DNA of 48,804 nt from Lachnospiraceae bacterium (lineage in GTDB: Bacteria > Bacillota > Clostridia > TANB77 > CAG-508). The notes beneath the pieces are model-generated. The model made no database searches. It was not told the DNA's origin and saw only the letters and a program-made list of their open reading frames with translations. This document shows, in pieces, positions 1-48,804 of the stretch; position 1 is the first letter of the stretch, and every line of letters begins with the position of its first letter. A program made the position numbers and the translations under genes. The stretch is from the NCBI GenBank assembly GCA_031262685.1, contig JAISHG010000121.1, positions 1-48,804 of the forward strand, given 5' to 3'.

Positions 1-1
1 T

Positions 2-520
2 TATATAGATTATGACCATGCACAAGCAAATGCAGAGAGTATGTATTCTAATGCAAATGTGGAGAGTGGATTAATAACAGGAACACAGTGGGATGTAATA
101 ATGAAATGGATAGAGAATAGTGGATATAATGTACGTACAGATAGTAGTAGCTTTGGAAATTATGCAAATACAATATGGACTACAAGCGCAATGGACGATT
201 GTAGTGATTACAATATAGGAAATAATTGGACAAGTGGAACCAAAGGCGTTGCTGATCCTTCGTTAGGTTTTTCTGTGTATATGAAAAATATTGCATTATT
301 TAAAACAGGATCTGCTACAACTATAGCAAATAATATATATGATATTGCAGGTAATGCGGGTGAATGGACTAGCGAGATGCATTCTACGAATAGAGTTATA
401 CGCGGTGGAGCTGCGAGTTCTAACAGCTATGAATGCCCTGCAACTTACCGTATGAGCAGGGATATGGCAATGAACAATGACGTGGTAACATCCTTCCGCG
501 TTGCACTTTATTTAAAATAG
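2..520 (+). CDS. 3' part of a gene entering from upstream; FGE-sulfatase (SUMF1/DUF323)-like C-terminal domain
   Basis: The frame is open from base 2. Blocks AGNAGEWTSEM, RVIRGGAASS and TSFRVALY resemble the conserved blocks of FGE-like domains. Stop TAG at 518-520. GC is visibly higher than in the neighbouring genes. Confidence 0.45.
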   Translation, partial: YIDYDHAQANAESMYSNANVESGLITGTQWDVIMKWIENSGYNVRTDSSSFGNYANTIWTTSAMDDCSDYNIGNNWTSGTKGVADPSLGFSVYMKNIALFKTGSATTIANNIYDIAGNAGEWTSEMHSTNRVIRGGAASSNSYECPATYRMSRDMAMNNDVVTSFRVALYLK

Positions 521-554
521 ATGCAATAATGTAATATTATAAGATACAATTTTT

Positions 555-586
555 GGGTCGCTGCACATAGCGATCCTTATATTTTT
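555..586 (+). terminator. stem-loop after the first CDS
   Basis: gggtcgct-gcacat-agcgatcc forms an 8-bp stem, followed by ttatattttt. Confidence 0.55.
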
Positions 587-677
587 AATTGACATTTGGC
601 TGGTTTTATTATACAAATATATATTATACATTTTAAATATTAAGAAACATATATACAAAAATCAAGGAGGAATTTTT

Positions 678-3443
678 ATGTCAGAAGAAAAAAAGGACTA
701 TGGAGCAACTTTAAATTTACCAAAAACAGATTTTCCAATGAGGGCGAGTTTACCAGAAAATGAGCCTAAAGTGCAGGAAAATGTATTTGATAAAGGTTTA
801 TATAAAAAAATATTAAAGAAAAACGAAGGAAATGAGCCATATGTGCTTCACGATGGACCTCCTTATGCAAATGGAGAAATACATATTGGTCACGCATTAA
901 ATAAAATTTTAAAAGACACTATAGTAAGATACAAAAACTTAAGAGGTTACTATACACCATATATACCAGGCTTCGATACACATGGCTTACCAACAGAAAA
1001 ACGTGCAATTCAAATGCTTGGAATAAATAGAGATGAAGTTAGTGTATCTCAGTTTAGAAATACATGTAGAGACTTTGCTTTAGGTTTTGTAGAAAAACAA
1101 ACAGAAGGCTTTAAAAGACTAGGCGTATTAGGAGATTGGGAAGACCCATATATAACACTTGAGCCGGAATTTGAATCTAGACAAATTGGTGTATTTGGAG
1201 AAATGTACGAAAAAGGATATATATACAAAGGCTTAAAACCAGTTTATTGGTGTACAGATTGCGAAACTGCATTAGCAGAAGCAGAAATAGAATATGCAGA
1301 CAGCAAAACAACTTCAATATATGTAAAATTTGCAGTAAAAAATAGCAAAGGTTTGTTTAACGAAAATAATACATACTTTGTAATATGGACAACAACACCT
1401 TGGACATTACCAGGAAATGTTGCAATTACAATAGGACCAGACTTTAAATATAGCTTGGTAAATGTAGGAGCAGAAAACTATGTTATAGCATCTGAACTTG
1501 TAGAAAACGTAATGAAAGAAGCAAAAATAGAAAACTATAAAATAGAAAAAACTTTTGAAGGAAGCGAGTTAGAAGGAGTTCTTTGCAAGCATCCATTTAT
1601 AGAAAGAGATTCAAAAGTAGTATTAGGTAGCGACGACACCATATTAGTTGAACTAGGTACTGGTACAGGAGCAGTTCATACAGCTCCGGGGTACGGTAAA
1701 GAAGATTATTTATGTGGAATAAAAAATGATTTAGAAATAGTAGTATGTGTAGATGGAAAAGGTTTTCAAACAGAAGGAGCAGGGCCATTTGCAGGTTTAA
1801 GATACGATAAATCAAACGAAAAAATAATAGAATGGCTAGAAGAAAACAATATGTTATTACACAAAGAAGAAATAAACCATTCATATCCACATTGTTGGAG
1901 ATGTAAAAATCCAATAATATTCAGAGCAACAGATCAGTGGTTTGCTTCAGTAGAAGGCTTTAGAGAAAAAACCTTAGAAGAAATTAAAAAAGTAAAATGG
2001 ATACCGGGATGGGGCGAAGAAAGAATATCTTCAATGATTAAAGACAGAGCCGATTGGTGTATATCTAGACAACGTACATGGGGAGTTCCAATTCCAATAT
2101 TCTATTGCGAAGACTGTAAAAAAGAATATATAACACACGAATCAATAGAAAAAGTTCAAAAAATATTTCGAGAAAAAGGTTCGAATGCATGGTATGATAT
2201 GAGCGTAGAAGAATTACTTCCAGAAGGCGCAAAATGTAAATGTGGACATACTCATTTTACTAAAGAAACAGACATTATGGACGTATGGTTTGATTCTGGT
2301 TCTTCACACGTTGCAGTGCTAGAAGAAAGAGGTTTGCCACCAGCTAACATGTACCTAGAAGGAAACGATCAATACAGAGGATGGTTCCAATCTTCTATAT
2401 TAACAGCAGTTGCAACAAAAGGAATAGCACCATATAAAGAAGTCTTAACGCACGGTTTTGTTATAGATGGAAACGGCAAGAAAATGTCAAAAAGTATGGG
2501 TAATTCAATAAGTCCACAAGAAATTATAAAAGAATATGGTGCAGATATTCTAAGATTATGGGTATTATCTTCAGATTATAAAAATGAAATTAGTTTATCT
2601 AAAGATATTTTAAAACAAATTACAGAAGTATATAGAAAAATAAGAAATACATGTAGATACATACTAGGAAATATAAGTGACTTTGATGTTAACAGTCCAG
2701 TAGAATACGAAAAAATGCCTGAAATAGATAAATGGGCATTACTAAAACTGAATTCACTAATAGAAAGCGTTACAAAAGATTTTGACGAATATGAGTTTCA
2801 CGCGGTATATCATAGTATAAACGATTTCTGTGTTGTAGATATGAGTAACTTCTATCTAGATATAATAAAAGATAGATTATACACATCAAAACCAAACTCT
2901 ATTGAAAGACGTTCAGCGCAAACCGTAATGTACGAAATATTATGTGCATTAGTAAAAATTCTTGCACCACTAACATGTTTTACAGCAGAAGAAATATGGA
3001 GTTTTATGCCACACAAAACAAACGAAACCTTCGAAAGTGTTATGCTTGCTAAGTGGCCAGAAACAAATGTAAAATATCAAAATAAAGAAATACAAGAAAA
3101 ATGGAGTAAAATAGTTAGCTTAAAAGAAGAGGTTTCAAAAAAATTAGAAATCGCAAGAGCAGAAAAGACAATAGGTCATTCATTAAATGCTAAAGTAGTA
3201 ATATATTTAGCAGATGAAGAATATGAATTCTTAAAGCCTATGAAAAAAGAATTAGAATCTGTATTTATAGTATCAGATTTGGAAATAGTAAAGGGAGAAA
3301 AAGACGATAAGATAGAAGTACAAATAGCTGAAGGAGAAAAATGCGAAAGATGTTGGAAATATTCTGTTACAGTAGGAGAAAATAAGGAAAACCCAACTAT
3401 TTGCAAAAGATGTAACGAAAATTTAATTGCGGATCATAATTAA
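678..3443 (+). CDS. ileS: isoleucine--tRNA ligase
   Basis: 921 aa. HIGH motif (PPYANGEIHIGH), KMSKS motif (GKKMSKS) and a C-terminal CERC...CKRC zinc knuckle. AAGGAGG RBS at 664-670. Confidence 0.97.
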   Translation: MSEEKKDYGATLNLPKTDFPMRASLPENEPKVQENVFDKGLYKKILKKNEGNEPYVLHDGPPYANGEIHIGHALNKILKDTIVRYKNLRGYYTPYIPGFDTHGLPTEKRAIQMLGINRDEVSVSQFRNTCRDFALGFVEKQTEGFKRLGVLGDWEDPYITLEPEFESRQIGVFGEMYEKGYIYKGLKPVYWCTDCETALAEAEIEYADSKTTSIYVKFAVKNSKGLFNENNTYFVIWTTTPWTLPGNVAITIGPDFKYSLVNVGAENYVIASELVENVMKEAKIENYKIEKTFEGSELEGVLCKHPFIERDSKVVLGSDDTILVELGTGTGAVHTAPGYGKEDYLCGIKNDLEIVVCVDGKGFQTEGAGPFAGLRYDKSNEKIIEWLEENNMLLHKEEINHSYPHCWRCKNPIIFRATDQWFASVEGFREKTLEEIKKVKWIPGWGEERISSMIKDRADWCISRQRTWGVPIPIFYCEDCKKEYITHESIEKVQKIFREKGSNAWYDMSVEELLPEGAKCKCGHTHFTKETDIMDVWFDSGSSHVAVLEERGLPPANMYLEGNDQYRGWFQSSILTAVATKGIAPYKEVLTHGFVIDGNGKKMSKSMGNSISPQEIIKEYGADILRLWVLSSDYKNEISLSKDILKQITEVYRKIRNTCRYILGNISDFDVNSPVEYEKMPEIDKWALLKLNSLIESVTKDFDEYEFHAVYHSINDFCVVDMSNFYLDIIKDRLYTSKPNSIERRSAQTVMYEILCALVKILAPLTCFTAEEIWSFMPHKTNETFESVMLAKWPETNVKYQNKEIQEKWSKIVSLKEEVSKKLEIARAEKTIGHSLNAKVVIYLADEEYEFLKPMKKELESVFIVSDLEIVKGEKDDKIEVQIAEGEKCERCWKYSVTVGENKENPTICKRCNENLIADHN

Positions 3444-3477
3444 TAGAATTGATTAAATATGTATTGGCAATAACTTG

Positions 3478-3520
3478 TGTAGGGGCGAGGTTCGTTGTAG
3501 GGGCGTATGATTACGCCCTG
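3478..3520 (+). repeat. REP-like GTAG-headed GC-rich hairpin: truncated copy plus full copy in tandem
   Basis: tgtaggggcg occurs at 3478-3487 and again at 3496-3505. The second copy pairs ggcgta / tacgcc, ending ccct at 3519. Confidence 0.6.
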
Positions 3521-3525
3521 ACCCG

Positions 3526-4782
3526 TTGAGAAGACCAAACTCCGTCCTAGCTAGAAAGAAGGTAACTTTTGTGTATCAAGATAATAAAAACAATATTTAT
3601 AAAATTATAATGATGCTGTTAATAACAATATTTGTAACAGTGTTAGTAACTATAATTTGTTACAACAGATACTTAGAAGCAGACGAGAATAGACTAAAAT
3701 ACATCACTTTATCAAAGTCTACAAGCAGTATAGAAAGTTTAACTGCAAAAGCGCGTGAAATGTTGAACCGTTACTATCTTGGTGAAATAAATGATGAAGA
3801 ACTTATTGAGGGAGCATTAAAAGGGTATGTAGATGCGTTAGGAGATGAATATACCGAATATTACACCCCAGACGAATGGTCTCAAATAGAAGATAGGCTT
3901 GTTGGTTCATACGTAGGGATTGGTGTGTATATTTTAAATTATACCTATACAAATCAAATAGTGGTAATATCGCCAATAGATGGGTCGCCGGCATATAATG
4001 CGGGAATAAAAACAGGAGATATAATAACCAAAGTAGATGGTGTGGAATATACAGGGGAACAAATAGATATAGCAACAAGTAAACTAAAAGGACTGCCAGA
4101 CACAAAAGTAAATGTAGAAATAATTCGTGGAGAAGAAGTTTTAACGTTCGAAATTGAAAGAAAAGAAATAATAGTAAATGAAGTAAAGTCAAAAATGTTA
4201 GAAAATAATATTGGATATATATCAATAGCAAGTTTCGATAAAGAAACAGCAAATCAGTTTAAAGAGCAAGCAGGAAAATTATTAGCAGAAGGAGCAAAAG
4301 GTTTAATAATAGACATAAGAAATAATGGCGGTGGATTAGTAGAAACTACATGCCAAATTGCAAGTTATATACTTCCAAGCAATTCTATTATCATGGTTCA
4401 AAAAAATAAGCAAAACGAAGAAAAGGCAATAATGTCTTCAGGACAAAACTTCATAAATACAAAAGTTGTGTTACTTGTAAATGAGAACTCTGCGAGCTCT
4501 TCGGAAATATTAGCAGGAGCTTTAAAGGAAAATAATGCAGCAACTTTAGTAGGCACAAAAACATTTGGTAAGGGAATAATGCAGAATATATATGGCTTCG
4601 AAGACGAAAATGGCAAAGTGGTATCTGCAATTAAAATAACAACGGAAGAGTTTTTTACACCAAACAAAAATACAATAAATGAAATAGGAATAGAACCAAA
4701 TGAGATAGTTGAATTGACTCAAGATGCAAAGGGAAATACAGTAGATACTCAATTAAATAGAGCTATTGAAATATTAAAATAG
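3526..4782 (+). CDS. S41 family C-terminal processing peptidase with PDZ domain
   Basis: N-terminal TM segment, PDZ block (GIKTGDIITKVDG), catalytic-Ser block NENSASSSEILAGAL and Lys block TFGKG. The TTG start at 3526 is doubtful; GVG at 3571 behind agaagg is more likely the true start (read: GTG at 3571). Confidence 0.85.
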   Translation: MRRPNSVLARKKVTFVYQDNKNNIYKIIMMLLITIFVTVLVTIICYNRYLEADENRLKYITLSKSTSSIESLTAKAREMLNRYYLGEINDEELIEGALKGYVDALGDEYTEYYTPDEWSQIEDRLVGSYVGIGVYILNYTYTNQIVVISPIDGSPAYNAGIKTGDIITKVDGVEYTGEQIDIATSKLKGLPDTKVNVEIIRGEEVLTFEIERKEIIVNEVKSKMLENNIGYISIASFDKETANQFKEQAGKLLAEGAKGLIIDIRNNGGGLVETTCQIASYILPSNSIIMVQKNKQNEEKAIMSSGQNFINTKVVLLVNENSASSSEILAGALKENNAATLVGTKTFGKGIMQNIYGFEDENGKVVSAIKITTEEFFTPNKNTINEIGIEPNEIVELTQDAKGNTVDTQLNRAIEILK

Positions 4783-4788
4783 ATACGT

Positions 4789-4817
4789 TTGACATAACGT
4801 GCCTAAAAGAGTAAAAT
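4789..4817 (+). promoter_or_regulatory. sigma-A type promoter
   Basis: TTGACA (4789-4794), 17-nt spacer, TAAAAT (4812-4817). Confidence 0.6.
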
Positions 4818-4875
4818 GGGGTTGCGATACATTTTTATTTCTTACGGCAAAACCACATTAATTAAGGAGTTTACT

Positions 4876-5115
4876 ATGGAGACTACATCGGCTATCCAAA
4901 TTCCGCCTAAGGTGGCAAAGTATCTGGAAGACCACGGGATTCCTGTGGACGAAATCACAAGCGTTGTACCTGGAAAATTCGTTAAGGACGGCGATTCAAA
5001 ATGTACTATTGAGTACAACTGCGAGACAAAAACCTACGGCACTATATATGTTGAATTAGAAAACTGTATGGCTGCTGAGGTGGATGAGTTTTTTTCTGAA
5101 ATATTTGAGCTGTAA
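4876..5115 (+). CDS. 79-aa acidic Cys-containing hypothetical protein, compositional outlier
   Basis: AAGGAG RBS at 4864-4869 and ATG at 4876. The gene has its own promoter and terminator. It uses GC-ending codons (CTG, GTG, GAC, GGC, ACC) that are rare in the neighbouring genes. Confidence 0.6.
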   Translation: METTSAIQIPPKVAKYLEDHGIPVDEITSVVPGKFVKDGDSKCTIEYNCETKTYGTIYVELENCMAAEVDEFFSEIFEL

Positions 5116-5125
5116 GAAAAGCGCG

Positions 5126-5151
5126 ACACGTCTATATTTAGGCGTGTTTTA
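5126..5151 (+). terminator. rho-independent terminator
   Basis: acacgtc-tatattta-ggcgtgt stem-loop followed by tttt. Confidence 0.55.
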
Positions 5152-5186
5152 TTATATGTCCTTTATTAACCTACTGACATAAAAAA

Positions 5187-5212
5187 TGTAGGGGTGTATT
5201 GCATACGCCCTA
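5187..5212 (+). repeat. REP-like GTAG-headed hairpin
   Basis: tgtaggggtgtat-tgc-atacgcccta, followed by ttaaag as in the 7157 copy. Confidence 0.6.
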
Positions 5213-5291
5213 TTAAAGAACCATTCTTGCAGAGCCATTTTTAAGAAATCATATTGACATAACTGCAACTAGTAAGATAAAATGGAAAATG

Positions 5292-5632
5292 AAGTAAGTT
5301 AAATAGTCGCATGTATGAACTGCAAAGTTGTACATGAGGAAAGTCCGGGCTCCACAGAGCAATAATGCTGGATAACGTCCAGTGAGGGAAACCTTAAGGA
5401 AAGTGCAACAGAAAATAACCGCCAATTTTTTGGTAAGGGTGAAAAGGTGAGGTAAGAGCTTACCGGCAACATGGAGACATGTTGCGTCAGTGTAAACCCC
5501 ATTTGGAGCAACACCTTAAAAAGAAGGCTAAGGCTGCTCGCCGTCTTCTACCTAGGTGGCTTGAGACATATAGCAATGTATGTTCTAGATAAATGACTAT
5601 TCTAGACAGAACCCGGCTTATCGATTTGCTTT
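5292..5632 (+). ncRNA. rnpB: RNase P RNA
   Basis: Universal P4 strands GAGGAAAGUCCGGGCUCCACAG (about 5335-5358) and ACAGAACCCGGCUUA (about 5606-5620). P1 pairing aagtaagtt (5292-5300) with gatttgctt (5623-5631). Confidence 0.9.
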
Positions 5633-5640
5633 ATTAAATT

Positions 5641-5672
5641 AAAAAATGCCATTCTACGAATGACATTTTTTT
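5641..5672. terminator. bidirectional terminator between rnpB and abrB
   Basis: A-tract, then atgccattc-tac-gaatgacat stem, then T-tract. Confidence 0.55.
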
Positions 5673-5684
5673 AAGTCTCTTAAA

Positions 5685-5933
5685 CTACTTCTTTAAAGCT
5701 TGTATTTTGCTCATACATTTAGAACAAACAAGTTTGTCTTCAAAATGCTCCAAATTTTTTGTTCCTCCACAAAATACGCAACTTGTTTCAAATTTTTTTA
5801 AAACGATGTTAGAACCATCAACAAATATTTCTAATGGATCTCTTTCTAAAAGACCTAACTTATTTCTCAATTCTATTGGTAAAACTATTCTTCCAAGTTC
5901 ATCTAATTTTCTAACAACCCCCGTAGATTTCAT
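5685..5933 (-). CDS. abrB: AbrB-family transition-state regulator with C-terminal 4-Cys tail
   Basis: MKSTGVVRKLDELGRIVLPIELRNKLG matches the AbrB swapped-hairpin N-domain. The start was trimmed to the M of MKSTG (5933). The C-terminus carries CVFCG...CSKC. Confidence 0.85.
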   Translation of the reverse strand: MKSTGVVRKLDELGRIVLPIELRNKLGLLERDPLEIFVDGSNIVLKKFETSCVFCGGTKNLEHFEDKLVCSKCMSKIQALKK

Positions 5934-6148
5934 GCAAATCGTTCCTTTCATAATAAAATACATACAACCATATTTTAACATATACACAAATAAAGTCAAG
6001 TAAAAAAACTACAATTTTCTACAAAAATACACAAAAAAAGGAAAAACGGTGTGGAAAAAAGCGGGATTTTGTGGTATAGTAAAATTAGTTAAGATTTTGC
6101 TTGCTAGTGTGATAATATAAGTATATAACAAGGAAGGAGGAGAGTATT

Positions 6149-6949
6149 ATGAAAGACCCAACTTCACTACTGATTTTAGAAGATGACCCAATAGAAATAT
6201 TTAAATTCGAAGAATATATTAAACAAACTAAAGAAATTCAAATAATTAAGACAACAAATTCTACTGTAGATGCAATAGAATGCATCGAAAATAGTAATAT
6301 TGGAGCCGCAATCATAGATTTGGAATTACATCAAGGTATTGGTTCTGGGATAGAGTTTTTAAAGAAAATAAATGAGTTTCAAAATAGACCTATAGTTATA
6401 GTTACCACTAATGTATATTCAAATATTATATATAGCAAAATTCATGAGGGATTGGCAGATATAATATTTTATAAAAAGCAAAAAGATTACTCTCCTAAAT
6501 TAGTGATAGACTCTTTGCTAATGCTTGCTCAGGGCTTAGAATCAGCTGCAAACAACGAAATTAAAGTACAAGAATCAAATAAAATAGAGATAGATACAAA
6601 TCAGAAATTAGTAAACACTATAAACAAAGAATTAGATTTAATAGGAATTAGTTACAAATTAAAAGGCAGAGATTATATATTTGATGGGATATACTATCTA
6701 ATTGTAGAAGGTAATAAAAAGGCAGATGAACAAACAGTATTTCAATATTTATCGAAAAAAAACAAATTGTTAATTAGTAGTATAGGAAGAGCAATACAAA
6801 CAGCAATAACACACGCATGGAGAACTTCTCCTACAGAAGATTTAAAAGAAAACTATACAGCGAAAATAAATTATCATACAGGAGTTCCAACTCCAACAGA
6901 ATTTATATATTACTATGTTAGTAAAATTGAAACACTACTAAAAAAATAA
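6149..6949 (+). CDS. response regulator with divergent Spo0A-type C-terminal DNA-binding domain
   Basis: Receiver-like N-terminus (LILEDDP..., AAIIDLEL...). The C-terminal blocks GRAIQTAITHAW and PTPTEFIYYYVSKI parallel Spo0A RAIRHAIEVAW and PTNSEFIAMVADKL but are much more divergent than true Spo0A orthologs. Confidence 0.55.
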   Translation: MKDPTSLLILEDDPIEIFKFEEYIKQTKEIQIIKTTNSTVDAIECIENSNIGAAIIDLELHQGIGSGIEFLKKINEFQNRPIVIVTTNVYSNIIYSKIHEGLADIIFYKKQKDYSPKLVIDSLLMLAQGLESAANNEIKVQESNKIEIDTNQKLVNTINKELDLIGISYKLKGRDYIFDGIYYLIVEGNKKADEQTVFQYLSKKNKLLISSIGRAIQTAITHAWRTSPTEDLKENYTAKINYHTGVPTPTEFIYYYVSKIETLLKK

Positions 6950-7015
6950 AAAACCACCAATACAAACAAACATAAAACAAAATTCACAAATTAAGACAAA
7001 AATATGTTACACCAA

Positions 7016-7049
7016 AACACTTAAGGACAGTGTCCTAGGTGTTATTTTT
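7016..7049 (+). terminator. imperfect hairpin plus T-tract after the regulator gene
   Basis: aacac..ggac-agt-gtcc..gtgtt followed by attttt. Confidence 0.45.
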
Positions 7050-7078
7050 ATGCCATAGAAAAAAGGAGTGTGAATAAT

Positions 7079-7135
7079 ATGGCAGAATGGTGGTCAGGTG
7101 TATTAGAAATGGTAAGATATTGGTGTGGTAGATAG
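7079..7135 (+). CDS. 18-aa Trp-rich micropeptide MAEWWSGVLEMVRYWCGR
   Basis: Not in the ORF track because it is too short. AAAGGAG at 7061-7067 sits 8 nt upstream of the ATG at 7079. TAG at 7133-7135. The ORF lies between the Spo0A-like regulator gene and the kinase gene. Confidence 0.35.
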   Translation: MAEWWSGVLEMVRYWCGR

Positions 7136-7156
7136 TTTACCAATTGATTTGATTGT

Positions 7157-7181
7157 TGTAGGGGCGCATTATCGCGCCCTA
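7157..7181 (+). repeat. REP-like GTAG-headed hairpin
   Basis: tgtaggggcgc-attat-cgcgcccta, followed by ttaaac. Confidence 0.6.
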
Positions 7182-7200
7182 TTAAACGTGAAACATGATA

Positions 7201-7229
7201 TTGATTTTTCCTTTTAATTACATTATAAT
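7201..7229 (+). promoter_or_regulatory. sigma-A type promoter for the kinase gene
   Basis: TTGATT (7201-7206), 17-nt spacer, TATAAT (7224-7229). Confidence 0.65.
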
Positions 7230-7252
7230 ATTAGCGAAATTTGGAGGAAAAG

Positions 7253-8749
7253 ATGATAACAATTGATTTTATAAATAGTCTACTAAAAGTGCTAATTCTA
7301 AACATTTGTATTGTATATATTTTTGTAAGGATTATTCATTATACAGATATTAATTTTTCTAAAAAATTAAAACTTAATTTGTTTAATATAGTAGTATCCT
7401 TCTTATATGCTTTCTTTCTTGATAGAATTGGTTTACTTATGGATACAATACTTCTGATATTTGTAATTAGTGTCATCATGAAATTTATTACAAAAAAACA
7501 ATTAAATTATAGTGTTTTTATAACAATTATATCTGCAACTATTGCCTTTGTTGTTTTTATTATTTCGATAACAGGTACTGCACTGTTTGCAAAATCACCA
7601 ATATTTAATTTGAACCATTATGAATCTATAGGTATGATACTTGCTGGAGTATTAGAATTAGTATTCATAAACCGAATTTTCAAACTTAAGCGTTTTAAAA
7701 AAGGGCTTACGTTTCTAAAAGAAGAAAAATTTTCCGGAAATATTATGCTTTTAGGTATAGTTCTTAGCGGCATGGTAGTTATAATTTATACTATACTATC
7801 TAAAACTAAAAATGATGATACTACTGTAACCCTAATCTCCGGTGCGATTTTGGTTGCAATCGGTATATTTATTTGGGCTCAAAAATCTATAACATCACAT
7901 TACAAAAATTTATTAAAAAAAGATACTATTAAACTATTAGAAAGCGAACTTATAAAAGAAAAAGCAGAAAAGGATAAAATATACAAAGAATTAGAAACTA
8001 TAGCTACAATAAATCATAAATACGCACATAAAATATCTGCTTTAGAATATAAAATCGAAAAGTATAATTCTTTATTATCTGCTAATATTGAATTCTCAAA
8101 CGAAATTGCAAATATGAAAGATGCGGTAAAAGAATTGTCATCAGAATATACTGCAGAAATAACTAAGAAAATGGTGGGCTTGAAGGATTTATCTAAAACA
8201 GGATTCTTAAAAATAGATAATATGCTAGAGTATTTTAAGGCAAATGCACAAGAATGCAAAATAGATTTTGTTTTCGAGCAAGAAGTAGATATACGTGAAC
8301 TTGTTAATGAAATTATAGAAGAAGAACGTATAGAAATACTAATTGCAGATCATGTAAAAGACGCTATAATTGCAGTAGAGCATTCTAAAAATTTAAACAA
8401 AACAATTAAACTTAAGTTTTGTAAAGAAAATGGAATTTATGCATTAAAAATATATGATACAGGTATAGAGTTTGAAATAAATACCTTAACTAACTTGGGT
8501 GCAAAACCGATTACTACTTATAAGAAAGAAGGCGGAAGTGGATTGGGATTCATTACTACTTTTGAAACGTTAAAGAAATGCAAAGCCAGTTTATTTATAG
8601 AAGAATTTTGTCTGACAGAAAAAAACATCTATACAAAAGGAGTTTCAATACATTTTGATGGAAAAGAAGAATATAGAATTAAATCTTATAGAATGGAAGA
8701 AATTCTAAAATCTGCAGGTGAAAACAAAACATTTAAGGTAGTAGTATAG
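7253..8749 (+). CDS. polytopic sensor histidine kinase, AgrC/HPK10-like layout
   Basis: About six N-terminal hydrophobic segments, a coiled-coil linker, and GHKL ATPase blocks YDTGIEF and GGSGLGF. Candidate phospho-His in INHKYAHKI. The start was moved to ATG 7253 behind GGAGGAAAAG. Confidence 0.7.
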   Translation: MITIDFINSLLKVLILNICIVYIFVRIIHYTDINFSKKLKLNLFNIVVSFLYAFFLDRIGLLMDTILLIFVISVIMKFITKKQLNYSVFITIISATIAFVVFIISITGTALFAKSPIFNLNHYESIGMILAGVLELVFINRIFKLKRFKKGLTFLKEEKFSGNIMLLGIVLSGMVVIIYTILSKTKNDDTTVTLISGAILVAIGIFIWAQKSITSHYKNLLKKDTIKLLESELIKEKAEKDKIYKELETIATINHKYAHKISALEYKIEKYNSLLSANIEFSNEIANMKDAVKELSSEYTAEITKKMVGLKDLSKTGFLKIDNMLEYFKANAQECKIDFVFEQEVDIRELVNEIIEEERIEILIADHVKDAIIAVEHSKNLNKTIKLKFCKENGIYALKIYDTGIEFEINTLTNLGAKPITTYKKEGGSGLGFITTFETLKKCKASLFIEEFCLTEKNIYTKGVSIHFDGKEEYRIKSYRMEEILKSAGENKTFKVVV

Positions 8750-9718
8750 CTATATGTTAGCTAGAGGATTGCTTTCAACAGCAGCACGGACTTGACTATT
8801 ATCTACATGTGTGTATATTTCAGTAGTAGCAATGCTTTCGTGACCTAAAAGCTCTTGTAAGGCACGAATATCGACATTACCGTATTTATACATAAGTGTA
8901 GCAGCAGTATGTCTTAATTTGTGAACTGAATACTTATTTATATCTAACCCAGTTTTTTGCAATTCGCGTTTAACTATGTACTGAACAGTTCTAGAACTAA
9001 TTCTCTCTTTTCTTTCGCTTAAAAATAAAGCATCTCTGGCATCATTTTTTGCTATATCGTGTGGGCGAACGCTTAGGTAGTCATTTATTGCGTTTACACA
9101 TGCTTTGTTTAAATATATGGTTCGTTCTTTATTTCCTTTACCAATTACGTTTAGTTTGTAATCACTAAAATTTATATCTTTAATATTTATATTTATAAGT
9201 TCAGACAAACGAATTCCGCAGTTTAAAAATATTGTTATTATTGCATAATCGCGCTTATTATTTCTGTTTTCTTCTTCATGAGTTTTTGTTAGCAAATCAA
9301 GACTTTCATTCAAAGATAAGTACTTGGGCATACGTTTTTCTAATTTTGGTGTTTCTAAATTTTGTGCAGGATTTATTTTTAGAATATTTGCTTTTTGAGT
9401 TAAATAGTTGAAAAAAGATCTTATGCTTGCAACTTTTCTTGCTCTTGTTGCAGCTTTTGCTTTAAGTTCATTTTTTAAATATGCAAGGTATGAGTGCAAA
9501 TCTTCTAATTTTAATTTTTCAAGAGACTCTATAGTCATGGAACTAATAGAGCAATTTTCAAAATCGGTTTTAGAAGTGGGACGAAGTTCTATGTATTTTA
9601 AAAAATTTAAAATATCATAATTATATTCTTTTATAGTATTTTTAGATTTGTTTAATATAACACCTGAGTAATCTAAGAATGAATTTAAAAAATCCGGATT
9701 ATCATTTCTATTTATCAT
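8750..9718 (-). CDS. tyrosine site-specific recombinase (XerC/XerD family)
   Basis: 322 aa with catalytic blocks LRHTAATLMY and GHESIATTEIYTHV. Its stop codon abuts the kinase stop codon with no gap. Confidence 0.85.
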   Translation of the reverse strand: MINRNDNPDFLNSFLDYSGVILNKSKNTIKEYNYDILNFLKYIELRPTSKTDFENCSISSMTIESLEKLKLEDLHSYLAYLKNELKAKAATRARKVASIRSFFNYLTQKANILKINPAQNLETPKLEKRMPKYLSLNESLDLLTKTHEEENRNNKRDYAIITIFLNCGIRLSELININIKDINFSDYKLNVIGKGNKERTIYLNKACVNAINDYLSVRPHDIAKNDARDALFLSERKERISSRTVQYIVKRELQKTGLDINKYSVHKLRHTAATLMYKYGNVDIRALQELLGHESIATTEIYTHVDNSQVRAAVESNPLANI

Positions 9719-9782
9719 ACAAATTCTCCTATCTAGAAAGTTATTATATCACATATATAAATTAAAAGAAATGTTTATAAAA

Positions 9783-9835
9783 TGTAGGGGCCGAGCGGTA
9801 AGGAATACCCATGAGGAATGCCGACTCGCGCCCTA
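9783..9835 (+). repeat. REP-like GTAG-headed hairpin, long variant
   Basis: tgtaggggccgagcgg...ccgactcgcgcccta has the same head and foot as the other copies, with a longer interior. Confidence 0.5.
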
Positions 9836-9870
9836 AAAATCATATAATTTATATCATAAAATTTATAATC

Positions 9871-9899
9871 TTGACAAAGTAAAAAAAACAAAGTATACT
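9871..9899 (+). promoter_or_regulatory. sigma-A type promoter upstream of rpmF
   Basis: TTGACA (9871-9876), 17-nt spacer, TATACT (9894-9899). Confidence 0.6.
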
Positions 9900-9964
9900 T
9901 CTATAGTATTTTTGAAAGCAAAAAAAGATTTTAAAATAGATTAGCTATACAAGGAGGGATATAC

Positions 9965-10147
9965 ATGGCACAACCAAAAAGAAGATGGTCAAAAGCAAGA
10001 ACGGGAAGTAAAAGATCAACATGGAAATTAGAAAATCCTAATTTGGCAAAATGCAAACATTGTGGGGAAGCAGTAATGCCTCATAGAGCTTGTAGTAATT
10101 GTGGATATTACGATGGAAAAGAAGTAATTTCTGTAAAAGAAGATTAG
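9965..10147 (+). CDS. rpmF: 50S ribosomal protein L32
   Basis: MAQPKRRWSKARTG... with a CxxC...CxxC zinc ribbon. AAGGAGG RBS. Confidence 0.95.
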   Translation: MAQPKRRWSKARTGSKRSTWKLENPNLAKCKHCGEAVMPHRACSNCGYYDGKEVISVKED

Positions 10148-10160
10148 TTTATAAATTAAA

Positions 10161-10186
10161 AAGCATGCACAATGTGTATGCTTTTA
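10161..10186 (+). terminator. rho-independent terminator
   Basis: aagcatgcac-aat-gtgtatgctt followed by tt. Confidence 0.6.
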
Positions 10187-10211
10187 GTATAACTAGAGGT
10201 GATATATATTT

Positions 10212-10709
10212 ATGAATAGAGTAGATAAAACAAATTATTATTTAGATATTGCAGAATCTGTTGCAAGTAGGAGCACTTGTTTAAGAAAAAAATATGGTAC
10301 AGTTATTGTAAAAAATGATGAGATAATATCTACTGGTTATAGTGGGTCTCCGCGAGGAAGAGCAAATTGCATAGATTTAGGATATTGCAATAAGAAAAAG
10401 GTATTCCCCGATGCTCATCACACAGGTTATGATGCATGTAGAGGGGTTCATAGCGAGCAAAACGCCATAATAAGTGCCTCTAGAAAAGATATGATGAATT
10501 CAACATTATATCTAGTTGGATATAAAGAAACCGAAAATGGAAACGAATACGAAGAAGGAGCATCTCCTTGTTTAACGTGCAGAAAATTTATTATAAATTC
10601 TGGTATAGAAAAAGTTGTTGTGCGCGAAGATAAAAAGAATTATATCGTTATAGATGTAGAAGAATGGGTTAAAAACGATGAATTATTAAACGATGTACTT
10701 GCATATTAA
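10212..10709 (+). CDS. comEB: dCMP deaminase / ComE operon protein 2 family
   Basis: Cytidine/deoxycytidylate deaminase zinc motifs HSEQNA and PCLTCRK. Confidence 0.85.
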   Translation: MNRVDKTNYYLDIAESVASRSTCLRKKYGTVIVKNDEIISTGYSGSPRGRANCIDLGYCNKKKVFPDAHHTGYDACRGVHSEQNAIISASRKDMMNSTLYLVGYKETENGNEYEEGASPCLTCRKFIINSGIEKVVVREDKKNYIVIDVEEWVKNDELLNDVLAY

Positions 10710-10729
10710 ATTGTAAAAGGTGAAGTAGA

Positions 10730-10918
10730 ATGAATTTAGTTATTTTTATAGGAATAATAATATCCTTAATAGGAGTAGTAATGATTTACGATGCTAGAGT
10801 TATAACAAAGAAAATATTTGGTTTTGGTGACCAAAATGAAGCTGCTTTAGGATTAAAGCTAGTTGGTTTTATTATTGCAATAATTGGTGCATTAATAGTA
10901 TATTTTAACATGCAGTAA
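10730..10918 (+). CDS. small two-TM membrane protein
   Basis: 62 aa with two hydrophobic helices. RBS aaaggtgaag. Confidence 0.45.
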   Translation: MNLVIFIGIIISLIGVVMIYDARVITKKIFGFGDQNEAALGLKLVGFIIAIIGALIVYFNMQ

Positions 10919-10934
10919 TTGGTAGGTGTAAAAA

Positions 10935-12801
10935 GTGTTAGAACACGTTAATAATGTAGAAGACTTAAAAAAATTAGATAAAACTCAAAAAATAGAATTG
11001 GCAAAAGACATAAGGAAAGAATTAATAAATGTAACATCTAAAACAGGAGGGCATTTGGCATCAAATTTAGGAGTGGTAGAGCTTACAATAGCTCTGCACT
11101 CTGTTTTTGATGTTCCTCAAGATAAAATTGTTTGGGATGTAGGGCATCAAACTTATGTGCATAAAATGCTAACAGGTAGAAAAGATAAATTACATACAAT
11201 AAGGCAATTGGATGGGATTTCGGGGTTCCCTAAAACGTGTGAGTCGATATACGACTGTTTTGATACTGGGCACAGTAGTACTTCTATATCTATTGCACTT
11301 GGAATGGCAAGAGCAAACGCCATAAATAAAATAAAAAATCGTGTTATTGCAGTTATTGGGGATGGTGCTTTGACAGGTGGTATGGCACTAGAAGCCTTAA
11401 ATGATGCTGGAAGTAGCAATGCAAATATATTAGTAGTATTAAACGATAATGAAATGAGCATATCTAAGAATGTGGGTGGCGTGCGAAATTTTCTTACTAA
11501 ACTTCGTACTAAAAAGTTTTACAAAAAAACTAACAATGTTACAAAAAAAGTTTTAAATAAGGTACCGCTACTTGGTAGTTTTAGCATTAAACTTGCGAGA
11601 AGAATAAAGCAAGGAATAAAGCAAATTTTTATACCAAACATGTTCTTTGAGGATATAGGTTTTACTTATTTTGGACCTGTAGATGGACATGATATAGAAA
11701 AACTGGAAAGCATACTAAACCTAGCAAATTCACAAGAAGGACCTATTTTAGTTCATGTAATAACTACAAAAGGAAAAGGTTATGAAATTGCAGAACTTGA
11801 TCCAGGTAAATTTCACGCAATATCTAAGTTTAATATAGATACTGGGGAATTAGAAAGTGCCAAAGCGAAAGATTATTCTTCTGTATTTGGAAATAAATTA
11901 GTAGAGCTTGCAACTAAAGACGAAAAAATTGTTGCAGTTACAGCTGCAATGGCAGATGGTACAGGACTAAAAGATTTTTCGGAAAAGTTTCCGAATAGAT
12001 TTTTTGATGTTGGCATAGCTGAGGAACATGCAGCCCGGATTAATTGCAGGAATGGCAAAACAAGGATTAAAGCCAGTATTTCCCGTTTATTCTTCGTTTT
12101 TGCAAAGAGCATATGATCAAATAATTCATGATGTTTGTCTGCAAAATTTGCCTGCTACAATCTGTATAGATAGGGCTGGTTTGGTTGGGAACGATGGAGA
12201 AACCCATCAAGGTTTGTTAGACTTTGCATTTCTCCAGACAATACCAAATATAAATATACTAGCGCCAAAGAATTTTATGGAGTTAGAGCAAATGCTAGAG
12301 TTCTCAGTTAATAGTAATATTCCAATAGCTATTAGGTATCCCAGAGGTGCTGAAGGAAAAACATCTTTAAATTCTAATTCGCCCATAGTTTTAGGGAAAT
12401 CCGAAATATTATGTAAGGGTGAAAAAATTGCCCTACTTGCTATTGGAAAAATGGTGGAAAGAGCGTGTGAAGTAGCAGATATTTTAAAAAGACAAGGAAA
12501 GAACATAACAGTTGTAAATATGAGGTTTTTAAAACCTATAGACAAAGATTTAGTCTTAGGCATCTTGACCACAAATAAATATGTTGTTACTTTAGAAGAT
12601 GCATATATAGCTGGAGGACTTGGAACTGCAGTTTCAGAGATAATTGTAGAGAATAACGTTCGAGATATTTGTTTGCTAAAACTAGGGTATCCAAATGAAT
12701 TTATTAAACATGGAAACGTAGATCAAATAGAAAAAAAATACGGATTAGATACTGCTTCTATGGTAGAAAAAATAATTCAATTGACTAAAGGGTCAATTTG
12801 A
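10935..12801 (+). CDS. dxs: 1-deoxy-D-xylulose-5-phosphate synthase, interrupted by a +1 frame break at CGG 12036-12038
   Basis: The ORFs 10935..12116 and 12028..12801 overlap. Frame 0 gives ...DVGIAEEHAA. Skipping C12036 continues GLIAGMAKQGLKPVFPVYSSFLQRAYDQIIHDV, which is canonical Dxs. The joined length is 621 aa. Confidence 0.9.
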
Positions 12802-12872
12802 TAAAAAATTCTTGATATAAAAAAGTCAATACTATATAATCTTTTCGTATATTAATTAGGAGACAAGTAGGT

Positions 12873-13473
12873 ATGAATAGAACCAAGAGAAAAATATTCG
12901 AAACATCAATGCAACTCTTTGCAAAAAAAGGTTATGAAGCTACGAGTATAGAAGAAATAACTGCTGTTGTTGGTGTTGCAAAAGGAACATTGTACTATCA
13001 TTTCTCCAGTAAGGAAGAAATTTTCAATTTCCTTGTAGAAGAAGGAATGAAACTTTTAAAAAACAGTATACAAATCAAAATGCAAAGTCTAAATAATGCT
13101 ACCGACAAATTAAGAGCCATAGTGCTAATACAAATTAAAGTTATGGCAAAATATGAAGACTTTATTTCTATACTTCTTAGTCAGCTTTGGGGTAATGAAG
13201 CGAGAAACAATACTTGTAAAAACTATGTTTTCGACTATCTAAAGATAATAGAAAATACAATACAAGAAGGCATAGACAGTGGTGAATTTGTAAAACTAAA
13301 TCCTGAAATTTTAGCATCTCGGTATATTTGCATTAACATGTTCTAGTCTAATATACAAGTTAAAAACTAATAAAGAAATAGACATAAAAAGAAATTATAT
13401 CGAATATGAAAAATATTTATTAACTATTTTAAAAGATGGAAAGGTTGAAACAGATGGAAAGAAAAATACATAA
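12873..13473 (+). CDS. TetR/AcrR family regulator, interrupted by a +1 frame break at CGG 13320-13322
   Basis: N-terminal HTH (GYEATSIEEITAVVGVAKGTLYYHF). Frame 0 stops 9 codons after the CGG. The +1 frame from GGT 13321 is open for 50 more codons to TAA 13471-13473, giving a family-typical 199 aa. Confidence 0.75.
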
Positions 13474-15178
13474 TTTTGTGGAGATAAAGAATCTAAAGGA
13501 TATGCTTAAAAAAACTGGGCAGATGTATGCTAAGTATCCTGCGTTTAAATTTAAAACGGAACAAGAAGGTAAGTTTAAAATAATAACTCATGAAGAATAT
13601 AGAAATGAAATTAATTCTTTAGGGACAGCTCTCATAAATATGGGACTTAAAGGAAAAAGAATTGCAGTAATATCAGACAATAGATATGAATGGACAGTGG
13701 CATATCTAGCTATTTGTTGTGGTACAGGAGTAGTAGTTCCATTAGATAAATCTTTACCAGAACAAGAAATAGAAAATTTATTGATTCGTTCAAAGGTCCA
13801 AGCAATTTTTTATTCAGATAAATATACTAAAACTATGGAAAAAATTAAAGCAGGAGGAAAAACAAACCTTTTACATTATATTTCTATGGATTTAGATAAA
13901 TCTAATTCGAAAGTGTTATCACAAAAGGCGCTAACCCAAAAAGGCGAAATGCTAGTTGCAGAGGGGAACACTGCTTTCATAGATGCCGAAATAGACGAAG
14001 AAGAAATGTCTTTTATGTTATTTACATCAGGAACTACTGCTTTATCTAAGGCAGTAGCGTTATCTCACAAAAATATATGTACAAATATTATGGATATAGC
14101 TTCTGTAATAGAATTAACTCCAGAAGATACTTTATTATCGTTCTTACCGTTACATCATACATTCGAATGTACAGTTGGATTCTTGTATCCAATTTATAAA
14201 GGAGCTACAATTGCTTATTGTGAGGGGATACGTTACATTGCAGATAACATAAGAGAATACCAAATTACAGCAATGATTTCGGTACCTATATTATTTGAAA
14301 ATATGTATAAAAAAGTAATGAAGGGTATTAAAAAGCAAGGTAAATATGAAAAAGTTCAGTTTGGAATAAAACTTACTAAGTTTTTTCTAAAGTTTAAAAT
14401 TGATTTACGAAAACGTATTTTTAAAGATATACACAGTGTGTTAGGCGGTAAAGTAAGATTGTTTGTAAATGGAGCCGCAGCATTAGATAAAGAAACAGAA
14501 ATAGGGTTTAATAATTTAGGATTTAAAATTGTTCAAGGATATGGATTAACAGAAACATCACCTGTAATATCTGCAGGTAACGACAGACATACTAAAATTG
14601 GTTCTGTTGGTAAAGTCTTTCCTAGTTTCGAAATCAAAATAGACAATCCAAATGAAACCGGTATTGGGGAAATTGTAGTAAAAGGTAACTCTGTTATGCT
14701 TGGCTACTATGAAAATGCAGAAGCTACAAACGAAGTTTTAAAAGATGGATGGTTCCATACTGGCGATTTAGGATATTTAGATGAAGAAGATTACTTATTT
14801 ATAACCGGTAGAAAGAAAAATGTTATAGTATTAAAAAATGGAAAAAATATTTACCCAGAGGAATTAGAAGCGAAAATAAATAAAATAGACGGAATAAAAG
14901 AATCTATTGTGTACGGAAAACCAGAAAGTTCTAATGATGCAGATTTGAAATTGTGTGCAAAAATAGTATACGATAAAGAAACAGTTAAAGAAGAATATGG
15001 CTTAAATACAGAAAGCGAAATTTTAGATAAAATTTGGGACAAAATTAAAGAAATAAATAAAACAATGCCAACGTATAAGTACATTAGAGAGATAACGTTA
15101 ACAGAACAAGAACTTATAAAAACAACTACTCAAAAAATTAAGAGACATGAGGAATTGGCGAAAATACTGGGTAAGTAA
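13436..15178 (+). CDS. long-chain acyl-CoA synthetase (AMP-forming)
   Basis: AMP-binding signature LFTSGTTALSKAV, plus GYGLTETS and the TGD...GRKKN blocks. The start may be ATG 13454. Confidence 0.85.
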   Translation: MERLKQMERKIHNFVEIKNLKDMLKKTGQMYAKYPAFKFKTEQEGKFKIITHEEYRNEINSLGTALINMGLKGKRIAVISDNRYEWTVAYLAICCGTGVVVPLDKSLPEQEIENLLIRSKVQAIFYSDKYTKTMEKIKAGGKTNLLHYISMDLDKSNSKVLSQKALTQKGEMLVAEGNTAFIDAEIDEEEMSFMLFTSGTTALSKAVALSHKNICTNIMDIASVIELTPEDTLLSFLPLHHTFECTVGFLYPIYKGATIAYCEGIRYIADNIREYQITAMISVPILFENMYKKVMKGIKKQGKYEKVQFGIKLTKFFLKFKIDLRKRIFKDIHSVLGGKVRLFVNGAAALDKETEIGFNNLGFKIVQGYGLTETSPVISAGNDRHTKIGSVGKVFPSFEIKIDNPNETGIGEIVVKGNSVMLGYYENAEATNEVLKDGWFHTGDLGYLDEEDYLFITGRKKNVIVLKNGKNIYPEELEAKINKIDGIKESIVYGKPESSNDADLKLCAKIVYDKETVKEEYGLNTESEILDKIWDKIKEINKTMPTYKYIREITLTEQELIKTTTQKIKRHEELAKILGK

Positions 15179-15232
15179 GGTTGTATACGTTTAAAAATAA
15201 TTATAGAAAATAATAGTAAATAGTATTGACTT

Positions 15233-15265
15233 TTGTAATATTATTGTAATATTATTGTAACACAA
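15233..15265 (+). promoter_or_regulatory. three tandem 11-bp units TTGTAAYAYWA
   Basis: ttgtaatatta / ttgtaatatta / ttgtaacacaa, back to back, directly after TTGACT (15226-15231). Confidence 0.4.
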
Positions 15266-15293
15266 ATGATAAAAACAAATTTTATAAATCCTA

Positions 15294-15322
15294 TTGTAGT
15301 ATTCTGCAAAAAAATGTATAAT
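15294..15322 (+). promoter_or_regulatory. sigma-A type promoter
   Basis: TTGTAG (15294-15299), 17-nt spacer, TATAAT (15317-15322). Confidence 0.5.
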
Positions 15323-15370
15323 TACTAAGAAATGATGCTGACAAACATAGGATAAAGGAGGGGTGTTTAC

Positions 15371-16249
15371 GTGTCACTATTCTCAAAATCAGGCATAGTA
15401 AACGTAAAAATGATAATTACGGAAGAAAAAATTTTATCTAATATAGATAGAGTTCAAAAAATGATAAATCCAAATAATAAAAAGCAGATTATCGAATTAG
15501 AAGAAGATGCTTATTTTATAGATTTAATAGATTCAATAAAAACATATTTGCAAGAATATCCAAAAAAGAAAAATTTTCCGGAAGCAGTATATAAAGCTGC
15601 TTACGATCTTGTTGAATATGCTACTACACAATTCGAAGACAATACTAAACAAATAGAAGAATTAATTAGGCAGCGAGAAAAAAACATTGCACTTGCCAAT
15701 AAATTAAAAAACATAATAAAATCTGTTCAAGGAAAAGAAAAAGACTGGAAAGACAAAGTGAAGCAGGCAGTAGAAGATTTTTCTGAAGACATAATAAGTA
15801 CACTAAATCTAATTGGCAGAAGTAAAACTACAAAATCCGAAAATTACAATAGTGCACTAAAATTGGTAAATGCGAGAGTATCAAACTTAGAAAGCAATTT
15901 GCATATAGAAATAGATATGGAACGTATAGAAGACAGGTCAAAAGCACTAAGTTATATCGGCATAGAAGTAGCAGAAGCATTAAAAGAAATACCAGCTCCA
16001 AGTAAAAAAACAGTTACAGTTAAAGCTACGGTCACAGAAAAAGTAAAAAAACCTACAGTAAATACTCTAGTAAAAGAAGAACAACAAATAGCAGAAACCG
16101 AGTATATACAAGATACTAGAGTAGAAGTAAAACCTTCTTTATGGCAAAGGATTAAAACTAGTAAAGTTATAAGAATAATAACTAACCTAACAAAAATAAG
16201 GATCAGAATAGATGTTCCGGCACTTCCGGAAGCTAGAGAACAAAAATAA
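15371..16249 (+). CDS. coiled-coil hypothetical protein
   Basis: GTG start 9 nt after AAGGAGG. 292 aa, Lys/Glu-rich, with a basic C-terminus. No recognisable catalytic motif. Confidence 0.55.
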   Translation: MSLFSKSGIVNVKMIITEEKILSNIDRVQKMINPNNKKQIIELEEDAYFIDLIDSIKTYLQEYPKKKNFPEAVYKAAYDLVEYATTQFEDNTKQIEELIRQREKNIALANKLKNIIKSVQGKEKDWKDKVKQAVEDFSEDIISTLNLIGRSKTTKSENYNSALKLVNARVSNLESNLHIEIDMERIEDRSKALSYIGIEVAEALKEIPAPSKKTVTVKATVTEKVKKPTVNTLVKEEQQIAETEYIQDTRVEVKPSLWQRIKTSKVIRIITNLTKIRIRIDVPALPEAREQK

Positions 16250-16263
16250 AATAAGAGTATGAT

Positions 16264-16291
16264 GGCGGATTGATTATCCGCCAAATTTTTT
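16264..16291 (+). terminator. rho-independent terminator
   Basis: ggcggat-tgatt-atccgcc followed by aaatttttt. Confidence 0.7.
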
Positions 16292-16362
16292 AGAGTTTGT
16301 GTAAAATAATGGACAGAACTTTTTACATGTGTTAAAGAATTGTACGAGAAAGGAAATGTGTT

Positions 16363-17235
16363 GTGTATAAATTAATAGTTACGGATTTAGATGGAACGTT
16401 ACTAAATTCGCACGGAGAAGTAAGTAAGACTAATATTGATACTATAAAGTTAGCAATAAGTAAAGGCGTTGAAGTGATTTTGGCGTCAGGCAGACCCGTT
16501 GAAGCAATGAGAAATTATGCTTTAGAAATCGGGGCAAGTAAATATATTATCTCTGGAAATGGTGCTATAATATATAACTTAGAAAAAAACAAAATCGTAT
16601 ATAAAAAACAAATTAAAAAGACTCGAGTAGAACAAATTGCTAAAGCTTGCGAGGAAAACAGCATATTTTATTGTGTGTATACTAAAGATAAAATTCTTAC
16701 AAAATCTTTGGATTATAGTCTTTTGTTTTTTTATGCTGAGAATACCAGAAAACCTCAAGAAAAACAAACTAGAATTGAAGTTATACCAAATCTCTTAGAA
16801 TATATAAGAGAACATAGCAATGAGGAGTATTTTAAAATTTCAATTTTCGATAAAGACAGAAGCGTTTTTGGAAGCATAATGAGAAAACTAAAAAAAGTTA
16901 AAAATGTTGATATTTTACAAGTGGAACACATGTCAACAAAATTAGTAAAATTAGAAGATAAAGAAATAAAATTAGAATATTTCTATACTGAAATTACAGC
17001 TAAAAATATTAATAAATGGACGGCTCTAAAGTTTTTGTTGCGAAGATTTAGAATTAGAAAGAAAAATGTTATTGCAATTGGTGATAATTTCAACGATAAA
17101 GAAATGCTAGAAAAATGCGGAATGGGAGTGGTTATGGGAAATAGCACACCGAATATGAGAATGATAGGAAAATTGTTGACAAGCTCTAACGATGATGATG
17201 GGGTTGCAAAAGCCGTAAAAAAACTTGTATTATAG
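16363..17235 (+). CDS. Cof-type HAD-IIB phosphatase
   Basis: Motif I IVTDLDGTLL and motif IV GDNFNDKEML. Confidence 0.85.
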   Translation: MYKLIVTDLDGTLLNSHGEVSKTNIDTIKLAISKGVEVILASGRPVEAMRNYALEIGASKYIISGNGAIIYNLEKNKIVYKKQIKKTRVEQIAKACEENSIFYCVYTKDKILTKSLDYSLLFFYAENTRKPQEKQTRIEVIPNLLEYIREHSNEEYFKISIFDKDRSVFGSIMRKLKKVKNVDILQVEHMSTKLVKLEDKEIKLEYFYTEITAKNINKWTALKFLLRRFRIRKKNVIAIGDNFNDKEMLEKCGMGVVMGNSTPNMRMIGKLLTSSNDDDGVAKAVKKLVL

Positions 17236-17255
17236 GATTCGTAAAATGTCAAACG

Positions 17256-17321
17256 AAATGTTACAAAAATGTTACAAACAGATTACAGATATGTGATATT
17301 TGTGCTTTGTTTGTAACATTT
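17256..17321. promoter_or_regulatory. candidate operator: 12-mer AAATGTTACAAA twice in tandem plus one inverted copy
   Basis: Copies at 17256-17267 and 17267-17278 with an 11-bp period. The exact reverse complement tttgtaacattt is at 17310-17321 and abuts the -35 element. Confidence 0.45.
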
Positions 17322-17322
17322 G

Positions 17323-17351
17323 TTGCTTTTTGAAAATTGTTTTTATATACT
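17323..17351 (+). promoter_or_regulatory. candidate promoter of the filament operon
   Basis: TTGCTT (17323-17328), 17-nt spacer, TATACT (17346-17351). Confidence 0.4.
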
Positions 17352-17389
17352 TATTTTAAAGTTAAAAAGAAAACTTAGGAGGAATAAAT

Positions 17390-18349
17390 ATGGCTTCAAA
17401 TCCAATGAAAACAAGATCAAACAATTCATTTTTTTTAGGAATGCTAGTAATGCTAATAATAGCAGGAATAGCAATAGCAGGAATAATATTCTACTTTAAT
17501 AATTCAAAAACTGGCGTAGGGACCAAAAGTAAAGATGGTAAAACGACTCAATTAGTTTATAAACTAACTAGAAATGTGGCATCAGGAGAAGAAATCACAC
17601 TTGCAGATTTGGTTCCTGAGGAAATTAACACCGAAATAACAGCCGACAAATTGGTAAATAGTACATCTTTCCAAGGTCAAATGGAATTAGAAACAGGAAC
17701 GATGGTAGACGAAAGATTTATAGCAAAAATTGCTTTACCTTCAGGCACAGTAGTTACTACTGATATGCTAGCCTTAAGAGATAATACTGTAACCACGTCT
17801 GGTGGTGCTGTAACATATAAACCTGATTTGAGATTACAAGAATACAATATGATTCAATTACCATCAAATTTACAACCGGGAAATTATGTAGATATTAGAT
17901 TTAGATTATCAGATGGACAAGATTTTATTGTAGTAAGTAAAAAACAAGTAATGGAAACTACCCAAAATGCTATATGGATAGTTTTAGATGAATCAGAAAT
18001 AATGTTAATGAGTAATGCAATAGTTGAATCATACATATTGGGAAGTTCATTATTATATGCAACAACATATACAGAACCTGGATTGCAGGCACAAGCATCA
18101 CACACATATCTACCTAGTACAGCAGTAATTAATGCAATTTCGAAAGATCCCAATATAACAGTAACAGCAAGAAATGCTTTAGTAGCGGAATTTAATAGTG
18201 ATACTAATACAGACCGTCCAATAAGAAGTACTATAAATGGATATATTTCAAGTGCAAACGAGGAAGCTTTATCAGCAATACAAGAAAAGATAACTGAATC
18301 TCAAACAAAAGCCGCAGAAGAAAGAGCAAATTTCTTATCTGGAATGTAG
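17390..18349 (+). CDS. CpaB/RcpC-like pilus assembly protein (SAF domain), membrane anchored
   Basis: N-terminal TM helix, SAF-like VYKLTRNVASGEEITLADLV, and RcpC-like PGNYVDIRFRL. AGGAGG RBS. Confidence 0.6.
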   Translation: MASNPMKTRSNNSFFLGMLVMLIIAGIAIAGIIFYFNNSKTGVGTKSKDGKTTQLVYKLTRNVASGEEITLADLVPEEINTEITADKLVNSTSFQGQMELETGTMVDERFIAKIALPSGTVVTTDMLALRDNTVTTSGGAVTYKPDLRLQEYNMIQLPSNLQPGNYVDIRFRLSDGQDFIVVSKKQVMETTQNAIWIVLDESEIMLMSNAIVESYILGSSLLYATTYTEPGLQAQASHTYLPSTAVINAISKDPNITVTARNALVAEFNSDTNTDRPIRSTINGYISSANEEALSAIQEKITESQTKAAEERANFLSGM

Positions 18350-18360
18350 TGGAGGAAATT

Positions 18361-19053
18361 ATGAAGAAAATAGGATTTATTGGTGCGTTCGATAAAACAG
18401 ATTATATTATATATGTTGCAAGACTACTTACTCTTGCAGGAAAAAAAGTTATACTTATTGATTCAACTGTTAATCAAAAAGCAAAGTATATAATCCCTGC
18501 AGTAATGCCTATAAGATCATATGTTACAGAGTATCAAAAATTTGATGTATCTGTTGGGTTTTACGGCTTTGGGTCAATTGAAGAGTACTTATATATAGAT
18601 AACATAGAAAATTCATACGATGTAGCGCTAATAGATATAGATTCTCCAGAAGTGTTTGCTAATTTCGATATGGAATATGCAGATATAAATTACTTTGTAA
18701 CATCTTTCGATATGTTCTCACTTAGAAAAGGATTAGAAGCAATAAGTGGTCTTAAAGAAATCACTAAATTCAAAAAAGTTTTATTAGCTAGAGACACAAT
18801 AAAACAAGATAATGACTATTTAAATTTTCTTTCAGAAAATTTGAAAGTTATGTGGGACGATGAGATTATATGTTTCAAACCAAATCAAATGGATACCAAT
18901 ATAATGATAGAAAATCAGAGAAGTGCAATACTAAATTTTAAAAGTTTATCTCCAGATTATTTGGGAAATATATTACAAATTACAGAAGAAATTGGAGATA
19001 AAAACTCAAACGAACTAAAGAAAATTTTAAAATCAAATGAAAAAGGGGTATAG
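18361..19053 (+). CDS. ParA/MinD-superfamily TadZ/CpaE-like protein with deviant Walker A
   Basis: IGFIGAFDKTDY...AGKKVILIDST shows GxxxKT in place of GGxGKT. Walker-B-like YDVALIDID. ATG 18361 follows GGAGGAAATT. Confidence 0.5.
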   Translation: MKKIGFIGAFDKTDYIIYVARLLTLAGKKVILIDSTVNQKAKYIIPAVMPIRSYVTEYQKFDVSVGFYGFGSIEEYLYIDNIENSYDVALIDIDSPEVFANFDMEYADINYFVTSFDMFSLRKGLEAISGLKEITKFKKVLLARDTIKQDNDYLNFLSENLKVMWDDEIICFKPNQMDTNIMIENQRSAILNFKSLSPDYLGNILQITEEIGDKNSNELKKILKSNEKGV

Positions 19054-19056
19054 GCT

Positions 19057-19881
19057 ATGGCAATAGTAACATTTTGGAGTAATAATAAAAAGCAGACTTA
19101 TCAAACTGCTTCTATGGCAGCAATAGCAACGAGTCTAGTTGTAAACCATAATTTTAAAACATTACTATTATCAACAGAGCCTAAAGATACATCTTTGGTT
19201 GATGCTTTTATAGACACATCAAGAGACGATTTTATAAAAGGTATAATGGGAAATAAAATTGATATGGCTGCTGGATTAGATGGTCTGGTAAAGCTTTATA
19301 CAACAAACAAACTAAATCCAGAATCAATAACAGATTATGCTAGAATAATTTTAAAAGGAAATAGATTAGAAATACTTCCAGCACCTGAGGAAGAACCAGA
19401 GCAACCAGAAATAGCACTTGCTGCATACAAAGATGTTTTGCTTACAGCAGAAAAATTTTACAATATAGTTTTTGTTGATTTGTCTAAAGGGTTAGATAAC
19501 GATATGTCAAAACAGATTTTAGAAATGTCTGATTTAGTTGTGCTTACAATTACTCAGGGCATACGAGAAATAAATTCATTTATAGAGGCTAGGGAAAGTA
19601 ATCCAGTACTTATGTCAGATAAAATTATATTGTCAATAGGTAGATACGATAATTATTCAAAATATACAGTTAAGAATGTGGCAAGAGCTTTAGGAAATAA
19701 AATTTTGCCATACACAATACCATATAACACACTATTTTTTGAAGCATTCAATGAAGGCAAACTTTTGGATTTCTTTATAAAGTTTGCAAACTCAACATTA
19801 CCAAATAGCAACACTTCGTTCATGACAGATGTAAAAACAACAAAAGATGCGTTAATGCAAAAACTTGCCGATGTTCGGTAA
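19057..19881 (+). CDS. second ParA/MinD-like TadZ/CpaE-like protein, degenerate P-loop
   Basis: VTFWSNNKKQTYQTASMAAIATSL and the NIVFVDLSKG block. The gene ends ...gtt CGG taa, so the penultimate codon is CGG. Confidence 0.45.
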   Translation: MAIVTFWSNNKKQTYQTASMAAIATSLVVNHNFKTLLLSTEPKDTSLVDAFIDTSRDDFIKGIMGNKIDMAAGLDGLVKLYTTNKLNPESITDYARIILKGNRLEILPAPEEEPEQPEIALAAYKDVLLTAEKFYNIVFVDLSKGLDNDMSKQILEMSDLVVLTITQGIREINSFIEARESNPVLMSDKIILSIGRYDNYSKYTVKNVARALGNKILPYTIPYNTLFFEAFNEGKLLDFFIKFANSTLPNSNTSFMTDVKTTKDALMQKLADVR

Positions 19882-19925
19882 AAAACTTTAAATAAAAGAC
19901 ATTTTAGTAAGGGAGGACCTCATAA

Positions 19926-21830
19926 ATGATATTAAATATTATACTAATAATACTTGTGTTGGTTGCAGTATTTTTTGGAATAAGAGTTGTTATAAACAAG
20001 AATAAAAATGAAGTAGTAGAAGAACAATTCGAAAAAGATACTCAAACATATACTTTAGAAAGAATGACGGAATACGTAAAACGTAGAATAGATGAAATTA
20101 CAAAAGTCAATTTGTACGATATTGGACTTTCTGAAGAAGAACTTAAAAGAAGAAAGAAAAAGAAATACGAATTAAAAAAAGCTTTAAAAGGCTGTACATA
20201 TGGAGATGTCAACGACAAAAAATATATTAAAGAAATAATATATGATTTACTATTCCAAGAATATGGTGTAAATGAAACAAATATATCACATGCTATTCCA
20301 TTCGATACACCTTCTTTACTTATTGCCCAAGATAAATTCGACATACTTATATACATGTACAAAAAAGAATTTGGTTATGAAGCGTTAACACAATTAATTA
20401 AAAAATATAATTTGGCAGTTTTAAAATATATATCTGGAGAAACAAAGCCTACATATGTAATTACAGAAGAAGAAATTTCCAACATATATACGGAAGAAAA
20501 TTTACAATTAACATTAGAAGATAAGTTAAATGTTATTGTTCAAAGAATATACCAACATTATAAAGGTTACAGTAGTATAGATGAAGTTAGGGATATGAAC
20601 ATAGATGGTGTATCTGGTGGTGTATCTGGACTTCCAGAATCTTTCTTAAGTCAAGTTGCGCAAACAGATGGAGATTACCTTACTCAAATTGCAGAAAGAA
20701 AAGTACCTAGAGCATGCGATGCTATATGGATATTTTTCCAAGGAAAATCTATAAGACTTGCATTTTTATCATTTAAAACAGAAGCAGAATTAAAAAGGGT
20801 ATGCCAAAATATATACAAATATAATAATCCAGGACAATTATCTGATACAAATGGATTCAAAATAAATGAAATGAAGGACGGTTCGAGGGTTGTTGTTGTA
20901 AGACCAAGCTTCTCAGAAACATGGGCATTCTTTGTTAGAAAGTTCGACGTACAAAGAGCTACTTTAGAGCAATTAATAACAATACCAGGTAAAGAAGATA
21001 CAATAGAATTATTAAAGTATTTAGTTAAAGGTGCCAGAATTATTGCACTTACAGGAGAGCAAGGTTCAGGAAAAACAACAATGCTTATGGGAATGATAGA
21101 AAACATATACGAAACAATGAATATAAGGGTTCAAGAAACTGCATTCGAGTTGCACTTAAGAAAAATTTATCCTACAAGAAACATATTGTCATTTAGAGAA
21201 ACAGACACAATTTCTGGTCAAATGGGATTAGACGTTCAGAAGAAAACAGATGGTTCTGTTAATATAATCGGTGAGGTTGCTACAGACCCAGTTGCTGCAT
21301 GGATGATTCAAGCAGCTCAGGTTGCGAGTAAGTTTACATTGTTTACTCACCATGCTAAAACGTTTCCTAACTTAGTAATGGCACTTAGAAACTCTTTGTT
21401 AAAAACAGGTATGTTTAATAATGAAAAAACTGCAGAAGAGCAGGTTGTTGGAGTACTAAACTTTAATATACACTTAGTAAAAGATTTTAAAGGACGTAGG
21501 TACATAGAAAGAGTAACTGAATGTATTCCAGTAGAAGATAAAAATGATTATAGTTTTGAGTATAAAAAGGAAAACACATTAGAAGGAAAAATAGATAAAT
21601 TTATGGATAATGCAACTAAGTATTTTACAAAAGTAACAAACAAAGAATTATACAAATATGTAAATGTTTTAGAATATAGAGATGGTGAATACGTAATTAC
21701 AAATAAAATCTCAAATGCAAATTTATTAGAGATGCGTAATAATATGGACGAGATAGACACAGAAAATTTCCTTAAGTTTGTGGAAAGACATTGGGGAGCA
21801 AAAACAGCAAGTGAAATTAAAATAGATTAG
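19926..21830 (+). CDS. CpaF/TadA/VirB11-superfamily secretion ATPase with N-terminal TM anchor
   Basis: Walker A GEQGSGKTT, Walker-B-like GSVNIIGEV and His-box FTLFTHHAKT. Residues 1-22 are hydrophobic (MILNIILIILVLVAVFFGIRVV). Confidence 0.75.
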   Translation: MILNIILIILVLVAVFFGIRVVINKNKNEVVEEQFEKDTQTYTLERMTEYVKRRIDEITKVNLYDIGLSEEELKRRKKKKYELKKALKGCTYGDVNDKKYIKEIIYDLLFQEYGVNETNISHAIPFDTPSLLIAQDKFDILIYMYKKEFGYEALTQLIKKYNLAVLKYISGETKPTYVITEEEISNIYTEENLQLTLEDKLNVIVQRIYQHYKGYSSIDEVRDMNIDGVSGGVSGLPESFLSQVAQTDGDYLTQIAERKVPRACDAIWIFFQGKSIRLAFLSFKTEAELKRVCQNIYKYNNPGQLSDTNGFKINEMKDGSRVVVVRPSFSETWAFFVRKFDVQRATLEQLITIPGKEDTIELLKYLVKGARIIALTGEQGSGKTTMLMGMIENIYETMNIRVQETAFELHLRKIYPTRNILSFRETDTISGQMGLDVQKKTDGSVNIIGEVATDPVAAWMIQAAQVASKFTLFTHHAKTFPNLVMALRNSLLKTGMFNNEKTAEEQVVGVLNFNIHLVKDFKGRRYIERVTECIPVEDKNDYSFEYKKENTLEGKIDKFMDNATKYFTKVTNKELYKYVNVLEYRDGEYVITNKISNANLLEMRNNMDEIDTENFLKFVERHWGAKTASEIKID

Positions 21831-21881
21831 TAATTAATAGTAGATTATAAGTTATAGCAAAAGAAAGAGGTGTGCAATTAC

Positions 21882-23963
21882 ATGTCAATGGATATAATAA
21901 GAATAATAATGATAGTTAGTGTTGTACTATTTCTAGGAATAGTAATCGCATACTTTATTTTAAATAAACGAATGAAAAGACAATTAGGAGATATACAAAA
22001 TTTAAGAATTAAAGATCCGAAACAAAAGAAATCATCAGATATCAAGTATCAGAAATTGTATCTTCTTTACAAAAAATTACCTTTTATAAATAGGTATATG
22101 AATAAAATTAGAAGAAGATTAGAAATTATAAATCTTCAAGATGAGTATAAAACAAGAATACAAACAGCTAAGGTACTTACTCGAGGATTAATAATAGTTG
22201 CAATACTTACAATAATAATAGTTGCAATTACAAAAAGTAATACTTTCTTAATGTGGGTTTTATTAATTTTCGAAATAGTAATTGTTGAATCTTTTATCAG
22301 TGGTATGGTAGACAAAATGGATACCAAGCTCCTAAGACAACAGATAGATTTTTTTAGTGAAGTACGTCATGCGTATCACGAGTACAACATGGTAGAAGAG
22401 GCCATATATGCCGCAGCACAAGAAGATGACGAAACAGAAATAGCACATCAAGCTGAAAAAGTGTATGAAATACTTACATCAGATGATCCGGAAACAGAGT
22501 TAGAAAAATATTACGATATAGCTCCAAATAGTTATTTGAAGGAGTTTGCAGGAGTCTCATACTTAACAAAAGAGTTTGGAGATAGACAAGTAGATGGAGC
22601 ATCCTTATATCTGAAGAATTTAAACAATATAACTCAAGAAATGCAATTAGAAATATTAAAAAGAGATAAACTAGATTATGTTTTTCAAAGTTTATCAATA
22701 ATATCTGCACTACCAGTTTTACTTATAGAACCAATAAAAAATTGGGCTATATCTAGTTTTGCATTTACAAGTAGCTTCTATAATGGAAAAGCAGGATTAA
22801 TAGTTCAAGTACTATTACTAATCCTAACATTAGTTTGTTACATATTAATTAGAAAAGTTAAAGATAATGGTTCAATTAAAGATGCATATAAAGATGTAAA
22901 TAAAACATGGCAAGTAAAGGCATATAAACATTATTTAGTAAAAAAATTCGTAGATCTTTTTGTTCCTAAACGCGGTACTAAAAGTTATAGAAAAAATATA
23001 GATTTACTAAAGCAAGCCGCATCTAAGCAAAAAATAGAGAGTTTATACATAAATAGATTAGTTACTTTTATCGCAACATTAATTGTTAGTTTTGTTTTTT
23101 GTTTGCAAATGCATAATATTGCAATCTCATATGTGTACGAACAGCCAACAACAGACTACAACATTATAGGTGGTATGTCAGAGCAAGACAATGCTAAAGC
23201 TATGGCTCTTACAGCAGCAGATAATGTTTACATAGACAAATATAAAAATAATAGTAAAGTCACAGTTGATATGATTAAACAAGACTTGAAAGATGATAAG
23301 GATTATAAAGAAACTGCAGATAAAGACTTACAAACAGTAGCACAAAGAATATACGATAAGGTTTTAGTAGTAAACAAAGAGTATTTACAATGGTTCGAAA
23401 TATTATTATCATTTGCGTTTGCCGCAATATCATATTATGTACCAATATGGCTTTTAGTTTTCCAAAAAATAATGCGAAAACTAGAAATGGAAGACGAAGT
23501 CATGCAGTATCAAACAATAATAATGATGTTAATGAAAATCGAAAGAGTTAACGTAGAAATGATACTAGAATGGCTAGAAAGATATTCTAATATATTTAGA
23601 GAGCCAATATCAAAATGTGTAAACAACTATGAAGCTGGCGCTTGGGAAGCATTAGATGAACTTAAAAATGATATATCTTTCCCACAACTTATCAGAATTG
23701 TAGAAAGTCTTCAAGCTGCAGTAGAAAAAATACCAATTGCAGAGGCATTCGACGAATTAGATACAGAAAGAGCGTATTATCAAGAAAAACGTAAAGAATC
23801 AAACGAAAGATTGGTATCAAAAAAAGGTTTAATAGGTAAAGGAATAGGTTTTGCACCAATGGTATTGCTATTTATAGGTTACTTAATTGTACCACTAGTA
23901 TTTATAGGATTGACCTCAATGATGTCAGGATTTAATTCAATGTCTGCTATGGCAAAACAATAG
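21882..23963 (+). CDS. large polytopic membrane protein, candidate TadB/TadC (PilC-family) platform
   Basis: At least 7 hydrophobic helices in 693 aa, immediately downstream of the ATPase gene. The family call rests on position and topology only. Confidence 0.45.
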   Translation: MSMDIIRIIMIVSVVLFLGIVIAYFILNKRMKRQLGDIQNLRIKDPKQKKSSDIKYQKLYLLYKKLPFINRYMNKIRRRLEIINLQDEYKTRIQTAKVLTRGLIIVAILTIIIVAITKSNTFLMWVLLIFEIVIVESFISGMVDKMDTKLLRQQIDFFSEVRHAYHEYNMVEEAIYAAAQEDDETEIAHQAEKVYEILTSDDPETELEKYYDIAPNSYLKEFAGVSYLTKEFGDRQVDGASLYLKNLNNITQEMQLEILKRDKLDYVFQSLSIISALPVLLIEPIKNWAISSFAFTSSFYNGKAGLIVQVLLLILTLVCYILIRKVKDNGSIKDAYKDVNKTWQVKAYKHYLVKKFVDLFVPKRGTKSYRKNIDLLKQAASKQKIESLYINRLVTFIATLIVSFVFCLQMHNIAISYVYEQPTTDYNIIGGMSEQDNAKAMALTAADNVYIDKYKNNSKVTVDMIKQDLKDDKDYKETADKDLQTVAQRIYDKVLVVNKEYLQWFEILLSFAFAAISYYVPIWLLVFQKIMRKLEMEDEVMQYQTIIMMLMKIERVNVEMILEWLERYSNIFREPISKCVNNYEAGAWEALDELKNDISFPQLIRIVESLQAAVEKIPIAEAFDELDTERAYYQEKRKESNERLVSKKGLIGKGIGFAPMVLLFIGYLIVPLVFIGLTSMMSGFNSMSAMAKQ

Positions 23964-23994
23964 CTAAAAATGTACGAAAGGGATGAATGTTAAT

Positions 23995-24627
23995 ATGGAA
24001 AATGCATCAAAAGCCTTAATTATGGCAGGAACACTATTAATAGCCATTTTAACAATCGCTGCATTGGTATATGCAATAAACTATTGGGATATTATCCCGG
24101 AATCACAAGCAGAAGCCAAAAGAATGAGACAAATTACCGAATTTAATCAACAATACGAGTCATACAATAAGTCAGTGCTACTTGGAACCGACGTTCTATC
24201 TGTAGTAGGTAAGTCAATAAATAACAACGAATATCAATATACAGAAGATAATTATGCAATTGATATTCAGTTTAAACTAATAAAGCAAATTAAAAATACG
24301 ACAATTACATATAAATTAAATTCGGAAACAGAAACATATGAAGTTGGTAGAGAATACTCAGGTGCAAAAATGGAAGTTAATAAAACCTATAGCACTATTA
24401 CGGATAAAAAGTTTCTACAAGATGAATTATTAAAAGGTAGTAAAGAATCTGTAGCTGGTATAAGAACAGAAGTGCCACCAAATTCGTACAAAATTGAATA
24501 CTCAATGTATATAGATTTTAAACGTAAAGTTTTTACATGTGAAGAAATAAAGTATAACAAAGTTACCGGTAGAGTAGAACTAATGGTATTTAAGGAAATA
24601 AAAGCCACATTGTATGAAGAGTATTAA
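23995..24627 (+). CDS. pilin-like protein, MENA family (paralog 1)
   Basis: MENASKALIMAGTLLIAILTIAALVY N-terminus followed by a non-hydrophobic, variable region. The start was trimmed to match the paralogs. Confidence 0.55.
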   Translation: MENASKALIMAGTLLIAILTIAALVYAINYWDIIPESQAEAKRMRQITEFNQQYESYNKSVLLGTDVLSVVGKSINNNEYQYTEDNYAIDIQFKLIKQIKNTTITYKLNSETETYEVGREYSGAKMEVNKTYSTITDKKFLQDELLKGSKESVAGIRTEVPPNSYKIEYSMYIDFKRKVFTCEEIKYNKVTGRVELMVFKEIKATLYEEY

Positions 24628-24660
24628 ATTTATGTTACATTATAGGAAGGAATGAGTGGA

Positions 24661-25152
24661 ATGGAAAATGCATCAAATGCTTTAATAATAGCAGGAACTC
24701 TACTAATAGCTATAGCTATTATTGCTACTGGTGTAATAATAATAAATTCCGGCTCTGCTACGGCGCAAGATTTTGATGAAAAGCAAGCTTTAATTTTACA
24801 AAACAGATATTTAGCGCAATTTGAAAAGTATAATAGCGAAAAAATTGATGGTCAGTACAAGCCAGAAATTAATATACTAGACGTACGAACTTTAGTAAAT
24901 TTGGCTGAAGATTATATAGCAGATGGAGGAGAAGCAACTGTAACTCTTAATGGAGCTTACATTCTTAAGGGGGATAATAAAGAGTTTAATATAAGGAAAG
25001 AAGAAGACTATTGGAAAGGCGAAACAGAAAAGAATTATTACAATGTTGCAAAAAATGAAGAAATAAAAAAGTATAAGTGTGAGGTTAAAATTAATTTGTA
25101 TGAGAAAAGTGCAATATTAAGAAGTATAGATGTAAAACTCACAACATTGTGA
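24661..25152 (+). CDS. pilin-like protein, MENA family (paralog 2)
   Basis: MENASNALIIAGTLLIAIAIIATGV N-terminus. AGGAAGG RBS. Confidence 0.55.
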   Translation: MENASNALIIAGTLLIAIAIIATGVIIINSGSATAQDFDEKQALILQNRYLAQFEKYNSEKIDGQYKPEINILDVRTLVNLAEDYIADGGEATVTLNGAYILKGDNKEFNIRKEEDYWKGETEKNYYNVAKNEEIKKYKCEVKINLYEKSAILRSIDVKLTTL

Positions 25153-25198
25153 TTTACATAATTTGTAATAACTTGTTAGCCGGATTGTGCGAAATTTG

Positions 25199-25227
25199 TT
25201 GCAAAACGGTACAATATGTAGTATAAT
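25199..25227 (+). promoter_or_regulatory. internal sigma-A type promoter
   Basis: TTGCAA (25199-25204), 17-nt spacer, TATAAT (25222-25227). Confidence 0.55.
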
Positions 25228-25244
25228 TTAGATAGGAGTTTGTC

Positions 25245-25679
25245 ATGAAAAAACCATTGTTAGTTATTTTAATAGTATTTGCCTTGATTATGATAGTTTT
25301 ATTAGTATTACTACAAATAGCTAAGTCAAACGAAGCAGAAATAAAATCTCATAACATAGAATATGAAAATTTGCTTAATAAGGAAATATATGGAACAGAG
25401 GTTACTTCAGTAATCAATAAAGCCATAGATAACAACGAAAAAAACAATATTCAAAAAGATGCAGATGGACAATACATAAGCGATGATGCAAACTCAATTA
25501 AAATAGATTTGAAAATGATTTCTCAAGAAGGAACATATTCAATGGAAGATATAGAAAAACTAGGAATAGTAGAGTTTTCAAAATATTTTAATACAGTACT
25601 TTTCAAGTGTACAGGTATAGAGTATCATAAAGATACAAAGAAGATAAGTAAAATTGTTTTTGAACAATTAACAAATTAG
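25245..25679 (+). CDS. N-terminally anchored small protein, candidate minor pilin / TadE-F-like
   Basis: MKKPLLVILIVFALIMIVLLVLL signal-anchor followed by a 120-aa non-hydrophobic region. Confidence 0.4.
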   Translation: MKKPLLVILIVFALIMIVLLVLLQIAKSNEAEIKSHNIEYENLLNKEIYGTEVTSVINKAIDNNEKNNIQKDADGQYISDDANSIKIDLKMISQEGTYSMEDIEKLGIVEFSKYFNTVLFKCTGIEYHKDTKKISKIVFEQLTN

Positions 25680-25762
25680 TCATTATTATTTTAGATTGGT
25701 TATAAAAAAGCATAATCTAAAAAATATATAAAAATTTTAAATATTCAAAGGAGGAAATTATT

Positions 25763-26173
25763 ATGGAGAACGCAACAAAAGCTTTAATCATTGCAGGTGC
25801 AATAATAATTGCGATAGTATTAATATCTTTAGGAGTAATGGTACTAGGAATTGGACAAGATCAAGTAGGTCAAACAACAGACTTAATGACATCACAAGCA
25901 GTTGAAACATTTAATTCAACGTTAACCGGTTATATTGGTGATTCAATAAAAGGTTCATCAATAAGAGCTTTATTTTCAAAAGTAAATGCTATGAATGCTC
26001 AAGCTAGAGCTAATCAAACTGGAAGAGAGGTAGTATTCGACGAAGGAATTAAATCTTTAAATCAAATAAATAATAGCAAGACATATAAAGTAGAAGCCAC
26101 TTATGATAATGATGGATATATCTCTGCATTAACAGTTACTGAAAAAAAACCAACAACAACAACTGAGAGTTAG
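25763..26173 (+). CDS. pilin-like protein, MENA family (paralog 3); candidate major subunit
   Basis: MENATKALIIAGAIIIAIVLISLGV N-terminus. Shortest paralog (136 aa), with the strongest RBS (AAAGGAGGAAATTATT-ATG) and its own upstream intergenic region. C-terminus KKPTTTTES. Confidence 0.55.
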   Translation: MENATKALIIAGAIIIAIVLISLGVMVLGIGQDQVGQTTDLMTSQAVETFNSTLTGYIGDSIKGSSIRALFSKVNAMNAQARANQTGREVVFDEGIKSLNQINNSKTYKVEATYDNDGYISALTVTEKKPTTTTES

Positions 26174-26184
26174 GAATATGTATT

Positions 26185-26856
26185 ATGGAAAATGCGGTAG
26201 ATGCCTTAAAAATAAGTTTTGCAGTATTTGCGTTAGTCTTGGCTATAGCTATAATAATGCCACTAATTTCAATAACAAAAACTACATCAGATGCAGTAAT
26301 TGAAATGTCTAATAAAGAGACATATGCTGAATTTGTATTTGGAAATGAAGAGAGCAAACATAGAAATGTTGGCATTGAAACTATAATACCAACACTATAT
26401 CGTTACTATAACGAAAGATATGCTGTGGCAATAGTTGAAAAAAATGATAGTTTGCAAGATTTATTTGACTTGGAAACTGAAAGGTTGTTATACTCTAATA
26501 CAAATAAATCTAATGAAAATCAAAAGTTTTCATACAACGTAGATAGTCTATACAACTCAAAATTAATATATGCAAGTGGTATTTTATGGACAGCCAAAGA
26601 ATCAGATGCAAATCTACGAATAGACGCATATGTAAGCGGTCTAAATACCATAATTAATGGAAAAAACTTGTTAACAGATAAATTAGATTGGAGTTCAACT
26701 TATTTAGAAACTTTTTCAATTGACAACACAGATGTACTGTATACAGTACAAGATTACAATGATAGTGATGCAGGTGGAAATCTAAATAATGATGGTTCAG
26801 AAATATTGTTAGTACGAGGTTCAGAGAAAGTGCATATAGAATACAAGAAAAAATAG
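26185..26856 (+). CDS. pilin-like protein, MENA family (paralog 4, divergent)
   Basis: MENAVDALKISFAVFALVLAIAIIMPL N-terminus. Confidence 0.5.
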   Translation: MENAVDALKISFAVFALVLAIAIIMPLISITKTTSDAVIEMSNKETYAEFVFGNEESKHRNVGIETIIPTLYRYYNERYAVAIVEKNDSLQDLFDLETERLLYSNTNKSNENQKFSYNVDSLYNSKLIYASGILWTAKESDANLRIDAYVSGLNTIINGKNLLTDKLDWSSTYLETFSIDNTDVLYTVQDYNDSDAGGNLNNDGSEILLVRGSEKVHIEYKKK

Positions 26857-26868
26857 GAGGGGATTTGT

Positions 26869-27396
26869 ATGAGTGATTCACTAGTTATGATTATAGGAAT
26901 AATACTAGCAGCAATATTAATGTTCATATTTCCTATGATGACACTAGCAGAAAGGAATGATGATGTTACACAGCTCGCAGTTTATACTGCTACAGCAGAT
27001 TTTGTTGATTCTGTTAGCTCAAAGGGTGTAATTACGAATGACGAATATTCAGCCTTCATACAAACACTTTCTGCAACAGGAAATTTGTACGACATAGATA
27101 TACAAATATATAATTTGGATGAAAATGTTGGTAAAAAAGTTTCTTGGACTGAAGGTACTGTAATAGGAGAAAATGGTTATACTGTTGATCACACAACGCA
27201 AGTTATGAAGGATTTAGATTTAGACGGAGCACGACCATTAAAAGAAGGAGATAAAGTATCGGTAACAGTAAAGAATACTAATACTACTTTAGCACAAATG
27301 TTGAGGTCATTTCTTTATAAGTTAACAGGAACATCTCCATACGAAATATATGCAGAGCATACCAGAGTTGTAACATCAACAGGTAGAACATTATAA
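26869..27396 (+). CDS. N-terminally anchored protein, candidate minor pilin
   Basis: MSDSLVMIIGIILAAILMFIFPMM anchor. GGAGGGG RBS. Confidence 0.4.
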   Translation: MSDSLVMIIGIILAAILMFIFPMMTLAERNDDVTQLAVYTATADFVDSVSSKGVITNDEYSAFIQTLSATGNLYDIDIQIYNLDENVGKKVSWTEGTVIGENGYTVDHTTQVMKDLDLDGARPLKEGDKVSVTVKNTNTTLAQMLRSFLYKLTGTSPYEIYAEHTRVVTSTGRTL

Positions 27397-27518
27397 GAAT
27401 CTTAATTTCATAATGGCGAGCTATTAGCTCATCCGATATATGGAAAAACTTTTAAAATTGTGGCGACCCTTAACTAGAGGACGCCTTTTTTAAAATTTTA
27501 TAGGAGTTAGGTGAACAA

Positions 27519-29138
27519 ATGAAAATACACAATATGGCTATAATATTTTTAATAATAATATTACCATTAACTATGCTACTTTCTTCTTATGTGCAAGTTC
27601 AAGTTGATACGGCTTTACTTATAAAACAATACGATACAAAACTTAAAAGTGCAACATACGATGCCATTAAAGCATACCAAACAAACACATTGCGAGAAGA
27701 TATGTCTGTTACATTAGCAGATGCTAAAAAAGGTAATATAGAGGCGGCAATATCCACATTTATATCTACCTTAACAATTAGTATGGGTGTAGGTGGCTAT
27801 AATGAAGACTATATGAGGCAATTCGTACCAGCAATACTATTTTCAATGTATGATGGATACTATATTTATGCACCGACAAGAGTACCAGTGTTAAATGAAT
27901 ACGGAAACGAAACAGACGAGTATGTGTATCAATACATTTTAAGACCATATAATTATTACTCTGTAAGATTTACTGATGCAGCAAAAAGTATAGATGTTGT
28001 TATAAACTACTCATTAGATAATTATGTAGTGGTATATGGTTGGGTAGGTAGTGACTATGTTACAAAATCAGGCTATCTAGTATCAAACAATGTAGATGTG
28101 CAAACTTCTGAAAGTTTATATAAATATCTACCTGCTTATAGGGCACAATCTGCTGGTAATAACGAATTGTTATTCTATACAGATCCAGCAGGTCAAGAAT
28201 TAATGAAATATAGAGTTACAGATCCAGCATTTGGACCTGATACTAAAGCAACGGCAGGAAGTACAGTATTATACCCAAGAAATGAAGTCCAATATGTAGA
28301 TCCGAATAGTGCAACTTTATACTATGAAGAAGCAAATCAATTTACATCATGGTTTAGGGGTGCCTTAGGAAGCGTAACAGCAGATAAAGCACGTAGGGTA
28401 GACCAAGAAGGTGGATACGAGTACTTATTTCCAGGCGATACTACACAAATATTTAATTTTACAAATAACAATCCAGAAGATTTAACATCTACTTTTACGC
28501 AATACAAAATGGAAATAATTAGAAGGTCAATAGAAGATAGTTTAAATCAAGCAATAAGCGCATATAGTGATAATTCGTCTAGTTATGATTATAGACTTCC
28601 AAAACTTTTAGAAGAAGACTGGTTTTTACTTCTTTCTAATGTTTGTATGTTAACATTTATGCAGGGATTGCCTGTAGGAACAACTTATTATAATAATTAT
28701 GCAATAGTACGTAGTAGCGCAAATCAAGATTTTGCCGGACCAGAAAGTTTGTATTTTGTTAATCAAAGTGCGGATGGAGCATTAACAGGAGATGGTTATT
28801 ATCACACCATCGATTGTACGCATTTGCAAAATTCAAACATTGTAGGATATTCAAATGTGGATTATATACAAAAATCATTTAGTACAGGTAGTGGAGAGCC
28901 AAGAAATTACTACCTAAAAAGACCAGAAAAGGCATGCTATTACTGCATTGTACAGCATAAAGACTACAAGAAAGATATTGTTGTTAATGATAAGAATTAT
29001 GATGGTGAGATAGATTTAACAGAATTCCTTGATGCAGGTGGGAACGAGGCGCGAGCAAAAGCATATTATACTACTCTTGCAAGAGAAAAATATAAGCAAT
29101 ATAAGCCAACAGTATTTGGAATGGATGGAGATGAATAA
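27519..29138 (+). CDS. 539-aa N-terminally anchored protein, candidate tip or accessory subunit
   Basis: MKIHNMAIIFLIIILPLTMLLSS anchor followed by a large non-hydrophobic, Tyr/Asn-rich region. YYHTIDC...ACYYC motif near the C-terminus. Confidence 0.4.
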   Translation: MKIHNMAIIFLIIILPLTMLLSSYVQVQVDTALLIKQYDTKLKSATYDAIKAYQTNTLREDMSVTLADAKKGNIEAAISTFISTLTISMGVGGYNEDYMRQFVPAILFSMYDGYYIYAPTRVPVLNEYGNETDEYVYQYILRPYNYYSVRFTDAAKSIDVVINYSLDNYVVVYGWVGSDYVTKSGYLVSNNVDVQTSESLYKYLPAYRAQSAGNNELLFYTDPAGQELMKYRVTDPAFGPDTKATAGSTVLYPRNEVQYVDPNSATLYYEEANQFTSWFRGALGSVTADKARRVDQEGGYEYLFPGDTTQIFNFTNNNPEDLTSTFTQYKMEIIRRSIEDSLNQAISAYSDNSSSYDYRLPKLLEEDWFLLLSNVCMLTFMQGLPVGTTYYNNYAIVRSSANQDFAGPESLYFVNQSADGALTGDGYYHTIDCTHLQNSNIVGYSNVDYIQKSFSTGSGEPRNYYLKRPEKACYYCIVQHKDYKKDIVVNDKNYDGEIDLTEFLDAGGNEARAKAYYTTLAREKYKQYKPTVFGMDGDE

Positions 29139-29146
29139 CTAAAAAA

Positions 29147-29170
29147 TGTAGGGGAAACCCTGCATTTTTT
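29147..29170 (+). terminator. rho-independent terminator of the filament operon; shares the TGTAGGGG head
   Basis: aaaaaATGTAGGGG-aaa-CCCTGCATtttttt. Confidence 0.75.
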
Positions 29171-29171
29171 A

Positions 29172-29200
29172 TTGACAAAGAAATGATTATCATAGATAAT
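29172..29200 (+). promoter_or_regulatory. sigma-A type promoter of glgP with overlapping palindrome
   Basis: TTGACA (29172-29177), 17-nt spacer, GATAAT (29195-29200). Inverted repeat agaaatgattatc / gataattatttct at 29179-29207. Confidence 0.55.
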
Positions 29201-29249
29201 TATTTCTATGCAAAAGATAAATTCTTAAAATTACGAAGGAGGAAAGAAT

Positions 29250-31814
29250 ATGTTTATATTCAACAAAATTACGGTTAATCCGCAGTTACCCAAAAGAATT
29301 TCTCGTCTAGGAGATATTGCAAATAATTTGTGGTGGTCATGGAATACCGATTTTTTAAGATTATTTAAATATATAGATATAGATTTATGGGAAAGATGCG
29401 AAAAAAATCCTGTAAAATTTTTAAAGTTCGTAGAGCAACCTAAACTAGAGACAATTGCATCCGATGAAAAATTCTTAAAGGAATACGACAGGATTACAAA
29501 AAATTTCGAAGACTACATGAATAGCAAAAACACGTGGTTCTCAAGAAAATACCCAAATAATAAAGAAACACTAATTTCATATTTTTCAGCCGAATATGGT
29601 TTGGACGAGATATTACCAATATATTCTGGTGGACTTGGAATTTTATCTGGCGATCACCTAAAATCTGCGAGCGATTTAGGGCTTCCTTTTGTTGCAGTAG
29701 GATTGTTATATAAAAATGGTTACTTTTGGCAAAAAATAGGTGCATATGGTGAGCAAAAAACTGAATATTACAATATAGACCTAGAAAATCTTCCTGTTGT
29801 ACCAGTAAAAAAAGAAGATGGTGAAGAACTAATTATTAAAGTTAAACTTCCTAAAGCAGATGTTTCCTTAAAAGTATGGCAAATTTCTGTTGGAAGAATA
29901 AAACTATACTTATTAGATTCAGATATTCCACAAAATAAAGAAGAGTATAAGGGCATAACATTAAGACTATATGGCGGAGATCAAGAAATGAGAATTCAGC
30001 AAGAAATAGTTTTAGGGATGGCTGGAGCACATCTTTTAAAAGAATTAGGGCTAAAACCTACAGTTTATCACATGAACGAAGGACATTCTGCATTTTTAGT
30101 TTTAGAAACAATAAGAGATATTATGAAAGAAAATCAAGTATCATTTAATATAGCAAAAGATATAGTTACAGCTAAAACAGTATTTACAACGCACACTCCA
30201 GTTCCTGCCGGAAACGACATGTTTCCGTTAGAACTTATGGAAAAATATTTTGATGGTTTCTGGGAAGAAGTTGGATTAACAAAAGAAGACTTCCTTAAAC
30301 TTGGCATGAAAGATAGTGCGACACTAGATTCTAAATTTAATATGGGAATTTTAGCTTTACGAATAGCAGGCAAGAAAAATGGTGTGAGTAAGTTGCATGG
30401 AGCAGTTTCTAGAGAATTATTTGGCGATGTTTGGAATAACATTGCTGCAAACGAATCTCCAATAACTCATGTTACAAATGGAATACATACGTGTACATGG
30501 TTAGCTCCAAATTTAAAAGAATTATATAATGAATATTTGTCAGCATACTGGCAAGATGATATTCAAAATGATGATACATGGTTAAAAATTCATGATATTC
30601 CAAACAAAAAATTGTGGGATGCACATTTTTTTAGAAAACAAAAATTAATGGAACTTGAAAAAGAAAATTTAACACATTCCTTTAAAAACAATGGTATGGG
30701 ATACGAAAAAATAAGAGAGATAACATCAAAATTGAACCCTAATGCTTTAGTAATAGGTTTTGCAAGAAGATTTGCAACATATAAAAGAGCAACATTACTA
30801 TTTAAAGATTTAGAAAGAATTACACAAATATTAAATGATGAAAATAGACCAGTTCAAATAGTATTTGCAGGAAAAGCACATCCGGCAGACAAAGAAGGGC
30901 AAGACTTAATAAAATATATACACGAAATTTCCATGATGCCACAATTTAAAGGAAAGATATTCGTATTAGAAAATTACAATATAGGTTTAGCGCGTTATTT
31001 AATATCTGGTGTAGATGTATGGCTTAATAATCCTCGTAGACCTATGGAAGCCTCAGGTACAAGTGGGCAAAAAGCTTCTATAAATGGCGTTTTAAACTTT
31101 AGTGTACTAGATGGTTGGTGGGCAGAAGGTTACAATATGAAAAACGGATGGGCAATAGGCACAAACGCAGAATATGAATCTTACGAAGTACAAGACATGG
31201 CAGATAGTGATAGCTTATATCACATACTAGAAAATAAAATCATACCAACATATTATAATAAAAACGCAGAAGGCTATTCTGATGATTGGGTAGAATTGAT
31301 GAAAAATTCTATTGCATCAACTGCAGGCAAATATAGTACTTCAAGGATGCTAATTGACTATGTAAGTGATTTATATATGCCTCTTGTAGATTTAAGTAAA
31401 ACTTATTTTAGTAACCTAGATAAAGTTACAGAATACAATAAATTTAAACAAGACTTATATTCAAATTGGAATGACATTACAATTTCCCAAGCAAATAATT
31501 TAGATAATATTACAATAGATGCAGGAAATAATATAGAAGTTAAGTGCAAAGTAAAATTACCAAATATATTACCAGAAAATATTGAAGTTCAAGTTTATTG
31601 TGGCAAAGTATTAGAAAATGGAGTTGTCGAAAATATCGGAATAATACCAATGGAATTAGTTGATTCAGAGGCGAAGAAGAAAGTATATACTTACGAAGCA
31701 AAAATAGAATTATCAACTGGTGGAAATTATGGATATACATTCAGAGTAATGCCAAAGCACGAAATGCTACTTGACAGTGCCAATTTGAATTTGGTAAAAT
31801 GGATAACATCATGA
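29250..31814 (+). CDS. glgP: alpha-glucan phosphorylase (GT35, DUF3417-type N-terminus)
   Basis: NLWWSWN N-terminal block and PLP-lysine block EASGTSGQKA. 854 aa. Confidence 0.9.
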   Translation: MFIFNKITVNPQLPKRISRLGDIANNLWWSWNTDFLRLFKYIDIDLWERCEKNPVKFLKFVEQPKLETIASDEKFLKEYDRITKNFEDYMNSKNTWFSRKYPNNKETLISYFSAEYGLDEILPIYSGGLGILSGDHLKSASDLGLPFVAVGLLYKNGYFWQKIGAYGEQKTEYYNIDLENLPVVPVKKEDGEELIIKVKLPKADVSLKVWQISVGRIKLYLLDSDIPQNKEEYKGITLRLYGGDQEMRIQQEIVLGMAGAHLLKELGLKPTVYHMNEGHSAFLVLETIRDIMKENQVSFNIAKDIVTAKTVFTTHTPVPAGNDMFPLELMEKYFDGFWEEVGLTKEDFLKLGMKDSATLDSKFNMGILALRIAGKKNGVSKLHGAVSRELFGDVWNNIAANESPITHVTNGIHTCTWLAPNLKELYNEYLSAYWQDDIQNDDTWLKIHDIPNKKLWDAHFFRKQKLMELEKENLTHSFKNNGMGYEKIREITSKLNPNALVIGFARRFATYKRATLLFKDLERITQILNDENRPVQIVFAGKAHPADKEGQDLIKYIHEISMMPQFKGKIFVLENYNIGLARYLISGVDVWLNNPRRPMEASGTSGQKASINGVLNFSVLDGWWAEGYNMKNGWAIGTNAEYESYEVQDMADSDSLYHILENKIIPTYYNKNAEGYSDDWVELMKNSIASTAGKYSTSRMLIDYVSDLYMPLVDLSKTYFSNLDKVTEYNKFKQDLYSNWNDITISQANNLDNITIDAGNNIEVKCKVKLPNILPENIEVQVYCGKVLENGVVENIGIIPMELVDSEAKKKVYTYEAKIELSTGGNYGYTFRVMPKHEMLLDSANLNLVKWITS

Positions 31815-31830
31815 AAGGATGTAGTATTAT

Positions 31831-33264
31831 ATGAGAAAAACTAAGATCGTGTGTACAGTTGGACCTGCAAGCGGCACTGTAGAAGTATTAAAAGAGTTAA
31901 TAAATGCCGGAATGAATGTTGCTAGAATAAATTTTTCACATGGTTCATACCCAGAACAAGAGAAGTTTATAAATGCAGTAAAGCAGGCGAGAGAAGAGAC
32001 AAAAAAACCAATTTCCATGATGCTAGATATGCAAGGACCAGAGATAAGAACAGGTAAACTGGAAAATGCACCTATTACACTTAAGGAAGGGCAAGCGTTT
32101 ACTTTGTATTATGAGGATACAATAGGAAATGAAAATGGAGTATCCATATCATACAAAGATTTATATAAAGACGTAAAAATTGGAACTAAAATTTTAGTAG
32201 ATGATGGTTTAATAGCGTTAGTCGTAGAACAAATAGAAGATAAAAATATAGTATGTAGGGTTGTAAATACCGCTTCTTTGGGAAACAGAAAAAGCATAAA
32301 TGTTCCAGGATGCAAAGTGAAATTACCTAGTTTAACACCAAAAGATATACAAGATTTAAAGGATGCAGTAAGAGTAGATTTTGATTATGTTGCAATTTCT
32401 TTTGTTAGGAATGCAGAAGATGTTAAAAATGTAAGAAAAGTGCTAGACGATAATGGTGGACAGAACATTAAAATAATATCAAAAATTGAGAATCAAGAAG
32501 GCATAGATAATTTTAAAGAAATATTAGAATTATCAGATGGTATAATGATAGCACGAGGAGATCTGGGAGTAGAGATACCATTAGAGCGAGTGCCAATAAT
32601 TCAAAAAGAGTTTATAAAAGCATGCAATAGAGCAAATAAATTGGTTATAACAGCGACTCAAATGTTAGAATCAATGTGTTGTTCTCCAAGACCTACAAGA
32701 GCAGAAGTTAGCGATGTGGCAAATGCTATATTCGATGGAACAGGCGCAATAATGCTTTCTGGAGAAAGTGCAACGGGAAAATTCCCTGTAGAATGTGTTA
32801 AAACAATGAATTGTATTTCAGAGGCAATAGAAGATTCTATAGGCTATTGGAGCAGATTTAAAAAGCGAGATTACGACATAAATGAATTGTCCGATGAAAG
32901 AAGATTAAGTTATTCTGTTTGTGCAACAGCGTTAAATATGGAAGCTAAAGCAATAGTTGCTTATACACATACAGGAGACACTCCAAGGACTTTATCAAGT
33001 TACTTACCTTCTTGCCCGGTATATGCTGTTACAGAAAACGAAAAAACATATAGACAATTATCTTTAACATGGGGAATAATACCATTGTTGTACGATAGAC
33101 AAGAAACCTACGATAGCATGTTAAAAACTGCAATATCAGACTTAATAGATAACCAAACATTAGAAAAAGGCGATCTTATAATTGTATCAGGAGGATTAGG
33201 ATTGTATCCTGAAACAGAAGAAATGGGCATAAATAGAATGATAGGTAGAGTTGTAAGATTATAA
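31831..33264 (+). CDS. pyk: pyruvate kinase
   Basis: MRKTKIVCTVGPAS, MIARGDLGVEIP and MLSGESA blocks. 477 aa. Confidence 0.95.
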   Translation: MRKTKIVCTVGPASGTVEVLKELINAGMNVARINFSHGSYPEQEKFINAVKQAREETKKPISMMLDMQGPEIRTGKLENAPITLKEGQAFTLYYEDTIGNENGVSISYKDLYKDVKIGTKILVDDGLIALVVEQIEDKNIVCRVVNTASLGNRKSINVPGCKVKLPSLTPKDIQDLKDAVRVDFDYVAISFVRNAEDVKNVRKVLDDNGGQNIKIISKIENQEGIDNFKEILELSDGIMIARGDLGVEIPLERVPIIQKEFIKACNRANKLVITATQMLESMCCSPRPTRAEVSDVANAIFDGTGAIMLSGESATGKFPVECVKTMNCISEAIEDSIGYWSRFKKRDYDINELSDERRLSYSVCATALNMEAKAIVAYTHTGDTPRTLSSYLPSCPVYAVTENEKTYRQLSLTWGIIPLLYDRQETYDSMLKTAISDLIDNQTLEKGDLIIVSGGLGLYPETEEMGINRMIGRVVRL

Positions 33265-33290
33265 TTACTGCGAAGAATTGCCCCATAAAA

Positions 33291-33319
33291 TGTAGGGGTC
33301 GCATATTAGGCGACCCTGC
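33291..33319 (+). repeat. REP-like GTAG-headed hairpin
   Basis: tgtaggggtcgc-atattag-gcgaccctgc. Confidence 0.6.
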
Positions 33320-33365
33320 TCATAAGAATTACCCTAATTAATTAAAGAGAAATACATCTAAAACG

Positions 33366-33394
33366 TTGACATGAAAAAAAGTTTATGGTAAAGT
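33366..33394 (+). promoter_or_regulatory. sigma-A type promoter of the rpmG-secE-nusG cluster
   Basis: TTGACA (33366-33371), 17-nt spacer, TAAAGT (33389-33394). Confidence 0.55.
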
Positions 33395-33468
33395 ATTATA
33401 GTCTGTTTATAAAAGCAGGCGTATCACATCGTTTTTTAAGTGAAATCCAAACGGAGGTGGAACAAAAC

Positions 33469-33633
33469 ATGGCAGCAAAAGGACCTAGAGAAAACATAAC
33501 AATAGAATGTACAGAATGTAAAAGCAGAAATTATGTAACAAGCAAAAACAAAAGAAACAATGCAGATAGGTTAGAAATAACAAAGTATTGTAAATTTTGT
33601 AAAAAAAGAACACCACATAAGGAAACAAAATAA
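33469..33633 (+). CDS. rpmG: 50S ribosomal protein L33
   Basis: 54 aa with CTECKSRNY...[12 protein letters not shown]. The start was trimmed to ATG 33469 behind GGAGGTGG. Confidence 0.93.
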
Positions 33634-33654
33634 TAGCTGTTTAGGAGGAAGCAA

Positions 33655-34008
33655 ATGGCTAAAGATAAAATTGAAAAAAAACAAAACAAGCATTTTGTTA
33701 AAGATTTTAAGTCAGAACTTAAAAAAGTTGTTTGGCCAACACCAAAGCAACTTGTTAATAGTACTATATCAGTAATTACAATAGTTTTAATTGTTGCATT
33801 ACTAGTATTTGTATTAGATTTTTGTTTTGAATTATTAAATAAATCTGGAATCAACAAATTAAAAGAAGTGGTAACTAATAGTAATGCACAAGTGTCTCCA
33901 AGTCCAGCGGTAGAGACGGAAACACTTCAGGAAGATCCGGCTGATGATTCTACAGTAGTGGAACCAACAGCAGATACTAATGCTGGGACAGAAAATACAG
34001 AACAATAG
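33655..34008 (+). CDS. secE: preprotein translocase subunit SecE with about 50-aa acidic/Thr-rich C-terminal extension
   Basis: FVKDFKSELKKVVWPTPKQL followed by a single TM helix. Gene order is rpmG-secE-nusG. Confidence 0.88.
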   Translation: MAKDKIEKKQNKHFVKDFKSELKKVVWPTPKQLVNSTISVITIVLIVALLVFVLDFCFELLNKSGINKLKEVVTNSNAQVSPSPAVETETLQEDPADDSTVVEPTADTNAGTENTEQ

Positions 34009-34032
34009 AAATAATTGTAGAAGGAGGCTAAA

Positions 34033-34560
34033 ATGTCTCAAATTGATGCCGAAGCTAGATGGTATGTTATTCATACATACTCTGGTTACGAAAACAAGGT
34101 AAAAGCCGATTTAGAAAAAAAGATTAAAAATAGAGAATTAGAAGAGTATTTTGTGGAAATCATTGTTCCAATGGAAGAACAAATAGAAATAAAAGAAGGA
34201 AAAACAAAAACAAGCCTAAAAAAAGTTTTCCCAGGATACGTACTAATTAAAATGATTGTAACAGAAGAAACATGGTATATAGTTAGAAACACCAGAGGAG
34301 TTACAGGTTTCGTTGGTTCTGGAACAGAGCCAATTCCATTAACACCAGAAGAAATGCGAAACATGGGAATAGAGCTTGTAGTAGTAACAGTAGATTACGA
34401 AATAAATGATACAGTAAAAATAGTTACTGGACCGCTAGAAGGCTTTATTGGAACAGTTCAGGAAATAAATAAAGAAAAAAGTAAAGTTAAAGTTATGGTT
34501 TCTATGTTTGGAAGAGAAACACCGGTTGAACTAGAGTTTTCTCAAGTAGAAAAAGTATAG
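34033..34560 (+). CDS. nusG: transcription termination/antitermination factor NusG
   Basis: WYVIHTYSGYENKV NGN block and a C-terminal KOW domain. Confidence 0.95.
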   Translation: MSQIDAEARWYVIHTYSGYENKVKADLEKKIKNRELEEYFVEIIVPMEEQIEIKEGKTKTSLKKVFPGYVLIKMIVTEETWYIVRNTRGVTGFVGSGTEPIPLTPEEMRNMGIELVVVTVDYEINDTVKIVTGPLEGFIGTVQEINKEKSKVKVMVSMFGRETPVELEFSQVEKV

Positions 34561-34601
34561 AAATTATATAGTATAAATTTTTGGTTAAGGAGGTGCAAGA
34601 A

Positions 34602-35030
34602 ATGGCAGAAAAGGAAATAAGCAATATAATTAAATTACAAATAGAAGCAGGCAAAGCAACACCAGCACCACCAGTTGGTCCAGCATTAGGTTCAAGTGGT
34701 GTAAATATTATGAATTTTGTTAAAGAATTTAACGATAGAACTGCAAATCAACCAGGAATGATAATACCAGTTGTTATAACAGTTTATAAAGATAAATCGT
34801 TCGAATTTATAACAAAAGTACCACCTGTTGCAGTGTTAATTAGAAAAGCTATTAAAATTGAAAAAGGTTCTGGAAAACCAAACAAAGATAAAGTTGGTAA
34901 AATTTCTAAGGAACAAGTAAAACAGATTGCAGAACAAAAAATGACAGATTTAAATGCCGCATCTGTAGAAACAGCTATGAGTATGGTTGCTGGTACAGCA
35001 AGATCTATGGGAGTTGTAGTTACAGAATAA
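34602..35030 (+). CDS. rplK: 50S ribosomal protein L11
   Basis: [20 protein letters not shown] block. The start was trimmed to ATG 34602 behind AAGGAGG. Confidence 0.95.
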
Positions 35031-35081
35031 TAATAATTTTAAATGGGAGAGGGAGACCTCGTTAATACCAAAGGAGGAAAA

Positions 35082-35765
35082 ATGAAAAGAGGAAAATTAT
35101 ATCAAGATTCAGAAAAATTAATTGATAGAAATAAAGAATATGATGCAAATGAAGCATTAGAAATAATTGAAAAAATGCCAAAAAGAAAATTCGATGAAAC
35201 ACTTGAACTACATGTAAGATTAGGTGTTGACTCTAAGCATGCAGACCAACAAGTTAGAGGAACAGTAGTTCTTCCACATGGTACTGGTAAAACTTTAAGA
35301 GTTTTAGTATTTGCTAAAGGAGATAAAGCTAAAGAGGCACAAGATGCAGGGGCAGACTTTGTTGGTGCAGAAGAATTAGTTCCAAAAATCGAAAAAGAAA
35401 ACTGGTTCGAATATGATGTAATAGTAGCAACTCCAGATATGATGGGTGTTATAGGTAGACTTGGAAAAGTTTTAGGTCCAAAAGGATTAATGCCTAACCC
35501 AAAATCAGGAACTGTTACAATGAATGTTGCTAAAGCAATTGAAGAAATAAAATCTGGTAAGGTAGAATATAGATTAGATAAAACAAATATTGTTCACCTT
35601 GGATTTGGTAAGCTTTCATTTGGTGCAGATAAACTTTTAGAAAACTATCAAACAATTATAGAAGCAATTATAAAAGCAAAACCATCATCAGCAAAAGGAC
35701 AATATATTAAAAGTGTAGCAATATCAACAACGATGGGACCAAGTTTATATATAAATCAAAAATAG
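35082..35765 (+). CDS. rplA: 50S ribosomal protein L1
   Basis: [14 protein letters not shown] and [11 protein letters not shown] blocks. The start was trimmed to ATG 35082 behind AAGGAGG. Confidence 0.95.
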
Positions 35766-35769
35766 TTAA

Positions 35770-35885
35770 AAATAGTATAGCCAAAGACAGTAGGCAAAAA
35801 AGTAAGTCTTACCGAGGTATAAAGTGTTAGGTAAAACCTAATTTTATGCCTTGCAAGGCGTAAAATTAGGTTTTTGTTTTTTGCG
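35770..35885 (+). promoter_or_regulatory. ribosomal protein L10 leader / attenuator
   Basis: 195-nt untranslated gap before rplJ. It contains an 18-bp stem, aacctaattttatgcctt / aaggcgtaaaattaggtt (35835-35872), followed by tttgttttttg. Confidence 0.65.
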
Positions 35886-35960
35886 AAATTTTTCAACTTA
35901 AGTTATGAGAAAAATTTCTATAAAGAATAAATATATAAATTAATTTTAGGAGGTGAAAAA

Positions 35961-36461
35961 ATGGCAAGTGAAAAAACTATCTTAGAAAAGAAAGAGAAAG
36001 TTTCTGCATTAGCAGAAAAATTCAAAGCTGCAAAGTGTATAATTATAGCTGAATATAGAGGTATAAATGTTTTAGATGTAACAAATTTAAGAGCAACTTT
36101 AAGAAGCTCTAATACAGAATATAAAGTTATAAAAAACAACATAACTAAAAGGGCATTTGAAGAAGCTTCTATAGAAGGATTAGAAGATGCTTTATTAGGT
36201 CCTAATGCAGTAATCATAAATAATGAAGATTATTTAGCTCCAGCTAAAGCTTTATATGAATACTCAAAAGAAAATGAGTTTTATAAAATTAAAGGCGGAG
36301 TTATAGATGGTAAAGTTTTATCTGCAGAGGATATAGTAGCCTTAGCGAAACTTCCATCAAAAGAAGTTCTTGTTGCACAGCTTGCTGGTGCATTACTTGG
36401 AAATATTACAAAACTTGCGGTAGCATTAGGACAAGTAAAAGAACAAAAAGAAGCAGCATAA
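35961..36461 (+). CDS. rplJ: 50S ribosomal protein L10
   Basis: 166 aa, positioned between rplA and rplL, with a typical L10 N-terminus. Confidence 0.93.
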   Translation: MASEKTILEKKEKVSALAEKFKAAKCIIIAEYRGINVLDVTNLRATLRSSNTEYKVIKNNITKRAFEEASIEGLEDALLGPNAVIINNEDYLAPAKALYEYSKENEFYKIKGGVIDGKVLSAEDIVALAKLPSKEVLVAQLAGALLGNITKLAVALGQVKEQKEAA

Positions 36462-36540
36462 CTATATATATTTAAAATCTTATCAAATAGGGTAGTGAAC
36501 TTTAACCACTAGAAAATAATATTTTAGGAGGAATTTAAAA

Positions 36541-36912
36541 ATGGCTGATATAGCAAAATTATTAGAAGAAATAGATAACTTAACTGTTATTGAATTATCT
36601 GAATTAGTAAAAGGAATAGAAGAAAAATATGGAGTATCTGCAGCAGCAGTTGCAGCACCAGCAGCAGGAGCTGCAGTAGCTGGAGCAGCAGCAGAAGAAA
36701 AATCTGAATTTGATGTAGTATTAAAAGCATCTGGAGATAACAAAATTGGTGTTATCAAAATAGTTAAAGAAGTATTAGGATTAGGATTAAAGGAAGCAAA
36801 AGACTTAGTTGATGGAGCACCAAAAACTATAAAAGAGAAAGTTAAAAAAGAAGAAGCAGAAGAATTAAATGCAAAATTAACAGAAGCAGGAGCAACTGTA
36901 GAATTAGTTTAA
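36541..36912 (+). CDS. rplL: 50S ribosomal protein L7/L12
   Basis: Ala-rich hinge and C-terminal [12 protein letters not shown]...EAGA block. Confidence 0.96.
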
Positions 36913-36938
36913 GATTTAGTGTATTATTATATTATATG

Positions 36939-36966
36939 GGGTGGCGGGCTCATACGGTCCGCCCTC
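36939..36966 (+). terminator. GC-rich hairpin after rplL (weak T-tract)
   Basis: ggcgg...ccgcc stem within ggggtggcgggctcatacggtccgccctc. Confidence 0.35.
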
Positions 36967-36993
36967 TTAATCTATAATAGGAGATGAAAGTTT

Positions 36994-48804: not shown

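Follow-up and report, generated by a model that had tools for sequence, protein, structure and literature searches.

A probable operon of 12 genes encoding a divergent Tad-type pilus in an uncultured gut member of TANB77

The pilus gene cluster of TANB77 was described in 2024 as conserved across the order TANB77, with the same assignments as those reached here (Kim et al., Nat Commun 2024, PMC11680825). In that work, genes 927-938 of CAG-245 sp000435175 were assigned as CpaB, TadZ, CpaE, TadA with one transmembrane helix (TMH), a TadB/C fusion with 8 TMH as the platform, and seven 'pilin-like' proteins with one TMH apiece. The cluster is retained in about 95% of TANB77 species, and homologues outside the clade are few among gut genomes. 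The clade is uncultured and a filament has so far been seen in no TANB77 organism; peptidase, leader and N-terminal motif go unmentioned in the description (PMC11680825). The canonical Tad/Flp systems of Aggregatibacter, Caulobacter and rhizobia have CpaB/RcpC-like, TadZ/CpaE-like, CpaF/TadA and TadB- and TadC-like domains in common with the locus discussed below. In the canonical loci compared (L085, L090 and L091), the order is cpaB-tadZ-tadA-tadB-tadC followed by the subunit genes.

Here we focus on one such locus from a gut Clostridia bacterium of TANB77 that is monoderm, spore-forming and uncultured. The window, meaning the whole stretch of DNA analyzed, comprises 48,804 nucleotides. Between positions 17390 and 29138 it holds 12 open reading frames (ORFs), all on the + strand, which form a real operon encoding a divergent Tad-type (type IV) pilus. 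Its features are as follows.

17256..17389, + strand: upstream control region with repeats, an inverted copy, an AT-rich promoter-like stretch and the g1 ribosome binding site (RBS) AGGAGG
17390..18349, + strand: g1, CpaB/RcpC-like, 319 aa, N-terminal membrane anchor and SAF-type domain
18361..19053, + strand: g2, divergent ParA/MinD-like, 230 aa, degenerate P-loop G[AV][YF]DKTD
19057..19881, + strand: g3, TadZ/CpaE-like protein with an ATPase domain, 274 aa, lacking an N-terminal receiver-like domain
19926..21830, + strand: g4, CpaF/TadA-type assembly ATPase, 634 aa, N-terminal membrane helix and ~240-aa N-terminal extension
21882..23963, + strand: g5, platform protein fused from two Tad paralogues, 693 aa, with 8 membrane segments predicted
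23995..24627, + strand: g6, pilin-like (MENASKAL...), 210 aa from the MENA start; the ORF could begin at 23983
24661..25152, + strand: g7, pilin-like by hhalign (MENASNAL...), 163 aa from the MENA start; the ORF could begin at 24652
25245..25679, + strand: g8, pilin head-domain paralogue, 144 aa, an ordinary MKK plus hydrophobic anchor replacing MENA
25763..26173, + strand: g9, candidate major pilin, 136 aa, N-terminus MENATKALIIAGAIIIAI...
26185..26856, + strand: g10, pilin-like, 223 aa, variant N-terminus MENA[AV][DE]ALK
26869..27396, + strand: g11, separate membrane-anchored family, 175 aa, N-terminus M-[GS]-D-x-L..., Pro at 22
27519..29138, + strand: g12, large protein (539 aa) with a membrane anchor, corresponding to 'pilin 938' of Kim et al.
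29140..29171, + strand: intrinsic terminator with A-tract, 14-bp stem, GAAA loop and U-tract

For several genes, RBS spacing favors the later of the possible starts: 18361 for g2 (longest possible ORF from 18349), 21882 for g5, and the internal Met of MENA for g6 and g7. The first-pass annotation had proposed a co-directional cluster of 12 genes running from a candidate promoter/operator to a strong terminator, and such a cluster is indeed flanked by a conserved repeat/promoter region and a hairpin. The repeat region itself (17256-17320) reads as 11-bp repeats in tandem (ATGTTACAAAA ATGTTACAAAC AGATTACAGAT) upstream of g1, together with an inverted copy (TTTGTAACAT). A related motif, ATATTACA(A/G)AA, is found in 2-4 tandem copies 5' of g1 in 65 of 76 loci, and this conserved repeat is absent from Kim et al. 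(PMC11680825). Matches to consensus promoters in the upstream region are not commoner than in shuffles, so the precise promoter position is only putative. The terminator hairpin (29140-29171) folds with -18.4 kcal/mol (z = -7.8), and 0 of 200 shuffles fold equally well.

The cluster and nearly all of the deviations from Tad systems listed in the first-pass annotation are already published (PMC11680825). The locus is most probably a chromosomal operon that encodes a Tad-type (type IVc) pilus of a divergent kind, and an orthologue of the 'pilus gene cluster' published for TANB77. The two agree in gene number and order, with near-identical sizes; g12 is the final gene, as is 938 (PMC11680825). 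They come from different species of the clade, and genes other than the ATPase are 33-61% identical. A direct orthologous locus, L036 (Clostridium sp. CAG:245), encodes an ATPase 78% identical to that of the window. Gene-by-gene inspection found the same 12-gene order in L001, L002 and five more loci. The synteny recurs in all of the 82 related loci examined (~20 kb each), with homologues of each gene present in 48-82 of them, and at least 577 species genomes carry a gene for the ATPase. The N-terminal motif of the pilins and the occurrence of the module on plasmids, both treated below, are absent from Kim et al. (PMC11680825).

The assembly machinery is clearest for g4, the sole protein of the cluster above a Pfam threshold (T2SSE, 29.3 bits vs a cutoff of 24.9). 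In the PDB, three CpaF sequences were its only matches at E<=0.001 (E 3.5e-11); the alignment spans residues 269-537 and includes Walker A (GEQGSGKTT), Walker B and the His box. Membership in T2SSE and CpaF as the sole solved relative support the CpaF/TadA-type ATPase suggested in the first-pass annotation. Its membrane anchoring, likewise suggested there, agrees with a topology prediction of one N-terminal hydrophobic segment (residues 1-26). The identity of g4 is ~80% across species where the remaining genes reach 33-61%.

The platform had been described as a single polytopic protein of 693 aa, and its halves do match both Tad platform genes (95-97%). In hhalign comparisons, the N-half of g5 aligns with sequences of the first Tad platform gene (Prob 95.5%, P 1.4e-8) and the C-half with those of the second (Prob 95-97%, P 1e-11 to 4e-8), while cross pairs and reversed controls all stay below 8%. 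Judged by these profiles, g5 is a TadB-TadC fusion, collinear with the two Tad platform paralogues. Kim et al. give the reverse order in Table 1, with TadC first and TadB second (PMC11680825). The two halves have no detectable mutual similarity. T2SSF membership stays under threshold: the C-half consensus gives E 0.04 in Pfam, and 0 of 69 diverse g5 members match. An AF2 model (pLDDT 73) is all helical and gave no Foldseek matches in the PDB.

The remaining machine genes were also compared by hhalign. The proposed CpaB/RcpC-like SAF protein is borne out by g1, which matches a five-sequence CpaB/RcpC set with Prob 96.4% and P 1.2e-9 (reversed control 2%); its matches to Pfam SAF and TIGR03177 stay under threshold, at E 0.027 and 0.023, respectively. 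Of the two proposed ParA/MinD-like proteins, g3 is well supported: it matches the TadZ/CpaE set (Prob 94.1%, P 1.2e-7; reversed control 0.3%), and the ParA family ATPase 3ea0 is its top PDB profile match (E 0.0013). The Walker A of g3 carries GKT or GQT depending on the species, and TYQT in the window. The case of g2 is weaker, with a PDB match to the MinD P-loop region at E 0.11, Prob 35% against g3 and no match to the TadZ set.

The overall reading as a Tad-like filament therefore stands in its assignments of g1, g3, g4 and g5, and the proposed Tad order holds for the core, with the subunit genes following as in canonical loci. What does not stand is the equivalence of the small proteins and the inference of a distinct lineage of the type IV filament superfamily: the core parts all map specifically to Tad components, and the system is a divergent branch inside Tad. 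In contrast to canonical systems, this branch has its platform in one fused chain, a membrane-anchored ATPase that is extended at length N-terminally, a second ParA-like gene, and subunits of 136-223 aa with a globular head where Flp pilins have roughly 60 aa. G/XXXXEY, detectable TadE/F/G and a TadV at the locus are all absent, as is a secretin, which is expected for a monoderm.

Each of the last seven proteins has, as proposed, exactly one predicted hydrophobic segment, located at the N-terminus. They are not equivalent, however. By profile comparison, g6-g10 are five paralogues with a common head domain: in hhalign, g6 matches g7, g9, g8 and g10 at 96.8-99.9%, g8 matches g6, g7 and g9 at 99.2%, 97.9% and 94.9%, and g10 matches g6, g7 and g9 at about 97%. 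The other two belong to separate families. No hhalign match was found between g11 and the pilin paralogues, TadE/F/G sets or DUF4320-type sets, and g12 had no Pfam match. None of the seven matched Flp, TadE, TadF or TadG sets or the Pfam/NCBIfam pilin models. The candidate major pilin, g9, has the best RBS of the cluster (AAAGGAGG, 8-nt spacing) and is tandemly duplicated in some species. Between species, its C-terminal part is variable (~35% identity) and its N-terminal helix nearly invariant. AF2 models it (pLDDT 84.9) as a long N-terminal helix, residues 2-55, followed by a small alpha/beta head; for this model, Foldseek found no significant match in the PDB and no known pilin.

These pilins are unusual in having almost no leader peptide. 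Four paralogous pilin families begin M-E-N-A-x-K/D/E-A-L, with M1, N3 and A4 100% conserved and E2 94-100%, and 278 of 291 MENA-type ORFs begin exactly at this Met. A hydrophilic segment of 6-8 residues ends in K/D/E-A and abuts the hydrophobic helix; the N-terminus may represent a class-III-type leader of 7 residues, or the pilins may be leaderless. The pattern [KRDE][GA][hydrophobic]x3, which reportedly comes from archaeal FlaFind work, occurs at residues 6-11 in 70/70 g9, 66/72 g6 and 58/67 g7 sequences, and in distant plasmid homologues only A or G precedes the hydrophobic run. Archaeal class III signal peptides and type IVa leaders have in common with it a short hydrophilic N-terminus, a charged residue plus G/A and then a hydrophobic helix, and type IVa leaders are equally short (6-8 residues, e.g., MKAQKG). 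Unlike in these, the -1 residue here is mostly Ala, which is disfavored by bacterial PilD-type enzymes, and the putative cleavage between A and L would give a mature N-terminus without the Glu5 that is typical of Flp pilins.

As the first-pass annotation had observed, the pilin-like N-termini read contain no G/XXXXEY motif and the window no recognizable A24 prepilin peptidase. The best tblastn E values with two TadV queries were 9.9 for the window and 0.83 for the loci fetched; GxGD[VAIL]K occurs in none of the six frames of the window, and the cluster's surroundings hold a single polytopic ORF (7241-8749), which matches nothing in Pfam at E<=0.001. A peptidase gene was found neither in the window nor in the 82 related loci nor in the plasmid loci (eight modules). 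Absence of a peptidase from 49 kb does not show that processing is lacking, and neither does the missing G/XXXXEY; the invariant M-E-N-A-x-K-A|L (bar, cleavage site) fits a class-III cleavage site. Furthermore, Firmicute plasmid Tad loci with obvious KKGG|LS leaders have no annotated peptidase in 9 kb on each side, which makes the lack of a peptidase at a locus uninformative. We lean towards removal of the N-terminus, as a minimal class-III signal peptide, by an A24 peptidase encoded at an unlinked site, over its being retained.

Assembly independent of a peptidase is the more doubtful course. The machine would be the same and only the maturation step would differ, with leaderless pilins retaining Met-Glu-Asn-Ala and Glu2 (with Lys6) replacing Glu5 in charge pairing. 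The constant start at Met and the near-invariance of the MENA residues would suit this reading, but Glu2 is lost in distant homologues (MSNAQKAL in Cohnella, MNNASSAL in P. polymyxa, MDSVTKAI in A. pseudofirmus). What these keep is the [K/S/E]-[A/G]-[L/I] junction, which resembles a cleavage site and is preceded by 5 to 8 residues, varying among them. That an A24-like gene was found in none of the loci searched also agrees with leaderless pilins, as do the small TANB77 genomes (contigs of ~1.5 Mb), but the plasmid Tad loci with obvious leaders likewise have no annotated peptidase nearby. The N-terminal segment has about zero net charge, which may permit membrane extraction without cleavage, and the Pro of g11 lies at position 22 from Met1, matching Pro22 of mature type IVa pilins. 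Nevertheless, a leader of 7 residues would be no shorter than those of type IVa pilins, and to our knowledge every characterized type IV filament subunit is processed.

A related module is carried by plasmids of cultured Bacillota. Large plasmids from Paenibacillus, Lysinibacillus, Clostridium, Butyrivibrio and further genera, 34 in all and 100-543 kb in size, encode an ATPase homologue that covers >80% of g4; in the eight plasmids fetched, the entire module follows in the same order. Examples are pBsph (Lysinibacillus sphaericus C3-41), pPPM1a (Paenibacillus polymyxa M1), pBpOF4-01 (Alkalihalophilus pseudofirmus OF4), pCY186 (Butyrivibrio proteoclasticus) and pINGR16-02E1 (Clostridium botulinum). 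The core consists of a SAF protein, two ParA-like proteins, the ATPase (37-57% identical over >88% of its length) and a platform of 665-690 aa. The small genes that follow correspond to g9 (P1; best match g9, 98.4%, P 8e-15), g10/g7 (P2; 93% with g10), g11 (P3; 99.9%, P 1e-35) and g12 (P4; 99.9%, P 3e-31), and P1 has the same very short segment before its helix. Unlike the TANB77 locus, the module is plasmid-borne and has two pilin paralogues instead of five. In Bacilli, it is followed by proteins with SLH, stalk or copper amine oxidase N-terminal domains and by a giant protein with DUF5704; both Clostridium plasmid loci fetched lack the first ParA-like gene, and the C. botulinum ATPase lacks the membrane anchor. 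No published analysis of the plasmid module as a system was found.

This distribution raises the possibility, unlikely in our view, that the module was originally a mating or DNA-uptake pilus of Bacillota megaplasmids and still serves DNA exchange rather than adhesion in TANB77. The L. sphaericus module adjoins a TraM-recognition coupling protein and a replication-relaxation protein, and pBsph-like plasmids are conjugative (PMC13239906). However, pBsph has VirB4/VirD4/VirB6 genes of its own (PMC4363355), so transfer does not require the Tad-like module as its channel, and no experiment ties the module to DNA transfer. Moreover, the TANB77 cluster is chromosomal, with housekeeping genes as neighbors (HAD hydrolase upstream; glycogen phosphorylase or SpoIVB downstream), L001 and L002 have no annotated relaxase, coupling protein or VirB4 within 10 kb on each side, and about 95% of species keep the cluster (PMC11680825). 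Least probable of all is that no extended pilus forms, the seven anchored proteins (a high count, with known pilins unmatched in sequence or fold) building a short T2SS-like pseudopilus or piston for export of cargo such as the large plasmid surface proteins (DUF5704, SLH-domain), or never polymerizing: CpaB, TadZ, CpaF and TadB/C are the Tad pilus set, five paralogues have a pilin-like helix-plus-head shape, and the variable C-terminal part and nearly invariant helix of g9 are expected of an exposed filament subunit.

For the Tad-type pilus that we favor, the identities of the parts come from this analysis and the mechanism is extrapolated from established Tad/CpaF systems. The ATPase g4, as a CpaF-like hexamer held at the membrane by its own N-terminal helix, would power the fused TadB/TadC platform (g5), with g3 (TadZ-like), g2 (degenerate ParA-like) and g1 (CpaB-like) positioning and scaffolding the machine. 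The platform would pull pilins from the membrane via their N-terminal helix and stack them into a filament, with g9 as the likely major subunit, g6, g7, g8 and g10 as probable minor paralogues and g11 and g12 as possible accessory or tip components; a secretin would be unnecessary in a monoderm. The pilus itself likely serves adhesion or colonization in the gut.

The cluster consists of twelve co-directional open reading frames on the + strand at 17390-29138, separated by small intergenic gaps, with GC content and GC skew that are even over the whole cluster. Its parts in the window, with the sizes of the products, are as follows.

17256-17320: tandem 11-bp repeats and one inverted copy, 5' of g1
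g1, + strand: CpaB-like protein, 319 aa
g2, + strand: ParA-like protein, 230 aa
g3, 19057-19881, + strand: ParA-like protein, 274 aa
g4, 19926-21830, + strand: ATPase, 634 aa
g5, + strand: platform protein, 693 aa
g6, + strand: pilin-like paralogue, 210 aa
g7, + strand: pilin-like paralogue, 163 aa
g8, + strand: pilin-like paralogue, 144 aa
g9, 25763-26173, + strand: pilin-like paralogue, 136 aa
g10, + strand: pilin-like paralogue, 223 aa
g11, + strand: membrane-anchored protein, 175 aa
g12, + strand: membrane-anchored protein, 539 aa
29140-29171: intrinsic terminator at the 3' end of the cluster, -18.4 kcal/mol, z = -7.8

Judged by the spacing of ribosome binding sites (RBS), the longest-ORF starts lie too early for four genes (g2, g5, g6 and g7). 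The most likely starts are 18361 for g2, 21882 for g5, which gives the 693 aa of the first-pass annotation, and for g6 and g7 the internal methionine of the N-terminal motif MENA. In a simple hydropathy scan, g1 and g4 each have one hydrophobic segment at the N-terminus (residues 1-26 in g4, in agreement with the proposed membrane anchoring of the ATPase), g5 has eight segments, and each of g6-g12 has a single N-terminal one, no more. The hairpin behind g12 is the strong terminator that had been claimed, and was missed by a consensus scanner. Between g11 and g12, at 27462-27492, lies a GC-rich hairpin followed by six T (GGCGACCC...GGACGCC TTTTTT); folding of the whole spacer reaches a z of only -1.95, and the hairpin may be a partial terminator that reduces expression of the large last gene, g12.

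At the 5' end, direct repeats with 11-bp spacing contain ATATTACAAAA in 2-4 copies, the version in the window (17256-17290) being ATGTTACAAAA. The related motif ATATTACA(A/G)AA is found in 2-4 tandem copies 5' of g1 in 65/76 related loci, approximately 100-170 nt upstream of the gene. These repeats look like putative sites bound by a regulator, and the earlier impression of a candidate operator is supported because the motif is conserved in so many loci. Consensus promoter matches are no commoner than in shuffles, so the exact position of the promoter is not fixed.

This cluster is already in the literature, and the window carries it in another species of the same clade. A cluster of 10-14 genes is kept in 122/129 TANB77 species, with genes 927-938 of CAG-245 sp000435175 (358/231/280/640/693/165/170/143/146/237/178/621 aa) as the reference (Kim et al., Nat Commun 2024; PMC11680825). 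Using eggNOG, InterPro, DeepTMHMM and AlphaFold/Foldseek, Kim et al. called CpaB, TadZ, CpaE, TadA (1 TMH), a TadC+TadB fusion (8 TMH), together with seven pilin-like proteins that have one TMH each (PMC11680825). Recombinant 938, the counterpart of g12, activated dendritic cells via TLR4, gave a better anti-PD-1 response in mice and was described as partially similar in structure to TadE/PilV (PMC11680825). That paper nowhere mentions a leader, an N-terminal motif or a peptidase. The locus of Clostridium sp. CAG:245 (L036) aligns gene for gene with the window, and the twelve genes are orthologous to those of CAG-245 in order and stated sizes; the window cluster is thus a rediscovery of the TANB77 cluster in another species. 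What is left beyond the published work is the maturation of the pilins, the finding that tractable hosts in culture carry this module too, and the conserved upstream repeats.

The ATPase g4 has thousands of homologues, and the best 120 show 79-84% identity. Few of them are named, and those that are belong to uncultured gut Clostridia, among them Candidatus Merdicola and "Clostridia bacterium". At least 577 genomes in a one-genome-per-species collection encode a relative of g4. The 12-gene order is identical in L001, L002 and each locus inspected. Across the 82 related loci (L001-L082), identity is approximately 80% for the ATPase, approximately 61% for the platform and 33-49% for the remaining genes. 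From this spread, the relatives are well-diverged species and the motor is under unusually strong constraint; by these alignments g4 is far more constrained than its partner genes.

The identity of the parts was tested by profile-profile comparison (hhalign) with reversed-sequence controls. The reference sets were taken from annotated canonical Tad loci on plasmids of Rhizobium etli, Sinorhizobium meliloti and Photobacterium damselae, and from Firmicute Tad loci on plasmids of Clostridium botulinum, Thermoanaerobacterium and Alicyclobacillus. Only g4 exceeds a curated threshold, with 29.3 bits against Pfam T2SSE (PF00437; gathering score 24.9). Its sole matches in the PDB at E<=0.001 are to CpaF (E 3.5e-11, residues 269-537), in an alignment that covers the Walker A motif (GEQGSGKTT), the acidic boxes and the His box. 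Thus, g4 is a CpaF/TadA-family ATPase, and since its score against TIGR03819 is far under the cutoff, it is a distant member of that family. Scores of the cluster against CpaB, SAF and CpaE-type curated models are likewise far under their cutoffs. By profile comparison, the g1 family matches the CpaB/RcpC set (Prob 96.4%, P 1.2e-9, control 2%), which identifies g1 as the CpaB/RcpC protein of the locus, and the ATPase domain of the g3 family matches the TadZ/CpaE set (Prob 94.1%, P 1.2e-7, control 0.3%), identifying an atypical ParA protein of this type that has no N-terminal receiver-like domain. Of the two ParA/MinD-like proteins first proposed, g3 therefore stands, and g2 is a weak case: its family has no match in the TadZ/CpaE set, compares with the g3 family at Prob 35% (P 4e-4), and resembles the MinD P-loop region weakly in a profile search of the PDB (E 0.11). 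Searches of the PDB with the g1 and g2 profiles otherwise returned noise or marginal matches only. The P-loop of g2 is degenerate, G[AV][YF]DKTD. Across species, that of g3 reads either ..E-x-x-G-K-T or ..K-x-x-G-Q-T, a difference that looks like a shifted lysine, and the window copy has T-Y-Q-T, without either Gly or Lys. TadZ is known for an atypical Walker A motif, with which this variation is consistent.

The platform protein was harder to place. Neither g5 nor any of 69 diverse family members matches Pfam T2SSF (PF00482); the consensus of the C-terminal half aligns over nearly the full length of the model with E 0.04 and 14.3 bits, under the curated cutoff of 25.2. Profile searches against PDB sequences gave nothing beyond noise or marginal matches, the two halves have no detectable similarity to each other in an internal-repeat test (Prob 4%), and the family profile matches small alignments only, not single TadB or TadC sequences (hhalign). 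With reference sets that are small (4-5 sequences), the N-terminal half matches the first platform genes, in the tadB position after the ATPase, with Prob 95.5% and P 1.4e-8, and the C-terminal half matches the second platform genes with Prob 95-97% and P 1e-11 to 4e-8, a signal that comes mainly from the Firmicute genes. Both cross comparisons and every reversed control stay below 8%. Because the halves match specifically and the controls do not, g5 is a collinear fusion of both Tad platform paralogues: two T2SSF-type units in one chain, TadB-TadC, and indeed the single large platform protein described at first. For that description to hold, the ATPase and the membrane protein had to lie within the T2SSE and T2SSF families. 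This is so for g4 by Pfam score, and for g5 by the platform profiles, not at the Pfam T2SSF threshold. Clustered at 50% identity, the platform family alone gives 1054 clusters, and the identity of full-length members falls as low as 25%.

The order of the halves in g5 is the reverse of the TadC+TadB in Table 1 of Kim et al. (PMC11680825). It is also opposite to that of archaeal two-domain platforms, which have a TadC-like N-domain and a TadB-like C-domain (Denise et al.; PMC6668835). This order, as read from the profiles, favours a secondary fusion of adjacent tadB and tadC genes over the survival of an ancestral two-domain form. A fused, collinear TadB-TadC bears on the published gene-fission scenario for the origin of Tad systems (PMC6668835).

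The seven proteins with an N-terminal helix proved not to be equivalent. Those encoded by g6-g10 are mutually homologous over their full length (Prob 95-99.9%, hhalign), with the exception of the g8-g10 pair, which is joined only via g6, g7 and g9, while g11 and g12 form separate families. Against small reference sets of TadE/F, Firmicute DUF4320-type and TadG proteins, all of g6-g12 remain at Prob <3%, so that TadE/TadF/TadG pseudopilins were not found at the level these sets can detect. Flp, Flp_Fap and Flp1_like have no matches in the cluster, and the subunits of 136-223 aa with a head domain are not Flp-type major pilins. Four features make g9 the best candidate for the major subunit: no other gene of the cluster has as good an RBS, none of the paralogues is shorter, some species have it duplicated in tandem, and it is the closest match to the gene for the first pilin in the plasmid modules (98.4%). 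The 25 residues at its N-terminus are near-invariant, and its head is approximately 35% identical between species. An AF2 model (114-sequence alignment, pLDDT 84.9) predicts a long N-terminal hydrophobic helix (residues 2-55) followed by a globular beta-alpha-beta-beta-beta head, the overall architecture of type IV pilins. The g9 profile gave noise or marginal matches only against PDB sequences. In Foldseek searches of the PDB at E<=0.001, no match was found for the g9 model, solved pilins included, or for the AF2 model of g5; this probably reflects the long helix of g9, a membrane fold made up of helices throughout, and how few full-length platform structures there are, and we give these results no weight either way.

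The N-termini bear on how such a subunit would be matured. The pattern M-[ED]-N-[AG]-x-x-A-[LM] occurs near the start of 291 ORFs in the 82 loci, 278 of which begin exactly at its methionine, and in g6, g7, g9 and g10 M1, N3 and A4 are 100% conserved and E2 94-100%. A long leader is therefore impossible, which does not prove that processing is absent. As first claimed, the G/XXXXEY processing motif is in none of the seven N-termini (g6-g12). The earlier observation that the window contains no A24 prepilin peptidase also holds: the sole polytopic ORF that is not part of the cluster lacks a Pfam match, a GxGD motif scan of the window was negative, and so was tblastn with two TadV sequences in the window, the 82 loci and the plasmid loci. 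No candidate for a dedicated A24-like peptidase (TadV) was found in the 82 related loci (~20 kb each), where most polytopic ORFs are artefacts of antisense reading in AT-rich DNA, or in the plasmid modules. Among Firmicute plasmid Tad loci, those with an obvious KKGG↓LS leader on their pilins likewise lack an annotated peptidase in 9 kb on each side, so absence from a locus is weak evidence.

The class-III cleavage pattern [KRDE][GA]↓[hydrophobic], known from archaeal FlaFind work, is present at residues 6-11 in 70/70 g9, 66/72 g6 and 58/67 g7 sequences; overall, 194/209 of these fit it with a K/D/E-A↓L junction, compared with only 3/57 for g10. There is no Glu at +5 from this putative site. 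A leader of seven residues (here MENASKA) would match type IVa leaders in length. Distant plasmid homologues differ in their first residues and often lack Glu2 (MSNAQKAL, MSTNASKAL, MDSVTKAI, MNNASSAL, MESPVVKAI, MGENARKAL, MGENGRKGL, MGGSLSEGL), with the junction [K/S/E]-[A/G]-[L/I] retained and only Ala or Gly before the helix. On these patterns we lean slightly towards a minimal leader that would be cleaved by a peptidase, over a retained N-terminus. Under the opposing and rather doubtful reading, the subunit would begin at Met1 of M-E-N-A-x-K-A-L and be polymerised as made. Its extension, that in a Bacillota-wide Tad branch of TANB77 chromosomes and megaplasmids the pilins are never cut by a prepilin peptidase, is likewise tentative.

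The plasmid relatives were recovered by tblastn of g4 against PLSDB, where a full-length homologue, 37-57% identical over >80% of the query, is present in cultured Bacillota on 34 large plasmids of 100-543 kb. These plasmids belong to Paenibacillus (10), Clostridium (9), Lysinibacillus (8), Butyrivibrio (2), and one each to Cohnella, Thermobacillus, Cytobacillus, Alkalihalophilus and Sporosarcina. Eight loci were fetched (L083, L084, L086 and L092-L096; e.g., NC_010381.1 pBsph, NC_017543.1, NC_013792.1 and NC_014390.1), and all eight have the same module, in which a SAF protein and one or two ParA-like proteins come first, then the ATPase, the platform (665-690 aa) and four further genes, P1-P4. 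P1 corresponds to g9, P2 to g10/g7, P3 to g11 (99.9%) and P4 to g12 (99.9%). In Bacilli plasmids, the module is followed by a protein with an SLH, stalk or copper amine oxidase N-terminal domain and by a giant DUF5704 protein. A more conventional Firmicute Tad locus with split platform genes is found on the C. botulinum plasmid p1_CDC51232 (L087, 12384-14573); it encodes a number of small pilins whose class-III leaders (KKGG↓LS) are clear, and no prepilin peptidase is annotated within 9 kb.

On the L. sphaericus plasmid the module adjoins a coupling protein and a relaxase-like gene, which raised the idea that the plasmid versions serve DNA transfer; the TANB77 cluster, however, is chromosomal, in a housekeeping context with no transfer genes nearby. 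A prophage or mobile-element origin of the cluster does not agree with its uniform GC content and skew, nor with a serine recombinase that lies >15 kb away. A sporulation-linked role through a SpoIVB neighbour fails since this neighbour is not conserved (glycogen phosphorylase is there in the window), and a spoIIIA-type sporulation channel does not fit the ParA-like, CpaB-like and CpaF-like gene content.

Elsewhere in the window, the Spo0A gene (6149-6949) is closely followed downstream by an ORF (7241-8749) for a 502-aa protein that has approximately seven N-terminal membrane segments and no Pfam match; this protein may be a sensor not recognised as such. Two ORFs on the same strand, 10935-12116 (393 aa) and 12028-12801 (257 aa), overlap by 89 nt and look like a single gene split by a frameshift or assembly error, which we take to resemble DXS/transketolase. 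A tyrosine recombinase is located at 8750-9718, and a large serine recombinase on the minus strand (44727-46373) at a sign change in GC skew; the end of the window (44189-48381) may be the edge of a mobile element.

Taken as a whole, the cluster first observed is real and its reading as a Tad-like filament locus was right in substance, given the CpaB, TadZ/CpaE, CpaF and platform matches. It is a divergent branch within Tad, not the distinct lineage of the type IV filament superfamily that had been suggested. For TANB77, an uncultured gut order, this pilus cluster is the signature locus. The abundance of the order follows the response to checkpoint immunotherapy (PMC11680825), and with the TLR4 activity of the g12 counterpart this gives practical value to knowing how the filament is built. 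Bacteria that can be cultured and are open to genetics (Lysinibacillus sphaericus, Paenibacillus polymyxa, Clostridium beijerinckii and Butyrivibrio) carry the module on plasmids, which offers an experimental handle that TANB77 itself lacks and through which piliation, pilin maturation and function are testable. The near-absent leader poses a clean question for type IV pilus biology, answerable by mass spectrometry, and uncut pilins, if true, would make this the first type IV filament to dispense with the processing that otherwise defines the superfamily.
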